Below are positions 1 to 64,000 of a stretch of DNA of 64,000 bases, piece after piece. The position numbers and the translations under genes were made by a program. Origin of the DNA: Candidatus Krumholzibacteriota bacterium. GTDB taxonomy: Bacteria; Krumholzibacteriota; Krumholzibacteriia; JACNKJ01. The notes under the pieces are model-generated. The model saw only the letters and a program-made list of their open reading frames with translations, was not told where the DNA came from and made no database searches. Location of the stretch: positions 958-64,957 of the forward strand of contig JAFGBK010000107.1 of assembly GCA_016933175.1 (NCBI GenBank). The letters are read 5' to 3'. How positions within the stretch are numbered: the stretch's first letter is position 1; each line of letters opens with the position of its first letter.

Positions 1-2
1 AC

Positions 3-1865
3 GGGTACAAGCGACTGCAGATCATCGCCCCGGGCGAGACGCCGGCGCCCGGCGCCAGCTCGGCCACGGGCAAGACCGGCGCCCCGATCATGCAGCAGGC
101 CGAGGTCCCCTTCATGCTGCAGGTGCGGGCCACCGACCAGTACTGGAATCTCCTCGACGACTTCGACGCCGGCGCGATCCGCCTGGCCAGCTCCGACGGC
201 AGCCTGGGCGACGGCAATCCCGTCAACCAGGGGGCGCCACTCATCGGCGGCATCGGCGACTACGCGGTGGTACTACACGACCAGGGCAGCGTCACCATCA
301 CGGCCGAGGATGAGGACGACAGCGCCATCCTCGCCCATGCCGTCGACATCCCCGTGGGCCAGGCCAGCTACCAGATCCTGGTGCCGGCGACGGCCCAGGC
401 CGGACCGCCGGCCGTCTTCCCGATCACGGTGCGCCTGGTGCGACCCGACAGCTCCCTGATCACGATGGCCAACCACGAGGTCTTCCTGCAGGCCCTGCGC
501 CCCAACCACGAGGGGGCGCACGACACCCTCGGCGTGCGCACGGGCGTGCTGGCCGCCGGCGAGCTGCACATTCCCCATCAGACCTACGCAACGGTCGAGG
601 ACATCGTCATCCGCGTCAGCGACGACCTGGGCCGCCAGAGCTACAGCCCCGTCATCCACATGGTCCCCGAGGACGTCACCTATCTCGTCGAGACGCCGAC
701 GACGGCGGTGGTCGGGCCGCCGGCCACGTTCACGGTCTCCCTGCGGCTCGTGGACACGGCCACCGGCCAGCTCGTCACCAGCGACGACCGCTCCTTCGGG
801 CTCGTCGCGCTGAACCACAACACGGGCGAGCCCGGCACCGGCTCCCTGTCGCTGACCAGCGGCAGCACCACCGGCGGCCTGTGCACCCTCGAGCTGTCCT
901 ACTCGGCGGCGGAGGCCATCTACCTGCGGATCACGGACGACCGCGGCGTTTCGGTCTTCAGCGACCCCGTCCAGGTGGCGCCGGGGCCGCCGAACAACCT
1001 GCAGGTGACGAGCAGCCACGACGAGCTGGAGGTCGGTCACACCGCCAACGTGACGGCGACCGTCCGCGACCTCTTCGGCAACCTGGTCGTCAACAGGGTG
1101 GTGACCTTCGCCCTGCTGGCCGGCGACGGCGTGCTGGGCGCCGACTCCGTGCTGACCGGCAGCCTCGGCACGGCCACCACCACCGTTTCCGTCCCCGCCG
1201 GCGGGCGTGCGGACATTCGCCTGCGCGTCGGCGTGGCCGGCCTGCCGGACCGGACGATCGACATCGGCGTCATCGGGCCGCCCCTGACGGTGATCAGCCT
1301 CGACGGCACGGCCGTCGAGGCCCACGGCGCCGTCGTCGTGACGCCGGAGACCGTGTTCCAGCTGCAGAGCTCCAGCGAGATCGGGCTGCACCAGGTCTAC
1401 TACGGCGTGGATCTCGGCGCCGAGGACCTGCCCCAGGCCGTCTACTCGGCCCCCCTGACCTTCGCCGACCTGGGCATCGCCGCGACGGGCCGCCACACCC
1501 TCAGCTTCTTCGCCGAGGACATCCACGGCAACCGCGAGAACGTGCAGACCCTGGAGATCCTGCTCGGCGCCGAGCTGGCCGCCGACAAGTCCATCAGCAA
1601 CCGCCCCAACCCGTTCCGCGCCGGGCGCGAGGAGACGCTGATCCTCTTTCGCGCGCGGGCGAGCGGCGTCGCCGAGGTCGAGCTCTACGACCTCTTCGGG
1701 CACCTCGTCTGGAACCGCTCGCTGGACGTGAGCGCCGGCGCGGTGCACCAGGTGCCCTGGGACGGCCGCAACGGGCGCGGAGAGGTGGTGGGCAACGGCG
1801 GCTACGTCTGCGTGGTCCGCACGGGCGGCGAGATCCTCAAGCGCAAGATCGCGGTGCTCAAGTGA
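3..1865 (+). CDS. Large exported Ig-like repeat protein with C-terminal FlgD-Ig (T9SS type A-like) domain; 5' truncated by window edge
   Basis: The frame of ORF 90..1865 is open back to position 3 (GYKRLQIIAPGETPAPG...). It has repeated Ig-like modules (Q/V-A/V-GPPAxFxxTVxL) and a Big_1-like segment. The C-terminus NRPNPF...LYDLFG...WDGRN...GNGGY...KRKIAVLK is an FlgD-Ig/CTD signature. Confidence 0.8.
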   Translation, partial: GYKRLQIIAPGETPAPGASSATGKTGAPIMQQAEVPFMLQVRATDQYWNLLDDFDAGAIRLASSDGSLGDGNPVNQGAPLIGGIGDYAVVLHDQGSVTITAEDEDDSAILAHAVDIPVGQASYQILVPATAQAGPPAVFPITVRLVRPDSSLITMANHEVFLQALRPNHEGAHDTLGVRTGVLAAGELHIPHQTYATVEDIVIRVSDDLGRQSYSPVIHMVPEDVTYLVETPTTAVVGPPATFTVSLRLVDTATGQLVTSDDRSFGLVALNHNTGEPGTGSLSLTSGSTTGGLCTLELSYSAAEAIYLRITDDRGVSVFSDPVQVAPGPPNNLQVTSSHDELEVGHTANVTATVRDLFGNLVVNRVVTFALLAGDGVLGADSVLTGSLGTATTTVSVPAGGRADIRLRVGVAGLPDRTIDIGVIGPPLTVISLDGTAVEAHGAVVVTPETVFQLQSSSEIGLHQVYYGVDLGAEDLPQAVYSAPLTFADLGIAATGRHTLSFFAEDIHGNRENVQTLEILLGAELAADKSISNRPNPFRAGREETLILFRARASGVAEVELYDLFGHLVWNRSLDVSAGAVHQVPWDGRNGRGEVVGNGGYVCVVRTGGEILKRKIAVLK

Positions 1866-1882
1866 GAAGGGGAGGAATGGGC

Positions 1883-3124
1883 ATGAAGCAGCCTGCCATC
1901 CTGGCGCTGTCGCTCCTGCTGCTGGCGGCGGCCGCCGCCGCCCAGGAGCCTGCGGCCGGTCAGCCCGGTGCCTTCCTGCGCTTCGGCGCGGGCGCCCGCG
2001 GTCTGGCCATGGGCGGCGCCGGCGCGGGGCTGGCCGACGACGCCGGCGCCCTCTACGCGAACCCGGCCGGCCTGGATCAGGTGCGCAGCCCCGAGCTGCT
2101 GCTGTTCCACGCCAACCTGCTGGAGGACACGCACTACGGCTTCCTGGGGCTCGTCTATCCCCTGGGGCGCCTGGGCACCCTCGGCGTGTCCGGCGTGATC
2201 CTGCAGTCGGACGGCTACGAGCGCGCCACGCTCACGGACGACCTGGGCGAGACCTTCGCGGACAGCCGCAACGCCCTGCAGCTCACCCTCGCCCGCCGCG
2301 CGGGCCCCGTGAGCGTCGGGGTCACCTACCGCCACGTCAACCAGAGCCTGGCGGGCTACAGCGGCGGCGGGGACGGCCTGGACCTGTCCCTTTTCAGCCG
2401 GCCTCTGCGCTCCCTCAGCGTCGGCCTCAGCCTGCAGAACCTGCTGGCGCCGCGCGTCACCCTCTACCAGGACGAGGAGCGTTACCCGCTCACCCTGCGC
2501 GCCGGCCTCGCCGTGCACCTGGCCGGCGGGCGCCTGCTGCCCGTGCTGGACCTGGTCCGCGTCGGCGACGCGCCGACGATCCTGCAGGCCGGCTGCGAGT
2601 ACTGGAGCTTCGGCCGCGTCGCCCTGCGCGCCGGCTGGGACACGGGGCTCAACCGCTACGCCGCCGGCGGCGGCTACCGCCACGGGCCCTGGCAGTTCGA
2701 CTACGCCGTCGCGGACACCCCCATCGGCCTCTCGCACCGTCTGAGCCTGACCTGGCGCTTCGGCCGCACGCCCCAGGGCGTGAGCATGCAGGCGAGCACG
2801 GCGCGCTTCTCGCCGAGCGGCGAGCTGAACAAGGTGGACCTCCAGCTCGAGAGCGGCCTGCGCGGCCGCGCCCAGGGCTGGGAGCTGGTGATCTACACGC
2901 CGGCGGGCGAGCCCTGCCACAGCGCCCGCGGCAGCAAGGAGCCGCCCGCGGTCTACTCCTGGGACGGCCGCGACGACCGCGGCCGCCTGGTGCCCACGGG
3001 CCGCTACCGCGTGATGATCATCGTCCTCGACGAGTTCGGCGATCCCTGGACCCAGGAGACCGTCGTCGAGATCCGCGACTACGATCCGGACCTGAAGACC
3101 CCGGTCCGGATGGAGATGCACTGA
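1883..3124 (+). CDS. PorV/PorQ-like outer-membrane beta-barrel fused to an FlgD-Ig-like domain
   Basis: GGAGG RBS at 1871-1875 and ATG at 1883. Signal peptide, then FLRFGAGARGLAMGGA and ALYANPAGL (PorV/FadL-like N-terminus). Barrel ends DYA...HRLSLTWRF, followed by RFSPSG and WDGRDDRGRLVPTGRY. Confidence 0.8.
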   Translation: MKQPAILALSLLLLAAAAAAQEPAAGQPGAFLRFGAGARGLAMGGAGAGLADDAGALYANPAGLDQVRSPELLLFHANLLEDTHYGFLGLVYPLGRLGTLGVSGVILQSDGYERATLTDDLGETFADSRNALQLTLARRAGPVSVGVTYRHVNQSLAGYSGGGDGLDLSLFSRPLRSLSVGLSLQNLLAPRVTLYQDEERYPLTLRAGLAVHLAGGRLLPVLDLVRVGDAPTILQAGCEYWSFGRVALRAGWDTGLNRYAAGGGYRHGPWQFDYAVADTPIGLSHRLSLTWRFGRTPQGVSMQASTARFSPSGELNKVDLQLESGLRGRAQGWELVIYTPAGEPCHSARGSKEPPAVYSWDGRDDRGRLVPTGRYRVMIIVLDEFGDPWTQETVVEIRDYDPDLKTPVRMEMH

Positions 3125-3135
3125 GGGAGCGCACG

Positions 3136-6100
3136 ATGAGGAAGGGAATCCCAAAGACCGTCCTGGCCGGCATGCTGCTCGTCGTCGCCGCGGCGGCCGC
3201 CGCCCAGGAGAACGCGGGCGAGCTGATCGACCAGGCGGATCGGCTGCTGCAGAAGGAGGGCGCCAGCCCGGCGACGGTCGACGCCTACCGCGCCGTCTTC
3301 CAGAGGTACGGCGACTCCGAGCACGCGGCCCGCGCCCGCTACATGGCCGCCGAGTGCCTCTACCAGCTCGGCGACCTCGCCCCGGCCCGCGACGGCTACC
3401 GGCACGTGCGCGGCGCGTCCGGCGCGACTCCGGTGCTCGCGGCCTGCGCGGAGCTGCGCCAGGGCCAGTGCGACTTCGCCGCGGGCGAGTTCGAGGCGGC
3501 GCGCAAGCACTTCCGCACCGTCGTCGACGACTTCGACGACACCTATCTGGCGCGGGACGCCCGCTTCGCCCTGGCCCAGACCCTCGTCGCCCTCAACGAC
3601 TGGGAGACCTTCCGCGAGGTGGCCGACGAGTTGACGGAGCGCTGGCCCGGCTATGCCGAGCGGCCGGAGATCCGCTTCGCCTACGGCGTCTACCACTGGG
3701 AGCTGGGCGGGCTGGCCGAGGCCAAGGAGCACTTCCGCCACGTGGAGTCCGAGCGCGCGCGCTTCTACTACGCCCGCTGCCTGGCGGCGGAGGGCCAGCA
3801 CCTGCAGGCCGTCCAGCAGTTCCGCCAGCTCCTGGTGCGCTATCCGCGCACGCCCCTGGCCGAGGACGTGCGCTTCGCCATCGCCGAGTCCTTCCTGCAC
3901 TCCGGCCAGAGGGGGCTGGCCAGCAAGGCCTTCCAGGAGCTGCTGCGCAAGCACCCGGACGGGACCCACGCCCGGGCCGCCCGCTTCAAGCTGGCCACCA
4001 TCCAGTACCGCGAGGAGGACTACACGCGCACCCTCGAGAGCCTGGACGCCCTGGCGAACGACCTGCCCGCGGAGGATTCCCTGCACGAGAAGGTCGCCAT
4101 GCTGCGCGGCCTGACCCACTTCAAGCTGGGCCGCGAGAGCGAGGCCGACCAGGCCTTCAGCTTGGTGCTCCAGCGCTTCCCGGAGGGCCGCGCCAGCAGC
4201 GCCGCCCTGTTCCGCATGATCCACAACTACGCCCGCCGGGAAAACTGGAACCAGAGCCGCGGCATGTCCCTGATGTTCGCGGACCGCTACGCCGGCGATC
4301 CCCTCGCGGGGCGCGTCCAGCTCCTGCACGCCCTGGCCTGCCTGGAGCTGGGCGAGATGGTGGAGGCCCGGCAGCACCTGGGCAAGCTCCTGGACCAGCA
4401 CTCCGGCACGGACCTGGGCGAGAAGGCCCTCTTCCTGCTGACCTGGTCGTACCACCGGGAGCACGACCTCAGCCGCATCGTCACCAACTACCGCCACCTG
4501 GCGCGCAAGCTCCTGCCGACGCCCAATCCCTGGCGCGCCCGCACCTACTACCTCATCGCCGAGAGCTACTTCCAGCTCGGCCTCTACCAGGACGCCGCCG
4601 ACCTCTACCGGCTCGTGCTCAACGACTACCCCTTCAGCGACGCCGCCCCCTACGCGCTGCAGGGCATGACGGCCTCCTACAGCCACCTCGGCGACGACCA
4701 GCGGGCCGCCCTGGAGCAGGAGCGCTACCTGCTGGTCATCAGCAACGAGGCCGGCGACAATCCCGCCAACGCCCTGGCAGCCGCGGGCATGTACTACAAC
4801 CGCAAGGAGTACAAGAAGGCCCTCGAGCTCTTCGAGAGCTTCCTGGCCGCCATGCCCGAGGCGCCCGAGCACGCCGAGGCCCTCTACCAGTCGGGCGAGT
4901 GCCTCTACTCGCTCCAGTACTACGACGACGCCGTGCGCCGCTGGGAGCGCGTCCTGGGCGAGCACCCGGACTACGCCAGCACGCCGGAAGTGCTCTTCAA
5001 GCTGGCGGACACCCTCTTCGGCCTCCAGCGCTACGGCGAGGCGCACGCGCGGTTCACCGAGCTGGTCGAGCGCTTCCCCGAGCACCGCTTCGCCGAGGAG
5101 GCCCTCTTCAACGCGGCCAACTGCCTCTACAACCGCAAGGACTACGACTCGGCGGTCCGGGCCTTCGAGCGCTACACTGCGGCCTACCCCGAGGGCCTGC
5201 GCCTGGCCGACGCCGAGCAGGCCATCCATGCCTGCTTCCTGCGCAGCGGCCGCGATCTGCTCGAGTACGTGGAGCAGAATCCGGACGCGGTCTTCGCCGC
5301 CGAGGTCCTCTGGCAGAAGGGCAGCGAGGCCTTCGCCGCCCAGCGCTGGCAGGAGGCGGCGGATCACTTCGAGACCATCACCCTGCGCTATCCGGACAGC
5401 GAGTCGGCGCCCGACGCCCTCTACTACCTCGCCGAGTCCCGGTTCTCCCTGGGCCTGCACGGGCCGTCCCTGGCGGCCTTCCAGAACTACGCGGCCACCT
5501 ATCCCGATCGGGAGCTGGTGCCCGCCGCCCTGCTGAAGTCCGGCCACATCCTCTACCTCCAGGAGAACTACGCCGAGGCGGCCGGCAACTTCCTGGTCCT
5601 CTCCGACCAGTACCCCGGCAGCGACCTGGCCCCCCTGGGCCTGTACAACGCCGGCCTCGGCTTCCGCAAGCTGGAGCAGTGGCAGTCCTTCCTCGGCAAC
5701 GGCGAGGAGTTCCTGCGGCGCTTCGCGGGGCACGAGCGGCGTCTGGAGGTGCTCATGCAGATGGCCGAGGTCCATCAGAACGAGACCGGCCAGCCCGAGG
5801 AGGCCCTCGCTCTCTGGGACCAGGTCCTGGCCGAGCCCGGCGCCCCGGCCGACCAGGTCCAGTACCAGCGGGGCGAGTGCCTGCTGAAGCTGGGCCGGGC
5901 CGACGAGGCGGAGACGGCCCTGCGCCTCGCCGCCGCCGCGCCCGGCGCCATGGATGGCGACTTCGGCGTCGCCGCCCTGGCCCGCCTCGCCTCGCACCTC
6001 GAGGAGGGCGGGCGCCTCGCCGACGCGCGCGAGGTCTACCGACAGATCGCCGGCGAGGCCGGCAACCAGGAGTGGGCCGCCCTCGCGGCGGAGCGGGTGC

Positions 6101-6144
6101 AGGCCCTCAACGCGGAACTGCAAGCGGCCGACGGCCATGAGTGA
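3136..6144 (+). CDS. 1002-aa periplasmic tetratricopeptide-repeat protein (BamD/CpoB-like repeats)
   Basis: Signal peptide and many TPR-like repeats ending in ...YP.S..A..ALY/F. Confidence 0.88.
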   Translation: MRKGIPKTVLAGMLLVVAAAAAAQENAGELIDQADRLLQKEGASPATVDAYRAVFQRYGDSEHAARARYMAAECLYQLGDLAPARDGYRHVRGASGATPVLAACAELRQGQCDFAAGEFEAARKHFRTVVDDFDDTYLARDARFALAQTLVALNDWETFREVADELTERWPGYAERPEIRFAYGVYHWELGGLAEAKEHFRHVESERARFYYARCLAAEGQHLQAVQQFRQLLVRYPRTPLAEDVRFAIAESFLHSGQRGLASKAFQELLRKHPDGTHARAARFKLATIQYREEDYTRTLESLDALANDLPAEDSLHEKVAMLRGLTHFKLGRESEADQAFSLVLQRFPEGRASSAALFRMIHNYARRENWNQSRGMSLMFADRYAGDPLAGRVQLLHALACLELGEMVEARQHLGKLLDQHSGTDLGEKALFLLTWSYHREHDLSRIVTNYRHLARKLLPTPNPWRARTYYLIAESYFQLGLYQDAADLYRLVLNDYPFSDAAPYALQGMTASYSHLGDDQRAALEQERYLLVISNEAGDNPANALAAAGMYYNRKEYKKALELFESFLAAMPEAPEHAEALYQSGECLYSLQYYDDAVRRWERVLGEHPDYASTPEVLFKLADTLFGLQRYGEAHARFTELVERFPEHRFAEEALFNAANCLYNRKDYDSAVRAFERYTAAYPEGLRLADAEQAIHACFLRSGRDLLEYVEQNPDAVFAAEVLWQKGSEAFAAQRWQEAADHFETITLRYPDSESAPDALYYLAESRFSLGLHGPSLAAFQNYAATYPDRELVPAALLKSGHILYLQENYAEAAGNFLVLSDQYPGSDLAPLGLYNAGLGFRKLEQWQSFLGNGEEFLRRFAGHERRLEVLMQMAEVHQNETGQPEEALALWDQVLAEPGAPADQVQYQRGECLLKLGRADEAETALRLAAAAPGAMDGDFGVAALARLASHLEEGGRLADAREVYRQIAGEAGNQEWAALAAERVQALNAELQAADGHE

Positions 6145-6170
6145 CGGCAACGGTTTGGAAAGGAGTGCGA

Positions 6171-6821
6171 ATGTTCAGCGGTAACAGCTTCACCGCGGTG
6201 GTCCTCAGCAGCCCGACGATGATGGTGCTGCTCGTCTGCAGCGTCATCGTGGTGACCTTCGCTTTGGAACGCTGGTGGTTCTTCGCGCGCACCGGCATCT
6301 CGGCGAACCGATTCCAGGAGACCATGCGCAAGTACCTGTCGCGCAACCAGCTCAGCGAGTTCGCCACCTGGTGCCAGAGCGGCAAGAGCTCCTTGACGCG
6401 CATTCTCGGCGTCGCCGCCGAGAACGCTCGCCTGGACAAGGAGGCGGTGGATCAGCTCCTCGACATCGAGATGGAGAAGGAGCAGGTCCACATGGAGAAG
6501 AACCTCGCCGTGCTCGGCACCCTGGCGAACATCGCCCCCCTGCTGGGGCTGTTCGGCACGGTGGTCGGCATCATCCGGGCCTTCAAGGACATCGCCGTCA
6601 CCGGCAGCGGCGGCAGCTCGGTCATCGCCATGGGCGTGGCCGAGGCCCTGCTGACCACGGCGGCGGGCATCATCGTGGCCGTCATCGCCACCGTCTTCTT
6701 CAACGTCTTCACGCGCAAGATCCGCGTCCGCAGCATCGAGGTGGAGGACGCGCGCAACTGGTTCTGGAAGTACCTCGGCCGCACCGGCGCACCCGAGGGC
6801 CCCGGCGCCGCCGGCAAGTAG
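6171..6821 (+). CDS. exbB: MotA/TolQ/ExbB proton-channel family protein
   Basis: AGGAG RBS at 6161-6165 and ATG at 6171. Motifs APLLGLFGTVVGII and GVAEALLTTAAGIIVA. Confidence 0.92.
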   Translation: MFSGNSFTAVVLSSPTMMVLLVCSVIVVTFALERWWFFARTGISANRFQETMRKYLSRNQLSEFATWCQSGKSSLTRILGVAAENARLDKEAVDQLLDIEMEKEQVHMEKNLAVLGTLANIAPLLGLFGTVVGIIRAFKDIAVTGSGGSSVIAMGVAEALLTTAAGIIVAVIATVFFNVFTRKIRVRSIEVEDARNWFWKYLGRTGAPEGPGAAGK

Positions 6822-6830
6822 GAGGCGGCA

Positions 6831-7259
6831 ATGCGACGCAAGGGCAAGCCGACCGTCCGGACCATCGCCGAGGCCAACGTCACGCCCCTGGCTGACGTGG
6901 TGACGACCCTCATCGTCGTCTTCCTGATGACCATGCCGGCGCTGGTCTGGTCCGGCATCCAGGTCAACGCCACGCGGGCCGCCAAGTCCCGCGAGGTGGT
7001 GCGCAAGGATCGCAGCACGGCCGATAAGATGATGGTCCTGATCCACAAGGGCGTCATCGAGGTCGACGGCGAGAGCCTGCGCATGGCCGAGCTGGCGGAG
7101 CTGACGCGCGCCCGCATGGCCGACACCGACGACCGCACGGTCATCCTCGTCCCCGACGACGACGTGCCGCTGGGCTGGGTGGTGACGGTCATGGACGTTC
7201 TCAAGCAGAACGGGGCCGAGAGCCTGGCCCTCCTCAACCGGATCGGAGGAGAGGCATGA
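6831..7259 (+). CDS. exbD: ExbD/TolR family protein (canonical TM Asp retained, D22)
   Basis: NVTPLADVVTTLIVVFLM TM motif and C-terminal VV.VMDVLKQNG. Confidence 0.9.
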   Translation: MRRKGKPTVRTIAEANVTPLADVVTTLIVVFLMTMPALVWSGIQVNATRAAKSREVVRKDRSTADKMMVLIHKGVIEVDGESLRMAELAELTRARMADTDDRTVILVPDDDVPLGWVVTVMDVLKQNGAESLALLNRIGGEA

Positions 7260-7666
7260 GGATGCGCGACTACCGCATGGAAGCCAAGACGGACGTGGTT
7301 CCGATCATCAACGTCTCGCTGGTCATCGTCCTGACGCTGATGATCATCAGCCCCTTCCTCAACAACTCCGACCTGGAGGTGCAGCTGCCCGAGGCCACCA
7401 CCACGGAGACCGAGGACCAGGACAAGGTGGAGATCGTCATGACCGCCGACGGCCGCTTCTCCGTCCAGGAGGCGGAGGTCGACTTCGCGTCCCTGCCGGC
7501 GGCGCTGGCGGACCAGTTCGTCAACGCGCCGAGCCGCATGGCCGTGCTCAAGGCCGACAAGGGCATCGCCTACGGCGACGTGGAGCGGGTCATCGCCGTG
7601 ATCCAGAAGGCGGGCGCGCCGCGCATCGCCCTCGCCACGGAGCAGAAGACGGGGGGAGGCGACTGA
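7256..7666 (+). CDS. exbD: Second ExbD/TolR family protein (TM Asp replaced by Asn, N19)
   Basis: DVVPIINVSLVIVLTLMI, ADKGIAYGDV and AGAPRIAL motifs; 4-nt overlap with the upstream exbD. Confidence 0.88.
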   Translation: MRMRDYRMEAKTDVVPIINVSLVIVLTLMIISPFLNNSDLEVQLPEATTTETEDQDKVEIVMTADGRFSVQEAEVDFASLPAALADQFVNAPSRMAVLKADKGIAYGDVERVIAVIQKAGAPRIALATEQKTGGGD

Positions 7667-9021
7667 TGGGCCTCGGTTTCCCCCGGCCGTGCGCGGACCG
7701 GATGGCCTCCCAGCCCGGCCGCACGACGGTCCTGTCGGCGCTGGCCTCCACGGCCCTGCACGTCCTGTTCCTGGCCGCCCTGGCCCTGACGGCGGGCAAG
7801 GCCCGCCAGTCCGACGGGCCGGAGCTGATGGAGATCAGCTACATCGTGGAGCGCTATGGCGCCGAGGTGGCCTCGCGGGTGACCCTGGCCCCCGAGCGCG
7901 TGGCGGCCCTGCGCGGCGGCGCGCCGAAGCTGGAGGGATCCCTCTTCGGCCGCTTGGAGCCGGACCTGTCCCTGCGGACGCCGACGGCGCCCCTGTCGGC
8001 CGCCGCCGAGGCGGCACCGGCGCGGGAGCGCCTGGCCGCGGCGGCGCCCGCGGCGCCGCCCGTGCTGGAGTCGCGCGCGCGTCCCGACACCGCTCCCCCG
8101 GCGGCCCTGGCGGGTCCGCTGGTGGCGGCCGTGCCGGGATCCCTGGCGGGCGGCGACACGGCGGCCCCCGCCGCCCTCGGGCCGCCGTCGGCGCCGCCGG
8201 TCGATCTCGCGGGCAAGGCGCTCGTCGGCCGTCCCGCTCCCGACATCGCGTCGGCGCCCTTCGCCGTGGCCGAGACCGAGCCGCCGGGCGCGCCGCTGAC
8301 CCTGGCCGCCCCCGCGGGCGGCTGGTCGGGCGGCCATCCGAAGCTGGCCGGCGGCACCCTGCCGCCGGGCGAGGAGGCCTGGCGCGGCGATCTGCCCGGC
8401 AGCGGCGGACGCGGCGCGCCGGGATCCGACGCCGGCAAGGGCCTCGCCTCGCGCGACGCCCTGTCCCGCCTCGCCGCCGAGGGCCCTGCCGCGTCCGGCG
8501 GGGACGACGGGCCCGCCACTGCCGCCGGGGACGGATCCGCCGCGGGCGCCGGGGCGACGCGTGGCCGCGGCCTGGTGTCGCGGGGCGGCGCCGACGCCGT
8601 CACACGCAGCGGCTCCCTGATCCGCGAGAGCACCCGCGGCGATGCCGCCGGGCCGCCGGCGGGCGAGCTGCAGGCCGCGGCGCCGGAGGAGCCCGGCGCG
8701 GCCGGCGAGGCGAAGCGTTCCCTGTCGGGGGACGGCGTCAGTCTCACGCTCAGCGGCCCGATCCTGGACCGGGAGATCCTGTTCTCATCGCCGCCGGATT
8801 ATCCCGCCGAGGCCAGGCGCCGCGCCTGGCAGGGCGCCTGCGCCCTCTACTTCACCGTGCGAGAGGACGGCTCCGTGGGAAAGGTGCTCATCGAGACGGC
8901 AAGCCCCCACCGCGTCCTGGACGAGGCGGCCCGGCGCAGCCTCGAGCGCTGGCGCTTCGCCGCCCGTCCCGGGGCGGCCGAGCAATGGGGCATCCTGACC
9001 GTGGTCTTCCGCCTGCGCTGA
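7666..9021 (+). CDS. tonB: TonB-family energy transducer
   Basis: N-terminal TM with SxxxH (STALH), long Pro/Ala/Gly linker, and TonB_C domain PDYPAEARRRAWQG...FTVREDGSV...WRF. Confidence 0.88.
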   Translation: MGLGFPRPCADRMASQPGRTTVLSALASTALHVLFLAALALTAGKARQSDGPELMEISYIVERYGAEVASRVTLAPERVAALRGGAPKLEGSLFGRLEPDLSLRTPTAPLSAAAEAAPARERLAAAAPAAPPVLESRARPDTAPPAALAGPLVAAVPGSLAGGDTAAPAALGPPSAPPVDLAGKALVGRPAPDIASAPFAVAETEPPGAPLTLAAPAGGWSGGHPKLAGGTLPPGEEAWRGDLPGSGGRGAPGSDAGKGLASRDALSRLAAEGPAASGGDDGPATAAGDGSAAGAGATRGRGLVSRGGADAVTRSGSLIRESTRGDAAGPPAGELQAAAPEEPGAAGEAKRSLSGDGVSLTLSGPILDREILFSSPPDYPAEARRRAWQGACALYFTVREDGSVGKVLIETASPHRVLDEAARRSLERWRFAARPGAAEQWGILTVVFRLR

Positions 9022-9043
9022 GGACCCGCACCGGAGAGAGAGC

Positions 9044-9964
9044 ATGAAGGCAGCAGCCACGATCAACGCACTGCTTCTGGGCCTCGCCCTCCTGGCGCCC
9101 GCCGCGGGCGCCCAGGACGAGCTGGCGGGCCAGGCCGTCCACCAGATGGAGGTGGTGGGCGAGAGCGAGTTCCGCCTCCAGGTGGAGAAGACCGAGCTGG
9201 ACTTCCACCCCACCGCCATGGATCTCGATGACGGCGCCACGGAGGAGGAGGCCGCCCTGTTCGAGTACGCGCCGCCGGCGAGCTTCCACCCCTACCTCTA
9301 CGACAGCGAGCGGGTGGAATGCCCCCTGGTGCCGAGCTTCGCCGACCGGCCCGTGAGCCGGGCGCCGGTGGTCTCCTTCCGCACGGACTTCAGCGGCAGC
9401 GCCGACGTGGTGCAGTGGAACCTGGACATCACCGACTACCGCGGGGAGGCGTTCCGCAGCATGGAGGGCAAGAAGCGGCCCCCGGATGTCATGCGCTGGG
9501 ACGGCCGCGGCAACCACGGAGAGATCCTCAAGCCCGGCTTCCCCTACTCCTTCCTCTTCACCATCGAGGACTCGGGCACCAACCGCTACCAGTACGCCGG
9601 CAACACCTTCTCGCTGCCCTTCGTCTGCTACCAGGAGGGCAAGAACCTGCGCGTGGAGGCGGCGGCGCACGCCCTGTTCGACAAGGGCCTCTCGCGGCCC
9701 CTGGCGGAAGCGCCCGGCCGGGTGGACCGCATCCTGCGCGAGATCCTCGACTCCCCCCGCCGCGCCGTGCAGGTGGACGCCTGGGCCGAAACCGAGGCCC
9801 TGGCGGCGGCCCGCGCCGCCTGGCTGGCCAAGGCCCTGGAGACGCGCCTGCTCCTGGCCGAGGACCAGGTGGCCAGCGCAGGGTACGCCTACAAGGGCGA
9901 CCCGCCGGGCCGCGACGGCCTGCTGCGCGTGATCCTGCTCAAGGGGGGCAAGAAGGAGGACTAG
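9044..9964 (+). CDS. Exported protein with FlgD-Ig-like module and degenerate OmpA-like C-terminal domain
   Basis: Signal peptide; WNLDITDYRGEAFR...RWDGRGNHGEILKPG (FlgD-like); C-terminal LFDKG...ARAAWLAKAL...GY...RVILL resembles the OmpA/Pal fold but lacks a clear GHTD motif. Confidence 0.55.
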   Translation: MKAAATINALLLGLALLAPAAGAQDELAGQAVHQMEVVGESEFRLQVEKTELDFHPTAMDLDDGATEEEAALFEYAPPASFHPYLYDSERVECPLVPSFADRPVSRAPVVSFRTDFSGSADVVQWNLDITDYRGEAFRSMEGKKRPPDVMRWDGRGNHGEILKPGFPYSFLFTIEDSGTNRYQYAGNTFSLPFVCYQEGKNLRVEAAAHALFDKGLSRPLAEAPGRVDRILREILDSPRRAVQVDAWAETEALAAARAAWLAKALETRLLLAEDQVASAGYAYKGDPPGRDGLLRVILLKGGKKED

Positions 9965-10938
9965 GCCAGGAAGCCCATGGCCTCCCGCACCTCGCCCATG
10001 ACCTCCCGCGCGATGGCGCGGCAGCGTCCGGCCCCGGTCGCCAGGATCTCGCGCACGCGCTCCGGGTTCGCCGCCAGGGCCCGGTAGCGCTCGCGCAGGG
10101 GCGCCAGCTCCCGCTCGATGTGCTCGGCAAGCACACGCTTGCAGTCGATGCAGCCGATGGTGGCGCCGCGGCATCCGCGCGCCAGCTCCTCGCGTGTCTC
10201 GGCGGGCGTGAAGGCCTTGTGGATCGTGAAGATGTTGCAGTCCTCGGGCTCGCCCGGGTCCGAGCGCCGCACGCGCCGCTCGTCGGTGACGGCGGGGCGC
10301 AGCTTGTCCCAGGTCGCCTCGGGCCCGGCCAGGACGGAGACCGTGTTGCCGAGGCTCTTGCTCATCTTGGCCTGGCCATCCAGGCCCAGGATGCGCTTGC
10401 CGGGAGTGAGCAGGGGCCGGGGCTCGGGGAAGATGTCCCCGTAGCGCTTGTTGAAGCGCCGGGCCACCTCGCGGCTGAACTCCAGGTGCTGGATCTGGTC
10501 CTCCCCCACGGGCACCAGCTCGGCCTTGTAGAGCAGGATGTCGGCGGCCTGGAGGACCGGGTAGTCCAGGAGGCCCACGTTGAGGTTCTGCCGGTTGCGG
10601 GCCGCCTTGTCCTTGAACTGGGTCATGCGCTCCAGCTCGCCCAGGGGCGCCACGCAGTTGAAGTACCAGGTCAGCTCGGCGTGCTCGGGCACCGCCGACT
10701 GGACGAAGAGGATGGAGCGCTCGGGGTCGATGCCCGCGGCGAGGAGCGTGATGGCCATGTCCAGGGTGCGCTGCGACAGGGTCGCCGGGTCGAAGGACTC
10801 GGTGACGGCATGGAGGTCCACCACGCAGTAGATGCACTCGTACTCGTCCTGCAGGCGGACCCAGTTCTTGATGGCGCCCGCATAATTGCCCAGGTGGGCC
10901 TCGCCCGAAGGCTGGATGCCGCTGAAGACCCGTTGCAT
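9961..10938 (-). CDS. trpS: Tryptophan--tRNA ligase
   Basis: MQRVFSGIQPSGEAHLGNY (HIGH-like), YPVLQAADIL, VPVGEDQ and KMSKS motifs; ATG at 10938. Confidence 0.98.
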   Translation of the reverse strand: MQRVFSGIQPSGEAHLGNYAGAIKNWVRLQDEYECIYCVVDLHAVTESFDPATLSQRTLDMAITLLAAGIDPERSILFVQSAVPEHAELTWYFNCVAPLGELERMTQFKDKAARNRQNLNVGLLDYPVLQAADILLYKAELVPVGEDQIQHLEFSREVARRFNKRYGDIFPEPRPLLTPGKRILGLDGQAKMSKSLGNTVSVLAGPEATWDKLRPAVTDERRVRRSDPGEPEDCNIFTIHKAFTPAETREELARGCRGATIGCIDCKRVLAEHIERELAPLRERYRALAANPERVREILATGAGRCRAIAREVMGEVREAMGFLA

Positions 10939-11065
10939 GGCCGCCCTCCGCTTCGCGGGCGCCGGGCGGCGGAAGGGATACCGGATCCATCGCCCAGCGC
11001 AATCCATTAGAAAGAAACAAGTTAAGAAAAATAGCCGCGGTCCGGGCAATTCGCGAGCGTCGCTC

Positions 11066-11094
11066 TTGCACCGCTCCGGACCTTGTGCTAGTAT
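11066..11094 (+). promoter_or_regulatory. Sigma70-type promoter with extended -10, driving the candidate sRNA
   Basis: TTGCAC (11066-11071), 17-nt spacer ending TGc, TAGTAT (11089-11094). Confidence 0.7.
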
Positions 11095-11100
11095 TCGAGT

Positions 11101-11227
11101 GTTGCCACGGGGAGCAGGATGCTCTTAAGTGGCGATGTTTTAAAGACTTATACCTGCGCCTTTCTTGTGCTAGGGTATAGGGATTGCTCTCAGGGAAGCG
11201 AGACGGCCCGCGCCGTCTCGTTTCCTT
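11101..11227 (+). ncRNA. Candidate ~125-nt three-hairpin small RNA (Csr/Rsm-like or anti-SD type)
   Basis: Has its own promoter and a 3' terminator hairpin; AT-rich relative to the flanks. Hairpin 11101-11136 has a GGA loop, hairpin 11147-11181 has a CUUUCUU loop. No credible + strand gene follows. Confidence 0.55.
11194..11227 (+). terminator. Intrinsic terminator hairpin of the candidate sRNA; may also serve the convergent etf operon
   Basis: 13-bp stem GGAAGCGAGACGG / CCGTCTCGTTTCC with one G-U pair, 6-nt loop, followed by TT. Confidence 0.65.
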
Positions 11228-11329
11228 GTCTGGAATCGGGGCCGCCGCCGTGCTGCGCGCGGCCCAGGACCCCTCCCGCAAGCCACCTGTCCCGTGCAGC
11301 TTGTGTCAGATGCCTGAAGCAGCTTCGAG

Positions 11330-12304
11330 CTAGGCCAGGAGCTTCTTGAACTCCTCGTCCAGCAGGGGCAGCACCTCCAGCGTGTCCCCCACGATCCCGT
11401 AGTCGGCCACCTTGAAGATGGGCGCCTCGGGATCCTTGTTGACGGCCACGATGGTGCGGCTCGAGCTCATGCCCGCCAGGTGCTGGATAGCCCCCGAGAT
11501 CCCGCAGGCGATGTACAGGACGGGGCTGACGGTCTTGCCCGTCTGGCCCACCTGCTCGGCGTGGGGCCGCCAGCCGGCGTCCACCACGGCGCGGCTGGCG
11601 CCCACGGCGGCGCTCAGGGTCCCGGCCAGCTTCTCGATGAGGGCGAAGTTGGCCGGATCCTTCATGCCCCGGCCGCCCGAGACGATGATGGCCGCCTCGG
11701 TCAGGGGCACCTTGTCGGCGGCGGCCGCGACGGCCTCCCGGACCTCGAGGCGCAGGCGATCGGCGTCGATGGCCGTATCGAGGGGCTGGACCTCGGCGCG
11801 GCGCCCGGCGTCCGCCGCCATGGCCTCGAAGTTGTTGGGCCGCAGGGTGACGATGCCCGGGTTGCCGGCCGGCACCACCGTCTCGAAGGCCTTGCCCGCG
11901 TAGATGGGCCGCTTCCAGCGGACCGTCCCTTCCACCGCCTCGGAGCCGACACAGTCCGGCGCCAGCCCGGCGTCGAGGGCGGCCGCCAGGCGCGCCGACA
12001 GCTCCCGGGTGTGGATGCTGACGGGCATCAGCAGCAGGTCCGCGCCGGTGCCGTCCAGGGCCCGGCGCATCAGGTGGACGTGGACATCGAGGTTGAAATC
12101 GGCGCAGGCCGCGTCGTCGGCCGTCAACACCGCGTCGGCACCGTGGTAGCCGGCGGTCTCGGCCAGTGCGCCGACGCCGCTGCCGATGAGGACGGCCGTC
12201 ACGCGGCCCTCGCCGGCGAGGCGGCGGGCTTCACCCAGGGCTTCCAGGGAGGCCTTGGTCAGGCCCTTGGGACTCGTCTCCAGATACACCCAGATGGCTG
12301 CCAT
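11330..12304 (-). CDS. etfA: Electron transfer flavoprotein subunit alpha
   Basis: [32 protein letters not shown] and [12 protein letters not shown] motifs; ATG at 12304. Confidence 0.97.
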
Positions 12305-12320
12305 GCGATGACCTCCCTCG

Positions 12321-13088
12321 CTAGACGGCGCGCGCCTCGTTGCGGAGCAGCCGCACCAGCTCCTTGACCTGATCCGGAATCTCGCCGGCGAGGACCTTCC
12401 CCGCCGCCCGGGGCGGCGGCAGGGACAGCCCCTGACGCGCCACGCGCGGCGCGAGGTTGAGGCCCAGATCGGCGAGGGTGACGACATCCTTGGGCTTGCG
12501 GGCCGCCTGCATGATGCCCGGCAGGCTGGGGTAGCGCGGCTCGTTGAGTCCCTTCTGACAGGAGAAGACGGCGGGCAGGGGAACGGCGAGGGTCTCCTTG
12601 ATGCCGTCGGCGTCACGCCCGACGACTGCCGTGCCGTCGCCGACGGCGAGGGAGGTCACGAAGGTGACCACGGGCACATCCAAGCGCTCGGCCACGGCGG
12701 GCCCCACCTGATGGGCGTCGTCGTCCACGGCCTGCTTGCCGCAGAGCACGAGGTCGAACTCCTCGCGGGCCAGCATCTCGGCCAGGATGGCCGCGACACC
12801 CGCGGGATCCAGACCCCGGGCCGCCTCGTCGCGCAGCACCATGGCGCGGTCGCAGCCCATGGCCAGGGCCGTCTTGACCGCCTCGTCGGCGCTGGCCGGA
12901 CCGACATTGACGATCGCTACCTCGCCGCCGTGCTGTTCCTTGAGCTGGATGGCCGCTTCCACGGCGTACTCGTCGTAGGGATTGAGCACCTTCTGCACCT
13001 CGTCCAGCCTGACGGCGGATCCGTCGGGCTGGAGCTCGATCTTGGCGGCCGTGTCGGCCACCTGTTTCACCAGGACCGCTATCTTCAT
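12321..13088 (-). CDS. etfB: Electron transfer flavoprotein subunit beta
   Basis: MKIAVLVKQVAD, LNPYDEYAVE, GKQAVDDDAHQVGP and NEPRYPSL motifs; ATG at 13088. Confidence 0.97.
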   Translation of the reverse strand: MKIAVLVKQVADTAAKIELQPDGSAVRLDEVQKVLNPYDEYAVEAAIQLKEQHGGEVAIVNVGPASADEAVKTALAMGCDRAMVLRDEAARGLDPAGVAAILAEMLAREEFDLVLCGKQAVDDDAHQVGPAVAERLDVPVVTFVTSLAVGDGTAVVGRDADGIKETLAVPLPAVFSCQKGLNEPRYPSLPGIMQAARKPKDVVTLADLGLNLAPRVARQGLSLPPPRAAGKVLAGEIPDQVKELVRLLRNEARAV

Positions 13089-13129
13089 GCTTCTCCTTGT
13101 GGGCTTGTCGTTGCGTGGCTGCCGGGGGA

Positions 13130-14275
<1,146 letters not shown>

Positions 14276-14320
14276 GGAAAACCGTCCCGGAATAGGGTTA
14301 CAGGCTTGCTCGGGGCTGCG

Positions 14321-14349
14321 AGCATAGGACAGACGCGGCCGATTCTCAA
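14321..14349 (-). promoter_or_regulatory. Sigma70-type promoter for the acyl-CoA dehydrogenase-etfB-etfA operon
   Basis: On the minus strand, TTGAGA (14349-14344), 17-nt spacer, TATGCT (14326-14321). Confidence 0.5.
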
Positions 14350-14951
14350 GGCCAAAGGCCAGCCTCGGCCAGGCCCGACCGCAGGCGCGCCAGCAGATCC
14401 TGGGTGATGCGCCGCGTGGTGCCCCAGATCACCTCGCCCTCGGCGAGAAAGGCCGGGGTCTCGATGCGCCTCCCCTCGAATTCCACGGCCGCCTGGCGCA
14501 GGGCCGCCGGCGGCAGGAGCGCGGCCAGAGGCACGGTGAACACGCGCGCCACCTCCCCGGGGCTGGCCGGCGCGTAGGGACCCGGCGGCCAGAGGCTGAG
14601 GAAGGGCTGGACGCGGTACTTCTCCATCCAGGTGACCACGGGCGCCAGGGCACCCAGGGGGCGCACCCGGGCCGGGTCAACGCCCACCTCCTCGGCGGAC
14701 TCGCGCAGGGCCGTGGCCAGCAGGTCGCTGTCGCCGGCTTCGCGGACGCCCCCGGGGAAGGAGACCTGCCCCTTGTGATCGGGCAGGGTGCGGGTCCGGC
14801 GCGTGAAGAGCAGGGCGGCCTCGCCCGCCACGGGCAGGAGGGGCACCAGGACCGCGGCCGGCAGGATGCCGTCATCGCCGGCGGGCGGCCCGGCCGGCGG
14901 CAGGCGGCGTGCCATGAGGGCGGCCACGTCCTCGGCGCGCAGGAGACTCAA
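14346..14951 (-). CDS. NUDIX hydrolase, CoA pyrophosphatase type
   Basis: AAVLVPL, HKGQVSFPGG and ALRESAEEVG Nudix box. Likely TTG start at 14951 overlapping the upstream stop; ATG at 14915 is the alternative. Confidence 0.9.
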   Translation of the reverse strand: MSLLRAEDVAALMARRLPPAGPPAGDDGILPAAVLVPLLPVAGEAALLFTRRTRTLPDHKGQVSFPGGVREAGDSDLLATALRESAEEVGVDPARVRPLGALAPVVTWMEKYRVQPFLSLWPPGPYAPASPGEVARVFTVPLAALLPPAALRQAAVEFEGRRIETPAFLAEGEVIWGTTRRITQDLLARLRSGLAEAGLWP

Positions 14952-15775
14952 CGGTCCTCCGCCACGAGGCTGCGGTACAGCGCCGGCCGGCGATCGTCCA
15001 GGACGTGGTTGCGGGCGGTGACCATCTTGTCGCGCGCGGCCGCCGGGTCCACGTCGGCGGTTCCCGCAGCGGGCTCCCCGACCGGCAGGGCCAGGACGCG
15101 CCGGCCGCACGGGTCCACGACCTGGCTGCCGCCCGTGAAGCGCAGCGTCTCGCCGTCGGGGAAGCGTTCCTCCCCCACCCGGTTGGCCGTCAGGGTCCAG
15201 ACGCGGTTCTCGACGGCGCGGGTGACCATGGCGTCCTGGCAGAGGGTCAGCACCAGGTTCGCCGGCTGGGCGATGAGGTCGGCGCCGGCCAGGGCCAGGT
15301 GCCGGGCCAGCTCGGGGAAGATCCAGTCGAAGCAGATCATCAGGCCCAGGCGCAGGCCGCGGAACTCGTGGACCCGCGGCGGCGCGTCGCCCGCGTCGAA
15401 GAGCTCCGGCTCGCGGTAGAAGAGGTGCAGCTTGCGGTAGAAGACGGGCTCGGCGCCGGGGCGCAGCAGGGCGGCGGCGTTGTAGAGGCGGCCGCCCTCG
15501 GCCAGGGGCAGGCCCGCCACCAGGGCGCCGCGCAGCTCCTCGGCCAGGGCCTGCAGGGCGTCCAGGCCGGGGCTGCCGCCGGGGCGCTCGGCGAGGTCGG
15601 CCACCGCGTCGCGGGCGCCGAAGGCGTAACCGCAGGTGGCCAGCTCGGGGAAGACGGTCAGGTCGGCGGCCGCCGCGCGGGCGCGGGCCGCCATGTCGGC
15701 CAGGTTGGCCGCCCGCTCGCCGAGGCGGGGCGCCGTCTGGACGACGGCGACGCGCAGCGCCTCCCCCCCGCTCAC
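14948..15775 (-). CDS. Carbon-nitrogen hydrolase (nitrilase/amidase family)
   Basis: Catalytic E-K-C motifs FPELA, YRKLHL and ICFDWIFPE; GTG start overlapping the permease stop. Confidence 0.92.
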   Translation of the reverse strand: MSGGEALRVAVVQTAPRLGERAANLADMAARARAAAADLTVFPELATCGYAFGARDAVADLAERPGGSPGLDALQALAEELRGALVAGLPLAEGGRLYNAAALLRPGAEPVFYRKLHLFYREPELFDAGDAPPRVHEFRGLRLGLMICFDWIFPELARHLALAGADLIAQPANLVLTLCQDAMVTRAVENRVWTLTANRVGEERFPDGETLRFTGGSQVVDPCGRRVLALPVGEPAAGTADVDPAAARDKMVTARNHVLDDRRPALYRSLVAEDR

Positions 15776-17046
15776 GGCCGCCGCACCCAGCGCCAGGCCT
15801 CGGCGAGGCTCGCCTTCTTGCCCGTCATCAGGATGCCCACGCGGAAGATGCGTCCCGACACGAAGTAGGCGCCCGCGATGGTGCCGATCAGCAGGGCGAA
15901 GGCGAGGACGATCTGCCACGCGGGCGGCGAGCTGATGTTGACGCGCATGAACATCACCAGGGGCGCGAAGAAGGGGATGAGGCTCATGACCGTCGAAAAC
16001 GGCGCGTCGGGATTCTGGAAGATGTAGATGATGATCACCAGCGGCACGATGAGCAGCATGATCAGCGGCTGCTGGAGCTGCTGGGCCTCCTGGTCCGTGG
16101 TGCTCATGGCGCCCGCCGCCGCGAAGAGGCCGGCGTAGAGCAGGAAGCCCAGGACGTAGAAGGCCACGAAGTAGGCGAAGGTGGCCGGCTGCAGGGAGGG
16201 CAGCTGCTGGAACTGGGCGGCCGTCAGCAGCCCGAACAGCGCCGCCGCCAGGGCCATGACCAGCCAGGCCAGGTACTGGGTCAGCCCCACGGCGCCGATG
16301 CCCAGGATCTTGCCCGTGAAGAAGCGCGTGGCGTCCATGCTGGACAGCACCACCTCCGTCACGTGCTGGTTCTTGTCCTCGAGGATGCTGCGCTGGATCA
16401 TGCTGCCGAAGACGATGATGGTCATGTAGAGGATCATCACCATGACCATGGTGCTCAGGTAGAGGGACTCGAAGCCCGCCTCGCTGGCCTCGCCGCCCTT
16501 GTGCTGGTAGGTGCGCAGGCGGGCGTGCACCTGGATCTGCTCGAGCAGGCGCGGGTCCAGCTCCAGCCGGGCCAGCCTCTCGCGGCGCAGCAGGTCCGTC
16601 AGCCGCGACTCCAGGACCTCCAGCAGCGTGAAGTTGCTGACCACGCGGCCGTGGAAGGCCACCTCGCCGCCCGTGGCGACATCCGCGGGGATCACGATGA
16701 ACCAGTCCAGGAGCTCCCCATCCAGCAGGGTCGCCAGGTAGGCGGGCTCTGCCAGACGCGAGGCGTCCAGGCCGGCGGCGTCCAGGCCCCGGTCCAGGAA
16801 GACGTAGCGGGGCGCGCCACCAGCCAGGGTGTCCTGGATGGCGGCCTCGAAGTCGGCCTTGTAGCGGCCCGTCTCGTCCACCACCAGGACCGTGCTGGCC
16901 GAGTCCTCCTGCACTCCCGCCAGCCACATGGGCAGGATGATCACGGCGCCCATGAACAGCGGCACCAGCAGCAGACCGATCCAGAAGGAGCGCCGCCGCA
17001 CGCGCTCGAGGTACTCGCGCAGGAAGACCGCTCCGACCTTGCTCAC
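15772..17046 (-). CDS. ABC-2 type exporter permease (NatB-like)
   Basis: EDKNQHVTEVVLSS, GKILGIG and S.IPFFAPLVMFMR motifs; one N-terminal TM, a periplasmic loop and several C-terminal TMs. Confidence 0.9.
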   Translation of the reverse strand: MSKVGAVFLREYLERVRRRSFWIGLLLVPLFMGAVIILPMWLAGVQEDSASTVLVVDETGRYKADFEAAIQDTLAGGAPRYVFLDRGLDAAGLDASRLAEPAYLATLLDGELLDWFIVIPADVATGGEVAFHGRVVSNFTLLEVLESRLTDLLRRERLARLELDPRLLEQIQVHARLRTYQHKGGEASEAGFESLYLSTMVMVMILYMTIIVFGSMIQRSILEDKNQHVTEVVLSSMDATRFFTGKILGIGAVGLTQYLAWLVMALAAALFGLLTAAQFQQLPSLQPATFAYFVAFYVLGFLLYAGLFAAAGAMSTTDQEAQQLQQPLIMLLIVPLVIIIYIFQNPDAPFSTVMSLIPFFAPLVMFMRVNISSPPAWQIVLAFALLIGTIAGAYFVSGRIFRVGILMTGKKASLAEAWRWVRRP

Positions 17047-17960
17047 GGCGCCGCCTCCTTCCCGCCGCCCGTCGCCCGCACCGTCTGGATGAAGATGTTG
17101 TGCAGGCTGGGGACGATGACCTCGAAGTGGCTGATCGACAGTCGCGCGCTCCAGTCGCGAGCCACGTCCGGCACGTCCTTCCCGTCGCGCAGGTCCAGCT
17201 CGGCGCGGCCGGGGGCCGGGAACTGGCAGCGCTCCACGCGCGGGTCGCCAGCCAGCACGCTCTCCTCCCCCTGGAAGTGGACGCGCAGGTGGCGGCGCCC
17301 GAAGGAGCTGCGCACGGCGTTCAGCTCCCCCGCCAGGACCAGGCGCCCCTCGTCGATGAGGGCGATCTCGTCGCAGAGGCGCTCGGCCTGCTCCATCATG
17401 TGGGTGGAGAAGATGACCGTGTGTCCCGCGGCCCGCAGTTCCATCATGATGTCCCTGAGGGCCTCGGTGTTGATGGGATCCAGCCCGCTGAAGGGCTCGT
17501 CCAGGAGCACCAGCTCGGGCTCGTGCAGCAGGGTGGACGCGAACTGGACCTTCTGCTGCATGCCCTTGCTCAGCTCGTCCACCTCGCCCTGGGCCCGGTC
17601 GGCCAGGCCGAGGCGCTCGAGCCAGGCAAGGGATCGCCGTCGCGCCTCGGAGCGGGACAGTCCCTTGAGGCTGCCGAAGAAGACCATGTGGTCCAGCACG
17701 CGCATCTTCTTGTAGAGGCCGCGTTCCTCGGGCAGATAGCCGAGCCGGTTGCGGAAGGCTTCGCTGAGGGGCTCGCCGCCGGCCGTGATGCGGCCGGCGT
17801 CGGGCGCGATGATGTTCATGACCATGCGGATCGTCGTTGACTTGCCGGCCCCGTTGGGGCCCAGGAATCCCGTCACGCGCCCGGTGGCAAAGCGGTAGTC
17901 GATGGCGTCGACCGCCGTCTTGCCATCGAAGCGCTTGCTCACGCCGTGCAGCTCGATCAC
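17043..17960 (-). CDS. ABC exporter ATP-binding protein (NatA-like)
   Basis: GPNGAGKST, LSKGMQQ and LLDEPFSGLD motifs. Confidence 0.95.
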   Translation of the reverse strand: MIELHGVSKRFDGKTAVDAIDYRFATGRVTGFLGPNGAGKSTTIRMVMNIIAPDAGRITAGGEPLSEAFRNRLGYLPEERGLYKKMRVLDHMVFFGSLKGLSRSEARRRSLAWLERLGLADRAQGEVDELSKGMQQKVQFASTLLHEPELVLLDEPFSGLDPINTEALRDIMMELRAAGHTVIFSTHMMEQAERLCDEIALIDEGRLVLAGELNAVRSSFGRRHLRVHFQGEESVLAGDPRVERCQFPAPGRAELDLRDGKDVPDVARDWSARLSISHFEVIVPSLHNIFIQTVRATGGGKEAAP

Positions 17961-18811
17961 GCCTCGTTCCCCCTTCGGCCCGCGGCCGCCGGCGGGACGC
18001 CCGCGGAGTGGATGGTGAAGCGGCCCTCCTCGGCGACGGGGCCGGCCAGGCTCAGCATCCCGGCCGCGTCCCGGCTCACCGCGAGGGGGCCGCCCGGGTA
18101 GGCGATGACGACGCGCCCGCCGGCCGCCACGGGCCGGGGACCCGCGGCGGCCACGGCCAGGGCGCCTGTGCCGCAGGAGCGGGTCTCGCCGACGCCGCGC
18201 TCCCAGACGCGCACGCGCCAGCCGCCCGACGCCGGGTCGGCCACCGCCAGCTCCAGGTTGACGCCGTCCGGGAAGTCCGGATGCCCCTGGAGGCGCGGGC
18301 CCAGCTCGCGCACGCGCGCCTGCGTGGCGGCGTCCGTGAAGACGACGAAGTGCGGGTTGCCCAGCCAGGCGCCGTAGCCCGCCAGGCGCGTGCCGGCCGC
18401 GTCCACGGCGAAGGGCGTCGCCAGGGAGCCGGGACGGCCGGGCAGGGACCGGGCCTCGCCGAGCTCGGCCCGCACCTCATCTCCCTCGAGCCAGACGCGC
18501 TTGGGACCGTCGCTGGTCTCGATGGCCCCGCCGGTGCGGAAGCGGCCCGCGCCGGCCAGCAGCGCCGCCAGGCAGCGCAGGCCGTTGCCGCACATGCCCT
18601 CGGTCCCGTCGGGATTGAGCATGACCTGGCCAGGCGGATCGGCGGCGCCCAGGATCAGCCCGTCGGCGGCGGGCAGGGTCCCGCCGCTCGCGTCCCGGGC
18701 CCGGCCGCCGCAGGCATGGCGGGCCAGAGCCCGCCGCTCGTCCTCATCCGTCGGACCGGCGAGTGTCAGGTAGAAGACGTTCCCGGCTGCGCTCATCCGC
18801 ACCAGTTCCAT
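17957..18811 (-). CDS. dapF: Diaminopimelate epimerase family protein
   Basis: AGNVF, NPDG.EGMCGNGLRC, GNPH, NLE, WERGVGET.SCGTG and GG.L motifs; both catalytic Cys present. Confidence 0.8.
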   Translation of the reverse strand: MELVRMSAAGNVFYLTLAGPTDEDERRALARHACGGRARDASGGTLPAADGLILGAADPPGQVMLNPDGTEGMCGNGLRCLAALLAGAGRFRTGGAIETSDGPKRVWLEGDEVRAELGEARSLPGRPGSLATPFAVDAAGTRLAGYGAWLGNPHFVVFTDAATQARVRELGPRLQGHPDFPDGVNLELAVADPASGGWRVRVWERGVGETRSCGTGALAVAAAGPRPVAAGGRVVIAYPGGPLAVSRDAAGMLSLAGPVAEEGRFTIHSAGVPPAAAGRRGNEA

Positions 18812-18820
18812 GGCGAGTCG

Positions 18821-18849
18821 AAGATAGACGAGGGCCCGGGGGCGGTCAA
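18821..18849 (-). promoter_or_regulatory. Sigma70-type promoter giving a near-leaderless dapF operon transcript
   Basis: On the minus strand, TTGACC (18849-18844), 17-nt spacer, TATCTT (18826-18821); ATG at 18811. Confidence 0.55.
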
Positions 18850-18920
18850 CGCGCTTTGCGGGAACTTGGCCGGCGCCCGGCCGTAGATGCAGCCGTTGAC
18901 CCCTGCACGGAGGTGCACCG

Positions 18921-19889
18921 ATGAAACGAAGCGCGCTGGCCCAGCTGGCCTGCCTGGTCCTTCTCGCCGCCGCCCTGCCCGCCCTGGCCGGCGAGGACGC
19001 GAAAGGGTACCTGGGCGTCACCCTGGCCGAGGTTGACGTAGAGACCGCCGACGACATGAACCTGGGCGACCGGCGCGGAGCCCTGATCCTGACCGTCTTC
19101 GACGATTCGCCGGCCGATGAGGCCGGTCTTGAGGCCGGCGACGTGGTTCTCGAGTTCGCGGGCGAGCACGTCGACGACGCCGAGGTGTTGACCGAACTCG
19201 TCCGCGCGCGCCAGCCGGGCGATGAGGTCAAGGTCAAGGTGCAGCGGGGCCGGAAGACCAGGACCTGCACCGTCACCCTCGCCGAGCGCGAGGAGCCCCA
19301 CCTCTTCGTCTACCGCGGGGGCGATGACGACGGAGACTTCACCTTCGACATCCAGGGTCTGCCCGGCATGGTCTGGATGGACCGGGGCGGCCTCCGGTCT
19401 GCGTTCGACTGGCGCGGCCTGACCCGCCTGGGCGTGGAGGCCCGCGACCTGGAGGCGCCCCTCGCGGCCTACTTCCCCAAGGTGGAGCGCGGCGCCCTGG
19501 TCCTCGGCGTCCAGGAGGAATCCCCCGCGGAGGCGGCGAAGCTCGAACCCGGCGACGTCATCGTCGAGCTGGACGGCCGGAGCGTCGGCGACCTGGACGA
19601 CCTGCACCACGCCGTGCGCAAGGCCGCCGGCAAGAAGGACGTGGCGCTCGTCTACATGCGCCAGGGCAAGCGGCTCACGGCCCATGTGGATCTCGAGGAC
19701 TCTCAGCGGGTGCTGAAGCGCCGCCTGCGCGGCGTCCCCCAGCGACTGCGGTTCCCTGGCGGCGAACCCAGGCACTGGCGCGCCTTCTTCGACCTCGACG
19801 AGAAGGACATGGACGAGCACCTGCAGGAGGCTCTGGAGCGCCTCGAGGAAAGACTGGAGCAGCTGGAGGAGAGGCTGGACGAGGACTGA
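18921..19889 (+). CDS. Exported tandem-PDZ domain protein without a protease domain
   Basis: Signal peptide; YLGVTL...SPADEAGLEAGDVVL and LGVE...SPAEAAKLEPGDVIV repeats; C-terminal heptad ERLEERLEQLEERL. Confidence 0.85.
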   Translation: MKRSALAQLACLVLLAAALPALAGEDAKGYLGVTLAEVDVETADDMNLGDRRGALILTVFDDSPADEAGLEAGDVVLEFAGEHVDDAEVLTELVRARQPGDEVKVKVQRGRKTRTCTVTLAEREEPHLFVYRGGDDDGDFTFDIQGLPGMVWMDRGGLRSAFDWRGLTRLGVEARDLEAPLAAYFPKVERGALVLGVQEESPAEAAKLEPGDVIVELDGRSVGDLDDLHHAVRKAAGKKDVALVYMRQGKRLTAHVDLEDSQRVLKRRLRGVPQRLRFPGGEPRHWRAFFDLDEKDMDEHLQEALERLEERLEQLEERLDED

Positions 19890-19916
19890 TCTCGGCAGAG
19901 AGGCCCCCACCACGAT

Positions 19917-19970
19917 TCCCCCGGGCCGGGGACGGGATCCAGCGATCCCGCCTGTCCCCGCCCGGGGGAA
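19917..19970 (+). terminator. Nested GC-rich hairpin after the PDZ gene
   Basis: TTCCCCGGG..GGGGAC.GGGATC-CAGC-GATCCC..GTCCCC.CCCGGGGGAA nested inverted repeats. Confidence 0.45.
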
Positions 19971-20065
19971 CGTGTTATAGTCCCGCCGCCGTGCGCGCCG
20001 CCCCGCCGCCGGTCCGATCCCGTGACCGGCGCGGCCGGGCGCGGACCGTCATCCCGGACCACGCC

Positions 20066-20782
20066 ATGGAAGACTACGCCTCCTACACACACGCGGACCC
20101 TTCCCGCGTCAAGCGGGCCCTGCACCGCCGTCGCTTCGCCGACGCCCTGCGCCTGCTGGACCTGGGCCCGGATGACACCCTCCTGGACCTGGGCTGCGGT
20201 GACGGCTTCCTGCTCTCCCTCGCCTCCGGCCGCCTGCCGGCCGGCCACCTGGCCGGCTACGAGCCCGCGCGGGAGATGGCCGAGCAGGCCCGCGCCCGCC
20301 TGGCACCCCTGGGCGTGCCGGTGGTCGGGGACCTGGCGGACCTGGGCGACCGGCGCTTCACGCGCCTGGCCTGCCTGGAGACCCTCGAGCACCTGCCGCC
20401 GGCGCCCCTCGCCGCGCTGCTCGCCGCCGCGGCGGCCCGCCTGGCGCCGGGCGGCTTCCTGCTGGCCAGCGTACCCGTGGAGATCGGCCCGCCGTCCCTG
20501 GCCAAGAACCTCTTCCGCCTGGCCCGCGCGCCGAGACGGCCCGATCTTGACGGCCGCCGCCTCCTGCGCGCCCTGCTGGGCCTGCCCAACGAGCGCGAGG
20601 CCGGCCAGGCCCTGAGCGGCCTGCCCTATCACTTCTCTCACGTGGGATTCGATCACCGGCGCCTGGAACGGCGGCTGGCCGCGGATTTCCGCATCCTCGC
20701 CCGGCGCGGCTCGCCCTGCTCCCGGCTCGGTCCGGCCTTCAACACGACGCTCTACTACCGCCTCGCGCCCAGGCACGCATAA
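20066..20782 (+). CDS. Class I SAM-dependent methyltransferase
   Basis: LLDLGCGDG motif I and CLETLEHL; ATG at 20066. Confidence 0.85.
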   Translation: MEDYASYTHADPSRVKRALHRRRFADALRLLDLGPDDTLLDLGCGDGFLLSLASGRLPAGHLAGYEPAREMAEQARARLAPLGVPVVGDLADLGDRRFTRLACLETLEHLPPAPLAALLAAAAARLAPGGFLLASVPVEIGPPSLAKNLFRLARAPRRPDLDGRRLLRALLGLPNEREAGQALSGLPYHFSHVGFDHRRLERRLAADFRILARRGSPCSRLGPAFNTTLYYRLAPRHA

Positions 20783-20803
20783 GCCGCGGCGACCGCGCAC
20801 GCT

Positions 20804-20901
20804 GACGCTGCCGAGGGACGTGACGGGAAGACCGCACATCGCTCCCGAGCCGACTTCGAAGCGGAGGCGCAGGGAGCGATGTGCGGTCTTCGTGCAGCGT
20901 C
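20804..20901. repeat. Perfect 20-bp inverted repeat with an outer 8-bp inverted repeat, between convergent genes
   Basis: GAAGACCGCACATCGCTCCC (20827-20846) pairs with 20872-20891; GACGCTGC (20804-20811) pairs with 20894-20901. Confidence 0.8.
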
Positions 20902-23900
20902 TATTTCAGCAGCGTCAGCTTGCGCGTCTCGACCTGGCTGTCCACCTGCAGCCGCGCGAAGTAGATGCCGCTCGCGACGGCGCGGGCGCTGTCGTCGCGT
21001 CCCTGCCAGCTCTGGACGTAGGTGCCCGCCGGCAGGGCTTCGTCCACGAGCTTGGCCACGAGCCGGCCGCGAACGTCGTGGATGCTCAGGCGCACGGGCC
21101 GCTGCCCCTCCCCCGTCAGCGTGAAGCGGATGTGGGTCTTCGGATTGAAGGGGTTCGGCCAGTTGCGGTCCAGGCGGACGACGCCCGGCGGTAGGTCCTC
21201 CTCGGCCACGTCGACCACCCAGTCGATGGCGTCGTAGTTGCCGCTGCGCGTGGCGTCGTGCTGGAAGGTGTACCAGGGCGTCGCCGCCGGATCGTAGAGC
21301 ACCGGGAACTCCCAGATGCGGACATACAGGTCCCAGCCGGCGACGATCATGTCCAGCTGCCCGTTCCCGTCGAAGTCGACGAAGGTGGGCGTCGTGCGCA
21401 GGAAGTCGTCGGCGCCCAGGGGGAAGCCGTCCACCGGCGTGCCGTCGTGGTGCCAGGCCTCGATGAGCGCATCCTCATTGGCCACGAAGACCTCGAAGTC
21501 CCCGTCGCCGTCCACGTCGGCCACGGAGGGCGACGCCACGGTGTAGTGGCTCGTCGTGCGCGGCCAGCCCGGCAGCAGGGTGCCATCGGCGTCGAACCAG
21601 GCCACGTCCATGTGCTCGTTGTTGTGGACGCCGCAGACGAAGATCTCCGGGTAGCCGTCGCCGGTCAGGTCGGCCAGGGCGGGGCTGGGCGCCAGGCCCC
21701 AGTTGTTGTTGAACCAGTAGACGGGCCAGCCCGGATGGCGCGAGCCGTCGTGGTCGAGCACGTAGAGGGAGTCGTTCTCCGCCGGGAAGACGATCTCCGG
21801 CAGGCCGTCCCCGTCCACGTCGCCGATGGCGGGGCTGCAGTACATCTCCATGCCGGTGTCAAAGGGGAAGCCGTCCACCAGCGTGCCGTCCGCGTGCCAG
21901 GCGTAGAGATAGCCGGTCATGGAGCAGATGAAGATCTCGTTGGCGCGATCGCCGTCCACGTCGCCGAAGGCGCAGGTGGAGCGCAGCCAGCCGCCGAGCC
22001 CCGTGGCGAAGACGCCCTGGGTCAGCGGGTTGTTGTCGCCATCGATCAGCTCCGTGCCGTCGTGGTGCCAGGCCAGGAGGTGGCCGCCCACGTCGGAGGC
22101 GAAGATCTCCATGTCGCTGTCGCCGTCCACGTCCGCCACGGAGGGCGTACCGTAGATGCCGTAGCTGTGGGCGATGCTGCGCGGCCAGCCCGGCGCCACC
22201 GTGGCCTCGATGCTGATGCCGGTGCCGTTGATCTCCCAGACATAGATCTCGGCCGTGTCCCAGCTGCCGCCGATCAGCTCGACGCCGGCGCGGCCGGGAA
22301 TGACGTTGGCTGCCGTCAGGGAGCAGTTGATGTAGTTATGGCCGTCGGTGATGAGCGGGCCGTGGGTATAGGGATCGCCGTCGCCGTCGGCCAGCTCGGT
22401 GCCATCGGGATGGAACGCGTAGATGACATCGGCGCCCACCAGCAGCTCGTTCCTGCCGTCGCCGGTGAAATCGGCGACGACGGGCGTGCCGGCCGTCCAC
22501 TCGTAGAGACGCTGCGGCCAGCCGAGCAGCTGCGGCACGTTCGTCGTCACCTTGAGCGAGTCCGAGAGCACGCCCGTCAGGCCGGCTGCGGAGAGGGTCT
22601 GGACGCGGTACCAGTACTGCGTGAAGGTGTCCAGCCCCTCGTCCTCGTAGGTGCAGCTCCGCATCCAGTGCGTGGAGATCTCGGCGTAGGGCCCCCCGGC
22701 TTCGGCCGCGCGCAGGACGATGTAGGCGTAGGCGTCTTCGCTGCCGGGCGGCGTCCAGTCGATGATGACGCGGGAGGCGTCCGAGCCGTACTCCGAGCTC
22801 AGCTCCGTGGCCGGTGCCGCGGGGCGCGCCAGGAGCATGGTCAGGCTGTCGCTGTGGCCGAGGCCGTCGGCCAGGACGAGGAGCAGCTCGGGCGGCTCCG
22901 GCCCGCCGCGGCTCACCTCGAAGAGCGCCGGACCGAGGCCCAGGCTGAGGGAATCGAGGTCGCCCAGGACGGCCACGCCCTGTGTCACGGTCAGGCTGCT
23001 GCCCGCCGTCGGCTCGATGGTGGCCGTCACGTCCGGCGCCGTGGCGCGGCCGTAGTTGGCCAGGCTGATGCCGACCGCCGCCGCCTCCCCCTCCTCGAGA
23101 TCGCCGTCGCCGTCGCCCTGGGCCGTGTCGTCCAGCTCGGTGCGGTACAGGGCAAGCAGCGGCGCCGCGGCCTCGAGGTAGAAGTCGTCCTCTGTGGTGA
23201 CCTCCGTGCAGGTGATGGACAGCGTGAAGGGCAGAATGGCGTCGTCCGCCACGTCACCCAGCTGCACGAGGTAGGGATCGCCGCCGTCGCTGGTGTTGCC
23301 CGCGAGGATGGTGCCGTAGGTGTCCGTGGAGTCGAGCACCGTCACGGCCGGATCGGCGCAGCGCAGGACGGCCCCGGTGTTGCTGGCCCAGAAGGTGCCG
23401 TTGTTCTGCAGGGTGATGGTCAGGCGCACGATCTCGCCGCGCTCGGGCACGCCGTTGCCGTTGCCCGCCACCGTACCGTCGGCGACGTCGTCCACGGCCA
23501 CCAGCGCGGCGGAGAGCAGGGGCTCGCCGCTGGGCGCCAGTACGTCCACCGTGCCGTTGACCGGCGTGGCGTCGCGCGCCGTGACCCGGATCTGGTAGCG
23601 TCCCCCGGTCTCGGGATTGGGCGCGAACTCCACCTGCCCGGCCGTGTCGGTGACGCCGCGCAGGTAGTCCTCGTCGCCGCGACGCAGGGTCACCTGGGCC
23701 CCGGGGCGCGGCAGCAGGCTGACGCGGTCCGTGATGGTGACCACCAGCGGGCCGCTGCCCGCCACGTGGGTCGGCGGCGTTTCGATGGCCAGCGAGTCCA
23801 GAAGGGTCCAGTGCAGCCAGTTGCTGGGGTCGGCCAGAAGCGTATGGGAGGTGTGGGCCCAGCGATAGCCGCCGCCTTCCAGCGTCTCCGGCTCGAAGTT

Positions 23901-25622
23901 GTTCAGCATGCCCGTGTAGATCTCGCCCAGCCGCAGGTCCGGGTTGCTGGTGAACAGGTCGAAGAAGACGTCCTGGTACAGCGAGCTCACGGTGGGGAAG
24001 GTCTCGCGCGTCGAGCCGATGACCGCGAAGGCGCCGCCGCTGTCATGGAAAAGGAAGGACTCCGCGAGGCAGTTGAAATCGAAGGCCGCCGCCGTGCAGT
24101 TGACCATGTAGAGCAGGAAGGTCCGGTCGCCGTTGGGCAGGGCATTGATCATGTTCGACGTGATGCTGCCGTTGGCGACGCTCATGGTCTGCCGCATGCC
24201 GTGGCCGTGGTGGACGACGATGTTCTGCCCCGCACCCATGGAGTCCAGCGCGGCCTGGACGCTCAGCGGCTCGCAGCCGGGGTAGTCGGCCGTGTTCTCG
24301 TAGAGGCGCGTGACGTCCTGGTCGGGCCCCATGTACTTCACGTAGAGCGACTCGCAGTACTCCGCCCCGTCGATGGTGATGTTGGGATTGGTGGGATAGT
24401 CCAGGGGGAAGAGCACCTCGCCCAGGAGTAGGACCCGGTTCTGGTAGGGAGCGGCGGTGCCCTGCATGTACGTTTCGCTCTTGGTCAAGATGGCCGCGAC
24501 CTCGTCCCGCGTGCCGGCGGGCAGGCGGCCGACGATGACCTCGGGCAGGAGGTCCGTCTCGTCGCCCCAGTCGCCGATGGCGGTGTCCGCATCCTCGGCC
24601 CAGAAGGCGTTGTGGTTGGCGTTCCAGTCGCCGTCCAGGCAGCCGAAGTAGAGGTCCGAGGGCGACTCGCGCGGATCGAAGAAGATGTCGGTGTAGACCA
24701 TGCGCGAGGGGATCTGCTCCACATCGGCCACGATGAGCAGGAAGCGCAGCGACCACTTCTCGTAGGCGTCGACGACGAAGTTCCGAACCAGCTCGGCGCG
24801 GTCGCTGCCGAAGGGGTAGCGCTGCTCGATCCACTCCAGCGTGCGCACGACCGTCGGCAGGCCGTAGGAGGTCTTCAGATCGGCGTAGCCCGCGCAGAGG
24901 TCCGCGAAGGAGTCCACGGTGACGATGACCATTTCCACGGCGCTGCCCTCGATGCTGGGCACCTCGGTGGGGAAGTCGCCGCCGCCGGCCGCCCGCGGCA
25001 CCGCGGGCGGCAGCGATCCGGGATTGAGCAGGCCCGCGCCGAGGGAGGCGAGGATGCGCTCGTGCAGGGGAAAATCCGGGCGCAGAGGAGTCCGCGCGGT
25101 CGCCGGCCCGTCGAAGTCGGTGACCAGGCGCAGGCGCGCGCCGCGCAGGACCAGCAGGCGGCCCGCCTCGGCGCGCAGGGGCGTCAGGGCCAGGGCCTGG
25201 AAGCTCCGCCCGTGCAGGTGGCGCGGCGGCGAGAGCTGCAGGGGATAGTCAGCGAACCAGAGGGGCCCTTCGCCGGCGCCACGGACAGCGCTGCCTTCGG
25301 AACCGCGCAGGGGCAGACGGCGCGGCGCGCGCGACAGCTCGGCCACCGGCGCCTCATCGACATCCACCAGGCTGGCGGCGACGATGCGCTCGCCCGGCGC
25401 CAGGGCCCACCACCAGGTGAGCGTGGGCGCCAGGGCCCGGTCGGCTCCGGGATCGGCCAGGACGTCGGCGAGCCACCGCCCCACGGCGGTCTGCGGATCG
25501 CGGGCCTCATCCAGAGGCAGCGCGACCTCGTGGACCGCGGCGCCGGCCGGGAGGGCGGTCGCGAGAAACAGGCTGGCGAGCAGGAGCGGGAACAGGCGCT
25601 TCGGGCGTCGGGTGCGTGACAT
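20901..25622 (-). CDS. Gingipain-like C25 cysteine peptidase with Ig/FN3, FG-GAP repeats and FlgD-Ig CTD (paralog 1, 1573 aa)
   Basis: Signal peptide; C25 motifs SDLYFGCLDG, VGRLP, HHGHG and MVNC; repeats SPA(I/L)GDVDGDG; C-terminal NWPNPFNP...WQGRD...ASGIYF...RKLTLLK. Confidence 0.88.
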   Translation of the reverse strand: MSRTRRPKRLFPLLLASLFLATALPAGAAVHEVALPLDEARDPQTAVGRWLADVLADPGADRALAPTLTWWWALAPGERIVAASLVDVDEAPVAELSRAPRRLPLRGSEGSAVRGAGEGPLWFADYPLQLSPPRHLHGRSFQALALTPLRAEAGRLLVLRGARLRLVTDFDGPATARTPLRPDFPLHERILASLGAGLLNPGSLPPAVPRAAGGGDFPTEVPSIEGSAVEMVIVTVDSFADLCAGYADLKTSYGLPTVVRTLEWIEQRYPFGSDRAELVRNFVVDAYEKWSLRFLLIVADVEQIPSRMVYTDIFFDPRESPSDLYFGCLDGDWNANHNAFWAEDADTAIGDWGDETDLLPEVIVGRLPAGTRDEVAAILTKSETYMQGTAAPYQNRVLLLGEVLFPLDYPTNPNITIDGAEYCESLYVKYMGPDQDVTRLYENTADYPGCEPLSVQAALDSMGAGQNIVVHHGHGMRQTMSVANGSITSNMINALPNGDRTFLLYMVNCTAAAFDFNCLAESFLFHDSGGAFAVIGSTRETFPTVSSLYQDVFFDLFTSNPDLRLGEIYTGMLNNFEPETLEGGGYRWAHTSHTLLADPSNWLHWTLLDSLAIETPPTHVAGSGPLVVTITDRVSLLPRPGAQVTLRRGDEDYLRGVTDTAGQVEFAPNPETGGRYQIRVTARDATPVNGTVDVLAPSGEPLLSAALVAVDDVADGTVAGNGNGVPERGEIVRLTITLQNNGTFWASNTGAVLRCADPAVTVLDSTDTYGTILAGNTSDGGDPYLVQLGDVADDAILPFTLSITCTEVTTEDDFYLEAAAPLLALYRTELDDTAQGDGDGDLEEGEAAAVGISLANYGRATAPDVTATIEPTAGSSLTVTQGVAVLGDLDSLSLGLGPALFEVSRGGPEPPELLLVLADGLGHSDSLTMLLARPAAPATELSSEYGSDASRVIIDWTPPGSEDAYAYIVLRAAEAGGPYAEISTHWMRSCTYEDEGLDTFTQYWYRVQTLSAAGLTGVLSDSLKVTTNVPQLLGWPQRLYEWTAGTPVVADFTGDGRNELLVGADVIYAFHPDGTELADGDGDPYTHGPLITDGHNYINCSLTAANVIPGRAGVELIGGSWDTAEIYVWEINGTGISIEATVAPGWPRSIAHSYGIYGTPSVADVDGDSDMEIFASDVGGHLLAWHHDGTELIDGDNNPLTQGVFATGLGGWLRSTCAFGDVDGDRANEIFICSMTGYLYAWHADGTLVDGFPFDTGMEMYCSPAIGDVDGDGLPEIVFPAENDSLYVLDHDGSRHPGWPVYWFNNNWGLAPSPALADLTGDGYPEIFVCGVHNNEHMDVAWFDADGTLLPGWPRTTSHYTVASPSVADVDGDGDFEVFVANEDALIEAWHHDGTPVDGFPLGADDFLRTTPTFVDFDGNGQLDMIVAGWDLYVRIWEFPVLYDPAATPWYTFQHDATRSGNYDAIDWVVDVAEEDLPPGVVRLDRNWPNPFNPKTHIRFTLTGEGQRPVRLSIHDVRGRLVAKLVDEALPAGTYVQSWQGRDDSARAVASGIYFARLQVDSQVETRKLTLLK

Positions 25623-25683
25623 CGATCCGTCCTTCTCAGGATGAGGGGGAAAGAACCACTCCATAACTCTACAGGGGAGTATA

Positions 25684-25713
25684 ATTTTACCATGCCCGGC
25701 GGCAGGCCGCCAA
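25684..25713 (-). promoter_or_regulatory. Extended -10 promoter of C25 paralog 1
   Basis: TTGGCG (25713-25708), 18-nt spacer, TGg-TAAAAT (25689-25684). Confidence 0.5.
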
Positions 25714-25748
25714 CGTCCGGTTGCCGCGAGGCCTTTCTTTACGGGGAA

Positions 25749-26528
25749 TTACAGGCCGCGACGTGCCTTTTCCAGGAACTCGCGCTCCTCGCGCGTCAGG
25801 GAGCCCAGGCCTTCCCGGTTCACCTTGTCGAGGATCTCGTCCACGCGGCGGCGCAGGGCGCGCTGGCGCTCGATGTCGCGGCGCCGGCGCCGTCCCTCGA
25901 GGTCGACGAAGGAGCGCCGGTACCAGCCCGTCTTCATCAGCACGTAGCCCGAGGCGAGGCCGCCGATGTGGGCCAGGTGGGCGATGCTCCCGCCCCCCTG
26001 GATGGCGCCGAAGATGTCCAGGGCCGCCACCAGCCAGACGAAGTAGCGCACCTTCATGGGGATGATCAGGAAGGCCAGGATGATGCGGTCCGGGAAGAGG
26101 ACCCCGTAGGCCGCCAGGACGCCCAGGACCGCGCCGCTGGCGCCCAGGATGAGGGCCTTCCACATGAACAGGCTGCAGAGACCCGCCACCAGGCCCGAGA
26201 CCAGGTAGAGGCGCAGGAAGGCGCGCCGGCCGATGGTCATCTCGACCTCGCGGCCGAACATCCACAGCACGAACATGTTGAACAGGATGTGGAGAAAGCC
26301 CCCGTGCAGGAACATGTAGGTGAAGATCTGCCAGACCATGCCCCGCATGAATCCCGTCGCGGGCTGCAGCGCGAACAGCATCAGGAACGACTGGTAGAAG
26401 CGCGTCCGCATGAGGACGAGCTGGACGACGAAGATCAGCCCGTTGATGGCCAGCAGGCGCAGGGTCCAGGGATAGGGGCTGTCGCCGAAGGGCAGGGGAT
26501 CGCGCCGCCCGCCGCCGTAGTAGCTCAC
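25749..26528 (-). CDS. Rhomboid family intramembrane serine protease with a short cytoplasmic C-terminal domain
   Basis: WQIFTYMFLHGG..HILFNM, GASG (catalytic Ser), AHLAHIGG (His); tail VDEILDKVNREGLGSLT; GTG at 26528. Confidence 0.92.
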   Translation of the reverse strand: MSYYGGGRRDPLPFGDSPYPWTLRLLAINGLIFVVQLVLMRTRFYQSFLMLFALQPATGFMRGMVWQIFTYMFLHGGFLHILFNMFVLWMFGREVEMTIGRRAFLRLYLVSGLVAGLCSLFMWKALILGASGAVLGVLAAYGVLFPDRIILAFLIIPMKVRYFVWLVAALDIFGAIQGGGSIAHLAHIGGLASGYVLMKTGWYRRSFVDLEGRRRRRDIERQRALRRRVDEILDKVNREGLGSLTREEREFLEKARRGL

Positions 26529-27046
26529 GTGTCGAACCTCGCGCCGAAGGTGATGAGCAGCCCCGAACCGGTGAAGCTGCCGCCCGAGTACTCCAGGGCC
26601 CGGTTGACGAACAGGGCCTGGAGGAGCCACCGCTCGCCCAGGCGCCATTCCAGGCCGGCCTCGAGGGTGGCCGTCCAGCGGGAGGCGTGCTCGCCGCCCG
26701 CGGACCACCAGAGCCCGTGCTGCCCGAAGCCGCCGGCCACGAACCAGCGACGCGGTCCCCGCTCCAGCAGGTAGCGGCGCAGACTCAGCTCGGCGCCCTC
26801 GATATGGCCGACGCCGTCGGCCACGATGCGGTTGTAGCGCACCGCCAGGCCGAAGCGGCGCGCCGCCAGACCCCGGGAGAGCCCGGCCAGGTCCGCGGGC
26901 TCGAACAGGCCCTCGGCGCTGGCGCCCCAGGCCGCGTGGCTCGCGTCGTAGAGGTAGAAGGCGTCGCCGCCCAGGCTGTAGGCCATCGCGCCGGCGGCGA
27001 CGGGCGAGGCGAGGACCGCCGCGACCAGCAGGGCGGCCGCCCTCAC
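26525..27046 (-). CDS. Small exported protein, probable outer-membrane beta-barrel
   Basis: Signal peptide, alternating hydrophobic beta-strand pattern, C-terminal ITFGARF-DT; coupled by 4-nt overlaps on both sides. Confidence 0.55.
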   Translation of the reverse strand: MRAAALLVAAVLASPVAAGAMAYSLGGDAFYLYDASHAAWGASAEGLFEPADLAGLSRGLAARRFGLAVRYNRIVADGVGHIEGAELSLRRYLLERGPRRWFVAGGFGQHGLWWSAGGEHASRWTATLEAGLEWRLGERWLLQALFVNRALEYSGGSFTGSGLLITFGARFDT

Positions 27047-27978
27047 GGCCCGCCGCCCCGCCAGAGGAGGGCCAGCCGGTGCTCCGAGCCGGGTCCCTCG
27101 CCGCCGTCGAAGGCGGCGCCGTAGTCCAGGCGGAAGGCGCCGAGGCCCAGGCCGAATCCCAGCGAGGGGGTCCAGCGCGCCTCCCCCAGCCCGTGCCGGG
27201 CGAGTCCACCGCGCAGAATCAGGCGGCCGGGCCACGCGTCCCACTCGGCGCCGAGGGCGATGCGCTCCCAGGTCGCGAAGCGATGACGCCCCAGGCACTC
27301 GGCCGCCACGCGCCAGGGCAGGCGCGCCGCCAGGGCGAGGACCTGGGCCGGCTCGCGGCGCCGGTCCTCGCCGCCCTCCCACCGGAAGCGGTGGTGGAGG
27401 TCCTCGGCGACGTAGCCGACCTCCAGGGCCGGGTGCAGGACCACCGCGCGCAGGCCGACGCTCAGGGAGACGGCGCGGCCGACATCGGCGCCGTCGTCGT
27501 GGCCGCCGCCGGCGAGGCTGCCGCGCGCCCCCATCGAGAGCCAGCGCATGGGGCTCCAGGCCAGGCCGCCGGCCAGGGTCCATTCGCCCCAGACCGACTC
27601 GTCGGCCAGGGTGGCGCCGAGGTACTGGAAGGCGCCGGCCGCGGCGCCCAGGCTCGTGGGCGTCCGCTCGCTCGCCAGGGGCGGACGGTGGCCGGTGCTC
27701 CAGCCCAGGACCGTCGAGGAGAGGTAGAGGTCGGGGCCGCCGCCCAGGCGGCGCAGGCTGGCGCCCACCTCCCAGCCGTCCATGCCCACCAGGGAGGCGG
27801 GCTGTGTGAACAGGGCCTCCGCGCCCGGCGCCAGCAGGGTGGCCGCGCCGCCCATGGCCAGGTCGCGCGCGCCGTGCTCCCAGAGCCGGAAGCTGCCCCC
27901 CAGCGAGCCCGCCCCGGCCGAGGGAGCCAGGAGCGCCAGCAGGCAGGCGGCCGCGAGGATGCGCCTAGTCGCGGACAA
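27043..27978 (-). CDS. PorV/PorQ-like outer-membrane beta-barrel
   Basis: FRLWEHGARDLAMGGA, ALFTQPASL and LDYGAAF...HRLALLW motifs; probable TTG start at 27978. Confidence 0.78.
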   Translation of the reverse strand: MSATRRILAAACLLALLAPSAGAGSLGGSFRLWEHGARDLAMGGAATLLAPGAEALFTQPASLVGMDGWEVGASLRRLGGGPDLYLSSTVLGWSTGHRPPLASERTPTSLGAAAGAFQYLGATLADESVWGEWTLAGGLAWSPMRWLSMGARGSLAGGGHDDGADVGRAVSLSVGLRAVVLHPALEVGYVAEDLHHRFRWEGGEDRRREPAQVLALAARLPWRVAAECLGRHRFATWERIALGAEWDAWPGRLILRGGLARHGLGEARWTPSLGFGLGLGAFRLDYGAAFDGGEGPGSEHRLALLWRGGGP

Positions 27979-29683
27979 TGGCGACCACCTTTCGCTCGTA
28001 GCGCGCCTCCCCCTGGACGGGATCGATGCGGACATTGACGACATAGAGCCCGTCGAGCAGCTCGCGCCCCCCGTCGTCGCGCAGGTCCCAGTCCGCGGCG
28101 AACTCGCGTGGGCCGCCGGCGGCGTCGATGACGCGCACGAGGCCGCCGGTCAGCGTGTAGACGCGCAGGGTGACGGACGCCGCGTCCTCGGCCGTGTTGA
28201 TCTGGATGGTCTCGCCCGGGCGGCCGCGCAGGCGGCCGGGGATGACCAGGGCCGGCCTGGGCCGGTAGGTGACGCTCAGCGCCGCTGACGGCGGCGAGAG
28301 GTTGCCCGTCGCGTCCACGCCGCGCGCCGTCCAGTCGTGCGTGCCCTCGCTGAGGGTGACGTAGGCGCTGAAGACGCCCGAGGGGCTGACGGCCACGGTC
28401 TGGCGCTCGACGCCGTCCTCGTAGAGGATGGCGTCGATGCCCGCCTCGGCGCAGGTGCCGGCCAGCTGGGCCACCTGCTGGATGTAGGTGGTGGTGGCCG
28501 TCGTCCAGACCGGCGCGGGCGGCGCGACGCCGTCCACGCGGACGGTCAGGCCGAGCACGCTGCCGTGGTCCCGCGTCCAGAGGCCGGCCTCGTCGCGGGC
28601 ATCGAGGCGGATGCGGTAGGTGCCGTCCACCAGCGTGCTGTCCCCCACCCAGGCGGCCGGCCGCGGCACGAGCGGCACGGCGAAGTCGGTGGAATCCGGC
28701 GCGGCGCCGGGCAGGCGCAGGGCGAGGGAGTCGAACTCCCCGCCGGCCTCCCAGGCCACGCGGCAGGAGTCCACGGCCTGGCGGTCCGTGGCGCGCACCA
28801 GCAGCGTGTCCGGCAGCGAGTCGGGGTGGAACCAGAAGGTCGTGCCGCCCGCCGCACCGCCGAAGTCCAGAACCGACAGCACCGGCGCCGCCGTGTCGAG
28901 GTCGAGGTTGACCAGCGTCGTGTCGGCGGGATTGCCCGCGTCGTCCTCCAGGCGCAGTCGGGCGCGGTAGAGCCCGTCGACGATGGCATCCTCGCCGTCG
29001 CGTCCGTCCCAGAGCAGGCGCATGCGCGGCACGCCGCCGGTGAACTGGTAGTACCCGGCGTCGCGCCCGACCAGGGCCACCTCGTCCCAGGTGCCGTCCG
29101 CCGGGTCGCGCCGCTCCAGGCGCGCCGTGGCCGTGTCCGTCAGGGTGTCGAAGTCCTCGGAGGTGAAGAAGAGCTGCAGGATCGTGTCGGCCCCGGCCGC
29201 CGTCGGCGTGAACCAGGGCGTGGGCTCCATGGCCACGGAGTGGAAGGTGGGGCCGGCGGTGCTGATCTCGAGCTGGATGGCCGGGTCCTGCCAGAGCGTG
29301 TCCGCGCCGGCGCGCGCGAAGGCGTGCAGGTAGTAGAAGCCGTCGGCCAGCGGCGCCTCGTACTGGTCGTCGCCGTTCCATCCGCACACGATGGTGAATG
29401 TGGTGGCCATGGCTCCGGCGGCGCTGGAGTCCGCCAGGACGACCAGCAGGTCCGCTGGGACCGGCGGGATGTCGGCCGTCGAATAGATGGCAGCATAGAC
29501 GGAGTCCACCACCGTCTCGCCACCACGGGCGGTGACGGTGATCGGGCACGTGTCCTGACTCCCGTCGCCGTTGGGCGAGAAGGCGCGGTCGTAGGAGAGC
29601 TGGAGCTCCAGGGCTCCGGCCGGCGCGGCCACGACGGCCGCGGCGATGGCGAGGATCAGGAGCCTGATGGGCAGTCTGGCCAC
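27965..29683 (-). CDS. Exported protein of tandem FlgD-Ig-like modules with an N-terminal FSPNGDG motif
   Basis: Signal peptide from GTG at 29683; FSPNGDG at 29581-29561; repeated W(N/D)G...(L/V)DGxY modules; C-terminal RVYTLTG.LVR...WDLRDD.G..LLDGLY...RKVVAIV. Confidence 0.75.
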   Translation of the reverse strand: MARLPIRLLILAIAAAVVAAPAGALELQLSYDRAFSPNGDGSQDTCPITVTARGGETVVDSVYAAIYSTADIPPVPADLLVVLADSSAAGAMATTFTIVCGWNGDDQYEAPLADGFYYLHAFARAGADTLWQDPAIQLEISTAGPTFHSVAMEPTPWFTPTAAGADTILQLFFTSEDFDTLTDTATARLERRDPADGTWDEVALVGRDAGYYQFTGGVPRMRLLWDGRDGEDAIVDGLYRARLRLEDDAGNPADTTLVNLDLDTAAPVLSVLDFGGAAGGTTFWFHPDSLPDTLLVRATDRQAVDSCRVAWEAGGEFDSLALRLPGAAPDSTDFAVPLVPRPAAWVGDSTLVDGTYRIRLDARDEAGLWTRDHGSVLGLTVRVDGVAPPAPVWTTATTTYIQQVAQLAGTCAEAGIDAILYEDGVERQTVAVSPSGVFSAYVTLSEGTHDWTARGVDATGNLSPPSAALSVTYRPRPALVIPGRLRGRPGETIQINTAEDAASVTLRVYTLTGGLVRVIDAAGGPREFAADWDLRDDGGRELLDGLYVVNVRIDPVQGEARYERKVVAIVRD

Positions 29684-29824
29684 GTTGCCGTCCCCGTGAA
29701 GCAAGGTCTTGATTCCAAAGGCTTTCTAGGCGATCCCCGGGCGGCCTGTCAAGGTGAAAGGATTTCAGCCTCCGTCACATGCATATCACGCAATGCGAAT
29801 GTGTTGCGCGGCTCGCTAATCAAA

Positions 29825-29854
29825 TTGTAAAGAATCCGTCCGTTCTGCTATAAT
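29825..29854 (+). promoter_or_regulatory. Extended -10 sigma70 promoter for the first A-B pair
   Basis: TTGTAA (29825-29830), 18-nt spacer, TGc-TATAAT (29849-29854). Confidence 0.65.
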
Positions 29855-29953
29855 CGCTTCCAGTTGCTCCTGAACATCTTGAGCCACTACTCCTCGGGGC
29901 TCACCGTGCCTCATGGGTCCAGTCCCTGGAGTAACATCACGGGAGGTTGTCAG

Positions 29954-30601
29954 TTGAAGAAATGGTTACTGACGCCGCTGATTCTCATCTGCCTGATGGC
30001 ATCAGGCAGCGCCTACGCACAGGTTACCATCCATTATGCCGGCTTCGGGTACGAAGAAGGGGGCTTCGATTACTCGGCGCCTGGTGACACACTCTGGTTC
30101 ATCGCCGAGGTCACGGGCCTCACGACGGAAGGCGGGCCTATCCCCTTCGATCCGGATATGTACGAGTACACGATGGTCGCCGGGCCCTTCATCTCCAACG
30201 GCGAGATCGTCGAGGGCACGCTGACCACCATCGTCTACAACCTCGGCTACTACTGGATCTACCAGGACGGGTCCTTCAACGCGGACTGGGACGAGTACCC
30301 CTACGTCAGCGATCCGCCCTCCACCTTCCTGGACGGCGATCTCTGGCTGGCCGGCCCCTTCACGGACTTCATCTTCTATGTGTTCCGCGACTACGGCCTC
30401 GGCAACTACGACGGGCACATCCAGCTCAGCGAGGGCATCGCCTTACCCTACCTCGCAGAGCAGGCCTACACCTTCGGCGGTACCCTGCATCCGCCCCACG
30501 GCGGCGTCGAACCGCCCCTGGGCTACGAGTTCTACATCGACGGGGAAACCTTCGTGCCCGTTATGGCATCCACCTGGGGCGCGGTCAAGGCCCTCTACTA
30601 G
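29954..30601 (+). CDS. Exported acidic protein A1 with C-terminal TWxxVKxLY motif
   Basis: GGGAGG RBS, TTG start at 29954, signal peptide; ends VPVMASTWGAVKALY. Confidence 0.8.
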   Translation: MKKWLLTPLILICLMASGSAYAQVTIHYAGFGYEEGGFDYSAPGDTLWFIAEVTGLTTEGGPIPFDPDMYEYTMVAGPFISNGEIVEGTLTTIVYNLGYYWIYQDGSFNADWDEYPYVSDPPSTFLDGDLWLAGPFTDFIFYVFRDYGLGNYDGHIQLSEGIALPYLAEQAYTFGGTLHPPHGGVEPPLGYEFYIDGETFVPVMASTWGAVKALY

Positions 30602-30625
30602 CAGGAACAGCGAAGGAGAGACAGC

Positions 30626-31264
30626 ATGAGAAAGGTTTTCTTCATCACGGTGCTCCTCCTCCTGGTTGCCGCCGTGCCGGCCCTGGCCGACTCCTACAAC
30701 ATCCTGAAGGAGGGCTTCAGCTTCTTCGAGGGCAGCACCGTCGGCGCCATCGGCCGGCTCGAGCCCCTGCAGACGCAGAACCCCCCGATCAACTGGGACT
30801 TCGACAGCTACGAGGTGACCTGGGCGCTGCTGGACATGACGGTCGTCGCGGAAACTCCCATGGGGCCCTTCATCCAGTACGAGCTGGAAGGCGGCACCGT
30901 GGCCCTCTACGAGGACCCGCTCATGGATCTGGACTACGGTGACTACCCCGCCGACGGCATCCCCACGGCGACCAACGGCACCGTGGCCCTGTCCGGAGAC
31001 GTCGTGTCGGCCATCCTCCTGTTCAGCACCATGACCGAGACGGGCAACTTCGACGGCACCATGTTCTTCACGGGCGGCAGCCGCTACCCCGAGCTGGAGG
31101 CCCTGGGCATCGGCCTGTTCGAGTGGCTGATCTTCGACGGCGTCAGCGCCGATGAAGCCGTGGGCGTGCCGCCGGGATACCATTCTCGGTTCGCGGGCCG
31201 CTTCTACACGCTGACGACGCCCGTGGACGACACGACCTGGACGAAGGTGCGTTCGCTCTACTAG
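30626..31264 (+). CDS. Exported acidic protein B1 with C-terminal TWxxVRxLY motif
   Basis: Signal peptide; ends TPVDDTTWTKVRSLY. Confidence 0.85.
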   Translation: MRKVFFITVLLLLVAAVPALADSYNILKEGFSFFEGSTVGAIGRLEPLQTQNPPINWDFDSYEVTWALLDMTVVAETPMGPFIQYELEGGTVALYEDPLMDLDYGDYPADGIPTATNGTVALSGDVVSAILLFSTMTETGNFDGTMFFTGGSRYPELEALGIGLFEWLIFDGVSADEAVGVPPGYHSRFAGRFYTLTTPVDDTTWTKVRSLY

Positions 31265-31337
31265 ACGATCGCGCCAAAGTGACACGGGGGCGTGACAATG
31301 CTCCCGGCTCGAGATGTTCCTTGCTCTCAGGCAGATG

Positions 31338-31372
31338 GACGGACTCCCTCGCGCGAGGGAGTCCGTCTCTTT
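31338..31372 (+). terminator. Intrinsic terminator after B1
   Basis: Perfect 13-bp stem GACGGACTCCCTC / GAGGGAGTCCGTC, GCGC loop, followed by TCTTT. Confidence 0.8.
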
Positions 31373-31374
31373 CG

Positions 31375-31403
31375 TTGAGAAAAATTATGGACCCTGCTAT
31401 ACT
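31375..31403 (+). promoter_or_regulatory. Extended -10 sigma70 promoter for the second A-B pair
   Basis: TTGAGA (31375-31380), 17-nt spacer, TGc-TATACT (31398-31403). Confidence 0.7.
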
Positions 31404-31505
31404 GCATTGCGACTCGCAACACAACCAACGCGAGCATCCACTGCGACGGGTGCATCCGGCCAGAGAGGGCGCCCCGGCAGGTGGACTCAACCGGGAGGTC
31501 GTCAG

Positions 31506-32168
31506 TTGAAGAGACTGTTACTGGCACCGCTGCTTCTGTGCGCGCTGCTGCTATGGGCGTCTCCGCTTCTCGCACAGACCGATGACATCTTCATCCACTT
31601 CGCGGGCAACGGGCTCGAGGAAGGCGGATTCGACTGGTCCGATCCGGGCGACGAGCTGAACGTCATCGCCATCGTCACCAACGTCGAGTATCCGCCGGAG
31701 CTGAGCATCCCCTACAACCCCGACTACGAGTACACGCTGGTCGTGACGGGCCTCATCTCCAACGGCGAGATCGTGGAGAGCGGCGCCTCGACCATCGTCT
31801 ACAACCTGGGCGGCTTCGCCATCTACGAGGACACGTCGCCCGACGCGTCCTGGGACGAGTACCCCATCGTGGGCACGCCGCCCGCCTCCTTCGCGGACGG
31901 CACCGTGTGGCTCAGCGGCCCCTTCACCGACTTCATCATGTGGATCGTGCGCGACTGGGCCATCGGCAACTTCGAGGGTCACATCGACCTGAGCGGCGGC
32001 TCGGCGCTCCCCTCCTTCCCCTCCACGGAGGCCTACACCTTCGGCGGCGCCCTGTGGCCGCCGCACAGCCCGACGATTCCGCCCGGCTACGACGTCTCGA
32101 TCGACGGCGAGGCCTGGGTCATCCCGACACAGGAAACCACCTGGACCAGGGTCAAGGGACTCTACTGA
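31506..32168 (+). CDS. Exported acidic protein A2 (paralog of A1) with C-terminal TWxxVKxLY motif
   Basis: Same GGGAGGT.GTCAG-TTG start context as A1; aligns with A1 throughout; ends IPTQETTWTRVKGLY. Confidence 0.8.
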   Translation: MKRLLLAPLLLCALLLWASPLLAQTDDIFIHFAGNGLEEGGFDWSDPGDELNVIAIVTNVEYPPELSIPYNPDYEYTLVVTGLISNGEIVESGASTIVYNLGGFAIYEDTSPDASWDEYPIVGTPPASFADGTVWLSGPFTDFIMWIVRDWAIGNFEGHIDLSGGSALPSFPSTEAYTFGGALWPPHSPTIPPGYDVSIDGEAWVIPTQETTWTRVKGLY

Positions 32169-32191
32169 CCCGCGCCGAAAGGAGTGACAGC

Positions 32192-32830
32192 ATGAGGAAG
32201 ACGATCATGGCAGTGCTCCTGCTGGTGCTCGCCCTGCCGGCCGTGGCCCAGGACGAGAGCGCCTACCACTTCCTGCGGGAGGGCTACGGATTCTTCACCG
32301 ACATCGCCCTGGGCGCCATCGGCAAGCTGGAACCCGTCCAGTCCGAGAATCCGCCTCTCGCCTTCGACTTCGACGCCGTCGAGGTCACCTGGGCCATGCT
32401 CGACATGGAGATCGTCTCGGAGTCGACCGTCGGCACCATGACCTTCTGGGAGCTGACCGGCGGCACCGTCGCCATCTACGAGGACCCCGCCTGCGACCTG
32501 AACTACGGCGCCTCGCCGGCCGAGGGCCTACCCACGGCCACCAACGGCACGGCGGTCCTCACCGGCCCCATCTTCCACGCCGAGATGTTCTTCAACAACT
32601 CGTCGGGGACCGGCAGCATCACGGGCGACATGGACTTCACGGGCGGCACCCGCTTCGCGGAACTCGAGGCCCTGGGGCTCGACGAGGCCGACTGGCACTT
32701 CAACGATCCCATGAGCGCCGACGCGTCCGTCCCGGCGGGCTACCACGCGCGCTGGGCCGGCCGCATCACGGGCATCCTCACCATCCCGACGGCGGACTGC
32801 ACCTGGACCCGCGTGCGGGCGCTCTACTAG
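32192..32830 (+). CDS. Exported acidic protein B2 (paralog of B1) with C-terminal TWxxVRxLY motif
   Basis: GGAG RBS, ATG at 32192; aligns with B1; ends IPTADCTWTRVRALY. Confidence 0.85.
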   Translation: MRKTIMAVLLLVLALPAVAQDESAYHFLREGYGFFTDIALGAIGKLEPVQSENPPLAFDFDAVEVTWAMLDMEIVSESTVGTMTFWELTGGTVAIYEDPACDLNYGASPAEGLPTATNGTAVLTGPIFHAEMFFNNSSGTGSITGDMDFTGGTRFAELEALGLDEADWHFNDPMSADASVPAGYHARWAGRITGILTIPTADCTWTRVRALY

Positions 32831-32867
32831 CACCGGATCAACGGCGCCGCGCCGGCGATCCGCAAGG

Positions 32868-32904
32868 AAAAACGGGGTTCCCGCCGGCGGCGGGAGCCCC
32901 GTTT
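32868..32904. terminator. Probable bidirectional terminator between B2 and the convergent peptidase gene
   Basis: AAACGGGGTTCCCG / CGGGAGCCCCGTTT stem with an A-run on the left and TTT on the right. Confidence 0.6.
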
Positions 32905-32995
32905 CGCCTCATCATCACGACCGCCGCGCCCCGGCGCCCTTCCGCGAGGCGGCGCGGCGCCTGCCAGCGCCGCGTCCCGGCGCGCCGGCCCGATC

Positions 32996-35647
32996 CTAGC
33001 GCGACACGCGCACCACGAGCACGCCGAGGTCCGCGTCCATGTCGCCAGTGAAGCGCAGGGTCACGGATCCGCCGGCCGGCGGCGCGTGCCCGGACTCCAC
33101 CTCGAAGATCAGGTAGTCCGCGGCTGTCGGGTGGACGACGTCGCCGTGGGCCGGGTCATCGAAGTAGACGGGCAGGACCGCCAGGGCCTCGCCCGGCGCG
33201 GCGCCGTAGGGGTAATCCAGGCGCAGGTTGTGGCTCGTGAACCGGTAGGCGGGGCCGAGGTCGTCGGCGAAGCCGTCGTCGTCCAGATCGCGGTCGTCCA
33301 GGTAGATGGCGGCGGCCCAGTCCTTGAAGAGCTGGGCGAAGGTCTCGCCCGTGGCCTGGGCCACGTTGGCGGCGCCTGATTCGGGGCCGCCGATCAGGGC
33401 GCCGGCCGTGGCGGCGCCGAAGCGGTCGAGCAGGTAGCGGCAGAAGAGGTAGGCCGCGCCGCGCTCGGCCAGGGCGTTGCCCCCCAGGGTGAGGCTGGTG
33501 TAGCGCGTGGCGCGCGTGTGCAGGAAGAGCTTCACGCGGCCCACGTTCTGGTCATCGTAACCGCAGAGGTTCTCGGCCAGGTGGCTGAGCCCCTCGTTGA
33601 GCCAGAGCTCCTCCTCAGGTGTGGATGGCGTACCCTGTATGATGTGCCGCTGGCCGGCGTTGATCATGTGCTGGAACTCGTGGGCGAGGATGGGCGCCAG
33701 GGCGGCGAAGGCGCCGTCCACCGTGTGGGGCACCTGGCTGAACTCGCCCGACGGATCGGGCACGAGGCCGTAGAAGATCTCGGCGTGGTTGCTGACCGGT
33801 CCGTAGAAGATGTCCAGATCCGGCGCGTAGAAGTAGCCGCCGATGTAGGCGCCCGGCGGGATGCCGGGGTCGTCGGAGAGGCTGTTGACCACGGGCGTGA
33901 GCAGGACGATGACCTTGTCGTTGTCGTCGATGTCCGAGGGAGCGCCGAAGGCCGTGACGTCCGTGAGGTAGTCCTGCTGGTCGAAGCAGTCGCCCAGCGC
34001 TTCGATCTTGAGATCGGGCACGTTCCCAACCGGCGTCGTGTCGTCCACGTAGATGATCGTGTTGGCGCCCTCGTAGCGCCTCGTCGCGTCGACCGCCTCG
34101 TGGGTGTAGCCGTAGATATCCGCCAGCACGTAGAAGGTGGCGTGCTCGTCGCTGCGCCCGCGCGGCGGCAGGGGCGGCAGGTCTCCGTCGGCGCCGAAGC
34201 CCTGGAGGGAGAGCCGCTGGCGGTGGAAGCGGGCGAGGGCGTCCTCGGCCGCCGGCTCGCCGCCGCCCATGGCCAGGGCCTGCATGGCGACGGCCCAGCT
34301 CTGGGGATCGTCGGGGCCGTCCTGGTTCAGGCTGTAGGGAATCACCGCGTAGCTCGTGCCGCTGGTTGGCACGCGGAACTCCACGTCCACCGCGCCGTGG
34401 ACGAAGGGATGGTCCTCCACCTGGCCCAGGGGCTGGGTCACCGAGACCACGAGGGGCGGGCTCGCCGACTGGCTGCCCACCGCCAGGGTCAGGTCGTGGT
34501 CCCCCTCCTCGATCTCGGCGGGGACGCGGGCCTTGAGGTGGGTCTCGGTGGCCGTGACGATGGTCATGGCCAGGCCGCCCAGGCGCAGGTCGTTGTAGGC
34601 GGGCGTCTCGCAGAAGTTATCGCCGTAGATGTCCAGCAGGTCCAGGTTGTCCACGGGCGTCGTCGGGTTGAAGTAGTCGAGCACCGGCCCGTGATCGGCA
34701 ACGGCCGCCGCGTCCACCGGATCGAGGCCCGCCGCCGTGGCGGTGAGGAGCTGGGTGCCGTGGGCGCCGCCGAGGGTCCAGGCCACGCGCAGGTTGCCGG
34801 CGCCGTCGGCCACGCCGCCGGCGGGGCTGGCGCTGCCGCCGACCGAGGCCGTGAAGGTCACGGCCGGGCCCGTCACCGGATTGCCGTAGGCGTCGTGGAC
34901 CTGGAGGGTCAGGGAGTCGGCCAGGGTGACGCTCGGCGCGTCCTTCTGGCCCACGCCCCCCACCCAGGCCAGGCTCGCCGGCGGTCCGGCCAGGGCCGTC
35001 GCCGTCATGGTCGCCGCCGTCGTGAAGCTCAGCTCTTGCCCGTAGGGCGCCACCGTGAGGGCGCCGGCCACCTCGCCGAGGGTGAGCCGCGATGCCGCGC
35101 GCCCCGCCGCGTCGGTGAGGGTGGTCTCGGGCGAGAAGGTGCCCGCGCCCGCCGTCAGGGCGAAGATCACCGCGACGCCCGGCACGACGGCGCCGCCGCC
35201 GTCCTCCACCTGGAAGACCAGGGAGTCGGCCAGCGCCGTCGCGACGGTGGCCGACTGGCCGTCGCCCGACACGGCGACCAGGCCGAAGGGCTCGCCCGCG
35301 TGAAGGGTGATGGACGGGCTGATGTTCCCGGCGGCGTCGATGGCCTGGATCATGATCTCGTCCAGGTACTCGCCCGCGATCCCGAGGCTGAAGGCGCCGT
35401 CGCTCCCGGCGGACTCGCGCACGATGACCATGCCGTCGGCGTCCAGGTTGCGCGCCTCGACGGTGGCGTCGGCCTCCACCGCGCCGGGCTCGCCCGCCAC
35501 CGTCAGCATGCCGCCGCCGGCGATGGTGATGCTGATGAGGGCGGCCACGGGCTGGGGCGGCGGCGTGATGTCCAGGAGCTGCTCCGTGGAGCAGCCGAGG
35601 GCCGCGGCCAGGGCCAGGATGGTCAGAACGCGGGTCAGTCGTCGCAC
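32996..35647 (-). CDS. Lipoprotein with Ig-like/Big_1 and IPT/TIG domains and a C-terminal HExxH zinc metallopeptidase (M30/gluzincin-like)
   Basis: Lipobox ALGC; Ig-like repeats; LAHEFQHMI and downstream WLNEGLS (third ligand Glu). Confidence 0.82.
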   Translation of the reverse strand: MRRLTRVLTILALAAALGCSTEQLLDITPPPQPVAALISITIAGGGMLTVAGEPGAVEADATVEARNLDADGMVIVRESAGSDGAFSLGIAGEYLDEIMIQAIDAAGNISPSITLHAGEPFGLVAVSGDGQSATVATALADSLVFQVEDGGGAVVPGVAVIFALTAGAGTFSPETTLTDAAGRAASRLTLGEVAGALTVAPYGQELSFTTAATMTATALAGPPASLAWVGGVGQKDAPSVTLADSLTLQVHDAYGNPVTGPAVTFTASVGGSASPAGGVADGAGNLRVAWTLGGAHGTQLLTATAAGLDPVDAAAVADHGPVLDYFNPTTPVDNLDLLDIYGDNFCETPAYNDLRLGGLAMTIVTATETHLKARVPAEIEEGDHDLTLAVGSQSASPPLVVSVTQPLGQVEDHPFVHGAVDVEFRVPTSGTSYAVIPYSLNQDGPDDPQSWAVAMQALAMGGGEPAAEDALARFHRQRLSLQGFGADGDLPPLPPRGRSDEHATFYVLADIYGYTHEAVDATRRYEGANTIIYVDDTTPVGNVPDLKIEALGDCFDQQDYLTDVTAFGAPSDIDDNDKVIVLLTPVVNSLSDDPGIPPGAYIGGYFYAPDLDIFYGPVSNHAEIFYGLVPDPSGEFSQVPHTVDGAFAALAPILAHEFQHMINAGQRHIIQGTPSTPEEELWLNEGLSHLAENLCGYDDQNVGRVKLFLHTRATRYTSLTLGGNALAERGAAYLFCRYLLDRFGAATAGALIGGPESGAANVAQATGETFAQLFKDWAAAIYLDDRDLDDDGFADDLGPAYRFTSHNLRLDYPYGAAPGEALAVLPVYFDDPAHGDVVHPTAADYLIFEVESGHAPPAGGSVTLRFTGDMDADLGVLVVRVSR

Positions 35648-37149
35648 GGTGGCCTCCCTTGCCAGCGTGGGTGGATCCAGGTGGGCCGCCCCGCCAGGAC
35701 GGTGAGGGCCACCTCGGGTTCGTCGGCGAAGCGCGCGGCCACGGGATCATCGGGAAGCAGGAGGAAGTCCGCGGCCTGTCCGTCCGCCACGCGGCCGCGC
35801 TCGTCGCGCCCCGCCAGGCGGGCGGCGTCGCCGGTGACCGCCGCCAGGGCGGCGGCGGGACGGTCCGCGTCCCCGCCGAAGAGCGTCTCGTCACAGGCCG
35901 CCCGCAGGGCCGCCCAGAGTCGAGCCGGCATGCCATCGGTTCCGTACGCAAGAGGGAGGCCAGCGCGCCGCAGGGCGCCGGGTCCGTGGAAGCGGGCGCG
36001 GTAGCCGGCGCCCAGGCGCTGCTCGTAGAGTCCCCCGGGCCGCCCCCACCGGTCCAGGAAATTAGGCTGGATGCAAGCGGAAACGCCGAGGCGCGACAGG
36101 GCAGCCAGCTGCCCCGTGCGGACGATCTCGACGTGCTCCAGACGCGCGCGGCCCGGCGCCGGCGCCGCCCGCTCCAGGCAGCGCAGGGCCTGCGCCACGG
36201 CCTCATCGCCGATGGCGTGCAGGGCCACGCGGTGGCCCGCGGCCAGGGCCTCGGCCAGGTCGTGCTCCAGGGCGGCGTCCGTCCAGAGCAGCTCTCCGCG
36301 GCCGCCGCCCTCGTAGGCCTCGCCCAGGGCGGCCGTGCGGCCGCCGATGGAGCCGTCCAGGAAGAACTTGCGCCCCAGGGGGCGAGCGGGTCCGCCCGTG
36401 TCCGGCGGCAGCTCGGACGGCGGCCCGGCGTGGAAGTAATCCACGCGCAGGGGGAAATCTGCCGGCAGGGCGGCCGCCTTCTCCGGCAGGCGGTGGCTGC
36501 CCATGTCGGTGACGGCCGTCAGACCGGCGCGGGCCAGATCGGCGGCGGCTTGCCCCACCGCCTCGCGCTGGGCCGCGGGCTCGGGTTCCAGGATCGGCGC
36601 CAGGGCCGCCGCGTCCGCCTCCAGGAGCAGGCCCGTCGCCGCGTCTCCGGCGCGCCCCTGCTCGGCCAGGAGCGCCAGGGCGGGACCGTTGGCAACCGCC
36701 GCGTGCCCGCAGACCCGCACGATGCCCGCGGGGCGATCGGGAAAGCGGGCGTCCAGCTCGGCGCGGGTCGGGAAGCGCGGCTCCGCCCAGGCGCTCTCGT
36801 CCCAGCCCACGCCCAGGACGGGCCCGTCGGCCGGCGCGTCCTCCTCCAGCCGGCGCCAGAGGTCCCCGCGCTGGGCCGTCCCCGCGAGGTCCACGGCGAG
36901 GCGGGCGCGGGCCAGGTGGAACAGGTGCAGGTGGGCGTCGCAGAGTCCGGGCAGGAGACACCAGCCGTCCAGGGGCACGACCGGCGCGTCGGAGCCGGGA
37001 TCCGCCGTGAATCGGCCCTTGCGCAGCCCCAGGGGCGTGGTGTGGGGGCCGCCACCGGCGCCGTCGTACCAGCGCATCCCCTCCAGGCGGAGGGCCGCGG
37101 CGGGCGATCGGGAGAGCAGCGCGACCAGGGGCGCCGGGGACGCGGGCAT
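35635..37149 (-). CDS. Metal-dependent amidohydrolase (YtcJ/Amidohydro_3-like)
   Basis: PGLCDAHLH, KFFLDGSIGGRTAAL, LHAIGD, RLEHVE and AYGTD motifs. Confidence 0.9.
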   Translation of the reverse strand: MPASPAPLVALLSRSPAAALRLEGMRWYDGAGGGPHTTPLGLRKGRFTADPGSDAPVVPLDGWCLLPGLCDAHLHLFHLARARLAVDLAGTAQRGDLWRRLEEDAPADGPVLGVGWDESAWAEPRFPTRAELDARFPDRPAGIVRVCGHAAVANGPALALLAEQGRAGDAATGLLLEADAAALAPILEPEPAAQREAVGQAAADLARAGLTAVTDMGSHRLPEKAAALPADFPLRVDYFHAGPPSELPPDTGGPARPLGRKFFLDGSIGGRTAALGEAYEGGGRGELLWTDAALEHDLAEALAAGHRVALHAIGDEAVAQALRCLERAAPAPGRARLEHVEIVRTGQLAALSRLGVSACIQPNFLDRWGRPGGLYEQRLGAGYRARFHGPGALRRAGLPLAYGTDGMPARLWAALRAACDETLFGGDADRPAAALAAVTGDAARLAGRDERGRVADGQAADFLLLPDDPVAARFADEPEVALTVLAGRPTWIHPRWQGRPPCDD

Positions 37150-37184
37150 GGATCCTCCGGGAAGGCTTGCAGGTTTCGTATCTT

Positions 37185-37200
37185 GAGATTTATAAATCTC
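37185..37200. promoter_or_regulatory. Perfect 16-bp AT-rich palindrome overlapping two divergent -10 elements
   Basis: GAGATTTATAAATCTC is its own reverse complement. TTGCAG-N18-TATAAA on + and TTGCTT-N17-TATAAA on -. Confidence 0.6.
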
Positions 37201-37205
37201 TTGCG

Positions 37206-37922
37206 ATGACCAAGCAAGAAGAACCCATCCGCCGCCGCGCCCATCCCCTACGCTGGCTCGTCGCGGGCCTCGTCGCGGCCCTGATCTTCCTCTACGTGGC
37301 CATGGAGATGCTCCCGCGCATGGTGGGCGGCCTGCTGGGCCGGGGCGACGCCCTGCCGGGCGGCGAGTGGGGCGACGCGTGGGACGAGCCCCTGATCGTC
37401 TGGGACCCGGGGCCGCCCGACACGCCGCCCGCCGAGGAGACTCCCGCGCCGCCCGTTCCCGAGCGCGAGGCGTCGCCCCCCATCGAGGAGGCCGAGACGG
37501 GCGAGGCCGCGCCCGCGATCACAGCGGCCGCCGACGCGGGCCGCGAGGCCGGCGGGAGTCCCGCCGCGGCCGGCGAGCCCGGACCGGCCGACGAGGCCGG
37601 CCGCCTGGCGAGCGCCGGCAGCGGACAGGCCGCGGGCGAGGGGCGGCGCTCCCCGCGCGTCCTCTTCCAGGAATGGCCGCGCGAGGACGTCCTGGCCGGT
37701 CTCGAGCGCCCCCTGCGCTACCGCTTCCGCATACGGGTGGAGGCCGACGGCAGCGTGTCCGACTGGGAGCTGGTGGGAGCCGGCGGCGCGTGCCCGCCCT
37801 GCCTCGCCGAGGCCGAGCGCATCGTGGCCTCCCTGCGCTTCGTTCCCGGCACCCTGCACGGGCGGCCCGTGGCCTGCTGGGTCCCCTACGAGATCGCCTT
37901 CCATGCGGGAGAGACGCCGTGA
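37206..37922 (+). CDS. Second TonB-like protein (single TM, Pro/Ala linker, TonB_C-like domain)
   Basis: N-terminal TM lacking the SxxxH His; C-terminal FRIRVEADGSVSD...LRFVPG.LHGRPV.CWVPYEIAF. Confidence 0.7.
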   Translation: MTKQEEPIRRRAHPLRWLVAGLVAALIFLYVAMEMLPRMVGGLLGRGDALPGGEWGDAWDEPLIVWDPGPPDTPPAEETPAPPVPEREASPPIEEAETGEAAPAITAAADAGREAGGSPAAAGEPGPADEAGRLASAGSGQAAGEGRRSPRVLFQEWPREDVLAGLERPLRYRFRIRVEADGSVSDWELVGAGGACPPCLAEAERIVASLRFVPGTLHGRPVACWVPYEIAFHAGETP

Positions 37923-39091
37923 AGCATTCCCTGGCGCGCGTGCAGGCGGCCCTGGCTGCCGAGGGTCTGGCCGGCTGGCTGCTCTACGATTTCCGCGGCT
38001 CCAATCCCGTGGCCCTCGGGCTGCTCAGTCCCAAGGAGAAACCCCACCTGACGCGCCGCTTCCTCTACTGGATCCCGGCCGCGGGGGAGCCGGTACGCCT
38101 GCAGTCGGCCGTGGAGCCCCATCACTTCGCCGACCTGCCCGGCGGTCAGCGCCTCTACCGGAGCTGGCGGGAGCTGGAGGCGGTGATCCAGGAGCAGGTG
38201 CCACCGGGCGCCCCCGTGGCCATGGAGTACTCGCCCGGCGGCGCCATTCCCACCATCGCCTGGGTGGACGGCGGGACGCTGGAATGGCTGCGCGACCTGG
38301 GCGTCACGCCCGTCTCCTCGGCCGATCTCGTGCAGCGCATCGAGGCGCCCTGGAGCGAGGACGACCTGGCCAGCCACCGGCGCGCCGGGGCCGTGGTGGA
38401 GGCCCTGCGCGGCGAGGCCATGGCGCGCCTGCGCGAGGATCTGGCCGCGGGCCGGGAGGCGACGGACATGGCCGTCCAGTCCCGCCTGGCGCGGGACCTG
38501 GCCGCGGCGGGCCTGGAGACGGACCATCCCCCCGTCGTCGCCTTCGGACCCGACAGCGGCAATCCCCACCACGCGCCGGACCCCGCGCGGCCGCGGCGCC
38601 TGGCGCCCGGCCAGGTGGTGCTGCTCGACTGCTGGGCCCGGGAGCCGGAAGGGGTCTACGCGGACTACACCTGGATGGCCTTCGCGGGTCCGGCGCTGCC
38701 GCCCCGCGAGACGCGCGTCTGGGAAGCGGTGCGCGGCGCCCGCGACGCCGCCATCGCCTTCCTGCGCGAGGCCTTCGCCCGCGGCGAGGAGCCCCGCGGG
38801 CGCGATGTCGACCGCGCCGCCCGCGACGTCGTGGAGGCTGCCGGCCTGGGCGAGCGCTTCGTCCACCGCCTGGGGCACAGCCTGGGCCGCGAGGTCCACG
38901 GCCCCGGCGTCAACCTGGACGACCTCGAGACCCGCGACGAACGCCGCGTCATCGAGGGCGTGGCCTTCTCCATCGAGCCGGGCGTCTACCTGTCCGACTT
39001 CGGCATGCGCTCGGAGGTGGACGCGCTGCGGTGGCGGGGCGAGCTGCTGGTCAGCGGCGAGCTGCAGGCTCTGCCGGAGCTGCTGGCTTGA
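37919..39091 (+). CDS. M24 family Xaa-Pro aminopeptidase/dipeptidase
   Basis: GTG at 37919 overlapping the upstream stop; GNPHH, LLDCWA, YADYTWM, HRLGHSLG, SIEPGVY and RSEVD motifs. Confidence 0.92.
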   Translation: MKHSLARVQAALAAEGLAGWLLYDFRGSNPVALGLLSPKEKPHLTRRFLYWIPAAGEPVRLQSAVEPHHFADLPGGQRLYRSWRELEAVIQEQVPPGAPVAMEYSPGGAIPTIAWVDGGTLEWLRDLGVTPVSSADLVQRIEAPWSEDDLASHRRAGAVVEALRGEAMARLREDLAAGREATDMAVQSRLARDLAAAGLETDHPPVVAFGPDSGNPHHAPDPARPRRLAPGQVVLLDCWAREPEGVYADYTWMAFAGPALPPRETRVWEAVRGARDAAIAFLREAFARGEEPRGRDVDRAARDVVEAAGLGERFVHRLGHSLGREVHGPGVNLDDLETRDERRVIEGVAFSIEPGVYLSDFGMRSEVDALRWRGELLVSGELQALPELLA

Positions 39092-40328
39092 GGGCGGCCG
39101 GCCCGGGATTGGGCCGTGGCACCGGCAGCGTGAAGGAGAAGGTCGAGCCCTTCCCCACGCTGCTGCGCACCCAGAGCTTGCCGCCCATGGCCCGCGTGAA
39201 CTCGCGCGCCAGGGCCAGGCCCAGGCCGGCCCCGCCATGCTCGCGCGTGGCGGAGTGGTCGACCTGGTAGAAGCGGGCGAAGATGCGTTCCTGCTCGTCC
39301 TCGGGAATGCCCACGCCCTCGTCGCTGACGTTCACGCGCAGGTAGTCGCAGCAGTCCGTGCGCCGCCGCCCCTGGATGAAACTCCAGTCCAGCCGCACCG
39401 GCCGGTCCGCCGCGGAGAAGCGCAGCGCGTTGGCGATCAGATGCTCGAGGATCCGCAGCACCTGGCGGCCGTCGGCGGAGATCCGCAGACGGGGCAAGGG
39501 TTCGGTCAGGCGCACGCGGCCGTCGGGATCGATGCGCGGCAGGTGCGCCGCGCGGAAGTCCCGCAGCAGTACGGCGAAGTCGTGCTCGGCGACGTCCAGG
39601 GTGATCTCCGCCGAGTCCATGCGCGACAGGACGAGGACCTCGCTGATGAGCCGTTCCAGGCGGAGGGCGGAGTCGTGGATGGCGTCCAGGAACTGCCGGA
39701 GATGGGGTCGGTCCTCGAGGTCCGGCTGCTCGCGGGCGAGGCTGGCGAAGCCGATGATGCTGGTCAGCGGCGTCTTGAGCTCATGGCTCACGGTGCTCAG
39801 GAAAGTGGACTTGAGGGTCTCCAGCTCGTCCAGCTCGCGCTCCATGAGGGCCAGGCGATGATCCGTGAACAGGCGCTCGGCCAGGAAGGCGGCCTGGCGG
39901 CCGCGGTCCGCGAGCCAGTCGTCGGTCAGCGACGGCTCGCTCGACAGGGCCACGAGCAGGGCGCCCAGCAGCTCGCCGCGGCTGTCATGGAAGGGGCGGG
40001 CCCGGATCTGCTCGCCGGCGGGGAAGCCCGCCGCCCGGCTCTCCTCCAGGGGTGCCGTCTCCGCGCCGGGCAGGCCCTGCAACTCCTCGATGACGGGATG
40101 ATCGCCCTCCCACTCGGAAGGACTCACCTCCGGCAGGCTGAAGACGGACCAGGGGCGTGCCAGCGGCGCGCGCAGCACCAGCAGGCCCCGGCCGTCCGGC
40201 AGGTCGCGGGCAAGGCAGCGGCCCAGCCATCCGGCCAGGTCGGCGTAGCTGCGCTGGCCCTGCACTTCCCGTAGCCATTCGGCTTCGGCTTGACCGGCGA
40301 GGGGCCCCTTGCCGCGCGTCCTGAGCAT
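39051..40328 (-). CDS. Cytoplasmic sensor histidine kinase (HisKA + HATPase_c), no adjacent response regulator
   Basis: FLSTVSHELKTPLTSI H-box, NALRFS, DEGVGIP, FYQVD and GAGLGL motifs; N-terminus is GAF-like and has no TM. Confidence 0.92.
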   Translation of the reverse strand: MLRTRGKGPLAGQAEAEWLREVQGQRSYADLAGWLGRCLARDLPDGRGLLVLRAPLARPWSVFSLPEVSPSEWEGDHPVIEELQGLPGAETAPLEESRAAGFPAGEQIRARPFHDSRGELLGALLVALSSEPSLTDDWLADRGRQAAFLAERLFTDHRLALMERELDELETLKSTFLSTVSHELKTPLTSIIGFASLAREQPDLEDRPHLRQFLDAIHDSALRLERLISEVLVLSRMDSAEITLDVAEHDFAVLLRDFRAAHLPRIDPDGRVRLTEPLPRLRISADGRQVLRILEHLIANALRFSAADRPVRLDWSFIQGRRRTDCCDYLRVNVSDEGVGIPEDEQERIFARFYQVDHSATREHGGAGLGLALAREFTRAMGGKLWVRSSVGKGSTFSFTLPVPRPNPGPAALKPAAPAEPAARR

Positions 40329-40364
40329 CGATGACGGCTCCTTGCTTCGCGTCGGTCCTCAATA

Positions 40365-40414
40365 CAGCAAGGCATGTTATTGCAATGACGTCGCTTACAA
40401 AACATGCTCTGCTG
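40365..40414 (-). other. AT-rich ~50-nt imperfect hairpin between pgsA and the kinase
   Basis: Minus-strand CAGCAGAGCAUGUU-UUGUAA pairs with UUGCAA-U-AACAUGCCUUGCUG. Confidence 0.5.
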
Positions 40415-40460
40415 AAATGAAGAACGCCCTTCTCCCTGCAACTCCTGTTCCAGGAGGGAC

Positions 40461-41063
40461 TCAGGGGGCGGTGCTGCCCGCCCGGCGCGAGGCCCGTATC
40501 AGCATGCGCGCGGCGCCGGCGTAGGAGAGCAGCAGGGTGACGGCGAGGGCCGCCACCAGGATGGTGGTGAAGGCCTGGCCCGGCGCAAGCTCCGCGGGCA
40601 GGCGACTCAGCCAGAAGAGAAAGACGTTCCCCGAGAGGCTCTCGCTCAGCATCTTCCATTTGCCCAGGCGGTCGGCCGGCAGGGTGAACCCGTGGCGCTG
40701 CTGGACGAGCTGGCGCAACCAGGTGATCCCCCACTCGCGCAGCAGCAGCAGTGCGACCAGCAGGGCGATCCAGCCGTCGCGGAGGAACCAGACCAGGGCC
40801 AGGAAGATGACGGTGACGAGGATCTTGTCGGCCAGGGGGTCCAGGTGCTCGCCCAGGCGGGTCACCTCGCCGCGTCGGCGGGCCAGCCAGCCGTCGAGGA
40901 TGTCCAGCAGACTGGCGAAGACGCAGATCAGCACCGGCAGCAGGCGGGGCCCGTTCAAGAGGAAGAGGACCGCCGCCACCAGGGCCAGCACCATGCGCGC
41001 CGCGCTGAGGGCGTTGGGCAGGGTGCGGACGCGATGATAGTGTCGATGCCGCGAGGACTTCAC
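40461..41063 (-). CDS. pgsA: CDP-alcohol phosphatidyltransferase (PgsA-like)
   Basis: TLPNALS..R and D.LDG.LARR...T.LG..LDP.ADK signature; the true start may be the GTG at 41027. Confidence 0.88.
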   Translation of the reverse strand: MKSSRHRHYHRVRTLPNALSAARMVLALVAAVLFLLNGPRLLPVLICVFASLLDILDGWLARRRGEVTRLGEHLDPLADKILVTVIFLALVWFLRDGWIALLVALLLLREWGITWLRQLVQQRHGFTLPADRLGKWKMLSESLSGNVFLFWLSRLPAELAPGQAFTTILVAALAVTLLLSYAGAARMLIRASRRAGSTAP

Positions 41064-41140
41064 GGCGCCACCCTAGCACGGGCGCCGGAACCCCGCAAGG
41101 CCCCGGCCCGCGGGGCGGCGCGGGCCGGGCTCGCGGCCTC

Positions 41141-42778
41141 TCAGCGCCGCGTGTAGACGAAGGTGGTGTCGGCTTGCACGGCCTGGCCCCAGGTGTCGGT
41201 GATCGTCACCGCGACGCGGATGGAGTCAGGCGTCGTCGACATCAGGTAGACGGCCGAACCGTCCAGGTCGTCCGCCTGGGCGGGCCAGGTGACCTGGCCG
41301 TAGTTGCCCCCCGACACGAAGAGGATGCCGGCGTCCGGCGTGGACCAGTCGTAGTGGTAAAGGAAGGATTCCTGGCTGCTATCCACTTGGATGCGCAGCA
41401 GGCGGGGCGGGAAGCCCTGGTCCATGTTCAACAGGACCTCGTCCGCGTAATCCGGATCCCCCCACAGAAGATGGCCGGGCCCGTCCACCTCGATGCCGCT
41501 CAGGAGAGCGGGCGGCGGCGTGTCGCCGCAGGACTCGCCGGAGCTGGCTTGCCAGGGCACGAAGCCCACCGCCGCCGACTCCGAGCCGGCCGTGTACTGG
41601 ATCTGCGCGAGAATGCTCGACTGGCTGACACCCTCGCCCCAGTAGTTGCAGCGGGCGTCGATGGCGGGCCCACCCGGTCCCGCGTAGCCGCCGCCGACGC
41701 TGAAGACGTATCCCGACTCGACGAAGCTGTTGTCGTGAAACTCCAGGTAACTGCCGCCGGACAGCACGATGGCCGGTCCCTCGTTGCCCGTGAAGAAGCA
41801 CTCCTCCTCGATGCGGCCGCGGCAGCGGTAGGCCTCGAGGCCGGAGCCGGAGTTGTCGGTGAAGCTGCAGCTGGTCAGCGACAGCTCGCAGTCGTCCGCG
41901 CGCATCCCGGTGCTGCAGGTCGAGAAGGAAGTGGCGTCGGCCGCGATGGCCACGGCGACCGCGTTGACGCCCTTTCCGCAGTGGAGAAAGCTCGCCGCGC
42001 TCAGCAGGACGCCCGCCGCGCCCTCCTGGGAGGTCACGTCGAGCCCGGTGGCGGCGTTGCGGATCTCGGCGCTCTCGATCTCCACCACCTCGGCGGACGA
42101 GGCGAAGGCGATGCCCTGCCAGTGGTTCGTCGCGGTGCTCCCCTGGTCGTTCGCCTCGAAGACGACCTCCTGGCCCGGCAGCCCGGCCACCGTCAGGCCG
42201 CCGCTGATCTCGAGCATCTTGCCGGATTCGCAGAGCACGCGGCAGCCGGCCGGCACCGTCAGGTGCAGGCCCGCCGGGATGGTCACGTCCGCGACCAGCA
42301 CGTAGGAGGGGGGATCGCCGACGCCGCCCGTCGGCCAGGACACCTCGGCGCCCGCCACATCCCCGTAGTTGCTTTGCGTGAGGGAGCGACCCACGGTGAA
42401 GGTCGCCGACAGCGTATCGCTGGCCTCGCCGTCGCTGACGATGCAGGTCACCATCTGCTCGCCGTAGGCCGCCGGCACGTTCCAGGTGGCCGTGCCCGCT
42501 TGGTGGTTGAACTGTGAGAAGCTACCGGGCCCGCTCCAGGAATAGGTGAGATCGTCGCCATCGGTGTCGTAGGCGTCGGCATCCAGGCTGGTGCTGGTGC
42601 CGGAACCCACGTGGATGCGGTCGCCGGCGAGGCCGAGATCCGTGAAGATCGGCGCGTGATTGATGATCTCGACGCTGCTGGGATCGCTGGCGCAGCCCGC
42701 CAGCAAGGCGAGCAGCACGGCGGCGGCCAGGGGGGCGAGACACCGAATGGACTTGTCAGCGCTGCTGCGGCTTCTCAT
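41141..42778 (-). CDS. Lipoprotein with Ig/PKD-like domain and right-handed parallel beta-helix repeats
   Basis: Lipobox LAGC; D.DGDDLTYSW; beta-helix repeats; DARCNYWG motif; ATG at 42778. Confidence 0.75.
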   Translation of the reverse strand: MRSRSSADKSIRCLAPLAAAVLLALLAGCASDPSSVEIINHAPIFTDLGLAGDRIHVGSGTSTSLDADAYDTDGDDLTYSWSGPGSFSQFNHQAGTATWNVPAAYGEQMVTCIVSDGEASDTLSATFTVGRSLTQSNYGDVAGAEVSWPTGGVGDPPSYVLVADVTIPAGLHLTVPAGCRVLCESGKMLEISGGLTVAGLPGQEVVFEANDQGSTATNHWQGIAFASSAEVVEIESAEIRNAATGLDVTSQEGAAGVLLSAASFLHCGKGVNAVAVAIAADATSFSTCSTGMRADDCELSLTSCSFTDNSGSGLEAYRCRGRIEEECFFTGNEGPAIVLSGGSYLEFHDNSFVESGYVFSVGGGYAGPGGPAIDARCNYWGEGVSQSSILAQIQYTAGSESAAVGFVPWQASSGESCGDTPPPALLSGIEVDGPGHLLWGDPDYADEVLLNMDQGFPPRLLRIQVDSSQESFLYHYDWSTPDAGILFVSGGNYGQVTWPAQADDLDGSAVYLMSTTPDSIRVAVTITDTWGQAVQADTTFVYTRR

Positions 42779-42852
42779 ACTTTCCTCCGTTCCGGGGCAC
42801 CCGGAAGCATAGTGCCTCGCCGCTTCGGCCACAATCGCAAACGAGGTCCGCC

Positions 42853-44325
42853 ATGAACCGCCGTTTCGCGCTCCTGATCCTGCTGCTGGTCCTCCTGCCC
42901 ACCCTCGCCGGCGCCGAGCGGCGGCCGGACCTGGTCATCGTCCACACCAACGACCTGCACGCCCATTATCGCAGCTTCCCGGCCCGGGACGGCGCGCTGC
43001 GCGGCGGCGTGGCGCGGATCGCAACGCGGATCGAGGCCCTGCGCGCGGAGCACGGCGAGCGGCTTCTCTACCTGGACGCGGGCGACCTCTTCGTGGGCAC
43101 GCCCTTCTACCACTTCTACCGCGGCTCGCTGGGCATGGCCGTCCTGACGGCCATGGGCTGCGATGCCATGGCCCTGGGCAACCACGAACTGGACGACGGC
43201 CCGGTCAGCTTCCTGCGGGCCGCCGTGGGCCGGCCCTTCGCCGTCCTCTGCGCCAACCTGGACTGGGCCGACGGCACGCCCCTGCTGCCCGCCGACGCCC
43301 GCCTGAGCGCCGGCGGCCTCGACATCGCGGTGGTCGGCCTCGTCACCGACGAGCTGCCCGAGCTGGTGCCCTGCGTGGCCCGGGGGGAGCTGGTGGTGGC
43401 GGCGCCGGCGACCGCCCTGCGGCGCTGGCTGGCGGCGGACCGGCCGGCGGCGGACCTGACCATCGCCCTCAGCCATTGCGGACTGGGCCAGGACCGCGAG
43501 ACGGCCGCCGCGGTGGGCGCGCCGCCGCTCTTCATCGGCGGGCACAGCCACAGCTTCGTCGAAGCGGGCGAGCGGGTGGGCGCCGTGACCATCTGCCAGG
43601 CCGGCGCCAGCGGCTACGTGCTGGGCGTCATCGAGTGCTTCCGCCTTCCCGACGGCGGCTGGGACTTCGCGCCACGCCTGGAGCCGGTGACGGCCGACTG
43701 GCCGGAGGATCCGGTCGTGGCGTCCCTCGTCGCGGAGGCCGGGCGCCTGGTGGACCGGGAGATGGAGATCGCCCTGGCCGACCTGCCCGAGGCCTTCCCG
43801 GCCCTGGACAAGGACTCCCGGCCCGATCCCCTGGGCATCCTGGTGGCCGATCTCATGCGCCGCCGCGGCGGCGCCGATCTGGGCCTGCAGAACATCGGCG
43901 GCTACCGGGGCCACCTGCCGGCCGGCACCGTCACCCGCGGGCGGCTCTTCGAGCTGCTGCCCTTCGACAACCTTCTCCTGCGCCTTGACCTGCGGGGCGC
44001 GGACCTGCAAGCCCTCTTCGATCACCTGGCCGCCAACCACGCGGGCGGCCGCTTCGGCCAGATCGCCGGCGGCAGCTACCGCATCGCGGACGGGCGCGCC
44101 GAGGACGTCCGCGTGGGCGGCGCGTCGCTGGACCCGGCGGCCAGCTACACCCTCGTCACCGCCGACTTCCTCTACAAGGGCGGCGACGGCTACGGCTTCC
44201 TCCAGGCGGCGACCCGCGTGGACACCGTGCCCGGCCTGGCGCGCGATCTCCTGGAAGCCCGCCTGCGCGAGAGCCCGCCGCCGCGCCCCGGCGATTTCGC
44301 TCCCAACTTCCTCGTCGCCGACTGA
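42853..44325 (+). CDS. Bifunctional UDP-sugar hydrolase / 5'-nucleotidase
   Basis: HTNDLHA, LDAGD, LGNHELD, LSHCG and GGHSH motifs; C-terminal NIGGYR...LPFDN domain. Confidence 0.93.
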   Translation: MNRRFALLILLLVLLPTLAGAERRPDLVIVHTNDLHAHYRSFPARDGALRGGVARIATRIEALRAEHGERLLYLDAGDLFVGTPFYHFYRGSLGMAVLTAMGCDAMALGNHELDDGPVSFLRAAVGRPFAVLCANLDWADGTPLLPADARLSAGGLDIAVVGLVTDELPELVPCVARGELVVAAPATALRRWLAADRPAADLTIALSHCGLGQDRETAAAVGAPPLFIGGHSHSFVEAGERVGAVTICQAGASGYVLGVIECFRLPDGGWDFAPRLEPVTADWPEDPVVASLVAEAGRLVDREMEIALADLPEAFPALDKDSRPDPLGILVADLMRRRGGADLGLQNIGGYRGHLPAGTVTRGRLFELLPFDNLLLRLDLRGADLQALFDHLAANHAGGRFGQIAGGSYRIADGRAEDVRVGGASLDPAASYTLVTADFLYKGGDGYGFLQAATRVDTVPGLARDLLEARLRESPPPRPGDFAPNFLVAD

Positions 44326-44343
44326 AGCCGGCGGATACGAAAA

Positions 44344-44367
44344 GAGCGCGGGCAGGCGCCCGCGCTC
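44344..44367. terminator. Hairpin between the convergent nucleotidase and C25 genes
   Basis: GAGCGCGGGC-AGGC-GCCCGCGCTC, preceded by AAAA. Confidence 0.6.
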
Positions 44368-44396
44368 CCGAGTCATCCGATGCCCGGCCGGGGGCC

Positions 44397-47300
44397 CTAT
44401 TTCAGCATGACCATCTTCCGCGAGATCGCGTGCTCGCCCATGGTCACCCGCGCCAGGTAGACGCCGCTGGCGACGGGGCGGCCCGTCTCGTCGCGCCCGT
44501 CCCAGACGAAGATCTGCGCAGTGTCCGGCGGCAGCTCGCCCAGGAAGAGGGTGCGCACGAGGCGCCCTCGCACGTCGTGCACCCGCAGGGCGACGGGCAG
44601 CGGGTCGCCGCCGGCCGGCGTCGCGAAGCGGATGCGCGTGCTGGGATTGAAGGGATTGGGGAAGTTGGGCCAGAGCCGCCCGGCGCCGGGTGCGCCCGCG
44701 ACGGGCACGGCCGTGATCTGCGTCTCGCGCGTGAAGACGCCGGTCCGCGCGGCGTTGGCCCGGAACATCTTCCACTGGGCCATGCCGTTGCGGTAGCGGT
44801 CCGCCAGGTCCCAGACGTAGACGAAGGCGTCCCAGCCCAGCAGGCCGATGTCGATGGTGTAGTCGCCGTCCAGGTCGCAGATGGTCGGCGTGGCGCGCAC
44901 CTCGGCCTGGGTGAGGATGGGGAAGCCCGGCAGCACCTGGCCCTGGATGTCCCAGGCGTAGATGTAGCCCCGCTCGGTGCCCAGCATGATGTCCAGGGAC
45001 TGGTCGTCGTTGAGGTCCACCACCACCGGGCTCGACTCGCTGCTGTCGTCCAGGTGGACAGGCCAGCCGGGCAGCGGATTGCCCTGGTTGTCCAGCACGG
45101 TCACGTAGGAGTTCGTATAGGCCTGCACGCCCGCGGCGACGATCTCCATCTGCCCGTCGTCCTCGAAGTCGCACAGAGCGGGGCTGGGCGCCAGGCCCGC
45201 AGCGTTGCTGCGCAGGAAGACGGGGAAGCCGGGCACCGGCGTGGCGTCGTTGCGCAGGGCGTACAGGGAGTCGTTCTCGCAGAGCACGACGATCTCGTTG
45301 ACGCCGTCGTCGTCCAGGTCGCCCAGCGAGGGGCTGGCGTAGGTGTCATTGCTCAGCTGCAGAGGCCAGCCGGCCAGCGGCGTGCCGTCGTGGTTCCACG
45401 CGAAGATCTTGTGGGGAGCGGAGCTGCCCACGACGATCTCCAGCTCGGGGTCCTCGTCGAGCTGGCCCAGGGCCGGGCTGGAGCGCACCCAGGAGCCCAG
45501 GCCGTCGAAGAAGACGCCGTCGGTGGACGCGTTGCCGTCGCCGTCCACGACCTCCGTGCCGTCGTGGTTCCAGGCGTAGAGCTTGCCGTTCAGGCTCGCG
45601 GCGAAGATCTCCACGCAGCCGTCGTTGTCCACGTCGGCGGCCGCCGGCGTGGCCCAGCACCAGTAGGGCAGGCTCTTGGGCCAGCCGGGCAGCATCTGGC
45701 CGTTCGCGTCCAGGACGCAGAGGCGTACCGGCGCCTTGGAGGTGGTGATGATCTCCAGGCCGGGAGTCAGGGTGTCCACCTGGGCCAGGGCGATGCTGGC
45801 GACGATGTCCGTCACCTCGCCCGTCAGGACGCCATAGGTGCCGCTGTTGCCGTCGCCGTCGAGCACCTCCACGCCGTCGTGGTGCCAGGCGTAGAGGAAG
45901 TAGCTGGCGGCCACGACCTCCTCGTCGCCGTCACCGTCGATGTCGCCCACGGCCAGGCTGCTGGCGCCGCCGAGGTCCGTGGCCAGGGGCCAGCCGTCCA
46001 GCATGGCGGGATTGGTGGATACCTGGAACTCCTCGCTCGGCGCGCTGCGGAAGCCCGTGGAATCCAAGCTCTCGACCACGAAGTAGTAGGTCGTGCTCTC
46101 CTGGAGCTCCTCGTTGCGGAAGTAGGCGTAGGACGTGGGCTCGGTGGAGGCCAGCGTGTAGGGCCCGCCCGCCTGGAGACTCCGGAAGACCAGGTAGCCG
46201 TCCGGCGCGCCCGCGGGGATCTCCCAGGTCATGTCGATGACCGTGCTGGCGAAGCCCGGATCCAGGACGATGTCCTCCGGCGGCTGCGGTCGGCGCACGA
46301 TCAGCGTGTCGAAGACGCTCTCGCCCAGGGGGCCCGTCAGCCCGAGGAGAAAGCGGTTGGGAATCCCGACATCGGTCTCGAGGACATCGATGCCGTCCGA
46401 GGCGCCGCGCTCGAGCAAGCCGAGGATGGGCAGGCCCACCTCGCCGCCGAGGACCTGGGCATCCGGATCCAGGGCCGTCAGATCGGCCGTCCAGCCCACC
46501 AGGGGCGTGCTGCCGTAGTTCTTCCACTCCGGCAGGATGGTGTAGGTCTCGCCCGCGTCGGGCTCGCCGTCACCGTCGCCGGTCGCGTCGTCGATGGTGT
46601 AGCTGAACAGCCGCGGCACCGGCGCGTGCAGGTCGACATCGAGGCGGTCGGCCTGGCTGCCGCCGGTGTAGCCGAGCGCGAAGTCCAGGAGGGCGCTCTC
46701 GCCGTCCACCAGGGCGAAGGGCGCCTTCAGCAGGAAGACGCCGCCGAGCTCGAGGCTGTCGCCCGGCGCCAGGGTCTCGCCGGTGACGACCTGGTTCTCC
46801 ACCAGATACAGCTCGCCGCCGGGCAGGGACAGGTCGATGATCAGATCGGCCGCCTCCGCGTCGCCGCGGTTGTGCACCGTGAAGGCCAGGCGCACGGTCT
46901 CGCCCGCGTCGAGCAGGGAGTCGCTGTTGCCCGCCACCAGGGTCTGCTGCCCGGCGCCGTTCCAGCTCGGATCGTCCACGACCCGCAGGGCGTCCACCGC
47001 GAGGCGCGGCCCGACGCCGGCCGCCACCGCCACCTCACCGTGGAAGGGCAGGCGGTTGTTGCCCGTCACGGTGACCGTGATGTCGCCGAGGGACTCGGCG
47101 CGGAAGGGCAGGGCGACGTAGCCGGCGGCGTCCGTGACGCCCTGGGAGCGGTCCTCGCCGGCCTTGGCGGCCACGGCCAGGGCGCCGGGCACCGCCCTGC
47201 CCAGACTGCTCACCACGAGGTGGAGCGTGTCGTCGTCCAGGGTGTAGGGCTGCGTCAGCGCCGCCGTCAGCGGCGTGAGCGTATCGAGCCAGATGTCGAT

Positions 47301-49124
47301 GCTGGGATCGCCGATGAGCACGTAGCAGAGCTGCGTCCAGCGGTGGCTGCCCTCGACGGAGGCGAGGACGGACCACTTGTTGTGGCTGAAGGTGAAGCAG
47401 GCGCCCACCGTCGAGGTGTCGGCGAAGAGCTCGCTGAAGTAGGCGTTCTGGTAGTAGACGCTCGTGTTGGGGAAGGCCTCGCGGGCCGTCCCGATGCTCG
47501 TGATGCCGCCGCCCTCGGGCGCCAGGAGGAAGGCCTCGCCGAGGCAGTTGTAGTCGATCGCGCAGGACGTGCAGTTGAGCGAGTAGAGGCTGAAGAGGTG
47601 GTCCAGCCCGTTGGTCATGGCCATCGCCTGGGAGGAGACGATGTTCCCCGAACCGCAGGACATGGTGTAGCGGTACCCGTGCCCGACGTGGAGCAGCAGG
47701 TGGGCCCGCGTCTCCATGTCCGCGTAGACGTCCTCGACGATCTCCGGCAGGGTCCCGGGGTAGAGCCAGTAGGTCTCGTACCACCGCAGGGCTTCGATGT
47801 GCCCCGGCAGGTAGTTGTCGTAGACGATCTCGCAGTAGTCGGCGCCGTTGCGCGTGATGTCGTCGTCGGGCATGCCGATGTGATAGTCCGGCGGGAAGAG
47901 CACCTCGCCCATGAAGGCCATCTGCCGCACGTAGCTCGTGTCCGGCGCCTCGGTGTAGGCGATGATCTTGTCGACCAGCAGCTGCGCGTCGCCGTCGCTG
48001 CGGATCGGCAGGCGCCCGAGATGGACGTCGGCGATGAAGTCCAGCTCGTCGCCGGGCGTGCCGGCGAAGGTGGCCTCGCCGAAGTACTGGTCGCCGTCGG
48101 CGTTCCAGTCGCCGTCGAGCTGGGCGTAATAGAGATCGCTGGGGATCAGCTCGGGCGGATCCTCGAAGTAGGAGAGCACGTAGCGCACGGGGATGATGCC
48201 CGCGTCGCCGGCCAGCAGCACGTACTGGATCCCCCACTTGGCCAGGGCGTCCTGCAGAAAGGTGCGGATGGTCTCCTGCAGGTCGGCGCCCTGCGGGTAA
48301 CGGGCGCGGATCCAGTCCAGGTCGCGCACCACCGTCGTCACGCCGCGCTGCGTCTTGTGCTCGGCCAGGGTCTCGAGGATCGCGGCGTGCTCGGGCGCGC
48401 AGATGATGACCATGTCCACGCCGCTGCCCTCCAGGCTGGGCTCGCCGCGCGGTGCGAACAGGCCCCGGTCGTCGCTGCGCGGCGCGGAGGCCGGCGCGCA
48501 GGCGGCGAGGGCGCCGGGGTTGGCCACGCGCCGGAGCGCGCGCGCCGCCACGGCCGCCCGGACCGCATCGCGCTGGCGCAAGGGCTGCACGATGCCGGGA
48601 TCCGGCTCGGTCTCCACCGCCACCCGGCAGGAGCGCAGGCGGATCAGGCGGGCCCCGTCCGCGTCCTCCTCGTAGAGGAAGGGCGCCAGGACGATCTCGG
48701 CCGTGGTCAGCCCCCGCTCGGCGAAGGTGGCCGTGTGGAACAGGTGCGCCGCTGGAAAGCACCCGGCGGCCGCGTCGCCGCAGGCGAAGGGGCGGCCCGT
48801 GTTGTCGGCCGCGCCGGCGAAGGCGGGCAGCGGCCCGCTCAGGCGCAGCGTGTCGGAGACGACCGCCTCGAGCCATGCCGCGGCGATCCGCTCGCCGGCG
48901 GGAACGAGCAGGCTGACCGATCGCAGGGGCAGCTCGGGGCGGCTGGTGGTCTCGGTCCGCCAGGGCTCGCCGGCGACCAGGCGCGCCAGGGCGGCGGCGT
49001 CGTCGACAGCGCGCAGCGCCGCGTCAGCCTGCCAGGTCGTGTTGACCGCGGCGACGGCGGGGATGGATGCGAGAAGGAGAGAAACGGCGAGCAGGGGGAT
49101 GAGCAGGCGAAGGTGCGAGCGCAT
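44397..49124 (-). CDS. Gingipain-like C25 cysteine peptidase with Ig/FN3, FG-GAP repeats and FlgD-Ig CTD (paralog 2, 1575 aa)
   Basis: SDLYYAQLDG, LGRLP, HVGHG and SLNC motifs; FG-GAP repeats; NFPNPFNP...WDGRDE...ASGVY...RKMVMLK. Confidence 0.88.
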   Translation of the reverse strand: MRSHLRLLIPLLAVSLLLASIPAVAAVNTTWQADAALRAVDDAAALARLVAGEPWRTETTSRPELPLRSVSLLVPAGERIAAAWLEAVVSDTLRLSGPLPAFAGAADNTGRPFACGDAAAGCFPAAHLFHTATFAERGLTTAEIVLAPFLYEEDADGARLIRLRSCRVAVETEPDPGIVQPLRQRDAVRAAVAARALRRVANPGALAACAPASAPRSDDRGLFAPRGEPSLEGSGVDMVIICAPEHAAILETLAEHKTQRGVTTVVRDLDWIRARYPQGADLQETIRTFLQDALAKWGIQYVLLAGDAGIIPVRYVLSYFEDPPELIPSDLYYAQLDGDWNADGDQYFGEATFAGTPGDELDFIADVHLGRLPIRSDGDAQLLVDKIIAYTEAPDTSYVRQMAFMGEVLFPPDYHIGMPDDDITRNGADYCEIVYDNYLPGHIEALRWYETYWLYPGTLPEIVEDVYADMETRAHLLLHVGHGYRYTMSCGSGNIVSSQAMAMTNGLDHLFSLYSLNCTSCAIDYNCLGEAFLLAPEGGGITSIGTAREAFPNTSVYYQNAYFSELFADTSTVGACFTFSHNKWSVLASVEGSHRWTQLCYVLIGDPSIDIWLDTLTPLTAALTQPYTLDDDTLHLVVSSLGRAVPGALAVAAKAGEDRSQGVTDAAGYVALPFRAESLGDITVTVTGNNRLPFHGEVAVAAGVGPRLAVDALRVVDDPSWNGAGQQTLVAGNSDSLLDAGETVRLAFTVHNRGDAEAADLIIDLSLPGGELYLVENQVVTGETLAPGDSLELGGVFLLKAPFALVDGESALLDFALGYTGGSQADRLDVDLHAPVPRLFSYTIDDATGDGDGEPDAGETYTILPEWKNYGSTPLVGWTADLTALDPDAQVLGGEVGLPILGLLERGASDGIDVLETDVGIPNRFLLGLTGPLGESVFDTLIVRRPQPPEDIVLDPGFASTVIDMTWEIPAGAPDGYLVFRSLQAGGPYTLASTEPTSYAYFRNEELQESTTYYFVVESLDSTGFRSAPSEEFQVSTNPAMLDGWPLATDLGGASSLAVGDIDGDGDEEVVAASYFLYAWHHDGVEVLDGDGNSGTYGVLTGEVTDIVASIALAQVDTLTPGLEIITTSKAPVRLCVLDANGQMLPGWPKSLPYWCWATPAAADVDNDGCVEIFAASLNGKLYAWNHDGTEVVDGDGNASTDGVFFDGLGSWVRSSPALGQLDEDPELEIVVGSSAPHKIFAWNHDGTPLAGWPLQLSNDTYASPSLGDLDDDGVNEIVVLCENDSLYALRNDATPVPGFPVFLRSNAAGLAPSPALCDFEDDGQMEIVAAGVQAYTNSYVTVLDNQGNPLPGWPVHLDDSSESSPVVVDLNDDQSLDIMLGTERGYIYAWDIQGQVLPGFPILTQAEVRATPTICDLDGDYTIDIGLLGWDAFVYVWDLADRYRNGMAQWKMFRANAARTGVFTRETQITAVPVAGAPGAGRLWPNFPNPFNPSTRIRFATPAGGDPLPVALRVHDVRGRLVRTLFLGELPPDTAQIFVWDGRDETGRPVASGVYLARVTMGEHAISRKMVMLK

Positions 49125-49195
49125 GCATGCCTCCTGAGAGAGGACGTCCTCCCCCGAACCGACCGGGAGAGGCGTTTACCGCGGAAACGGCCCCA

Positions 49196-49224
49196 ATTAT
49201 ACCATGCCCCGCGGGGCCGGGCAA
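49196..49224 (-). promoter_or_regulatory. Near-consensus extended -10 promoter of C25 paralog 2
   Basis: TTGCCC (49224-49219), 17-nt spacer, TGg-TATAAT (49201-49196). Confidence 0.7.
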
Positions 49225-49307
49225 TCGGACCCGGAGACGGCGCGGCCGCCCCCCCTGCGCGGGAGGGCGGCCGGCTTCGTGACGTGTCCGATCGCGGCGC
49301 GTCGGGT

Positions 49308-50657
49308 CTAGAAATCCGTGCCGCTCGTGAAGCGAAAATCCCGCACGCGCAGAGGCGGCAGCACGGCGTCGCCCAGCGCCTCGGGTTCGCCCAGTGCCTC
49401 CACCTGGTTGAAGAGGTGCAGCAGGCTCTGGTTGAAGCGGAAGTTCTTCACCGGCCCCACGACCTGGCCGTTCTCGACGAGGAAGGTGCCGTCGCGTGTC
49501 ATGCCGGTGACCACCATCTGCATGGGATCCACCACGTTCAGGTACCAGAGCCGCGTGACCAGGAGACCGCGCTCGAGGCCGCCCACGAGGTCCGCCAGAT
49601 CGCCTTCGCCTCCGTCAAGGACGGGGAAGCGCGGGAAGGCGCCCCAGCTGTTGGGCTGGGGCAGGCCGTGCCCCGTGGGCGCCTGGCCGGTCAGCCGCGC
49701 GCTCAGGCGGTCGTGGAGGAAGGAGGTGAGGACGCCGTCCGCCACCAGGGGCAGGGCCGCGGTGTCCACGCCCTCGCCGTCGAAGGTGGTGCCGAAGAGG
49801 TCCGGATGCGCCGGGTCCTCCCGCAGCGTGACGTTCTCGCCGAAGACCCGCTGCCCCAGCTTGTCGAACAGCGGGCTGCGCTTCTCGGCCACGGCGAGAC
49901 CGTTGAAGCCCAAGTAGTGCAGGAAGAAGAGCAGCTCGCGCACGGCCTCGGGCTCCAGCACCACCGTGTAGGGTTTGGGGTCGATCTGGCGCGGCTCGCG
50001 GCTCTCCAGAGCCCGCCGGCAGGCGTCCTCGGCGACCTTCACGGGATCGATGTCGCCCGCCCGCCGCGCGAGGGCGCGGCTGCGGCCTGCGCCCTCGCCC
50101 TTCTGCGCGCTGACCTCGAAGACGGCCCGCGTCTTCTTCGCGAAGCGGTACAGGCCGCGGGTGTTGGCCACCGCGAAGGGCTCGATCTCGCCGTAGTCGG
50201 CGATGGTGCCCTCGCTCGTCAGGGCGATGCCCCCTGCCTCGAGGCCCTCGCGGGCGGCCGTCTCGACGGCGGCCGCCACCCAGGCGGCGCGCTCGGCCGG
50301 GCTGACGGCCGCCGTCGCCTCGTCCCAGGCGGCGTCCTCGCGCCGCTCCCCGCCGTCGGCCATGTCCAGCACGCGGTCGCTCTCGGCCTGGATGGCCGCC
50401 AGCGCCTCGGCCTCGCGCACGCAGCGCTCCAGGCTCCCGGGCGAGAAGTCGTTGGTGGAGGCCAGGCCCTGGCGGCGGCCCTGGCGCACGCGCACGCGGA
50501 GCTGGTAGCGCTCCTCGGCGACGTTCTGGGTGATGCGGTTCTCGCCGAAGCGCGTCAGGTTCTCGTGGCCGCCGCCGAGCACCACCTCGGTCTCGTCGGC
50601 GTTGCTGGCCGCGAAGACGCGGTCGCGGATGATGCCGAACTCCTTCTCGCCGATCAT
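49308..50657 (-). CDS. pmbA: TldE/PmbA family protein
   Basis: LTRFGENRITQNV, VVLEPEAV and TGMTRDGTFLVENG...KNFRFN motifs; ATGA overlap with tldD. Confidence 0.9.
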   Translation of the reverse strand: MIGEKEFGIIRDRVFAASNADETEVVLGGGHENLTRFGENRITQNVAEERYQLRVRVRQGRRQGLASTNDFSPGSLERCVREAEALAAIQAESDRVLDMADGGERREDAAWDEATAAVSPAERAAWVAAAVETAAREGLEAGGIALTSEGTIADYGEIEPFAVANTRGLYRFAKKTRAVFEVSAQKGEGAGRSRALARRAGDIDPVKVAEDACRRALESREPRQIDPKPYTVVLEPEAVRELLFFLHYLGFNGLAVAEKRSPLFDKLGQRVFGENVTLREDPAHPDLFGTTFDGEGVDTAALPLVADGVLTSFLHDRLSARLTGQAPTGHGLPQPNSWGAFPRFPVLDGGEGDLADLVGGLERGLLVTRLWYLNVVDPMQMVVTGMTRDGTFLVENGQVVGPVKNFRFNQSLLHLFNQVEALGEPEALGDAVLPPLRVRDFRFTSGTDF

Positions 50658-52099
50658 TGGCTCACCCCCACTCGGATCTTGCGGAAGCGCGCGGGCGCCG
50701 AGCCGTGCGTCATGCGGGCGATCTGCCCCGGCTCCCCCTTGCCGCAGTTCATGACCCCGAAGGGCCGCCACCATGTCTCGCTGCAGACGGCATCGCAGGC
50801 GCCCCAGAAATCCGGCGTCCGGCTCTGATAGTTGCAGTCGCGCAGCATGCGCGTCTTCTTGCCGCCCTTGATCTCCCAGCCGATCTCCGTCGAGAACTGG
50901 AAGTTGAGCCGCATCTGGTCGATGCTCCAGCTGCGGTTCGTCTCCATCCAGATGCCGTCCTCGGTGTCGGCGATGAGGTCGTCCAGGTCCCAGTCGCCCG
51001 GCGCCAAGCCGAGGTTGGGCATGCGGATGATGGGGATGCGGTTCCAGCCCTCGGCGCGGTTGCAGCCGCGGCTGCGCGGGTTCCCCTCGACGTGGGCCAG
51101 CTCGCGGCTGGTCAGGTAGCCGGAGAAGATACCGTCCTTGACCACGTGCCACTTCTGGGCGGCGACGCCCTCGTCGTCCCAGCCGCGGGAGGCCAGGCCC
51201 CGCGGCAGCGTGTTGTCCGCCACGATGTTCACCTGGTCGGAGCCGTAGCGGAAGCCGCCCAGCTTCTCGGTGGTCAGGAAGCTGCGCCCGGCGAAGTTGG
51301 CCTCCATGCCCAGGACGCGATCTAGCTCGCTGGGGTGGCCGCAGGACTCGTGCACCTGCAGGGCGAGCTGCGACCAGTCGAGGATGATGTCCCTCTCCCC
51401 CGCGGGGCAGGGATCGGCGCTCAGCAGGGCCACGGCCTCGCCGGCGATGCGTTCGGCGTTCGGCTCGAGCCCGTACTCGTCCAGGACCTCGTAGCCGGCG
51501 CTCAGGTGCATGCCGCCGGCCGAGTCGGGAAAGCTGCGGCGCTGGATGGAGCCGCCGTCGGTGGCCGTGACGGCGTAGCCGCCGCCGCTGGCCATGAGGT
51601 CCTGCTCCAGAACCGCCCCGTCCGTGGAGACGAAGAGAATCTTCTGGCTGTCGAAGTACATCTGGGCCTGGGCCACCTTGATGCGCTCGTCGACGTGCAG
51701 CGACTCCTCCAGCTTGTAGAGCCGGTCGAGCTTCGTCTCGAGCGGCACGGTGAAGGGATCCACCTCGCGCGGCGTGGTGTAGCCGGCCTTCTCGGCGGGC
51801 TCGACCGCGAGCTGCACGGGCTCCCTCATCACGCGCGCGCTGGCCTCGGCGATCTCGACGGCGCGGGCGGCCGCGGCGTTCAGGCTCCCGGCGTCCAGGC
51901 GGTCCGTGCTGGCGAAGCCCCAGGCGCCGCCCTTGAGCACGCGAACGCCGACGCCCTGGGTCTCCCGGCTCTCGGCGACGGCCAGGGCGCCGTTCTTGAC
52001 CATCAGCTCCTCGGCGCGGGCCTGGACCCAGCGGGCGTCCGCGTACTCGGCGCCGCGGCTGCGGGCGGTGTCCACCGCCTCCAGAACACGATTCTTCAT
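50654..52099 (-). CDS. tldD: TldD family metalloprotease
   Basis: VHESCGHPSELDR (HExxxH), DDEGV, RMPNLGL, SWSIDQ.RLNFQF and CGKGEPGQ motifs. Confidence 0.93.
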   Translation of the reverse strand: MKNRVLEAVDTARSRGAEYADARWVQARAEELMVKNGALAVAESRETQGVGVRVLKGGAWGFASTDRLDAGSLNAAAARAVEIAEASARVMREPVQLAVEPAEKAGYTTPREVDPFTVPLETKLDRLYKLEESLHVDERIKVAQAQMYFDSQKILFVSTDGAVLEQDLMASGGGYAVTATDGGSIQRRSFPDSAGGMHLSAGYEVLDEYGLEPNAERIAGEAVALLSADPCPAGERDIILDWSQLALQVHESCGHPSELDRVLGMEANFAGRSFLTTEKLGGFRYGSDQVNIVADNTLPRGLASRGWDDEGVAAQKWHVVKDGIFSGYLTSRELAHVEGNPRSRGCNRAEGWNRIPIIRMPNLGLAPGDWDLDDLIADTEDGIWMETNRSWSIDQMRLNFQFSTEIGWEIKGGKKTRMLRDCNYQSRTPDFWGACDAVCSETWWRPFGVMNCGKGEPGQIARMTHGSAPARFRKIRVGVSQ

Positions 52100-52202
52100 G
52101 CTTTCCCCCTTCGGGCCCGCGGGCCCGGCTTGCCATGTCCTTCGCGCCCGGGGGCGCGGCGCCAGTTTGCTTCATCGGCCGGCGAATGTCCAGGGAAGGG
52201 GT

Positions 52203-53405
52203 CTAGAAGCGCCGCCGCGGCCGCTCCACCGGACGGCGGAGCTCGCGCAGGCGACGGCGGCCGCGCACGAGCAGGAACGCGGAGACCGCGGCCAGGACGG
52301 CGGCGGCCAGGAGGCCGCCGCGGTTGGCGCTCAGGAAGCCGCCGGGCAGCCAGAGGCGCAGCTCCTCGTCGTTGCGCCGGTAGCGGCCGCCGTCCATCCA
52401 GAGGGACAGGTGCTCGGTCTCGATGCGGTACTCGCCGCGCAGCCGGTACTCGCCCAGGCTGGCGGCGAGGACCTCGCCGCCGTGGTGCACGCGCGGCTCC
52501 CCTTCCGGCTCGATGGCCTGGAACAGGTTCTGGGCGGGATGATGCAGCATCGAGATGCCGCTGGCCGCCAGGCGCCGGCCGCCGTCCCACTCCACGCGGA
52601 GGCCCGCCGGATACAGCCAGTGCTCCTCGCCCAGCCGCTCGGCAGGCGCGTCCGCCTCGAGGGTGCGGATGCGGTGCCAGCCGTACTTGACCGAGACGAG
52701 CAGGCCGGGCCGCGCCAGCCAGGCCTCCACGCGGCCCAGGGCCTGGCGGCGGGCGGCCGTCACGGCCCGCTCGGCGGCGAAGTAGAGGCCGGCGAAGTCG
52801 ACGCCCTCCTTGAGCTCCTCCAGGGACCAGCCGCCCGCGCCTCCCACCGCCTCGGCCAGCCGCGCGGCGGGATCCCCGGCGGCCCCGCAGCCGGGCCGGC
52901 CGAGCTCGGCCAGGAGCATTCCCTCCAGGATGCCCTCCAGCAGGAGCTGGACCGGGCCCAGGCGCCCCGCCCGCAGGCTGTCGGTGCAGGCGGGCAGGTC
53001 GAGTGCCGCCAGGCCCAGGCGCTCGTGGAGGCAGACGCCGCGCTCGCGGCGCTCCCGGTCCCAGGCCGGCACGGCCTCGTCCTCCTCGAGGCGCAGGCGC
53101 CGGGCCGCGGCCCAGCGCCGCGGCGCCTCGCCTGCCGCCTCGCCGCCTGCCGCGGCTTCGGCCCAGCGCGCCAGGTACTCCCACTCGAGGAAGCGCAGGG
53201 CCAGGTTCCGCGCCGAGGCGGGCGGCGCCACGGCCTCGCCGGGAGCGGCCCAGTCGACCAGGATGTCGCCGAGTCCGCCGGGAGGCGGCGATGCGGCCGG
53301 CGGGGAGTCCGGCGGCGCGCTCCGGCCGGCGCAGGGCGCCGCCAGGACCAGGGCGGCCAGGGCCAGGTAGGCCGGGACGGCCGCGGCGCGGCGCGGCGTC
53401 AGCAC
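52203..53405 (-). CDS. Hypothetical exported protein with C-terminal TM anchor and Arg-rich tail
   Basis: Signal peptide; ends NRGG-LLAAAVLAAVSAFLLV-RGRRRLRELRR. Confidence 0.6.
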   Translation of the reverse strand: MLTPRRAAAVPAYLALAALVLAAPCAGRSAPPDSPPAASPPPGGLGDILVDWAAPGEAVAPPASARNLALRFLEWEYLARWAEAAAGGEAAGEAPRRWAAARRLRLEEDEAVPAWDRERRERGVCLHERLGLAALDLPACTDSLRAGRLGPVQLLLEGILEGMLLAELGRPGCGAAGDPAARLAEAVGGAGGWSLEELKEGVDFAGLYFAAERAVTAARRQALGRVEAWLARPGLLVSVKYGWHRIRTLEADAPAERLGEEHWLYPAGLRVEWDGGRRLAASGISMLHHPAQNLFQAIEPEGEPRVHHGGEVLAASLGEYRLRGEYRIETEHLSLWMDGGRYRRNDEELRLWLPGGFLSANRGGLLAAAVLAAVSAFLLVRGRRRLRELRRPVERPRRRF

Positions 53406-53719
53406 GCCTCCCGCTCCCGGCCGGAGACGATCTGCCAGTACCAGTCGAGGACGCGGGCGAGCGCTTCCAGGGCCTCCTCCGGCTCGCGGATCCGCGCCTC
53501 CCAGGCGGGCCGCCCGCCGGTCTGCAGGCGGAAGAGGTCCCGGTGCAGGGAGACGACGGCGAGGACCCGCTCGCCGAGCATGTACACGCGCCGCAGAGGA
53601 TCGCCCTCGATGCGGACGGCGGGATCGATCTGGCGGAGCTGGATGTCCAGGCGCCTGAGCAGCGCCGCCACCACCGGCTCCATCTCGGGCGCCGGCCCCG
53701 ATGCGGGAATCGGACTCAT
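53399..53719 (-). CDS. Small hypothetical protein (106 aa)
   Basis: ATG at 53719 overlaps the upstream stop (ATGA); composition looks protein-like. Confidence 0.6.
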   Translation of the reverse strand: MSPIPASGPAPEMEPVVAALLRRLDIQLRQIDPAVRIEGDPLRRVYMLGERVLAVVSLHRDLFRLQTGGRPAWEARIREPEEALEALARVLDWYWQIVSGREREAC

Positions 53720-54441
53720 GGGGGCGGGCTCGCGGCGCGAGCCGCCAGCGCGCCCTGGGGCACGCGGCGCAGGGCCTCCAGGTAGCCCCGGAAGAGGCGG
53801 CGGGTCGCCGCGTCGCAGCCGGGGGCGGGCCAGTGGGGCCGCGCGGGATCCACGAGCTGGCCGCGGGTCAGGCGCCCCCAGATGCCCATGATCCGCCGTT
53901 GGGGCGGCGGCGGCCGGTCCAGGCCCACCAGGAAGAGGGGATCGTCGGCGAGCGCGCGAGGATCGCGGCAGGCCTCTTCGCGGACGGGATCCTGGAGATA
54001 GAGCCACAGGCCGCGGCGCCCCGCCGGTGGCGCCGCCTCGATGCGCCAGCGCAGTCCCTGGCGCGGGCTCCACGCGGCCGTGCGGCTGCGTGGCAGGAGC
54101 GTCAGGCCCGGACGGGGTTCGAGGCAGGCGGGCGCCTCGCCGCCATCCAGGACCACGCCGAGATCGCAGGGGCCGGCGCCCAGGAGGCGGGCGGCCAGGG
54201 GCAGGCACGCATCGGGCAGCACTGCCAGGACCGCCTCGCCCTCCTCGCTGGCGACCAGGGCCAGGTTGAGGGCCAGGGGCAGGATCCAGGGAGAGCCGGC
54301 CGTTCCGGAGACGAGCACCTCGTGGAAGGAGAGGGGCCTGGGGGCACGGTCGGGATCCACGGACAGGCGCGAGCCGCTCAGGAAGTGGTGCCGGATGCTG
54401 CGGATGTGGTTCCGGCGGCCGGGGCCCTGGACAACGGCCAT
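53716..54441 (-). CDS. Hypothetical protein with a degenerate MinD/ParA-like N-terminal segment
   Basis: VLVSGTAGSP.ILPLALNLALVASEEGEAVLAV resembles the strand-P-loop-helix of ParA/MinD without the Walker A lysines. Confidence 0.5.
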   Translation of the reverse strand: MAVVQGPGRRNHIRSIRHHFLSGSRLSVDPDRAPRPLSFHEVLVSGTAGSPWILPLALNLALVASEEGEAVLAVLPDACLPLAARLLGAGPCDLGVVLDGGEAPACLEPRPGLTLLPRSRTAAWSPRQGLRWRIEAAPPAGRRGLWLYLQDPVREEACRDPRALADDPLFLVGLDRPPPPQRRIMGIWGRLTRGQLVDPARPHWPAPGCDAATRRLFRGYLEALRRVPQGALAARAASPPP

Positions 54442-54450
54442 GACCGACTC

Positions 54451-55530
54451 CTAGCTGACGACGAGCAGGGAGTTCTCCAGCCCCATCTCGGTGACCACCG
54501 AGTCGTGCTGCTCGGGATCAGTGACCCAGCGGCCGTCGAGGATGTAGCGATACTCGTAGTTGCCGGACGGCAGGGCCAGGACCACCTCCCAGCGGCCCGG
54601 CTGGCCCGCCACGGGTTCCAGGGGGATGCCGCCGGGATTCCAGTTGTTGAAGCTGCCCGTCAGGTAGACCTCGCGCGCCTCGGAGGCCTCGACGCTGAAG
54701 CGGATGCCGCCCTCGCAGGGCTGCGGTCCGAAGAGCCGCTCCGCCACCTCCTCCGTGCGCTCGATGATCAGCTCGGCCAGGCGGCTCCACAGCTCCTCGG
54801 CCAGCTGCTCGAAGTCCAGCTTGACGAGCCCGGCCTTGGTCAGGCGCAGGACGGGCACGCCGGCCGCCGCAGCCATCTTCACGCGCACGCTGGCGCGGAT
54901 CTTGGTCTCCAGGAGGTGAATGCGGTCGTGGGCGGCGAGCTTCCGGTAGAGCTCGCGGCTGAAGAGGGTGCGCCGGCTGAACTGGTTGGCGGCCACGAAG
55001 CAGGGCGGGCGCCGGTCCATCTCCTCCTCGAGGACTTCCAGGGTCTCGAGGATCTTGCCCAGTCCGTGAAGCGTGAAGGTGGAGCTGTCGACGGGCACCA
55101 GCAGCGCGTCGGCGGCCACGAGGGCGTTGAAGGTGAGCAGGCCCACCGAGGGCGGCGTGTCCACGACGATCCAGTCGTAGGCCTCGCCGTGGCGCAGGAG
55201 GGCGGAGATGAGGCGGCTCTCCCGCCCGGGCTGGCGCGCCAGCTCCTGTTCGGCGGCCGAGAGGATGATGCCGCTGGGAACGAGGTCCAGGTTGCGCTCG
55301 ATGCGCACGGCGATGTCCGCGAAGGGCGCGGCGGGATCCTGAAGGAGATCGTAGGCGCCCAGGTCGCGGTCCTCGGCCGAAACGCCGAGCCCGAGGGACG
55401 CGTGGCCCTGCGGGTCGAGATCCACGAGCAGCACACGGAAGCCTTCCTTGGCCCAGGCCGCCGCGAGGTGGATCGCCAACGTGGTCTTGCCGCAGCCGCC
55501 CTTCTGGTTCACTACCGCCAGGACCTTCAT
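54451..55530 (-). CDS. ParA/Soj family ATPase fused to a C-terminal glycogen-binding CBM48 (AMPK-beta-like) domain
   Basis: NQKGGCGKTT, VDLDPQGHAS and DTPPSVG motifs; C-terminal VYLTGSFNNW...LPSGNYEYRYILDGRW.TDP...NSLL. Confidence 0.9.
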   Translation of the reverse strand: MKVLAVVNQKGGCGKTTLAIHLAAAWAKEGFRVLLVDLDPQGHASLGLGVSAEDRDLGAYDLLQDPAAPFADIAVRIERNLDLVPSGIILSAAEQELARQPGRESRLISALLRHGEAYDWIVVDTPPSVGLLTFNALVAADALLVPVDSSTFTLHGLGKILETLEVLEEEMDRRPPCFVAANQFSRRTLFSRELYRKLAAHDRIHLLETKIRASVRVKMAAAAGVPVLRLTKAGLVKLDFEQLAEELWSRLAELIIERTEEVAERLFGPQPCEGGIRFSVEASEAREVYLTGSFNNWNPGGIPLEPVAGQPGRWEVVLALPSGNYEYRYILDGRWVTDPEQHDSVVTEMGLENSLLVVS

Positions 55531-55666
55531 CTCCCACCTCCTGAACGGGTCCGCGCTAGCGCCCGGGGCATCGGCTGCGGCGACGCCGGGGCCGCGCCCC
55601 GCCAGCCGCATGGTCCCCCAGAGATCGGAAGAGCGTCAAGGATTATTCAGGTGGATTGGGCGTCGC

Positions 55667-56101
55667 TCATCCGGAACGGCGCACCATGAGCAGGGACACG
55701 GCCGCGCCGAGAATCGCGCCCATGAAGACCTCGCTCCAGGTGTGGCCCAGCAGCTCGCGCGTGCGCTCGCGCGGGAAGTGCCGGTGGTCGATGAGCTCGT
55801 CGATGATCTCGTTGAGCACGCGGGCCTGCTTGCCCACCTCCTGCCTGAGACCCGTCGCCTCGAGCACGAAGTAGAGGCCGAAGACGAAACAGATGGCGAA
55901 CAGCGGCGAGGCCAGCCCCTCGGCCCGGCAGGCTCCCACCGCCAGCGCGCTGACCGTGGCCGTGTGGCTGCTGGGCATGCCGCCCGTCTCGAAGAGGCGG
56001 TAGAGCTTGAGGCGCCGCTCGCGCAGGCTCTCGACCACCACCTTGTAGAGCTGCGCGGCCATGGCGCTGATCACGGCGGCCCAGAGGATGGGGTGGATCA
56101 T
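55667..56101 (-). CDS. Divergent PAP2 / DUF212 family membrane protein
   Basis: AQ..K, GGMPSSH(T)A.V, A.GLR..VG.QA..LN and LGHT..EV..GA.LG motifs. Confidence 0.92.
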   Translation of the reverse strand: MIHPILWAAVISAMAAQLYKVVVESLRERRLKLYRLFETGGMPSSHTATVSALAVGACRAEGLASPLFAICFVFGLYFVLEATGLRQEVGKQARVLNEIIDELIDHRHFPRERTRELLGHTWSEVFMGAILGAAVSLLMVRRSG

Positions 56102-57357
56102 GGCGACTCCTCGACGCCGCGTCCCCTGAGGCGGCGCGTGATATCGAACCAGCCTACCACGGCGAAGAGAAGAAGCAAGGGCTCGATCTCCCAGCGGAAG
56201 CGGCTGCGCACGAAGTACGCCCCGTAGAGCAGCGTGTACTCGGCCAGGAGGAAGTAGACGGGGAAGAGCCGCCGCCAGCGCCGCCGCCAGAAGAGGGCGC
56301 CGGCCGCCGCGAAGGGCAGGAGGAAGCCGTAGAGGGCCTGGTAGGCGCGACTCCAGGCGCCGGGATAGCCGAAGCGCGCCACATCCTGGCACCACCAGAA
56401 GTAGTAGACCTTCTTGAAAAAGAGCGCGAGGTAGCGCCCCGGCTCCTCGCGGACGTAGGACAGGGCGCGCCCGTAGAACCAGTACTCCAGGCGCGGCTCG
56501 GGCAGCCGCCGCAGGGCCTCCGGATCGACCACCTGCCAGAAGGTGTCCTCCCGCAGGTCGCCCCAGGTGTAGCCACCGGCCAGGGGATTGTTGCCCACGA
56601 GGAAGTTGAAGCCGCCATTGGTGCTGGTCAGCAGGATGTCCCGGTGCACGACGGCGTTGCGGATCACCCACGGACTCCACACCACGCCCAGGGTCAGCAG
56701 GTAGACGAGGGTGCGCCGCCACCGCCCGGGATCGGGATTGCGCCAGAGGCGGAAGAGGAACAGGACGCCCAGGAGGGCCAGAGGCGGCGAGGTGAGGATG
56801 GCCAGGGCGTGGACGGCGCCGGTGAGAAGGCCCAGGCGCAGCGAGGGCAGCTCGCGGAAGCGGTCCATGAGCCCCATGAGCGCCAGCACGAAGCTCATGA
56901 TGAAGGTGGTCGAGAAGATGGACAGGCAGTAGACCACGAAGACCGGGTAGGCCAGTACGGCGAGGAAGGTCCAGCGCATGACGCGGCGCCCGAACCAGCG
57001 TCCCGCCAGGTCGGCGGCCAGGACGGCGTTGAGCAGTGAGGCCGCGACCTGCAGGACGCGCAGCCCGGCGACCCAGTGGGGCGTGGCCATCTTGAACAGG
57101 GCCATCAGAATCGGGTACAGGGGCGGGATGAAGCTGCGCACGGGCACGTCGGAGAAGTAGAAGGGCATCCAGTAGCCGCGGCCCGCCGCGAGGTTGTCGG
57201 AGATGACCCCCGATTCGAAGCCGTGGACGGGCAGCTTGTCGCCGAGGATCGCCCAGGCGGCCGCGCGCAGCAGCAGGCCGGCGGCCAGCCCGATCCAGAC
57301 AAGGCGCGGGCCGAGGTCGCGCCAGCCGGCGGGTCTGATGCGCGGCAGATCCTTCAT
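56098..57357 (-). CDS. GT-C (ArnT/PMT, family 39-like) membrane glycosyltransferase
   Basis: Multi-TM; PPLYP, PWVIRN...NGG.N...GNN and RFR..IEP motifs; ATG at 57357. Confidence 0.8.
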   Translation of the reverse strand: MKDLPRIRPAGWRDLGPRLVWIGLAAGLLLRAAAWAILGDKLPVHGFESGVISDNLAAGRGYWMPFYFSDVPVRSFIPPLYPILMALFKMATPHWVAGLRVLQVAASLLNAVLAADLAGRWFGRRVMRWTFLAVLAYPVFVVYCLSIFSTTFIMSFVLALMGLMDRFRELPSLRLGLLTGAVHALAILTSPPLALLGVLFLFRLWRNPDPGRWRRTLVYLLTLGVVWSPWVIRNAVVHRDILLTSTNGGFNFLVGNNPLAGGYTWGDLREDTFWQVVDPEALRRLPEPRLEYWFYGRALSYVREEPGRYLALFFKKVYYFWWCQDVARFGYPGAWSRAYQALYGFLLPFAAAGALFWRRRWRRLFPVYFLLAEYTLLYGAYFVRSRFRWEIEPLLLLFAVVGWFDITRRLRGRGVEESP

Positions 57358-57857
57358 GTGCCTGCGAGGATGCGGCGCAGCGCCGCCTCGGCCTCGGCCG
57401 GTGTGGCCACGGGCGTGAGGACGTCGCGCCGCCGGTCGTCGATGGCCGTGCCAGCCAGCCGCTCGCTCCAGCCGCCGAGGCCCGTCACGGCCAGCACCGG
57501 CTTGCCGTAGCTCCAGGCGTAGGCGATCTCCGTGAGGGTCCCGGCCCGGCCGCCGATGGCCACCACGGCGTCGCCGGCCAGCGCCGTCAGGCTGTTGCGC
57601 GTCCAGCCCATGCCCGTGGGCACCAGGAAGTGGCAGTAGGGATTGCCGGCGCTGTCGTCGGCCGTGGGCAGGATGCCCAGCACGAGGCCGCCCGCCTCGC
57701 GGCAGCCGCGGCTGGCGGCCTCCATGACACCCTGCCGGCCGCCGGAGACCAGGGCCCAGCCGGCGCCGCCGATGCGCCGGCCCAGCTCCTCGGCGAAGAC
57801 CAGGGCCGCCGGCCCCGCGTCCGCGTCGCCGATGATGGCCACCTGCTTCTGCCGCAC
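57354..57857 (-). CDS. LOG/SMF-like Rossmann protein (TIGR00725-type)
   Basis: LVSGG.QGVMEAASRG, GILP, TGMG..RN and GG.AGTL.EIA motifs; GTG at 57857. Confidence 0.88.
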   Translation of the reverse strand: MRQKQVAIIGDADAGPAALVFAEELGRRIGGAGWALVSGGRQGVMEAASRGCREAGGLVLGILPTADDSAGNPYCHFLVPTGMGWTRNSLTALAGDAVVAIGGRAGTLTEIAYAWSYGKPVLAVTGLGGWSERLAGTAIDDRRRDVLTPVATPAEAEAALRRILAGT

Positions 57858-57871
57858 GCCGTCTCCTTCCG

Positions 57872-58918
57872 TCAGGCCGGACGCGGCCGCACCCCCAGGC
57901 CGGGGCCGGCCGGCGGGCGCAGGCCCTCCGGCGCGTCGCGCATGCCCTCGTAGGGATCGCGGTCCACGAGGAGGAAGCCATCCAGGTCCGCCCAGCGCGC
58001 CAGGGACAGCAGCTGCGCCCCCTGGCTGATGCCCAGCCCGCTCTCGATCATGCAGCCGATCATCAGGTCCAGGCCGCCCTCGCGCGCCTTCTCGGCCACG
58101 GCCAGGCTGCGCGCGATGCCGCCGTGCTTGGCGATCTTCAGGTTCACGCCGTCGGCGTACTCGCCGAAGATGTCCACGTCGTGGGGCTCGCGCACGCTCT
58201 CGTCGAGGACCACGGGCAGCGGCGCCCGCCCCGCGATGGCGCGGTAGCCGGCCAGGTCGCGTCCGGCCAGGGGCTGCTCGACGAACTCCACGCCCGCCAT
58301 GGCGAGGCGCTCCATCTTGGCCAGGGCCTCGCGCGCCGTCCAGGCTCCGTTGGCGTCCACGCGGATCGCGACCTCTCCGCCCAGCTCGCGGACCACGCGC
58401 TCGACGACCGCCAGGTCCCCCTCGCCGCCGGCCTTGAGCTTGAGGATGCGCCGGCCCGCGGCCGCGGCCGCGGCGGCGCGCTCGACCATGGCGTCCGGCG
58501 CGGCGATGGCGATGGTGAAGGAGGTGGCGACGGGCGCCGCCTCGTCCAGGCCCAGCAGGCGCCAGACGGGCTCGCCGCGCCGGCGTCCCAGCAGATCCCA
58601 GAGAGCCCCGTCCAGGGCGGCCTTGGCGGCGGGATTGCGGCCCAGGGCGGCGTCGGCGGCGTCCAGGACGGCGTGGACGTCCTCCACGTCCAGGGCGGAC
58701 AGGTCGATCTCGGGCAGCTCGCGCGCCAGGTGGTCCAGGGCGGCGCGGGCTGTGGCGCGCGTCTCGCCGTAGTAGGCCGAGGGATGGGCCTCCCCCTCGC
58801 CGGCCAGGCCGCCGGCCTCCAGGCGCAGCACGATGTTCTCGAAGACGCTGCCGCCGCCCCGCGCGATGACGAAGGGATGGGTGGTGACCAGATCCAGGTC
58901 CCGGACGGAGAACCTCAT
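57872..58918 (-). CDS. Dipeptide epimerase / N-acyl amino acid racemase (enolase superfamily, DgcA/AEE-like)
   Basis: KLK, DAN, EQP, DES and NLKIAK.GG motifs, plus IGCM.ES and DLDG. Confidence 0.9.
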
Positions 58919-59985
58919 GCCCCACCTTCCCGCACATCCGCGAGGGCGTCAAGGGCCGCCGCCAGGGGCTCGGCGCCGAAGCGCAGGGGATCGGCGACGG
59001 GAAGTCCGATCTCGTAAGCAGCGTTCTTGCAGGCAGTCAGTGCCGTTTCTTCATCCAGCTTCTCGGTTCTCAGGGCCATGCCCACCACCGGCGCGGGATG
59101 CAGCCAGGCGGCGGCGGCCTCGATCCAGCGGCGCTGCTCGTCGGGCCCGGGCAGGGGCCAGGCATCCGTGTGGCTGGTCACCGCCCGGCCGGCCTCGTGG
59201 CACAGGAGCACCGCGTCGGGCCAGGCGCCGTGGAGCAGGCCCAGGGTCACTCCCGAGAAGGCGGGGTGGACCAGACTCCCCTGCCCCTCCACGACGATCC
59301 ATTCGGCGGCGGGCTGCTCGGCGTCGACTCGCGCGATCTCGGCCTGGACGGCGCCGGCCACGAAGTCCGCCGGCAGGGCGTCCACGCAGATGCCCCCGCC
59401 GGCCAGGAGGACGCCCGTCTGCCCCGTGGCCACGAAGTGTGCCCGGCGGCCGCGCGCGGCCAGGGCCCGGACCAGGAGCAGGCTCGCCGTCATCTTGCCC
59501 ACGTTGCAGTCGGTGCCCACGGTGAGCAGGACGCGGGCGCGCCGCGCGGGATGGGGATGCGCGATGTCCAGGCGCCGCGGCGGGCGGCGCAGATCCCAGA
59601 GGCGACAGCCGCGGGCCGCGGCCGCCGCCGCCCAGCGGGGCTCGTCGCCCAGGAAGCGGTGCAGGCCGCTGGCCACGTTCAGCCCCGCCGCCAGGGCCTC
59701 GTCCAGGAAGGGCTCGAACTCCGGCGGCAGGGCGCCGCCGGCCGGGGAGATGCCCACCAGGAGCGCGTCGGGCGCCAGGGGCAGGGCCTCCGCCACGCTC
59801 GCGACGATGGGCGTGGCGCCGCCGAAACCCAGCGCCTCGCCGCAGGCGCGGCCGGCCAGCTCGGGTTCGATGACGGCCGCGGCCCGCTCGGGCTGGAAGC
59901 GCAGCACCCCCACGGCCGTCTTGGCGTGGCCGCGGGCCAGCCAGCCGTGCGTGAGCAGGAGGAGGCGGCCGAAGCCATCGCTCAC
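58915..59985 (-). CDS. DUF1611 family protein (DgcN-like)
   Basis: HAKTAVG, N(V)[36 protein letters not shown] and LLHG..PD motifs; GTG at 59985. Confidence 0.92.
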
Positions 59986-62030
59986 GGCGCGATCTCCCGG
60001 CGGAAGTAGCTCCAGTTCCCGAACTCGTCGCAGGCCCGCAGCTCGAGGACGCCGCCCGTGGACGCGGCGAGGCGCAGGTCCAGCGCCAGCTCCGGGCGGT
60101 CCATGAGGCCGTCGGCGCCGGCCAGGGGCAGCCACTGCTCCCCGTCCGCGCGATGCTCCAGCCGCGCCACGATGCCGCCCCCCGCGTCGCGGACCTTGCC
60201 GCGCAGGCGCAGGCGGCCGTCCTTCTCGCGGTCCACGTCCAGATCGAAGGCCGGCGCGCTGCTGTCCAGGCGCAGCGGCTCGCTGACGGCCGCCATGCGG
60301 CGGATCTCGCCCGGCACGTTGACCAGGGCGTCGTCCACGGTGACGCGCAGGCGGTAGCGGCCGTCGGGCAGGCCCCGCGTGTCCCAGGTCCAGCGGCTGG
60401 CCTGCCAGCCCTCGGCCAGGACCTGCCAGGCGTCCTCGCCCTCCCGGCGCAGCTCGATGCGTGCCTGGAGCTGGTCGCCGTCGGGATCCACCCAGTCCCA
60501 GCTCACCTGGCGCAGGCCCGCCAGATGGCGGGCCGCCGTCTCGTCGGCGGGCAGGGGGCCGTTCTTGTCCTGGTACTGGACCCGCACGCCGCGCTCGAGC
60601 ACCTGCGTGACGGGCCGACCCATGAGATCGATGCCCTCGTCGAAGGGTCCCTCGGCGGGGCGCAGCACGCTGAGGTTGCCCAGCAGCGGCGAGCGGTTCA
60701 GCGGCAGGAAGCTGGCCGTGAAGCGGCCCAGGCGCGGCGTGGCGTCGCCGCGGCCCGACAGGGTCGCCCGCCACTGGAAGTAGCGCGCGGCGGGCAGGTC
60801 CATGCGGAAGGCGCCGTCCTCGCGGCGGCAGGGAGCCCATTCCGTCCAGCCGGGCCCTGGCTCGGCGCCCTGTCCGGCCCGCGCTTCCACGGTCACGGCG
60901 CAGCCTTGCGGGATGTCGCCCTCCACGCGGACGGCGCCGGCATGGGCGCGGCTGGTCAGGTCGAGCACCTCGCTGGTCAGGGTGCCCTCGCGGGCGCGGC
61001 CGGCGATGCGCAGGAGACGCGCCGGCTTGGACTGGAGCAGCCACAGGGCCTCGCCGTCCCAATGCAGGTCGCTGTAGAAGACGGGCGGATCGGCGCCCAG
61101 GACCTCGCCGCGGTACAGGTCCGTGAGCAGGTCCAGCTCGGCGGGATCGCCCGTGGCCACCCAGACGCCCGACGGCGCCCGCACGAGATCGCCCAGGTAG
61201 CCGGAGTCCGAGCTGAGCATCTTCTCCAGGCGCCCCTCCGCGTCGAGGCGGTAGACGGCCCCGCAGTTCTCCGTGCACTCGCCGCCGCGGGCGACGGCCA
61301 GGGTGAGGGTTCCGTCCAGCGCGGGCAGGATGCCCTGGATCTCCTCGGCGTCGAAGTCGGCCAGGAGCACGTGGCGTCCCTCCTCGGGAAGGCGGTAGAG
61401 CAGGCCCTTGCCGCTGGTGCCGGCCAGCAGCCGGCCCTCGGCGTCCACGGCCAGGCTGAGGACGTTCTGGTCCGGCAGGTCGGCGAAGCGGTCCGTGACG
61501 CCGCGGGCCAGGTCGTGGCGGTAGATCCAGCCGTCGCCGCCCGTGCCGATCCAGAGCACGCCGCCCTTGACCAGGAGGCTCCAGACGAAGGCCTCGCCCG
61601 TGTCCAGCAGGGGCGTGACGCCGGCCTCCGTCACCTCCCAGATCTCCCCGCCGGGTCCGGCGGCCGCCACCCAGCGGCCGGGGCCCACCGCGGCCACGGC
61701 GCTGAAGAAGCGGTCCTCGGAGGCGCGGAGGAGGCGGTGGCGGCCGCTCGCCTTCTCGAAGAGGATGAGCTTGTTGGGTCCGCCGCTGGCGGCGACGAGC
61801 AGTCGCTCGCCGTCATCGGCCATGCCGGAGAAGACGGGCGCCTCGTCGGCCAGCTTCTCCTCCCAGTGCGGGCCGAGGTGCCAGGTGCCGTCGTCCTGCA
61901 GGACCAGGTCCCGGAAGGAGAAGGCCGAGTAGTCCTCCAGGCGGGCGTAGGTGTAGTGCTCGGTCTCCACGGCCCCGGCGGCGGTCGCCAGGAGCAGGAC
62001 CAGGGCGGCGAGCAGCGGTCGGGTCGTCAT
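59982..62030 (-). CDS. Exported beta-propeller plus beta-sandwich/FN3-like protein
   Basis: Signal peptide; WD40/NHL-like repeats (L..GT.G.G.IYR); W.W.DPDGD.L and WDT..LPDG.Y.LRV...D...N motifs. Confidence 0.7.
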
Positions 62031-63790
62031 GGCGCGCTCCTCCGGGGCGTTTCGAGAACAATGACGGGCAGGGCGAGGTGGCCGCGCGCCTCGCCGTCGG
62101 CGACGCGGGTCTCGCGACGGACCAGGCGGCGGGGCGCGCCCTGGCCCTCGGTGCCGGCGGCCGGCGGCAGCAGGCGCTCCCAGGCGGCGGGCAGGCGAAG
62201 CTCCCGGCCGCCCAGGACGCGGTCGCGCCCCGGCGTCTCCAGCCAGAGGACCCAGCGGTCGCGGCGCTCGAGGTGCGCGAGGACGTCCAGGAGTCGCTCG
62301 TGCCCGTCGAAGCGGTAGAGCTCGGGCTGGCGCTTGGCGTTCCAGATGTCGAAGTCGCGGCCGCCGGCCAGGTGCAGGTGGTAGTCGCCGGCCGGCAGGC
62401 CGCGGCTGGGCAGGCGCCAGGCGAGGTTGGCGATCTCGTCGCGGTGGCGCAGGCGGACGCGCAGGGTCCAGTCCTCGCCCATGCGCACGGCGTCGCGGTC
62501 CAGGGTCAGGCTCTCGAGGATCACCGGCGCGCCGCCGGGGTCCCAGCGCACGGTGAGGGCCAGCGAATCCAGGGGCAGGGATCCGGCGGGGTTGCGCTGG
62601 AGCAGGTCCACCACGTCCTCCAGCCACAGGGCCGGCGCCGTGAGCACCTCCTCGCCGGCGAGGCCGTCTTCCACGAGAACGGCCTCGCGACCAGTCGGAT
62701 GCAGGCGCAGGGACAGCTCCACGCGGCCCTCCTGGCTAGTGCCGAGGGCGCCGCGCAGCCAGCCCTGAACGGCCAGGCGCGAGACCAGGGCCGTGAGCCA
62801 GCGGTGCCGCACCATGGCGAAGCGCGCCGTGCGCGGCTCCCCGGCGCCCTCCAGCCGCACGGTCAGGGGCAGCAGGTCCGGCGCGCGGCCCAGGCGCCCG
62901 TAGAGGCCGGCCCGCTCGTCGCGGAGCCAGGTGCCCAGCGGCCGGGTCACGGTGGCCAGCTTGAACGACGAGCTCAGGCTGGGAACGATCCCGTGGACCC
63001 GCGCGGCGGCCAGGGGCAGCTCCGTGGGCCCCTCTTCCAGGAAGGGATGCCCCATGGCCCAGACCTCGCCGCCGGCCACGTGGCTCACGGTGCCGAAGGC
63101 GGCCGCGCTCACGGGGCCGCGGAGCAGTTCGATGGCGACGGCCGCGCCGGGGCGCAGCGCCTCTCCGGCATCCGCGCCGCCGCCCGCGCTTCCCACTCCT
63201 CCGGCGTCCGCCGCGCCACCTCCCGTGACGCCCATGGGCATCAGGCTCAGGCCGCGCGGCTGCAGGTCCCGTTCCAGACGCGCGAGGGCGGCGGGATCGA
63301 GTCCCCCGACGGCCAGCGGCAGGCCGGGCGCCGGCGCCGCGGCGCGCTCCCCTTCGCCGAGGAGGAAGGCCGGACGGTCGAGCCCGCCGGGTCCCTCGGC
63401 GCGGCCGCCCGCGCCCCCCACCGCCAGGAGGGCGGCGGCGGGCGTAAGAAGGGCCATGGGCTCCCGGGCAAAGCCGAAGGTGAAGGCGAGGGCCCCGGCG
63501 AAGCGTCCGTCCACGTAGACGGGGCTGCCGCTCATGCCCTGGCTGATGCCGGCGCGCTCGAGCTCGTCGCCGCCGCCGCGCACCATGATCAGGTCGTAGG
63601 TCTCGTAGCCGGGCAGGCGGTCGATGATCGTCACGGGGAAGGCGGCGATGCTGTCGCCGCGAAACACCGTGTAGCCGGTGCCCGCGACGCCGGGCCGGAG
63701 GGCGTCGAGGGGAAAGACGGCCGCCGGCTCGGCGGTGGCCGCGCCGGGCAGCAGGACGAGCAGGCCCAGCAGGGCGATCGATCGAAGCAT
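62027..63790 (-). CDS. SpoIVB-like S55 serine peptidase, circularly permuted
   Basis: Signal peptide; GISQGMSGSPVY near the N-terminus; SAAAFGTVS...WAMGHPF later; ATG at 63790. Confidence 0.88.
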   Translation of the reverse strand: MLRSIALLGLLVLLPGAATAEPAAVFPLDALRPGVAGTGYTVFRGDSIAAFPVTIIDRLPGYETYDLIMVRGGGDELERAGISQGMSGSPVYVDGRFAGALAFTFGFAREPMALLTPAAALLAVGGAGGRAEGPGGLDRPAFLLGEGERAAAPAPGLPLAVGGLDPAALARLERDLQPRGLSLMPMGVTGGGAADAGGVGSAGGGADAGEALRPGAAVAIELLRGPVSAAAFGTVSHVAGGEVWAMGHPFLEEGPTELPLAAARVHGIVPSLSSSFKLATVTRPLGTWLRDERAGLYGRLGRAPDLLPLTVRLEGAGEPRTARFAMVRHRWLTALVSRLAVQGWLRGALGTSQEGRVELSLRLHPTGREAVLVEDGLAGEEVLTAPALWLEDVVDLLQRNPAGSLPLDSLALTVRWDPGGAPVILESLTLDRDAVRMGEDWTLRVRLRHRDEIANLAWRLPSRGLPAGDYHLHLAGGRDFDIWNAKRQPELYRFDGHERLLDVLAHLERRDRWVLWLETPGRDRVLGGRELRLPAAWERLLPPAAGTEGQGAPRRLVRRETRVADGEARGHLALPVIVLETPRRSAP

Positions 63791-63836
63791 GGTCCTTCCT
63801 CGGGTCAGGTGGAGCGGCGGCCGAGCGGGTCTCGTC

Positions 63837-63865
63837 AATCTAGGCGGCCCGGCGCGGGGGGTCAA
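63837..63865 (-). promoter_or_regulatory. Sigma70-type promoter of the S55 operon
   Basis: TTGACC (63865-63860), 17-nt spacer, TAGATT (63842-63837). Confidence 0.6.
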
Positions 63866-63871
63866 GGAGAC

Positions 63872-64000
63872 CTAGAAGAGCCACGCGGCGGCGCCGGCCG
63901 CCGCCAGCAGGGGACCCGGCGCTAGACCCAGCGCCAGCAGCAGTCCGCCCAGGGCGAGCAGCAGCGCCGCGGCCCCCGCCGGGCGCGTCAGGGTCGGCGG
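63872..64000 (-). CDS. 3' end of a membrane protein, truncated by window edge
   Basis: Open frame PPTLTRPAGAAALLLALGGLLLALGLAPGPLLAAAGAAAWLF ending in TAG at 63874-63872. Confidence 0.5.
   Translation of the reverse strand, partial: PPTLTRPAGAAALLLALGGLLLALGLAPGPLLAAAGAAAWLF

Follow-up and report, generated by a model that had tools for sequence, protein, structure and literature searches.

What would a Ton/Tol-type proton motor do in one operon with a PorV-like outer-membrane barrel and a giant surface protein that bears a type IX-style C-terminal domain (CTD)? The question is raised by a Krumholzibacteriota contig from an uncultured sediment bacterium, of which a stretch of 64,000 nucleotides (hereafter the window) was analysed. 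Eight co-oriented genes on the + strand, G1 to G8, fill positions 3-9964 as one predicted operon, with intergenic gaps of 11, 11, -4, 9, -4, -1 and 22 nt; the gap of -4 nt between G3 and G4 becomes 26 nt if ExbB starts at the ATG at 6171. GC3 amounts to 0.93-0.97 in the chosen frames. A preceding sequence-only reading had described this operon as cargo, barrel, TPR protein, ExbB, two ExbD, TonB and an FlgD/OmpA-like protein, and both the layout and the domain calls are borne out by Pfam and NCBIfam profile scans and by AF2 predictions of G2 and G8, which I compared with the PDB by Foldseek. The eight genes are genuine, and their domain calls are backed by the predicted folds. A public DNA run contains a contig of 9,047 bases that matches positions 649-9695 with 3 differences and may derive from the source sample; the sole RNA match to the operon is one metatranscriptome contig of 170 nt (5591-5760, inside G3).

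The first gene, G1 (3-1865, + strand), is cut by the edge of the window, so that only the C-terminal 620 amino acids of a giant Ig-repeat surface protein are present, with a Big_1 match at aa 347-409. They are 66% identical to the last 620 amino acids of a 2240-aa protein in locus L003, which bears a signal peptide; full-length relatives measure 2240-2255 aa. Across copies of the operon the length varies from 551 to 2255 aa, and conservation is confined to the tail and the neighbouring region. Domain scans of the window protein and its relatives recover Ig-type repeats only. The tail ends in a T9SS type-A-like or FlgD_ig sorting domain (1605-1862, + strand) with the motif NRPNPF and the terminus KRKIAVLK, which scores slightly below the cutoffs in the window (FlgD_ig 23 bits, TIGR04183 20 bits) and above cutoff in loci L003, L007 and L005 (37, 34 and 28 bits, respectively). 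G2 (1877-3124, + strand) encodes an outer-membrane barrel of the PorV/FadL family with a signal peptide, an NPAG hatch, approximately 14 strands and a C-terminal FlgD-type Ig domain. It scores 87 bits against the PorV/PorQ family NF033709 (cutoff 90), exceeds the cutoff of UPF0164 (PF03687) and matches FlgD_ig at its C-terminus. The AF2 model (pLDDT 90.4) shows the hatch, a roughly 14-stranded barrel and the Ig domain, and its best PDB matches are PorV 8gl6_F (E 3e-12) and 6h3i_F, ahead of FadL and TodX; the nearest solved structure is thus PorV of the Flavobacterium type IX translocon. The Ig domain (aa 302-399; 2780-3073, + strand), delimited by model strands and the FlgD_ig match, carries the signature FSPSG ... 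PPxxxxWDG ... GxY, with invariant columns F311, S312, P313, G315, W335, P356, P357, W362, G364 and D366. Because both termini of FadL/PorV barrels lie in the periplasm, this domain should be periplasmic as well. The N-terminal hatch motif also occurs in motor-less barrels and is therefore not a specific TonB box in G2.

The remaining six genes supply the motor and its companions. G3 (3136-6144, + strand) is an exported all-TPR protein of 1002 aa with eight YbgF/CpoB-type stretches and BamD-like matches, which scores 87 bits against PorW/SprE, below the cutoff of 250; its sequence makes a role as periplasmic scaffold probable. G4 (6171-6821, + strand; alternative start GTG at 6141) is an ExbB/TolQ-type proton channel, the subunit of the stator pentamer (PF01618, 105 bits), and its 216-aa form agrees with database entry P0045. 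Against solved structures it stands almost equally close to ExbB (61 bits) and TolQ (58 bits), with MotA/PomA distant. Two ExbD/TolR proteins follow, G5 (6831-7259, + strand; PF02472, 69 bits) and G6 (7256-7666, + strand; PF02472, 86 bits). G5 retains the transmembrane aspartate D22 (codon 6894-6896), which is present in all 40 relatives read, whereas G6 carries asparagine at that position (N19, codon 7310-7312); its high-GC relatives all have Asn there, one WOR-3 group has Ala or Cys, and a second WOR-3 group has Asp. G7 (7666-9021, + strand) is a TonB-type force transducer (PF03544, 56 bits; TIGR01352, 52 bits) with an N-terminal membrane helix, a long linker rich in Pro, Ala and Gly and, at aa 376-450 (8791-9015), a TonB_C domain; the helix contains S28-x3-H32, a spacing conserved in its relatives. 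G8 (9044-9964, + strand) is an exported non-lipoprotein, in whose model a disordered N-terminal part precedes an FlgD-type Ig domain (aa 110-207, with a weak FlgD_ig profile match) and an OmpA/MotB-like fold (aa 212-299). Its Foldseek matches are the OmpA-like domains of FopA, MotB, TssL, PomB and PorE-C, with FlgD at rank 47, and E249, A254 and R257 are close to invariant; it probably attaches to the cell wall. Near its mature N-terminus lies the strand-prone motif HQMEVVGE (9140-9163, + strand), which appears among 26 relatives as MEVV(D/G), (M/L)VVEA(E/Q)N or EE(V/I)IKGE and of which residues 36-38 are modelled as a strand amid disorder. Conservation and model make it a candidate TonB-box or TolA-box-like handle, and it resembles the TolA-binding N-terminus of TolB.

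These parts could also be read as a divergent Tol-Pal-type system for envelope integrity that tethers the outer membrane to the cell wall, with a CpoB-like TPR protein, TolQ, two TolR, a TolA-like transducer and a Pal-like OmpA-domain protein, and with the barrel as an outer-membrane anchor replacing lipidated Pal and TolB. The best NCBIfam models agree with it (TolQ at 103 bits for G4, against 75 for ExbB, and TolR), as do the CpoB-type stretches of G3, the OmpA-like fold of G8 with its conserved acidic/Arg pair and the strand motif at its N-terminus; moreover, Bacteroidota lack classical tol-pal, and their PorE fuses the folds of CpoB, TolB and Pal (PMC12204202). However, every Tol score remains far under the equivalog cutoff, the operon has no TolB propeller, G8 has no lipobox, and the only PDB matches of the transducer C-terminus are TonB C-terminal domains rather than TolA. 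The first gene, in addition, is always a giant CTD-tagged surface protein, for which Tol-Pal has no need, and I consider this explanation unlikely.

The operon is a strictly conserved unit, as had been anticipated: a gene-neighbourhood check found approximately 25 complete copies with differing flanks in genomes of two phylum-level groups, Krumholzibacteriota-type and WOR-3; their protein identity is 25-70% and their GC content 37-72%. Searches started from the barrel, ExbB or the last gene gave an identical gene order with zero exceptions; that from G8 found the order kept in 38 of 38 metagenome loci as far as the contigs extend (13 complete). All eight proteins are 25-35% identical between the extreme copies. 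The motor lies downstream of every Ig-bearing G2 orthologue wherever DNA is present, whereas 69 more distant barrels all lack the motor genes of the operon within 10 kb. ExbB homologues with as little as 48% identity are all inside the operon, with differing flanks, and the ExbB orthologue group occurs solely there in the six contexts inspected (the window's own and five others). In Elusimicrobia, barrels of a sister clade are TPR fusions whose genes are linked to those of MotA/MotB and a FliG-domain protein, and therefore this barrel subfamily has been paired with proton motors twice, independently.

Such linkage bears on a second alternative, that the motor is a housekeeping Ton system energising TonB-dependent receptors elsewhere, and that the cargo and barrel are merely conserved neighbours. 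In the FCB group the usual arrangement is ExbB-ExbD-ExbD-TonB plus a TPR gene, the growth-supporting TonB of Bacteroidota shares a seven-gene locus with ExbB and two ExbD (bioRxiv 10.1101/2025.11.18.689179), and the TonB_C domain of G7 is canonical. Yet the barrel, the TPR gene and G8 are never parted from the motor in the complete copies despite their unrelated flanks, and the barrel and TPR genes are coupled to the motor genes by 11-nt gaps and overlapping stops. In the eight contexts that have Pfam annotation, TonB-dependent receptors are absent up to a distance of 10 kb, and the scans of the 46 window proteins gave zero matches to Plug/TonB_dep_Rec, TolB or GldK/L/M/N, confirming that the window has no receptor, TolB or PorK/L/M/N; this explanation seems quite improbable. 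The most doubtful is a new type of TonB-dependent importer, in which the motor pulls the hatch from the FadL/PorV-type barrel to open a channel, with G1 as a surface capture protein like SusD or the surface lipoproteins beside SusC: import is the classic task of TonB systems, and an N-terminal hatch such as that predicted in G2 gates the barrels of the FadL family, but the hatch motif is not specific to motor-linked barrels, among solved folds the carrier PorV, not FadL, is nearest, and G1 has no recognisable binding or enzyme domain.

From the demonstrated parts, folds and strict genetic linkage I propose, with about an even chance of being right, that a Ton/Tol-type energy chain reserved for this task pulls on its own PorV-type carrier, to which a giant CTD protein is bound. 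Such a self-contained envelope-spanning machine would be powered by the proton gradient: an inner-membrane stator of ExbB (G4) and a mixed ExbD1/ExbD2 pair (G5, G6) would drive the TonB-type arm G7 as transducer, with G3 as scaffold and G8 as anchor, probably on the cell wall. Its output would be the dedicated barrel G2 with its periplasmic Ig 'handle', holding the CTD of G1, and the force would act on this carrier-cargo pair, mirroring the type IX energy chain of Bacteroidota, where energy input pulls PorV-substrate complexes out of the SprA pore and drives adhesins anchored to carriers (PMC10994853). TonB may grip the N-terminal strand of G8, the Ig domain of G2 or its hatch, and the motor output may be extraction, surface movement or tensioning of G1. 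The sequence-only reading had suggested that this may be an undescribed ExbBD/TonB machine for CTD cargo in a lineage outside Bacteroidota. The dedicated motor-barrel machine is well supported, and a literature search found no published description of one; a role as stand-in for a missing type IX system is not supported, as the window itself encodes proteins with T9SS-type CTDs along with two C25 (PorU-like) peptidases.

Compared with known systems, the operon shares a TolQ/TolR-like stator, a CpoB-like TPR protein and an OmpA-like cell-wall-binding partner with Tol-Pal (TolQ-TolR-TolA-TolB-Pal-CpoB), but differs in lacking TolB and a lipidated Pal, in the TonB-type C-terminal domain and in two extra genes, cargo and barrel, in every copy. 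With Ton systems it has in common ExbB, ExbD with the transmembrane Asp, TonB_C with its YP motif and the S-x3-H of the TonB helix; in contrast, the 22-strand plug receptor is absent from operon and window, the two ExbD are unlike, one without Asp, and the linked outer-membrane protein is a 14-strand carrier-type barrel. In the FCB-group bacterium Fibrobacter succinogenes, the cluster FSU_2396-FSU_2403 combines OmpA, TPR, TPR, ExbB, ExbD, ExbD and TonB, the same part types by description; its proteins are more abundant on cellulose, and the OmpA and TPR members belong to an adhesion complex, proteomic results which tie the cluster to surface adhesion and not to a known receptor, although its gene order differs and a PorV-like barrel and CTD cargo are unreported in it (PMC6851124, PMC4619616). 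The full gliding machine of myxobacteria combines the Agl-Glt core complex (aglR, aglQ and aglS, the TPR genes gltC/D/E and the TonB-like gltG), of unknown function outside Myxococcales, with outer-membrane proteins and a surface adhesin (Luciano et al. 2011, PMC3169522). Here too one operon holds one TolQ-like and two TolR-like proteins, a TonB-like transducer and large exported TPR proteins, but the NCBIfam models for GltC and the AgmX/PglI tail score far under cutoff, the transducer has no FHA domain, and the outer-membrane partner is a PorV-family barrel with T9SS-type cargo instead of GltA/B/H/K and CglB. From the T9SS of Bacteroidota (GldLM/PorLM motor, Hub, SprA translocon, SprE/PorW TPR lipoprotein and PorV, with the carrier pairs PorU-PorV, PorZ-PorQ and SprB-SprF) the machine differs in its ExbB/ExbD/TonB-type motor in place of GldL/GldM, the extra periplasmic Ig domain of the barrel, the gathering of all genes in one operon without GldK/N ring proteins and a lineage outside Bacteroidota. 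Alike in both are a PorV-fold barrel gene adjoining a cargo with a type-A-like CTD, the involvement of a large TPR protein and an OmpA-like protein, and a 5:2-type proton motor linked to the carrier.

The eight-gene block at positions 3-9964 of the window combines known parts in a strictly conserved arrangement, of which no published description was found in a literature search. Its genes, G1 to G8, all lie on the + strand and are separated by intergenic gaps of 11, 11, -4, 9, -4, -1 and 22 nt; a convergent trpS closes the block downstream of G8. The third gap becomes 26 nt when ExbB (G4) is started at the ATG at 6171, the start used by a database protein of 99% identity. The G+C content of the window is 72%, and the frames chosen for G1-G8 have a third-position GC of 0.93-0.97. 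Searches of Pfam and NCBIfam bore out every domain call that a sequence-only reading had made for the eight genes, including that of G3 as a TPR protein of 1002 aa. That reading had also proposed a check of the conservation of the operon, and the order of the eight genes proved to be kept from all three starting points examined, namely the barrel, ExbB and G8.

Starting from the barrel gene G2, homologues at 66%, 41% and 33% identity are found in the same eight-gene order within unrelated flanks, in DNA ranging from 70% to 47% GC. A scan of one genome per species yielded 80 barrel loci. The barrels with an Ig domain (from Krumholzibacteria, other MAGs and candidate division WOR-3) are followed by the motor wherever the contig continued, and none of the 69 more distant barrels has these motor genes within 10 kb. 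For ExbB, the best 120 homologues are 48-99% identical, and all five neighbourhoods that were read contain the block, each time with different flanks. From G8, the gene order upstream is kept in 38 of 38 metagenome loci as far as the contig extends; 13 of these are complete, with a GC of 0.37 to 0.72, and the total of distinct complete copies comes to about 25. The G8 profile retrieves 209 cluster representatives at E<1e-30, with about 49 full-length G8-type proteins among the top 150.

Some copies deviate in detail. In a WOR-3 copy (L053:14102-20406) two inserted genes separate exbB from the TPR gene; one encodes a BamB-like beta-propeller protein of 419 aa, the other a protein of 1683 aa whose Por_Secre_tail is canonical and scores 49.7 bits. 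In an NCBI Krumholzibacteriia assembly (L132:11112-12883) ExbD2 and TonB are called in pieces of 100, 251 and 96 aa, which could reflect frameshifts, assembly errors or decay of the copy. Two MAGs titled 'uncultured Fibrobacteraceae bacterium' (L012, L017) carry the full block; as their barrels nest among those of the Krumholzibacteria in the tree, this label may be unreliable.

Evidence on transcription comes from the single metatranscriptome of the source study, from sediment, in which one contig of 170 nt falls on the TPR gene G3 (window 5591-5760, one mismatch) and the rest of the operon is uncovered; a stretch of this length does not suffice to demonstrate an operon transcript. The region 5' of G1 falls outside the window. 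In four relatives, sigma-54-type -24/-12 elements (TGGCAT-N5-TTGC) occur there, about 146 nt upstream of the first gene in L003, 130 nt in L005, 252 nt in L012 and 160 nt in L015. In one lineage (L004-L006:1-2941) a histidine kinase and an NtrC-type sigma-54 activator are encoded directly 5' of the block.

The barrel G2 scores 87 bits against the PorV/PorQ family NF033709, for which the cutoff is 90, and far under cutoff against the PorQ and PorV2 equivalog models; it exceeds the cutoff of Pfam UPF0164 (24.2 bits, cutoff 21.4) and has an FlgD_ig domain at its C-terminus. For G2 a sequence search of the PDB was empty, and for G8 it gave only noise; a fold search was used instead. In the AF2 model of G2 (68 homologues, pLDDT 90.4), a hatch at the N-terminus precedes a barrel of about 14 strands (residues 73-294), which is followed by an Ig domain (302-399). 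In Foldseek this model is closest to PorV chains from the SprA translocon of Flavobacterium (8gl6_F, E 3.4e-12, TM 0.64; 6h3i_F, E 6.5e-11, TM 0.65); FadL and TodX rank below them. As modelled, G2 is a FadL-type barrel with an N-terminal hatch and with PorV as its nearest solved fold. The hatch motif NPAG is invariant. An N-terminal motif of G2 was considered as a specific TonB box and rejected, as it is common to barrels without a motor. In FadL/PorV barrels both termini are periplasmic, so the extra Ig domain of G2 is predicted to face the periplasm.

The gene adjoining that of the barrel, G1, encodes the presumed cargo. Its type-A-like C-terminal domain hints, indirectly, that G2 may bind such domains of T9SS cargo by its outer loops. 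Its 5' end is cut by the window start, and the remainder consists of Ig repeats and a C-terminal FlgD_ig/TIGR04183-like domain, which scores 20.2 bits for TIGR04183 (cutoff 23) and 23 bits for FlgD_ig (cutoff 27); relatives reach 28-37 bits for FlgD_ig, over the cutoff. The domain has an NRPNPF motif and a Lys-rich end, as is typical of type A sorting domains, and the Ig domains of G2 and G8 have a core in common with this tail in the alignment.

The motor genes G4-G7 match PF01618, PF02472 (twice) and PF03544, all over cutoff, and reach none of the thresholds of the ExbB, ExbD and TonB equivalog models. G4 is equally close to the solved ExbB and TolQ, with MotA far off. For the C-terminus of G7 the PDB matches are TonB C-terminal domains only, and its membrane helix retains the S-x3-H motif. 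The transmembrane Asp of ExbD1 (G5; window codon 6894-6896) is retained in 40 of the 40 copies read, whereas the corresponding position of ExbD2 (G6; window codon 7310-7312) is Asn in all high-GC copies; of the WOR-3 groups, one has Ala or Cys there and another has Asp. From this pattern, most versions would run on an ExbD1/ExbD2 heterodimer with one protonatable Asp.

In the model of G8, 100 N-terminal residues of low confidence are followed by an Ig domain (110-207), to which the FlgD_ig match is weak, and by an OmpA/MotB-like domain (212-299). By Foldseek, this second domain resembles OmpA-like domains from FopA, MotB, TssL, PomB and PorE, with E 2.5e-6 to 1e-4 against FopA, MotB, TssL and OmpA domains; the Pfam OmpA threshold is not reached by the G8 of the window, and the match is faint in the WOR-3 copy. 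Residues E249, A254 and R257 are nearly invariant, and E249 and R257 stand at the place of the peptidoglycan-binding acidic/Arg pair of OmpA-like domains, but with shorter spacing. The signal peptide is plain, without a lipobox Cys. About 10 residues past its cleavage site, in an otherwise disordered stretch of 80 residues, lies the conserved strand-prone motif HQMEVVGE (window 9140-9163); its counterparts are (M/L)VVEA(E/Q)N in a different group of Krumholzibacteriota type and EE(V/I)IKGE in WOR-3. I take this motif to resemble either a TonB box or the N-terminal end by which TolB binds TolA, which makes it a candidate grip for the TonB domain.

A less likely rival explanation is a Tol-Pal-like tether of the outer membrane to the cell wall. 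TolQ and TolR are the best models for the motor proteins, though with 103 of the required 221 bits for TolQ and 48 and 69 of 127 for TolR, and the block includes a CpoB-like TPR protein and an OmpA-like partner. However, it contains neither TolB nor a lipidated Pal, the head of its transducer is of the TonB type, and an obligatory cargo gene would be left unexplained. A TonB-gated importer of the FadL type is possible, with nothing specific in its favour. A housekeeping Ton system fits poorly, for although ExbB, two ExbD and TonB share one locus in Bacteroidota (bioRxiv 10.1101/2025.11.18.689179), the linkage to barrel, TPR protein and G8 is unbroken.

A tree of the barrel region places the motor-linked barrels in two groups, one of Krumholzibacteriota type and one from WOR-3, within one half of the tree; motor linkage requires two state changes, compared to about 19 in shuffles. 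Closest to these barrels in the tree are barrels from Elusimicrobia with TPR repeats fused to their C-terminus, found in a set that is conserved in seven loci (L027:9923-17913; also L023, L026, L028, L030, L032 and L033). There, the barrel-TPR gene is followed by that of a protein with FliG_M, FliG_C and TPR, then by that of a protein of about 800 aa without family match, and by genes for a MotA_ExbB protein (96 bits) and a MotB_plug/OmpA protein. Such a combination of FliG-domain protein, stator and PorV-like barrel is odd and merits separate study. As this barrel subfamily is linked to two kinds of proton motor, I argue that barrel and motor are tied by function and not by chance proximity.

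Outside the block, two colinear C25 proteins of the window, at 20901-25664 (-) and 44397-49124 (-), are 1575-1587 aa long and combine Peptidase_C25 with FG-GAP repeats; both have a sorting tail over the TIGR04183 or FlgD_ig cutoff, with a TIGR04183 score of 30.3 bits for a C25 protein. As PorU orthologues they were rejected, with 84-100 bits against a cutoff of 420 and a match limited to the peptidase core. A second cargo-barrel set, without a motor, lies at 25749-29704 (-), with a C25 gene directly downstream; it comprises a 579-aa FlgD_ig protein, a 333-aa barrel with a remote PorV-like profile match (E 1e-11) and the hatch motif GARDLAMGGA, a 173-aa protein without match and a rhomboid protease. 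At 54451-55611 (-), the window also encodes a ParA/MinD-type ATPase with a CBM48/AMPK-beta glycogen-binding module (AAA_31 156 bits, AMPK1_CBM 51 bits).

Pfam searches of the 46 proteins of the window confirm the earlier statement that it holds no TonB-dependent receptor, TolB or GldK/L/M/N, and SprA and PorL/M/K/N are likewise absent among the window genes; in eight Pfam-annotated contexts of the block, neither TonB-dependent receptor nor TolB occurs within 10 kb. The idea that the operon substitutes for a missing type IX system is not supported, with CTD-tagged cargo (cargo with the C-terminal domain), C25 proteins and the second FlgD_ig protein beside a remote PorV-like barrel and a rhomboid present in the window. 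The proposal of an undescribed motor-barrel machine itself holds up, and the interpretation is supported in part.

Taken together, the parts would bridge the envelope completely, from the inner membrane to the outer one. The stator would be of the 5:2 type, ExbB with a mixed ExbD pair, and the TonB-type G7 its arm; the large periplasmic TPR protein G3 could serve as scaffold, and G8 probably binds the cell wall. G2 would be a carrier-type barrel with a periplasmic Ig handle, and the surface protein G1 would offer a tail of the type that PorV-family barrels hold. The motor would then pull on G2, directly or via G8 or G3, and G1 would be extracted, moved or tensioned. In the type IX model, the PorV-substrate complex is forced off SprA by an input of energy, and this energy chain also drives adhesins that are anchored to carriers (PMC10994853). 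Given this model and the complete path of parts, a private carrier served by an energy chain of its own is the most likely reading, and I would put the chances of this mechanism at about even. The idea can be tested, as the parts are few and in one operon.

A bolder and rather improbable reading is that PorV-family carrier barrels are a general outer-membrane output for 5:2 proton motors. On that reading, carrier-cargo complexes in Krumholzibacteriota and WOR-3 could be freed from the type IX pore, or driven along the surface, by the Ton-type block, either as the energy chain or as one of several private chains. If true, the Ton-type block would power type IX-style secretion or gliding in an alternative and possibly older manner, and the Elusimicrobia set of barrel-TPR, MotA/MotB and FliG-domain proteins would be a second member of the class with a different motor. 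Only a few energy routes to the Gram-negative outer membrane are known, namely Ton, Tol-Pal, Agl-Glt, type IX GldLM and flagellar stators. The block would add a new pairing, in which a Ton-type motor serves a carrier-type barrel and its giant surface protein in place of a plug receptor. It bears directly on an open question in type IX secretion, the route by which mechanical energy reaches the carrier protein, and on the powering, or the evolution, of type IX secretion outside Bacteroidota.

Compared with known systems, the block has all of the Ton motor, that is ExbB, ExbD with the transmembrane Asp, and TonB with its C-terminal domain and motor-binding helix, but the plug and 22-strand receptor of the Ton system are without counterpart in the window or within 10 kb in the eight annotated contexts. 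The set that marks a Tol-Pal cluster, TolQ/TolR/TolA equivalogs with TolB and the lipoprotein Pal, does not occur in it. As in Agl-Glt, a single TolQ-like gene is accompanied in the operon by two TolR-like genes, by a TonB-like transducer and by exported TPR proteins, an unspecific feature that several other systems have as well; by sequence it falls outside that system, with 21.8 bits against 450 for GltC (NF033756) and 18.9 against 40 for NF033768 myxo_SS_tail (AgmX/PglI). An Agl-Glt 'core complex' of TolQ-like, two TolR-like, TonB-like and TPR proteins has been described, with unknown function outside the Myxococcales (PMC3169522), and a survey of TolA/TonB evolution notes motor operons that contain a TPR gene together with two dissimilar TolR genes (PMC12204202). 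In F. succinogenes, the OmpA-TPR-TPR-ExbB-ExbD-ExbD-TonB cluster FSU_2396-2403 is commoner on cellulose (PMC6851124, PMC4619616); it is likened to the block by its described gene content and not by sequence. Together with the carrier and energy chain of type IX secretion, these three (Agl-Glt core complex, motor operons with a TPR and two TolR genes, F. succinogenes cluster) are the nearest described systems.

Follow-up and report, generated by a model that had tools for sequence, protein, structure and literature searches.

The window, i.e. the whole stretch of 64,000 nucleotides from a Candidatus Krumholzibacteriota bacterium that was analysed, contains between trpS and etfA a stand-alone gene of about 125 nt with its own promoter and terminator, which belongs to the Hfq-independent class of small RNAs and which represents a new sRNA family, confined to a single bacterial family within an uncultured lineage. 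That the stretch is a real sRNA gene is hardly in doubt. Its product is probably a base-pairing regulator of an unlinked gene that encodes a small, lysine-rich and putatively histone-like protein, as suggested by a long complementarity between a conserved segment of the sRNA and the leader of that gene, and across genera the sRNA and its target change together. Both the sRNA and its main target could be named from sequence alone, with the co-variation of two unlinked genes as evidence.

The complete element, comprising a promoter, two hairpins and a terminator, occupies positions 11066-11229 on the + strand. It is flanked by the divergent trpS (tryptophan--tRNA ligase; 9961-10938, - strand; NCBIfam TIGR00233, 316 bits) and the convergent etfA (electron transfer flavoprotein alpha; 11330-12301, - strand; Pfam ETF and ETF_alpha), and downstream of it the + strand carries no gene. 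The promoter is made up of a -35-like box TTGCAC (11066-11071) and, at a spacing of 17 nt from it, an extended -10 box TGcTAGTAT (11086-11094), from which spacing a transcription start near 11101 is predicted; transcription of the sRNA, its ends and its strand are what we infer from the sequence. The first-pass annotation had described this promoter as near-consensus, which overstates the match, as the boxes agree with the consensus in 3 of 6 (-35) and 4 of 6 (-10) positions plus the extended TG and were not called by a consensus promoter scan. What did hold is its near-invariance across genera: CTTGCRC-N17-TGTGCTAGTAT was recovered almost unchanged in six genomes that represent four genera, and TGTGCTAGTAT itself is invariant in those six. 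The CTTGCRC -35 box was also seen in the more distant genus g3 and in genome G001, the promoter of g3 reading CTTGCGA, followed at the same place by a different extended -10 box, TGTTAAAAT.

The MFE fold of 11098-11232 (+ strand; -66.9 kcal/mol, z = -6.6, 0 of 200 shuffles as good) consists of exactly three helices: i) hairpin 1 (11101-11136), with an outer stem 11101-11108/11129-11136, an inner stem 11110-11116/11120-11126 and a loop GGA (11117-11119) within CAGGAUG; ii) hairpin 2 (11147-11181), with a stem 11147-11154/11174-11181, an inner stem 11156-11159/11167-11170 and a pyrimidine-rich loop CUUUCUU between 11159 and 11167; and iii) the intrinsic terminator (11191-11229), with a stem 11191-11207/11212-11228 and the tail UUUCCUUGU. 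Promoter, hairpins, terminator and two AGGGA motifs (11179-11183 and 11192-11196, + strand) are all present where the first-pass annotation had located them, and its proposal of a small-RNA gene between trpS and etfA is upheld, as a stand-alone gene, by the conserved promoter boxes, the covarying helices and the terminator. The length of 13 bp that had been given for the terminator stem needs revision, since the G+C core (11199-11207/11212-11220) counts about 9 bp and the full stem, owing to pairing between GGGAAG and the U-tract, reaches 17 bp. The hairpin lacks a U-tract behind it on the - strand and termination should therefore be one-directional. The - strand of the same stretch also folds less well (-47.1 kcal/mol, z = -4.0), so that the many G-U pairs favour the + strand, in agreement with the earlier reading of these pairs as a sign of selection at the RNA level. 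The G+C content of the sRNA is around 53%, that of the genome 71.6%. Comparison with Rfam, as had been proposed, yielded no relative: no family reached its gathering score when the whole window was scanned with Rfam 15, and nothing relevant appeared in a permissive scan (E up to 10) of 10850-11450.

A BLAST search recovered the stretch in five further genomes of the same bacterial family, always between etfA and trpS, and from these and the window genome (six sequences in total) a covariance model was built. With this model the sRNA was found in 10 of the 12 genomes of the family, and no other family represented in a set of 201 genomes of the phylum contained it; five weak matches in family f2 (L018-L022) turned out upon inspection to comprise the terminator only and were discarded. 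A scan of metagenome contigs gave 17 stretches, of which three were true homologues and one of these was G010's own contig, so that two copies were added; the sRNA is rare in public metagenomes. The resulting set of 12 loci (10 family genomes and 2 metagenome contigs) shows the order etfA-sRNA-trpS throughout (12/12), and this synteny is kept even where the TrpS identity to the window genome, outside its own genus, is down to 68-77%. In the alignment of the 12 sequences 91.9% of the cells are paired, as compared to 42-48% in slid controls, and double-sided changes occur in 19 of the 39 base pairs, as compared to 2-7 when the partners are slid; in 500 shuffles the observed values were never attained. 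The covariation thus supports a structured RNA, and all parts contribute: over the 12 homologues the outer helix of hairpin 1 is 94% paired (both-side changes in 6 of 10 pairs), the helix of hairpin 2 94.7% (in 3 pairs) and the terminator helix 93% (in 7 of 17 pairs), and the U-rich tail after the terminator is kept in all of them.

The conservation of the primary sequence is distributed differently. The loop of hairpin 1, including its GGA, is not conserved across the homologues. The loop of hairpin 2 reads GCCUUUC in 7 of the 12, GCCUUUU in L152, GCCUAUCC in g3 and CAUCUCUUCAC in G001. A single long block, GGAUUGCUC, shows no variation in any of the 12 homologues, and after it the core continues with (U/A)C. 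In the window genome this block reads GGAUUGCUCUC and occupies 11181-11191 (+ strand), between hairpin 2 and the terminator; across the homologues the mean unpaired probability of this core ranges from 0.36 to 0.75. We refer to it as the seed core.

The exact complement of the seed, GAGAGCAATCC, was searched for in the 12 family genomes. Most matches are coding and represent in-frame ESNP codons, and therefore only the matches within leaders count. The apparent enrichment of GAGAGCAATCC (40 occurrences, 1 in a reversed control) was rejected as an argument because the control was unfair: GTGAGCAATCC, encoding VSNP, behaves likewise (48 and 2). The non-coding matches fall in leaders, and the main group of these lies upstream of a lysine-rich gene whose product starts with MAVKKA. 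As this target was found by looking for the complement of the seed, some selection entered into finding it. In the window genome the gene resides on contig C135, unlinked to the sRNA, and encodes a protein of 84 aa that contains 40 lysines (48%) in AVKK/AKKK-type repeats. No family of Pfam or NCBIfam matched the protein, and the label 'histone-like' hence describes its composition. The promoter of the gene, TTTACAA-N11-(T/A)TCCGATA, which includes a sigma-28-like -10 box (CCGATAA), occurs exactly once in 11 of the 12 family genomes; outside the family the pattern was found in 19 of 196 genomes, mostly with a mismatch and at about background level. The genome that does not contain it, G004, is the one complete genome without the sRNA; in G011, which is only 77% complete, the target is present and the sRNA was not detected. 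In all 11 leaders of the lysine-rich gene a 5'-terminal hairpin is followed by GAGCAAU(C/U)C, at a distance of around 25-35 nt from the AUG. The predicted target leaders gave no match in Rfam.

In the window genome GGAUUGCUCUCAGGGAAG (11181-11198, + strand) is complementary to CUUCCUUGAGAGCAAUCC in the C135 leader over 18 contiguous pairs, one of which is G-U, and the predicted site lies at positions -40 to -23 as counted from the AUG. This predicted target-pairing region comprises the seed core and the 5' foot of the terminator (11192-11198). The first-pass annotation had listed 11179-11183 as a further ANGGA motif; the motif is there, and the stretch from that point onwards is better read as the seed. 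An ungapped vector scan of 6.9 million positions on both strands, with 11172-11201 as the query, identified the C135 leader site as the single best complement genome-wide, the antisense strand of the sRNA gene itself aside; the next-best complements are runs of 16 pairs and mostly rich in G-U. The energies of the cognate duplexes in the various genomes are between -23 and -40 kcal/mol, with z-scores of -2.1 to -6.9 relative to shuffled leaders.

The flanks of seed and target match in the window genome (G000), in G003 and in g3. The window genome combines CUCUC-AGGGAAG in the sRNA with CUUCCUU-GAGAG in the target (contiguous helix of 18 bp), G003 combines CUCUC-UGGA with UCCA-GAGAG (15 bp), and in g3 CUCUC followed by GGAGAG (G002, G007) or GGAAAG (G009) faces CCUCUUC-GAGAG (16-19 bp). 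In G001 the seed itself varies, to CUCAC, and the target reads GUGAG (15 bp), which amounts to the exchange of a U-A for an A-U pair. The contiguous helix through the core has on average 14.0 pairs for cognate combinations and 11.0 pairs for cross-genus combinations, and with one representative per genus 6-18 of the 720 permutations match the cognate fit. The fit is not equally good everywhere: G006, G008 and G010 have a contiguous helix of no more than 9 bp, followed by an internal loop, and in G008 and G010 the z-score of the duplex relative to shuffled leaders is only -2.1 to -2.3.

Three other readings of the stretch were weighed against the base-pairing regulator. An ATG at 11119 opens a frame of 76 codons (11119-11349), in which the conserved stretch would read GYRDCS, and 7 of the 12 homologues have an open frame that encodes (G)YRDCS; the start codon and the upstream peptide nevertheless shift in position and frame among the homologues, G008 and G010 lack such an ORF altogether, and the frame runs through the terminator. 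Moreover, the eight closer homologues share an unchanged block of 18 nt, GGUAUAGGGAUUGCUCUC, with zero third-position changes, GGAUUGCUC is unchanged in all 12, and the variation elsewhere in the sRNA tracks base pairs, not codons. That a small protein is the product, the alternative that had been raised alongside the sRNA, is thus extremely improbable. The first-pass annotation had itself named first a CsrA sponge, in which the GGA motifs of the sRNA would capture the CsrA dimer and so keep it from its mRNAs. The csrA search that it proposed was positive: the gene is present in the window genome and in all 12 family genomes, and for that reason its presence does not discriminate. Hfq (PF17209) was found in none of the 12 genomes (control genomes were positive), which leaves CsrA as the only classical global RNA-binding protein found in a search that covered CsrA and Hfq. 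Two GGA motifs at a distance of 11-13 nt are conserved, as GGAUUGCUCUC(N0-2)GGA, a spacing that one CsrA dimer is able to bridge, and GUAUAGGGAUUG resembles the SELEX consensus RUACARGGAUGU in 9 of 12 positions. The homologues contain just 2-4 GGA each, however, as compared to 5-22 in RsmY/RsmZ/CsrB, with 0-2 A(N)GGA per homologue and zero in g3 and G001, and the sole GGA in a hairpin loop (CAGGAUG of hairpin 1) is missing in G003, G005, G010, G001 and L152. Of the two conserved motifs, the first is part of the predicted seed and is located at the base of hairpin 2, and the second sits in the foot of the terminator stem, where it covaries with its partner (e.g. A-U to G-C, columns 109/144). 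The conserved stretch in addition includes UUGCUC, which is dispensable for CsrA binding and required for complementarity to the target. The Rfam scans matched no CsrB/Rsm family, and in the window genome csrA is located directly behind fliW (PF02623) and a flagellin-type gene, an arrangement in which CsrA is antagonised by the FliW protein and not by an sRNA. Taken together, a CsrA/RsmA sponge is very unlikely, and the GGA in the seed may provide an additional CsrA contact. The idea that the sRNA acts as a CsrA decoy by mimicking the flagellin mRNA leader (L161) was dropped, as no obvious similarity between the two was seen.

A structured RNA with another task, i.e. one that binds a protein or acts in cis as an antisense RNA on read-through from etfA or trpS, would turn the match with the lysine-rich leader into a by-product. 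The fixed position between etfA and trpS (12/12 loci), a weak etfA terminator on the - strand, which makes antisense overlap possible, and an invariance of the 3' arm of hairpin 2 that exceeds the demands of the structure would all fit such a role. A fixed position is nevertheless common among sRNA genes and does not call for a function in cis, and a by-product would not predict an 18-bp complement that ranks first genome-wide, the phyletic co-occurrence of sRNA and target, or the compensatory changes between them. We therefore consider this reading unlikely, although less so than the CsrA sponge, and retain the base-pairing regulator. The lysine-rich gene may not be its sole target. In G005, G006, G008 and G010 the leader of a PhzF-family gene carries TATACT-N6-GAGAGCAAT(T)CC at its predicted 5' end. 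In the window genome phzF is an operon-internal gene that lacks the site, and a similar combination of promoter and site precedes a secreted CBM48-like gene on contig C128; both the PhzF-family leader in the relatives and the CBM48-like gene are weaker, secondary target candidates. A HU/IHF-like gene was rejected as a target, as the 11-mer at its ribosome binding site (RBS) is found in genus g3 only and is absent from the orthologues in five other genera; its presence in g3 is either a trait of that genus or a matter of chance.

For the base-pairing regulator we propose the following course of events. The conserved, sigma-70-type extended -10 promoter would drive synthesis of the sRNA of about 125 nt (11101-11229, + strand), which would end at the intrinsic terminator, and GGAUUGCUCUC together with the adjoining foot of the terminator would then pair in trans with GAGAGCAAUCC and its flank in the 5' leader of the lysine-rich gene. 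The 3' arm of the 5'-terminal hairpin of the leader forms part of the target site, and the duplex would open this hairpin and thereby lower the stability and/or the translation of the mRNA. When the target site was blocked in the model, a change in this hairpin was the one consistent effect in most genomes: in the window genome the probability that the first 8 nt of the leader are unpaired rose from 0.24 to 0.97, and a similar freeing of the 5' end was modelled in G002, G009 and G008. The site, at -40 to -23, lies outside the usual ribosome window (-20 to +19), and the modelled accessibility of the Shine-Dalgarno sequence (SD) displayed no consistent change upon blocking. Bacterial mRNAs are shielded by 5'-terminal hairpins from RNases that depend on the 5' end, and long RNA duplexes attract RNase III, so that repression is the favoured outcome; provided that the pairing occurs, we deem it somewhat more probable than activation or no effect that the lysine-rich gene would be repressed.

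A second contact may occur in genera g3 and g4, in which hairpin 2, through its loop and 5' arm, would cover the SD and the AUG. In g3 the loop of hairpin 2, UUGCCUAUCC, is complementary over 10 nt and without mismatch to GGAUAGGCAA, which lies directly 5' of the AUG, and in g4 CCAUUG is able to pair across the AUG and CCUUUC with GGAGGG. The z-scores of this contact are around -3 to -4 in g3, G003 and G010 and around -1.7 to -2.2 in G006 and G008; in the window genome no significant contact between hairpin 2 and the RBS was found (z about 0). The earlier suggestion that the CUUUCUU loop acts as an anti-Shine-Dalgarno element is thereby partly supported, in the relatives and not in the genome for which it was made. 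As to the biological role, the regulation might keep a protein that condenses the nucleoid or coats nucleic acids off until it is needed. In its most complete form this would imply that sRNA and lysine-rich protein make up a switch peculiar to the lineage, evolved independently of and in parallel to the chlamydial IhtA/HctA pair, that governs dormancy or the compaction of the nucleoid. Its mechanism would involve two contacts, the seed unzipping the 5' hairpin of the leader and hairpin 2 closing the RBS; we put this forward as a speculative scenario with a rather small chance of being right in full. In view of the sigma-28-like -10 box in the target promoter a link between such a switch and motility is conceivable.

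The pair is readily testable, with a seed of 11 nt, a site of 11 nt and natural compensatory variants at hand. Rfam gave no match, and the top results of a full-text search by phylum name included no study of an sRNA from the Krumholzibacteriota lineage. The sRNA is best placed by comparison with systems from other bacteria. It shares with CsrB, RsmY and RsmZ a length of around 120-130 nt, the combination of hairpins and terminator, some GGA motifs and the presence of csrA in the genome; it differs from them in that its GGA motifs are few and poorly conserved, with none conserved in a loop, in that csrA lies behind fliW and in that Rfam gives no match. GGA motifs and hairpins thus do not suffice to call a CsrA sponge. 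With Hfq-independent sRNAs that form long duplexes, such as RNAIII and RsaE of Staphylococcus or sRNAs of Bacteroides, it has in common its own promoter and terminator, a conserved seed in an unpaired region or loop, the (here predicted) pairing with 5' leaders and a genome that lacks Hfq. It represents, however, a new sequence family, and its seed is not a C-rich anti-SD motif.

The closest parallel by function appears to be the IhtA/HctA switch of Chlamydia, in which IhtA, an sRNA with three stem-loops, represses the translation of the histone-H1-like protein HctA (Hc1) (PMC4355289, PMC3469542). Both RNAs have three stem-loops, and the predicted main target here, like that of IhtA, encodes a small and very basic protein. 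If this protein is indeed akin to histone H1 the two systems would share their logic, in that a protein able to condense the nucleoid is controlled at the post-transcriptional level. The lysine-rich protein resembles HctA and HctB in composition only, and like Hc2 it is made of short lysine-rich repeats (PMC2848022). The resemblance is functional, as the two systems belong to different phyla and show no relationship in sequence or in Rfam (the presence of an IhtA model in the Rfam library was not confirmed). They also differ in the predicted mode of contact: IhtA occludes the AUG with a G/C-rich loop of 6-7 nt (PMC4355289), whereas the sRNA described here would use a single-stranded seed of 11 nt, with 14-19 bp in most genomes, at around 25-40 nt upstream of the AUG, and would contact the RBS only in some genera (g3, g4) and not in the window genome. 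If confirmed, the pair would constitute a second, independent bacterial case, after IhtA/HctA of Chlamydia, of an sRNA that controls a lysine-rich histone-like protein, and would suggest that such proteins generally need tight post-transcriptional gating.

Complementarity to the seed, the invariant 11-nt core of the sRNA, was also found in the leaders of other genes. Nine family genomes share a conserved HU/IHF-like protein that carries a lysine-rich extension at its N-terminus; no copy was detected in the window's genome, which is 92.9% complete. In genus g3 the region from the Shine-Dalgarno sequence to the AUG of the gene for this protein reads GGAGAGCAAUCCAUG, the complete complement of the seed (L202/L203, excised loci of G002 and G007, local positions 1490-1503). 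In three other genomes a PhzF-family gene is separated from a TATACT promoter by a conserved structured leader of ~100 nt, GGGCGCCC...GGCGCCGRCGCCGUGRCGCU... (L175 1500-1615 in G008; L185 1500-1620 in G010; L164 around 1500, minus strand, in G006). The leader's 5' start is the exact complement of the seed, and the leader matched no Rfam family. It may be a second target of the sRNA, or else a cis-regulatory RNA of a kind not yet described.

The genome pattern searches were controlled with the motif read backwards, a procedure that strongly underestimates chance for motifs matching frequent codon strings. The seed-complement-type motifs coincide with such strings, namely GAG-AGC-AAT-CC (ESNP) and GTG-AGC-AAT-CC (VSNP), the latter found for example in LVIVD-type repeats and in malate/lactate dehydrogenase. 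The apparent 40-fold enrichment of these motifs is mostly coding noise.

Several genera conserve a short block, GGGCAATT(C/G)C, immediately 5' of the -35 box in the sRNA promoter (window 11040-11060; alignment A1, columns 8-20). This block could represent an UP element, or a site for a regulator acting on both the sRNA promoter and the divergent trpS promoter.

CsrA is encoded in all 12 family genomes and Hfq in none of them. In the window's genome csrA follows a flgL/flagellin-type gene and fliW (contig C133, 49300-51030; L007), the arrangement of the FliW-CsrA partner switch. The Lys-rich gene, the predicted target on contig C135, is preceded by the promoter TTTACAA-N11-TTCCGATAA (~21462-21554, minus strand, outside the window; L258/L266), which by pattern search occurs once per genome in 11 family genomes. 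Its -10 portion is similar to the sigma-28 -10 box GCCGATAA, present upstream of the flagellin gene in the window's genome (L161, ~1412-1432). The histone-like protein may thus be tied to the motility regulon through this sigma-28-like -10 element; hctB of Chlamydia is sigma-28 dependent.

Follow-up and report, generated by a model that had tools for sequence, protein, structure and literature searches.

The A1-B1-A2-B2 gene array

The window analyzed here, a stretch of 64,000 nucleotides from a Candidatus Krumholzibacteriota contig (JAFGBK010000107.1), contains four tandem genes on the + strand, in the order A1, B1, A2, B2. Each is preceded by a Shine-Dalgarno sequence and begins with a classical signal peptide, called heuristically from the N-terminus. 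A1 (29954-30601) starts with TTG behind the ribosome binding site gggagg and encodes 215 amino acids, consisting of the signal peptide MKKWLLTPLILICLMASGSAYA, a secreted beta-rich domain and a C-terminal tail. B1 (30626-31264) starts with ATG 24 nt past A1 and encodes an A homolog of 212 amino acids with the signal peptide MRKVFFITVLLLLVAAVPALA. A2 (31506-32168; TTG start, 220 amino acids) is a paralog of A1 with 54% identity, and B2 (32192-32830; ATG start 23 nt past A2, 212 amino acids) is a paralog of B1 with 53% identity. A promoter-like site lies 5' of the A1-B1 pair (29825-29854, + strand; 10 of 12 matches with a TG extension, a consensus match only) and another lies 5' of the A2-B2 pair (31375-31403, + strand; 10 of 12 matches). 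A terminator-like hairpin with a 14-bp stem and 9 GC pairs, likewise a consensus match only, stands 3' of B1 (31337-31368, + strand). The metatranscriptome runs of the source study gave no usable signal for the four genes.

A reading of this DNA from its letters alone (hereafter the sequence-only reading) described four exported proteins sharing a gap-free C-terminal tag, and the gene models, codons and alignment bear this out. All four C-termini fit the motif xP[VT]xx[STC]TW[GT]xV[KR]xLY-stop and align without gaps. The A1 tail, VPVMASTWGAVKALY plus stop as read from the codons (30554-30601, + strand), is the only copy near the canonical WGxIK form described below, in its R-less version. The B1 tail (TPVDDTTWTKVRSLY plus stop, 31217-31264, + strand) has diverged from G to T and from K to R, and the A2 tail (IPTQETTWTRVKGLY plus stop, 32121-32168, + strand) from G to T, while the most diverged tail, that of B2 (IPTADCTWTRVRALY plus stop, 32783-32830, + strand), is assigned by position and homology only. 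The otherwise invariant G is thus absent from three of the four window tails, and R replaces K in two. The register of the linker is constant in all four, with P at W-6 and [VT] at W-5 (VPVMAS-TW, TPVDDT-TW, IPTQET-TW and IPTADC-TW), and every tail terminates in LY-stop.

Within the window, the motif is confined to these genes: a regular expression run on 551 six-frame open reading frames matches only A1, B1, A2 and B2, and a profile built from 187 independent tails finds nothing beyond the four genes among 647 window open reading frames. Against this profile A1 alone scores clearly (28.5 bits, E 3.6e-8); A2 reaches 11.4 bits (E 0.0096), and B1 (7.4) and B2 (3.0) are at noise level. The same gradation is seen with the core [ST]-W-G-x-[IV]-K-[AS]-L-Y-(R), to which A1 conforms and A2 is marginal, and from which B1 and B2 depart by T in place of G and R in place of K.

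The A/B passenger domain

The homology of the A and B proteins extends from one end to the other (hhalign probability 99.5%, E 4.9e-23). The assertion that the tag is conserved even between these divergent types holds in so far as the tail exceeds the body in identity (7-10 of 15 residues versus 24-28%), but since A and B are full-length homologs, that conservation alone is no proof of a portable tag. Homologs of A1 fall into 18 clusters, and indels in the family alignment occur in the linker ahead of the tail. The AF2 model of A1 has a pLDDT of 81 and eight long strands, and that of B1 a pLDDT of 86; the cores lie at pLDDT 85-98, and the tails (residues 206-215 of A1 and 198-212 of B1) below 50. 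As modeled, the tail is outside the confident beta core of the folded domain.

A Foldseek search of PDB with the A1 model returned nothing significant (best E 0.013, TM at most 0.32), in a list headed by closed eight-stranded barrels, a sequence search of PDB was empty, and a region-restricted search of proteins, queried with the C-terminal 40 residues of A1, recovered close homologs only. Residues 71-139 of A2 resemble floc_PepA (NF033554) at 16 bits (E 0.008), below the curated cutoff of 80 bits, and a more distant superfamily member (L101) reaches 27.3 bits in the same profile region. Since PepA is a PEP-CTERM floc protein, this distant resemblance to its core makes a surface or matrix role plausible for A and B.

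The A/B superfamily comprises 588 clusters, and tail types were read on the best 150. A strict tail is found in 97 of these 150, with 72 of the 97 starting in WG, and the WGxIK core is present in most of the others. The canonical tail also ends the proteins of eight distant loci (L006, L009, L036, L037, L043, L075, L099 and L101) that cluster and align end to end with A and B. About 9% of the best superfamily matches have a T9SS/FlgD C-terminal domain in place of the tail, including a Por_Secre_tail/FlgD_ig end on twelve longer relatives (up to 47.6 bits), and one member, P0176, carries a PEP-CTERM and ends in PEPASGLMAVFLIGGYFCLGRRRR. The tail thus occupies the position at which homologous passengers have a T9SS C-terminal domain or PEP-CTERM. 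The superfamily thereby provides a natural experiment, in which one passenger domain can be followed with three different ends: the tail, the T9SS domain and the PEP-CTERM. The pairing of A and B also recurs elsewhere, as single pairs at three loci (L121-L123) and as A-like and B-like neighbors in a member of the Fibrobacteraceae (L037).

A portable tail on unrelated exported proteins

Pattern scans place the canonical form, P-[VT]-P-[VT]-E-x-[ST]-[ST]-W-G-x-[IV]-K-[AS]-L-Y-(R)-stop, at the extreme end of at least 190 exported proteins from about 75 unrelated families, so that the tag is not restricted to the one family from which it was first described. A scan of contigs for [ST]WGx[IV]KxLYR-stop gave at least 120 matches, against about 17 expected by chance collection-wide; a true stop ends all 136 of the matches listed, and TGG never fills the stop slot. 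After removal of signal peptide and tail, 107 full-length tagged proteins form 60 blastp clusters plus one cluster in which the four window proteins fall as well. The R-less form, as on A1, adds 86 further unique proteins in 24 clusters, 8 of them shared with LYR-type members. When conservation is scored on one representative per cluster, positions that the pattern does not force are conserved as well, namely P/A, V/T, P/A, V/T and E/D upstream and A/S at -4.

The sequence-only reading had proposed that a profile of the tail be used to look for the tag on other exported proteins, and pattern scans do find it on signal-peptide proteins with unrelated N-terminal domains, strictly at the C-terminus. 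A relaxed motif lies no more than 3 residues from the stop in 167 of 174 occurrences, with one to three, occasionally up to ten, residues tolerated past LY. Read from the first ATG, 71% of tagged open reading frames begin with a sequence resembling a signal peptide, compared to 10% of untagged ones. The tail is therefore portable across unrelated families, strictly terminal and confined to signal-peptide proteins. The tagged proteins are mostly small (median about 225 amino acids), and many are encoded singly.

Carriers with named records include 34 Eisenbacteria, 8 Fibrobacter(aceae), 6 Krumholzibacteria, 5 Latescibacteria, 3 Gemmatimonadota, 1 Zixiibacteriota and 1 Limnocylindria, the last on a 2.7-kb contig. 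No carriers were found among the named records of Proteobacteria, Bacteroidota (which are numerous), Firmicutes or Actinobacteria, and a search for a cultured carrier found none. The sequence-only reading placed similar ends in Latescibacteria-like phyla and Poribacteria; the former do carry the tail, but Poribacteria were not seen in the sample.

The passengers include NCBIfam choice-of-anchor W (3 proteins, E 2e-55) and J families, cupredoxin-like proteins, and proteins with ScyF-, PepA- and ExeM-like domains; named relatives of the choice-of-anchor, ScyF-, PepA- and ExeM-like passengers carry PEP-CTERM or GlyGly-CTERM. A CxxC upstream of the tail was considered as part of the tag and rejected, being only mildly enriched (12 of 107 versus a background of 5.7%).

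Comparison with known sorting signals

The view that the tail has no transmembrane segment and is not a PEP-CTERM, GlyGly-CTERM, LPXTG or T9SS C-terminal domain is upheld. Pfam and NCBIfam, searched with the four proteins, the 107 tagged proteins and the tail peptides at E up to 10, yielded no model of the tail, and searches of the accessible literature with motif strings, and for protein sorting in Eisenbacteria, found no description of the tail.

A close parallel in placement is the type A C-terminal domain of T9SS (TIGR04183/PF18962 and the FlgD_ig-type PF13860), which is likewise portable, stands at the extreme C-terminus of Sec-exported proteins, occurs in the same genomes and neighborhoods as the tail, and replaces it on homologous passengers. 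That domain, however, spans 43-100 residues, folds as a beta-sandwich and contains motifs B, D and E (PMC11969387), whereas the tail is about 17 residues long, takes up no fold in the AF2 models and is not seen in Bacteroidota records. None of the C-terminal domain models matches the four window proteins, or the tail peptides at E up to 10. A likeness to the NRWG of type B domains was also considered and rejected, because the spacing differs and CHU_C has no match to the tail.

In composition the tail resembles PEP-CTERM (TIGR02595, PF07589). Both are short C-terminal tags that open with a Pro/acidic motif (VPEP in one, P-V-P-V-E in the other), continue with S/T and hydrophobic residues and close on a basic end, and each is found on small secreted proteins encoded in arrays of tandem paralogs. 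The tail nevertheless has neither a transmembrane helix nor an Arg cluster; a stretch of 9 residues, K/R included, leaves no room for a membrane-spanning segment, and neither PF07589 nor TIGR02595 matches the window proteins or the tail peptides. The choice-of-anchor families (NF041928 choice_anch_W and NF038128 choice_anch_J) resemble the present case in having passengers with alternative C-terminal sorting signals, as does the A/B superfamily, and four of their members are among the tagged proteins. These families define the passenger and not the tag, though, and the window A/B domain matches none of them.

Two further comparisons involve membrane-associated C-termini. The terminal helices of PBP5/PBP6 and the MinD MTS are degenerate in sequence and clearly amphipathic membrane-targeting segments; they share with the tail a short terminal segment of aromatic, aliphatic and basic residues with no transmembrane span, but the tail differs in its near-invariant W-G..K..Y and its unremarkable hydrophobic moment. 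The beta-signal recognized by BAM in beta-barrel outer membrane proteins has a terminal aromatic residue and the pattern polar-x-G-x-x-hydrophobic-x-aromatic. It was rejected as a match, since the canonical tail ends in R, has G at -7/-8 rather than -6 and tolerates up to 10 extra residues.

A candidate address tag for the cell envelope

From this distribution we infer that the tail may act in export or in anchoring. Probably it is a cell-envelope address tag that has not been described before, because it closes many unrelated secreted proteins, sits at the sorting-signal position of their relatives and matches no described signal. On the reading that we favor, with some reserve, the window tails are diverged, R-less copies of a widespread and portable tag of about 17 residues that is read by an envelope component for sorting to, or holding at, the envelope.

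A short proline-rich linker joins the tag to the C-terminus of Sec-exported proteins in Eisenbacteria, Krumholzibacteriota, Latescibacterota, Fibrobacterota, Gemmatimonadota and allied uncultured lineages. In the scheme we favor, export by Sec and folding would come first. The flexible tail would then be bound by a conserved component of the envelope, be it a receptor or an enzyme of the sortase kind, which would sort the tagged protein to the cell envelope or surface or retain it there. The cargo in the window would be a conserved A-B pair of related beta-rich proteins, which tandem duplication would have turned into A-B-A-B.

What might read the tail?

The neighborhoods of tagged genes offer few clues. 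The only recurrent neighbors are proteins with T9SS C-terminal domains, Ser/Thr kinases with TPR, ABC ATPases and ECF sigma factors, and no consistently adjacent partner gene was found. The T9SS attachment machinery (a PorU-like C25 sortase and a PorV-like shuttle) is the leading, if weakly supported, candidate for the reader. The tail would then be a minimal T9SS or attachment signal that a PorV-like shuttle binds, a PorU-family C25 transpeptidase cuts, or both, and would define a short-signal class of cargo beside the FlgD-type C-terminal domain, a proposal that is a specific version of the envelope-tag explanation and that we regard as possible but doubtful.

Several observations point in this direction. 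The tail alternates with T9SS C-terminal domains on homologous passengers, proteins with such domains are the commonest neighbors of tagged genes (30 of 120 loci, and the immediate downstream gene in 15), and the earlier suggestion of a second cargo class beside the FlgD-type domain is a fair description, in that the tail coexists with such cargo. A PorU-like C25 gene lies directly downstream and co-directional at seven loci (L125, L176, L182, L164, L215, L047 and L023) and one or two genes away at two others (L244 and L089), and these neighbors match NF033707 with scores of up to 274 bits (profile positions 4-748). Almost all carriers with named records come from FCB-group phyla, where T9SS is reported (PMC12398890), and short functional signals have precedents: the last 22 residues of P. 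gingivalis Hbp35 are enough for secretion, and C-terminal domains of 43-55 residues are functional in P. intermedia (PMC11969387).

On the other hand, the tail is unlike motifs B, D and E and matches no C-terminal domain model at E up to 10, and it is not seen in Bacteroidota despite numerous records. No C25 gene lies within 10 kb of four further arrays, so that the C25 adjacency is a weak lead only; the window alone holds two C25 genes in 64 kb. Nor are the C25-adjacent loci independent, since several have the same dksA-lspA-rluD-ruvX-mltG context. A search of the literature on PorU2/PorV2 found nothing relevant. Perhaps the WGxIK tail is an unrecognized linear extracytoplasmic signal of about 17 residues, with no transmembrane helix or fold, that is handled by paralogs of the type IX attachment machinery, in which a PorU-type C25 transpeptidase would cut within the P-V-P-V-E linker and couple small proteins to the surface; we consider this possible but doubtful. 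If true, large FCB-group phyla would run two cargo classes, a folded C-terminal domain and a linear tail, through related machinery.

Could the tail act without any protein reader? As a self-sufficient anchor to membrane or LPS, it would form an interfacial amphipathic helix with a W/I/L/Y face and K/R flanks that tethers small periplasmic or surface proteins, as the C-terminal helices of PBP5 or MinD do for their own, and its aromatic and basic composition, the cupredoxin-like passengers (which would need membrane proximity) and the absence of a dedicated partner gene beside tagged genes would all fit. AF2 does place a short helix of 5-6 residues in the tails (208-213 of A1 and 205-209 of B1), but at pLDDT below 50. 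In helical hydrophobic moment (0.28-0.52) the tails do not exceed their shuffled versions, which leaves the amphipathic helix suggested in the sequence-only reading a weak argument, and the hydrophobic core spans only 8-9 residues. Considering that W, G, K and Y are near-invariant and the P-V-P-V-E linker is conserved across about 75 families, specific recognition is suggested over generic membrane affinity. The restricted taxonomic range also counts against a self-anchor, which we consider improbable.

It is harder still to see the tail as something other than a sorting signal, either a structural or oligomerization element, for example in A-B pairing, or a C-terminus recognized by a periplasmic protease or by a PDZ domain of quality control. 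The ancient adjacency of A and B and the family-specific variants of the window tails would suit the former, and strict C-terminal placement would suit PDZ-type recognition. This is very unlikely, however, given that the identical tail type is found on about 75 unrelated families, many encoded singly, that the tail lies outside the fold, and that bona fide sorting domains replace it in homologs. The tolerance of extra residues after LY further argues against strict recognition of the carboxylate.

Least probable of all is recognition by the neighboring, divergently encoded PorV-like barrels (27043-28044 and 26525-27046) and by that at 1883-3124, a link raised in the original reading and one against which the sequence evidence already weighs: no barrel or rhomboid homolog occurs in 841 kb around 154 tagged genes, the 120 tagged loci yield one marginal match (E 0.004), the eight distant A/B loci named above lack both, and the likeness to PorV of the adjacent barrel (27043-28044) is marginal (16 bits versus a cutoff of 90 for PorV_fam), although the barrel at 1883-3121 is PorV/PorQ-like (87 bits). 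The block of C25, rhomboid, small barrel, barrel and FlgD protein with divergent A-B is kept in GCA_024231955.1 at about 48% identity, but barrel adjacency is found only in this close relative, which shares the whole gene order; the conservation reflects general synteny, because flanking housekeeping genes are shared too.

Significance of a probable envelope address tag

Work on LPXTG, PEP-CTERM, GlyGly-CTERM and the T9SS C-terminal domain has in every case revealed a dedicated processing enzyme and a surface-building route. The present tail marks a large share of the small secreted proteins in several abundant and entirely uncultured phyla of sediments, soils and wastewater, proteins that are currently annotated as hypothetical. 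A profile of the tail would at once improve secretome prediction for the carrier phyla, and would provide a clean handle for phylogenetic profiling toward the reader. The window tails may have drifted in function, and their divergence reveals the positions at which a tail can vary; even the W is swapped for I, M, L or F among close relatives of the window family.

Four exported proteins with a common C-terminal end

The four tandem forward-strand genes, A1 (29954-30601), B1 (30626-31264), A2 (31506-32168) and B2 (32192-32830), each carry a Shine-Dalgarno sequence and encode a protein with a classical signal peptide, the A genes starting with TTG and the B genes with ATG. Their products end in VPVMASTWGAVKALY (A1), TPVDDTTWTKVRSLY (B1), IPTQETTWTRVKGLY (A2) and IPTADCTWTRVRALY (B2), and these ends align without gaps, which confirms, with coordinates exact, an earlier sequence-only reading of four signal-peptide proteins sharing one terminus. 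A promoter-like site precedes both A1-B1 and A2-B2, the spacers within the pairs are 24 nt and 23 nt, respectively, and a strong hairpin lies 3' of B1. The GC content of the A-B-A-B region (0.64) is slightly below that of its surroundings (about 0.70-0.74). No further ORF of the window has a tail-like end, either by regular expression (551 ORFs) or by tail profile (647 ORFs). None of the four proteins matches a Pfam or NCBIfam family, the sole hint among the model searches being a weak match (E 0.008) between A2 and PepA, a PEP-CTERM floc protein, and the three metatranscriptomes of the source study gave no usable signal for the four genes. Sequence related to 29000-33500 was found in marsh, estuary and marine-sediment runs; the source resembles a sediment metagenome.

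Homologs form 18 clusters for A and 29 for B among 5.8 billion proteins, all of them unnamed metagenome proteins, and every cluster terminates in [ST][ST][W/L/M/I/F][ST/G]x[IV][KR][AS]LY. A and B align with each other as homologs over 209 columns (24% identity; hhalign probability 99.5%, E 4.9e-23). The tag had been put forward as conserved even between A and B; that conservation, at 7-10 of 15 residues, is real and far exceeds that of the body, but because the two are homologs it is no proof by itself of a portable tag. A single A-B pair is the unit in relatives (L121-L123; L-numbers denote loci from public collections with tail-bearing genes or window relatives), and the window holds a tandem duplication of it. 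These distant paralogs, 23-31 nt apart, are kept together from the window relatives through Fibrobacteraceae MAGs (window 29954-32830; L121:10001-11349; L122:247-1708; L037:3352-4814), and this retention as a unit suggests that the products form a heterodimer.

A portable terminal module

Evidence for portability comes from back-translated patterns scanned over public sequence collections. A scan of 185,579 species genomes for [ST]WGx[IV]K(AAG)xLYR-stop returned at least 136 matches, where we estimate that chance alone would give about 17 across the entire collection. The final codon is TAA, TAG or TGA in all 136 matches listed and never TGG, the fourth allowed codon; therefore the matches close real ORFs. 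When the 107 full-length LYR-type proteins among the matches listed were clustered with the window's four by single-linkage blastp, after removal of the signal peptide and the last 22 residues, 61 clusters resulted, the largest consisting of the window's four and ten canonical-tail proteins. These LYR-type proteins have diverse N-terminal domains: beta-helix, lamin-tail, NHL propeller, CHRD, cleaved-adhesin, CBM and cupredoxin. A second scan, of metagenome contigs, used the R-less pattern seen in A1 ([ST]WGx[IV]KxLY-stop). It gave at least 86 full-length proteins, all unique, which form 24 clusters; eight of these clusters also contain LYR-type members, so the terminal Arg is optional. The tail is thus not confined to one family.

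With one representative per cluster, positions left free by the pattern are also conserved, namely P/A at -17, V/T at -16, P/A at -15, V/T at -14, E/D at -13, S/T at -11 and A/S at -4. The module is about 17 residues long and reads P-[VT]-P-[VT]-E-x-[ST]-[ST]-W-G-x-[IV]-K-[AS]-L-Y-(R). Restriction to C-termini, on which the earlier reading had staked itself, was upheld: 167 of 174 occurrences of a relaxed motif in 0.9 Mb are no more than three residues away from a stop. The expected enrichment on exported proteins with unrelated N-terminal domains was likewise borne out, since a signal-peptide-like N-terminus is present in 71% of tagged and 10% of untagged ORFs, as judged from the first ATG without optimisation of the start codon.

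Named source records comprise Eisenbacteria (34), Fibrobacter(aceae) (8), Krumholzibacteria (6), Latescibacteria (5), Gemmatimonadota (3), Zixiibacteriota (1) and Limnocylindria (1, a 2.7-kb contig), with 62 other records bearing no taxon name. The dominant phyla of the collection supply none of the named records listed, and a search for a cultured carrier found none. Tail-bearing genes often stand in tandem arrays of 4-8 paralogs, with at least six on one 130-kb metagenome contig (L053/L246:8028-14229; L244:6701-12714; L177/L248:3883-11017; L170/L249:8005-10636); some arrays mix a family of about 207 aa with Big_5-domain proteins, every one with the tail.

A Cys stands just N-terminal to the linker in 62 of the 107 tagged proteins (L001-L120, residues -32 to -11 from the end), frequently as C-x(0-2)-P-[VT]-P-[VT]-E, and CxC, CxxC or CxxxC occurs in 12 of the 107, compared with 5.7% of background windows. 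Most likely this Cys belongs to a terminal disulfide in the passenger rather than to the tag. Some tails are followed by 4-10 extra residues, as in ...WGRVKALYRAQLGPDR and ...WGGIKALYGATE, and elsewhere a Trp follows LY (superfamily hits P0101, P0096, P0172 and P0119; L200, L203, L212 and L238), so that the spacing between the core and the free carboxylate varies.

The tail in place of sorting signals

Two independent results, from choice-of-anchor proteins and from the A/B superfamily, agree that the tail occupies the position of sorting signals. First, the NCBIfam choice-of-anchor families W (three proteins, E 2e-55) and J are represented among the tagged proteins, and others carry domains whose named relatives bear PEP-CTERM (ScyF, PepA) or GlyGly-CTERM (ExeM). 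Second, a profile of the A/B superfamily (A4, 36 sequences) searched against 1.84 billion representatives retrieved 588 clusters. The strict tail is kept in 97 of the best 150 of these, and most of the others among the best 150 retain the WGxIK core with variable last 3-10 residues. In twelve longer relatives the match stops at the last strand of the domain; other domains follow, and the proteins finish with Por_Secre_tail or FlgD_ig CTDs, of which several exceed the gathering threshold of Pfam. The C-terminus of one relative, P0176, is PEPASGLMAVFLIGGYFCLGRRRR, a PEP-CTERM end. One passenger is thus found with three alternative C-terminal ends. This three-way swap in one superfamily, the R-less form and the PorU-like neighbours described below are the additions of the present analysis.

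The tail itself matches no described signal: no Pfam (2025) or NCBIfam 20.0 model, including those for characterised sorting domains, was matched at E up to 10, and no paper containing the motif was found in the searchable literature.

AF2 models of A1 (m7c0c9177365f) and B1 (me45e788e1e24) have mean pLDDT values of 81 and 86, core blocks at 85-98 and eight long beta-strands each. No significant structural or sequence relative of the core was found in the PDB. Each of the weak best PDB matches is a closed eight-stranded barrel (Tsx, OmpA, OmpW, DUF3237, TTM, PsbO), and the core may have a soluble barrel or sandwich fold not described before. In both models the last 10-15 residues fall below pLDDT 50, and the linker before the tail carries indels in the family alignment; the tail is thus predicted to lie outside the A/B fold. 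The modelled tails contain only 5-6 helical residues, and their helical hydrophobic moment is not above that of shuffled tails, so the earlier amphipathic-helix argument is weak.

Sequence analysis supports, as far as it can, the proposed role of the tail in export or anchoring as a minimal signal, because the tail is portable, terminal, confined to exported proteins, outside the modelled fold and interchangeable with known sorting domains; the accompanying proposal, that the neighbouring barrels read it, is not supported.

The window's own copies have diverged. Against a profile of 187 independent tails, A1 scores 28.5 bits (E 3.6e-8), A2 11.4, B1 7.4 and B2 3.0. Three of the four have T for an otherwise invariant G and two have R for K, and close relatives have I, M, L or F even in place of the W. 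With the core drifted but the linker register (P at W-6, V/T at W-5) intact in all four, these tails are diverged, family-specific derivatives of the tag, and within the family they are still constrained. The partner that reads them may or may not be that of the canonical tag.

Candidate readers

Tagged genes have T9SS-CTD proteins beside them more often than any other neighbours (30 of 120 loci). Among these neighbours, PorU-like C25 genes lie directly downstream of, and co-directional with, tagged genes in seven loci (L125:787-7866, L176:6493-12561, L182:3000-9098, L164:6500-11535, L215:4595-9246, L047:3-5685 and L023:211-7998) and nearby in three more, L244:6662-18055 among them. The tagged genes concerned belong to at least four families. 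With the NCBIfam model T9SS_sortase the C25 proteins reach at most 274 bits, which is below its cutoff, over profile positions 4-748. Several of these loci share a dksA-lspA-rluD-ruvX-mltG-[tagged array]-C25-SpoIID-like context and are therefore probably orthologous, and no C25 gene lies within the 10-kb flanks of four further arrays (L247-L250). The PorU-like proteins are accordingly a weak lead to a tail reader. According to published work, T9SS secretion can need no more than a very short stretch of C-terminus (PMC11969387), which makes a T9SS-linked reading of the tail possible.

The earlier suggestion that PorV-like barrels next door read the tail finds no support: homologs of the window's barrels or rhomboid are absent around 154 tagged genes (841 kb), the next-door barrel (27043-28044, reverse strand) is marginally PorV-like, with 16 bits over 40 residues against PorV_fam, and its adjacency to A/B is common only to a relative sharing the entire gene order, housekeeping genes included. 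The barrel at 1883-3121 (forward strand) fits the family far better, with 87 bits for PorV_fam (cutoff 90) and matches to PorQ and the NCBIfam 'PorV2' model. In that relative, GCA_024231955.1, a five-gene block (window 20901-29704, reverse strand; L121:717-9529) is kept gene for gene, in the order C25/FG-GAP/FlgD peptidase (1587 aa), rhomboid, 173-aa protein, 333-aa barrel and 579-aa FlgD-repeat protein; for the rhomboid of this block the rhombosortase model gives 33 bits (cutoff 84).

Follow-up and report, generated by a model that had tools for sequence, protein, structure and literature searches.

A ParA ATPase fused to a CBM48 domain, and two conserved genes coupled to it, are best explained as an uncharacterized module of the ParA/MinD family that would have cytoplasmic alpha-glucan (glycogen) as its cargo, a reading to which we give about even odds (a probability of roughly 0.5). 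The most likely action of the module, predicted with the same confidence, is to tether glycogen to the nucleoid or to position it there in an ATP-dependent manner. ParA/MinD ATPases organize DNA, carboxysomes, chemoreceptor arrays, flagella, and division sites. To our knowledge, the distribution of glycogen at bacterial division is essentially unaddressed. Full-text literature searches returned no paper tying ParA to glycogen, and a 2024 review of the ParA/MinD family does not mention glycogen or storage granules (PMC11407121). No publication on the module was found, in keeping with the earlier note on this DNA, which knew of no functional characterization of a ParA-CBM48 protein.

The fusion gene occupies positions 54451 to 55530 of the window (the whole 64-kb stretch of DNA that was analyzed) on the reverse strand, as do all features described below, and its open reading frame, translation, Pfam matches, and relatives define a product of 359 amino acids followed by a stop codon. 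The host is an uncultured sediment bacterium. A Shine-Dalgarno sequence (AGGAGG, 55537 to 55542, read from the sequence) lies 7 nucleotides 5' of the ATG at 55530, and this start is therefore favored over an in-frame ATG at 55611. Pfam matches AAA_31 to the N-terminal part of the protein (residues 1-172, E 7.8e-46, with CbiA also matched) and both AMPK1_CBM (residues 284-358, E 1.7e-13, 51.0 bits against a cut-off of 26.8) and CBM_48 (residues 267-335, 37.6 bits against a cut-off of 22.4) to its C-terminus, which bears out the fusion of a ParA ATPase with CBM48 that had been claimed earlier. The Soj-type ATPase domain spans residues 1-255 (54766 to 55530) and the AMPK-beta-type CBM48, delimited by Pfam and by profile alignment to AMPK beta1/beta2, spans residues 273-359 (54454 to 54714). 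Between them lies a short linker (residues 256-272, 54715 to 54765), drawn from conservation among relatives, that puts about 17 residues between the final ParA helix and the CBM and contains a GP pair (G268 and P269) that is the same in 177 of 178 relatives; conservation figures for the fusion refer throughout to these 178 nonidentical full-length relatives. Since the protein has neither a signal peptide nor a transmembrane segment, it is expected to be cytoplasmic. Glycogen is the main polysaccharide of the cytoplasm.

The C-terminal half is a predicted glycogen-binding module in which the sugar contacts of AMPK beta are retained. The best match of the CBM family profile is the CBM of AMPK beta1/beta2 (E 3e-13), the best solved relative, followed in order by GH13 pullulanases, glucan phosphatases, and GlgB. 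By profile alignment, W297, R328, W335, and N353 correspond to W100, K126, W133, and N150 of AMPK beta; both tryptophans are conserved in 100% of relatives, R328 in 96%, and N353 in 99%. In AMPK beta, mutation of W100 or K126 abolishes glycogen binding and mutation of W133 weakens it (PMC6274970). The Trp-containing GSFNNW motif that had been singled out earlier is present. The AMPK beta module is attached to a kinase scaffold whereas the module described here is attached to a bacterial ParA ATPase, and it carries Arg, a conservative replacement, in place of K126 and Phe or Met in place of L146. Domains like the AMPK CBM are very common (in a representative library the CBM profile matched 17,773 representative clusters, many of them tandem arrays in long proteins), so the ligand of any single copy is not guaranteed.

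The N-terminal half appears to be a catalytically intact Soj-type ParA. Its closest solved structures are Myxococcus xanthus ParA (8RAY, E 4e-35) and Thermus thermophilus Soj (1WCV, E 1e-33). The deviant Walker A motif, NQKGGCGKTT (residues 8-17), includes the signature lysine and the KGGCGKTT string reported earlier, is kept in 99% of relatives (K10 and K15 in 177 of 178), and bears a family-specific signature, KGGCGKT. D37, D39, and the Walker B residue D124 are conserved in about 100%, and in the alignment D39 matches D44 of T. thermophilus Soj and the D60A position of 8RAY. The segments FSRRT and KIRASVR, likened in the earlier note to the DNA-binding arginines of Soj, are both present; their basic positions R187 (95%), R/K216 (99%), and K218 (97%) align, in both T. 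thermophilus Soj and M. xanthus ParA, with the arginines of "DGRT" and "NVRL", and the fusion thus seems to retain the Arg/Lys positions that Soj uses for nonspecific DNA binding. Five of the six residues that form the ParB pocket of M. xanthus ParA are hydrophobic in the fusion and the remaining one is Gln, suggesting that a largely hydrophobic pocket is kept where the N-terminal helix of ParB docks. The strong conservation of catalytic and DNA-contact residues argues for a working ATP/DNA cycle.

The three genes downstream of the fusion are genuine, and their translation is coupled. A separate gene call, made on a public contig, recovered four genes of 359, 241, 106, and 400 amino acids with the same junctions (in gene order, a 9-nucleotide gap, a 4-nucleotide overlap, and a 7-nucleotide overlap). 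Consensus scans of 51900-55900 for promoters and terminators found nothing, and none of the sampled locus words were present in one metatranscriptome from the same study. The third gene (53399 to 53719), whose ATG overlaps the stop codon of the second by 4 nucleotides, encodes a small conserved protein of 106 amino acids (family HMM E 2e-26) that is confidently modeled by AF2 as alpha-beta5-alpha (pLDDT 87.8); it has no significant Foldseek match (the best is YdhG/frataxin-like, E 0.16) and no match in Pfam or NCBIfam. A nuclease fold gained no support for the third protein of the module, whose size is roughly 95 amino acids. The fourth gene (52203 to 53405), which overlaps the third by 7 nucleotides, encodes a 400-amino-acid protein with a predicted signal peptide, a C-terminal transmembrane helix, and an Arg-rich tail, and the protein is thus predicted to be exported and anchored at its C-terminus. 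It is a clade-specific add-on: homologues occur only in loci L002, L004, and L006, the gene is missing from L005, where TldD is directly next, and Pfam, NCBIfam, and PADLOC gave no match. Its identification with a 600-amino-acid lipoprotein/metalloprotease family that trails the module in other clades was rejected because the two do not match, and neither is treated as a core part. An operon of three followers had been proposed; its genes and their short gaps or overlaps are confirmed, but only two of the three are conserved, the 400-amino-acid gene being clade specific and its product, by prediction, exported.

Of the 69 informative loci, 60 carry all three of ParA-CBM48, the 241-amino-acid partner, and the small protein (62 have the partner and 61 the small gene), and the partner starts a median of 4 nucleotides past the fusion stop codon. 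The three-gene loci come from Krumholzibacteriota, Latescibacterota, and one Chitinivibrionia MAG, and the module is also found in uncultured Fibrobacteraceae and other uncultured lineages of the FCB group. Upstream lies a gene for a DUF212 (divergent PAP2) membrane protein (55667 to 56101, by Pfam here and in a relative), which is present in 58 loci, is missing in L001, L055-L058, L062, and L065, and is probably a syntenic neighbor rather than a part of the module. The recurrent neighbors are concerned with the envelope and proteolysis (DUF212, SBP_bac_5, NamZ, MurU-like, AmgK-like, ClpB, C25, and TldD/PmbA). A defense-system reading was rejected, as PADLOC returned nothing save a weak P-loop-only match on the fusion (P0001).

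The neighborhood survey proposed in the earlier note found glycogen genes in only one of about 73 loci, which, like the envelope and proteolysis genes that recur, counts against a glycogen cargo. In that Latescibacterota locus (L065), the fusion shares its strand with genes downstream of it for a stand-alone CBM48 protein and for glycogen enzymes, namely two glycogen synthases of family GT5, a branching enzyme of family GH57, and a glucan phosphorylase. Starch/glycogen hydrolases have been reported in one Krumholzibacteriota bin, and literature searches on glycogen in Krumholzibacteriota and Latescibacteria returned only a passing mention. The absence of glycogen genes near most loci would also suit a glycogen-status sensor, in which CBM48 reports glycogen load as it does in AMPK and modulates a ParA-type ATPase with an output other than granule movement, such as division-site choice, nucleoid organization, or regulation of the partner protein. 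The regulatory modules of AMPK beta are the closest solved relatives of the CBM, and a sugar module on the ATPase itself suits sensing as well as carrying. Such a sensor is nevertheless unlikely, since the conserved module encodes no effector domain or known target (an FtsZ regulator or a transcription factor) and the context of L065 points to glycogen metabolism itself.

The partner of ParA-CBM48 (241 amino acids, 53716 to 54441) has, by HMM, profile, AF2, and Foldseek comparisons, a MinD/FleN fold from which the P-loop has been lost. It belongs to the downstream-gene family (E 5e-14 by iterated HMM), and the family profile matches FleN (5J1J, E 6.8e-6) over the N-terminal half. The top Foldseek matches of its AF2 model (pLDDT 77) are BcsQ, MinD, FleN, and FlhG, with a probability of 1.0 to the first three but TM scores of only 0.35-0.50. 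Searches of Pfam and NCBIfam gave no match; in a word-indexed database the family profile found 5 matches and a single central member 48, all of them "hypothetical proteins" without Pfam domains and confined to Krumholzibacteriota and Latescibacterota. None of the 53 family members examined has GK[ST] at the Walker A position, and with the Walker A loop missing in all 53, ATP-driven dimerization is unlikely. The lost loop sets the partner apart from FleN, FlhG, and MinD, as does a locus without flagellar or division genes nearby. FlhG carries a regulatory peptide at its N-terminus and a helix at its C-terminus, and the partner likewise has a putative regulatory peptide and a helix at these ends.

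The most conserved part of the partner is not its dimer face but a basic/amphipathic N-terminal peptide (residues 9-22, RRNHIRSIRHHFLS, 54376 to 54417) defined as a motif in the aligned partners. The pattern (R/K)x(L/I)(R/K)D(I/V)(S/A)HL(F/Y)LS is found in 52 of 53 aligned sequences, the divergent partners of L069, L072, L076, L077, and L080 carry variants of it, and the peptide persists where the remainder of the protein diverges. The low pLDDT of this region in the AF2 model suggests that it is probably flexible. In sequence the peptide resembles the ParA-activating peptide of ParB, having the R-x-hydrophobic-x-x-hydrophobic-hydrophobic arrangement of ParB's motif for binding ParA, with a spacing one residue shorter. 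At the other end of the partner, hydrophobic and basic residues form a conserved helix (RRxPPxxxFFxxLAxxLLQ and the basic residues after it); it is modeled at pLDDT 86-88 and may simply pack on the core.

In another reading, the C-terminal E-set domain of the fusion would have a protein or a glycan other than glycogen as its ligand, and the module would position a nonglycogen cargo, perhaps at the membrane by way of that helix, which could be a MinD-like membrane-targeting helix. Domains of the CBM48/E-set kind are diverse and extremely widespread, the conserved neighbors are envelope related, and in the clade of the window the module shows translational coupling to a membrane protein. This alternative is nonetheless improbable: the AMPK beta sugar-contact positions are all kept at 96-100%, which one would not expect of a derivative that binds protein alone, and one relative is genomically linked to glycogen enzymes. 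The fold of the partner also allows for a static scaffold, in which the fusion and the pseudo-ATPase, paired through the dimer face in a heterodimer-like complex, nucleate or organize glycogen enzymes on the granule without nucleoid transport. The L065 fusion does sit beside genes for a synthase, a branching enzyme, and a phosphorylase. The ATPase, however, strongly conserves its catalytic residues and those for DNA contact, and the partner conserves a flexible peptide above the dimer face, which makes such a scaffold improbable.

The absence of parB or an obvious parS nearby, noted earlier, held up in every scan. No ParB-family (ParBc) Pfam match was found on called genes within 10 kb in a syntenic relative, no ParB box-II motif (GERRxR) in six frames of the 64-kb window, no second ParA in the window, and no match to parS (TGTTNCACGTGAAACA) within 3 mismatches in 64 kb. 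An ordinary chromosomal ParA with ParB and parS elsewhere in the genome and an accessory CBM would suit the chromosomal Soj/ParA proteins that are its best solved relatives, but it is very unlikely given that parB and parS are both absent from the 64 kb, that a tightly coupled non-ParB partner with an activating-type peptide is conserved alongside, and that the Walker A signature is the family's own. Relative to chromosomal ParABS (M. xanthus ParA 8RAY, PMC12462528; T. thermophilus Soj 1WCV), the ATPase domain is close (E 1e-33 to 4e-35), with Walker A', Walker B, and the signature lysine in common as well as the basic positions for DNA contact and the mostly hydrophobic pocket for the ParB helix. 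In contrast to ParABS, the fusion locus lacks parS and any ParB with its HTH and CTPase domains, the partner has a MinD/FleN fold and no P-loop, and the putative cargo binder, CBM48, is on the ATPase itself.

If glycogen is the cargo, an ATP-bound dimer of ParA-CBM48 on the nucleoid would display two CBM48 modules, and the pair would hold glycogen particles multivalently. The N-terminal peptide of the partner would then dock at the dimer interface and stimulate ATP hydrolysis, releasing ParA from DNA, and through repeated binding and release glycogen granules would be tethered along the nucleoid, spread over it, or apportioned. The earlier note had proposed nucleoid-guided spacing or inheritance of glycogen granules; the domain architecture, the conserved contacts, the lack of ParB and parS, and the L065 cluster favor that part of it, but the three followers as a module and a small McdB-like activator did not stand, the candidate activator being the Walker-A-less pseudo-ATPase with its ParB-like peptide. 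The carboxysome positioning system of McdA and McdB offers a parallel in concept, with a ParA-family ATPase proposed to spread a large non-DNA body of the cytoplasm over the nucleoid and a non-ParB partner that stimulates the ATPase (PMC9178275, PMC12139897). The fusion has the signature lysine that McdA lacks (PMC9178275). McdB, which does not resemble ParA, is the cargo binder of that system, whereas in the fusion locus the putative cargo-binding module is on the ATPase and the partner is a MinD-fold pseudo-ATPase, and the cargo would be a polysaccharide rather than a protein shell.

Some bacteria may rely on the fusion gene set for holding or distributing the granules in which they store sugar. 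The module is small (three genes) and conserved and offers obvious sites for mutation (K15, R187, W297/W335, and the N-terminal peptide of the partner), so the question is directly testable. It would also be a natural example of a pseudo-ATPase paralogue recruited to regulate an active relative. In known ParA ratchets, the activator is on the cargo and the ATPase is not, which counts against the glycogen reading. Possibly, though with somewhat less than even chances, this is the first dedicated machine for positioning or inheritance of a polysaccharide storage granule, in which ParA, riding on the nucleoid, would hold glycogen directly through its own CBM48 and a dead paralogue with the MinD fold would reset it by means of a peptide that mimics ParB; if true, the usual layout would be inverted.

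The minus strand carries, in order, genes for the ParA-CBM48 fusion protein (P0001, 359 aa; 54451-55530), a 241-aa partner (P0002; 53716-54441), a 106-aa small protein (P0003; 53399-53719), and a 400-aa protein (P0004; 52203-53405), as defined by open reading frames and their translations. The P0001 and P0002 genes are 9 nt apart, those of P0002 and P0003 overlap by 4 nt, and those of P0003 and P0004 overlap by 7 nt; an independent gene call on a public contig returned the same four products. Because AGGAGG is found 7 nt 5' of the P0001 ATG at 55530 and P0001 homologs likewise begin MKVLAV or MRVIAV, the 359-aa reading is favored over a longer ORF. Gaps of 136 nt and 103 nt separate the P0001 gene from the upstream DUF212 gene and the P0004 gene from TldD/PmbA, respectively, and consensus scans around the locus found no promoters or terminators. 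The G+C content of the window is 72%, and the metagenome runs containing the locus are from sediment and marsh sources. Downstream, the TldD/PmbA pair (about 49308-52099, minus strand) is followed by the gene for a 1575-aa C25-peptidase protein (44397-49124, minus strand) with FG-GAP repeats and a FlgD-Ig-type C-terminal domain; the order of these genes (44397-52099, minus strand) is syntenic in close relatives.

The N-terminal part of P0001 matches the Pfam families AAA_31 (residues 1-172, E 7.8e-46) and CbiA, and its closest solved structures are the chromosomal ParA/Soj proteins of Myxococcus xanthus (8RAY, E 4e-35) and Thermus thermophilus (E 1e-33). In an alignment of 178 non-identical full-length relatives, the deviant Walker A motif NQKGGCGKTT is unchanged in 177, with the cysteine at position 13 being a signature of the family, and D37, D39, and D124 are invariant. 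The basic residues R187 (95% conserved), R/K216 (99%), and K218 (97%) align with the 'DGRT' and 'NVRL' positions of Soj and M. xanthus ParA, which we take to correspond to R189 and R218 of Bacillus subtilis Soj. No signal peptide or transmembrane segment was found in P0001. Surface arginines of Soj bind nonspecific DNA (PMC9178275). P0001 is predicted to be a cytoplasmic, catalytically competent ParA that probably binds DNA.

The C-terminus of P0001 matches AMPK1_CBM (residues 284-358, E 1.7e-13) and CBM_48 (residues 267-335), and all Pfam matches of the protein exceed the gathering thresholds. A profile built from the C-terminal 115 residues of 24 fusion-family members best matches the CBMs of AMPK beta1 and beta2 (E 3e-13), followed by GH13 pullulanase, neopullulanase, the glucan phosphatases SEX4 and LSF1, and GlgB branching enzymes. 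In the profile alignment, W297, R328, W335, F/M349, and N353 of the fusion are placed opposite W100, K126, W133, L146, and N150 of AMPK beta; among the 178 relatives, both tryptophans are conserved in 100%, R328 in 96%, and N353 in 99%. In the AMPK beta1 CBM, glycogen binding is lost in W100G and K126Q mutants and weakened in W133L (PMC6274970). The conservation of W297, R328, W335, and N353, taken with these mutant effects, indicates that the predicted sugar-binding face is under selection, and the C-terminal module is probably glucan binding. The earlier note had described an intact deviant Walker A, basic residues at the Soj DNA-binding arginine positions, a CBM48/AMPK-beta-type module, and three further closely spaced genes, all of which are borne out by these alignments, profile matches, and gene calls. 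The AMPK-beta-like profile also matches 17,773 clusters of a representative library, the top matches having 3-19 tandem copies and many being proteins of about 480 aa with four copies; these multi-CBM proteins form a large family.

A gene of about 265 aa begins a median of 4 nt past the fusion stop codon in 73 related loci, which were drawn from 72 species genomes and from contigs fetched by protein identity. An iterated HMM unites these genes, P0002 included (E 5e-14), in one family whose members are 'hypothetical' in public records and have no match in a Pfam search. The family profile matches FleN (5J1J, E 6.8e-6) across the N-terminal half, with the GGKGGVGKT of FleN opposite non-P-loop residues, and GK[ST] is present at the Walker A position in 0 of 53 members. 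Foldseek matches an AF2 model of P0002 (pLDDT 77, pTM 0.75) best to BcsQ, MinD, FleN, and FlhG, with a probability of 1.0 and TM scores of only 0.35-0.50. Together, the FleN match, the missing GK[ST], and the Foldseek matches indicate that the partner is, by profile and model, a MinD/FleN-fold pseudo-ATPase. In a long-read MAG (L005:8368-9390), the partner gene is spread across two frames, perhaps through an assembly indel or a real frameshift.

Conservation in the partner is highest at an N-terminal peptide, (R/S)P(R/K)x(L/I)(R/K)D(I/V)(S/A)HL(F/Y)LS, which is found in 52 of 53 members and in P0002 reads RRNHIRSIRHHFLS. At loci L069, L072, L076, L077, and L080 the partner has diverged beyond the reach of the HMM and retains a variant of the peptide at its start, such as RHHIGAVVGHFLA. 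The peptide core, R-x-hydrophobic-x-x-hydrophobic-hydrophobic, is similar to the motif through which M. xanthus ParB binds ParA; that motif requires R13, L15, L18, and I19 (with L11) (PMC12462528). Through the 8RAY alignment, the six residues of the ParA pocket defined in that study were transferred to P0001, with all six reference letters in agreement; they fall on Q95, V129, L131, F134, V166, and M171, of which five remain hydrophobic. From this we infer that the partner peptide may dock in the P0001 pocket and fire the ATPase.

Full fusions are present in 72 species-representative genomes, with hosts, where named, in the Krumholzibacteriota, Latescibacterota, UBP1, Chitinivibrionia, and uncultured Fibrobacteraceae, and metagenomes contain hundreds of fusion clusters at 90% identity. 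In a Chitinivibrionia MAG (L056:220-1084), the fusion appears as overlapping ParA-only and CBM-only ORFs, which may reflect an assembly indel or a real frameshift. Among the 69 loci with sufficient DNA downstream of the fusion, the HMM detects the partner in 62, the small gene is present in 61, and both are present in 60; a divergent partner carrying the N-terminal peptide is found in five further loci. The small gene lies directly 3' of the partner in its 61 loci. The AF2 model of P0003, a member of this small-gene family, is confident (pLDDT 87.8) and has five strands between a first helix and a long second one; Foldseek returned nothing significant for it (best match YdhG/frataxin-like, E 0.16, TM 0.57).

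P0004 has a predicted signal peptide, a C-terminal transmembrane helix, and an Arg-rich cytoplasmic tail, and no family match was found for it. Its gene is translationally coupled to the cytoplasmic module. Homologs are confined to the high-G+C clade to which the window belongs, in three close relatives (L002, L004, and L006); L005 lacks the gene and has TldD directly after the small gene. Most other lineages have in its place, about 100 nt after the module, an unrelated, conserved lipoprotein of 600 aa, which carries Ig-like repeats and, C-terminally, a matrixin-type HExxHxxGxxH; it is present in most Krumholzibacteriota, as at L014:2584-4428 and at the equivalent place in about 51 loci. Both proteins are treated as neighbors outside the core module of fusion, partner, and small protein. 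Other recurrent neighbors include DUF212 upstream, SBP_bac_5, ClpB, and C25 peptidase; three more, namely NamZ, a transferase resembling MurU, and a kinase resembling AmgK, are encoded on the opposite strand. These look like phylum-level synteny, and several Latescibacterota loci without DUF212 still have the partner and small gene. The NamZ exo-muramidase, MurU-like nucleotidyltransferase, and AmgK-like kinase, a peptidoglycan-recycling set, lie upstream in 23-28 loci each (for example L024:1869-3041 and L060:1529-3564).

In Latescibacterota CS4-C107 (L065; WVZY01000017.1, 7254-16192), genes downstream of the fusion and on its strand encode a 125-aa stand-alone CBM48 protein, two glycogen synthases of the GT5 type, a branching enzyme of family GH57 with Glyco_hydro_57 and BE_C domains, and a DUF3417-type glucan phosphorylase. 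Neither the partner nor the small gene is detectable there, including in the stretch of about 700 nt after the fusion. Among the loci compared, this is the only one that links the fusion to glycogen genes, which is one weak point of the glycogen reading. Stand-alone CBM homologs of 90-190 aa are encoded in MAGs of Verrucomicrobiota, Syntrophorhabdus, and Syntrophaceae (L071, L073, L074, L078, L079, and L081-L083); at L071 the adjacent gene encodes a glucan phosphorylase homolog (E 5e-48 to the L065 enzyme).

A regulator that senses glycogen is an improbable reading, and a protein with a non-glycogen ligand and a membrane-linked partner is equally so. A static enzyme scaffold is slightly less probable still. 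An ordinary chromosomal ParA is very unlikely: no ParB-family match was found among genes within 10 kb in a syntenic relative, the window contains neither a ParB box-II motif nor a second deviant Walker A, and no parS is present in the window at up to three mismatches, confirming the lack of parB and parS nearby that the earlier note reported. PADLOC gave only a weak P-loop match. The McdB-like neighbor suggested as activator was not borne out, the partner being assigned instead to the MinD/FleN fold; P0001 has the signature lysine, which McdA is reported to lack (PMC9178275). Full-text literature searches turned up no account of a glycogen-linked ParA, and a 2024 review of ParA/MinD cargos (PMC11407121) mentions neither glycogen nor storage granules.

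The sequence features support a view in which P0001 and a dead paralog displaying a ParB-like peptide would work as a pair. A second weak point is the layout: in the classic cargo-stimulated ratchet the activator is on the cargo, whereas here the cargo-binding module is on the ATPase, so a ratchet of that kind would work only if the partner were concentrated on glycogen. The most economical mechanism, to which we assign a probability of about 0.5, is ATP dependent: ATP-bound ParA-CBM48 would tether or distribute glycogen particles on the nucleoid, and the partner would reset the P0001 ATPase.
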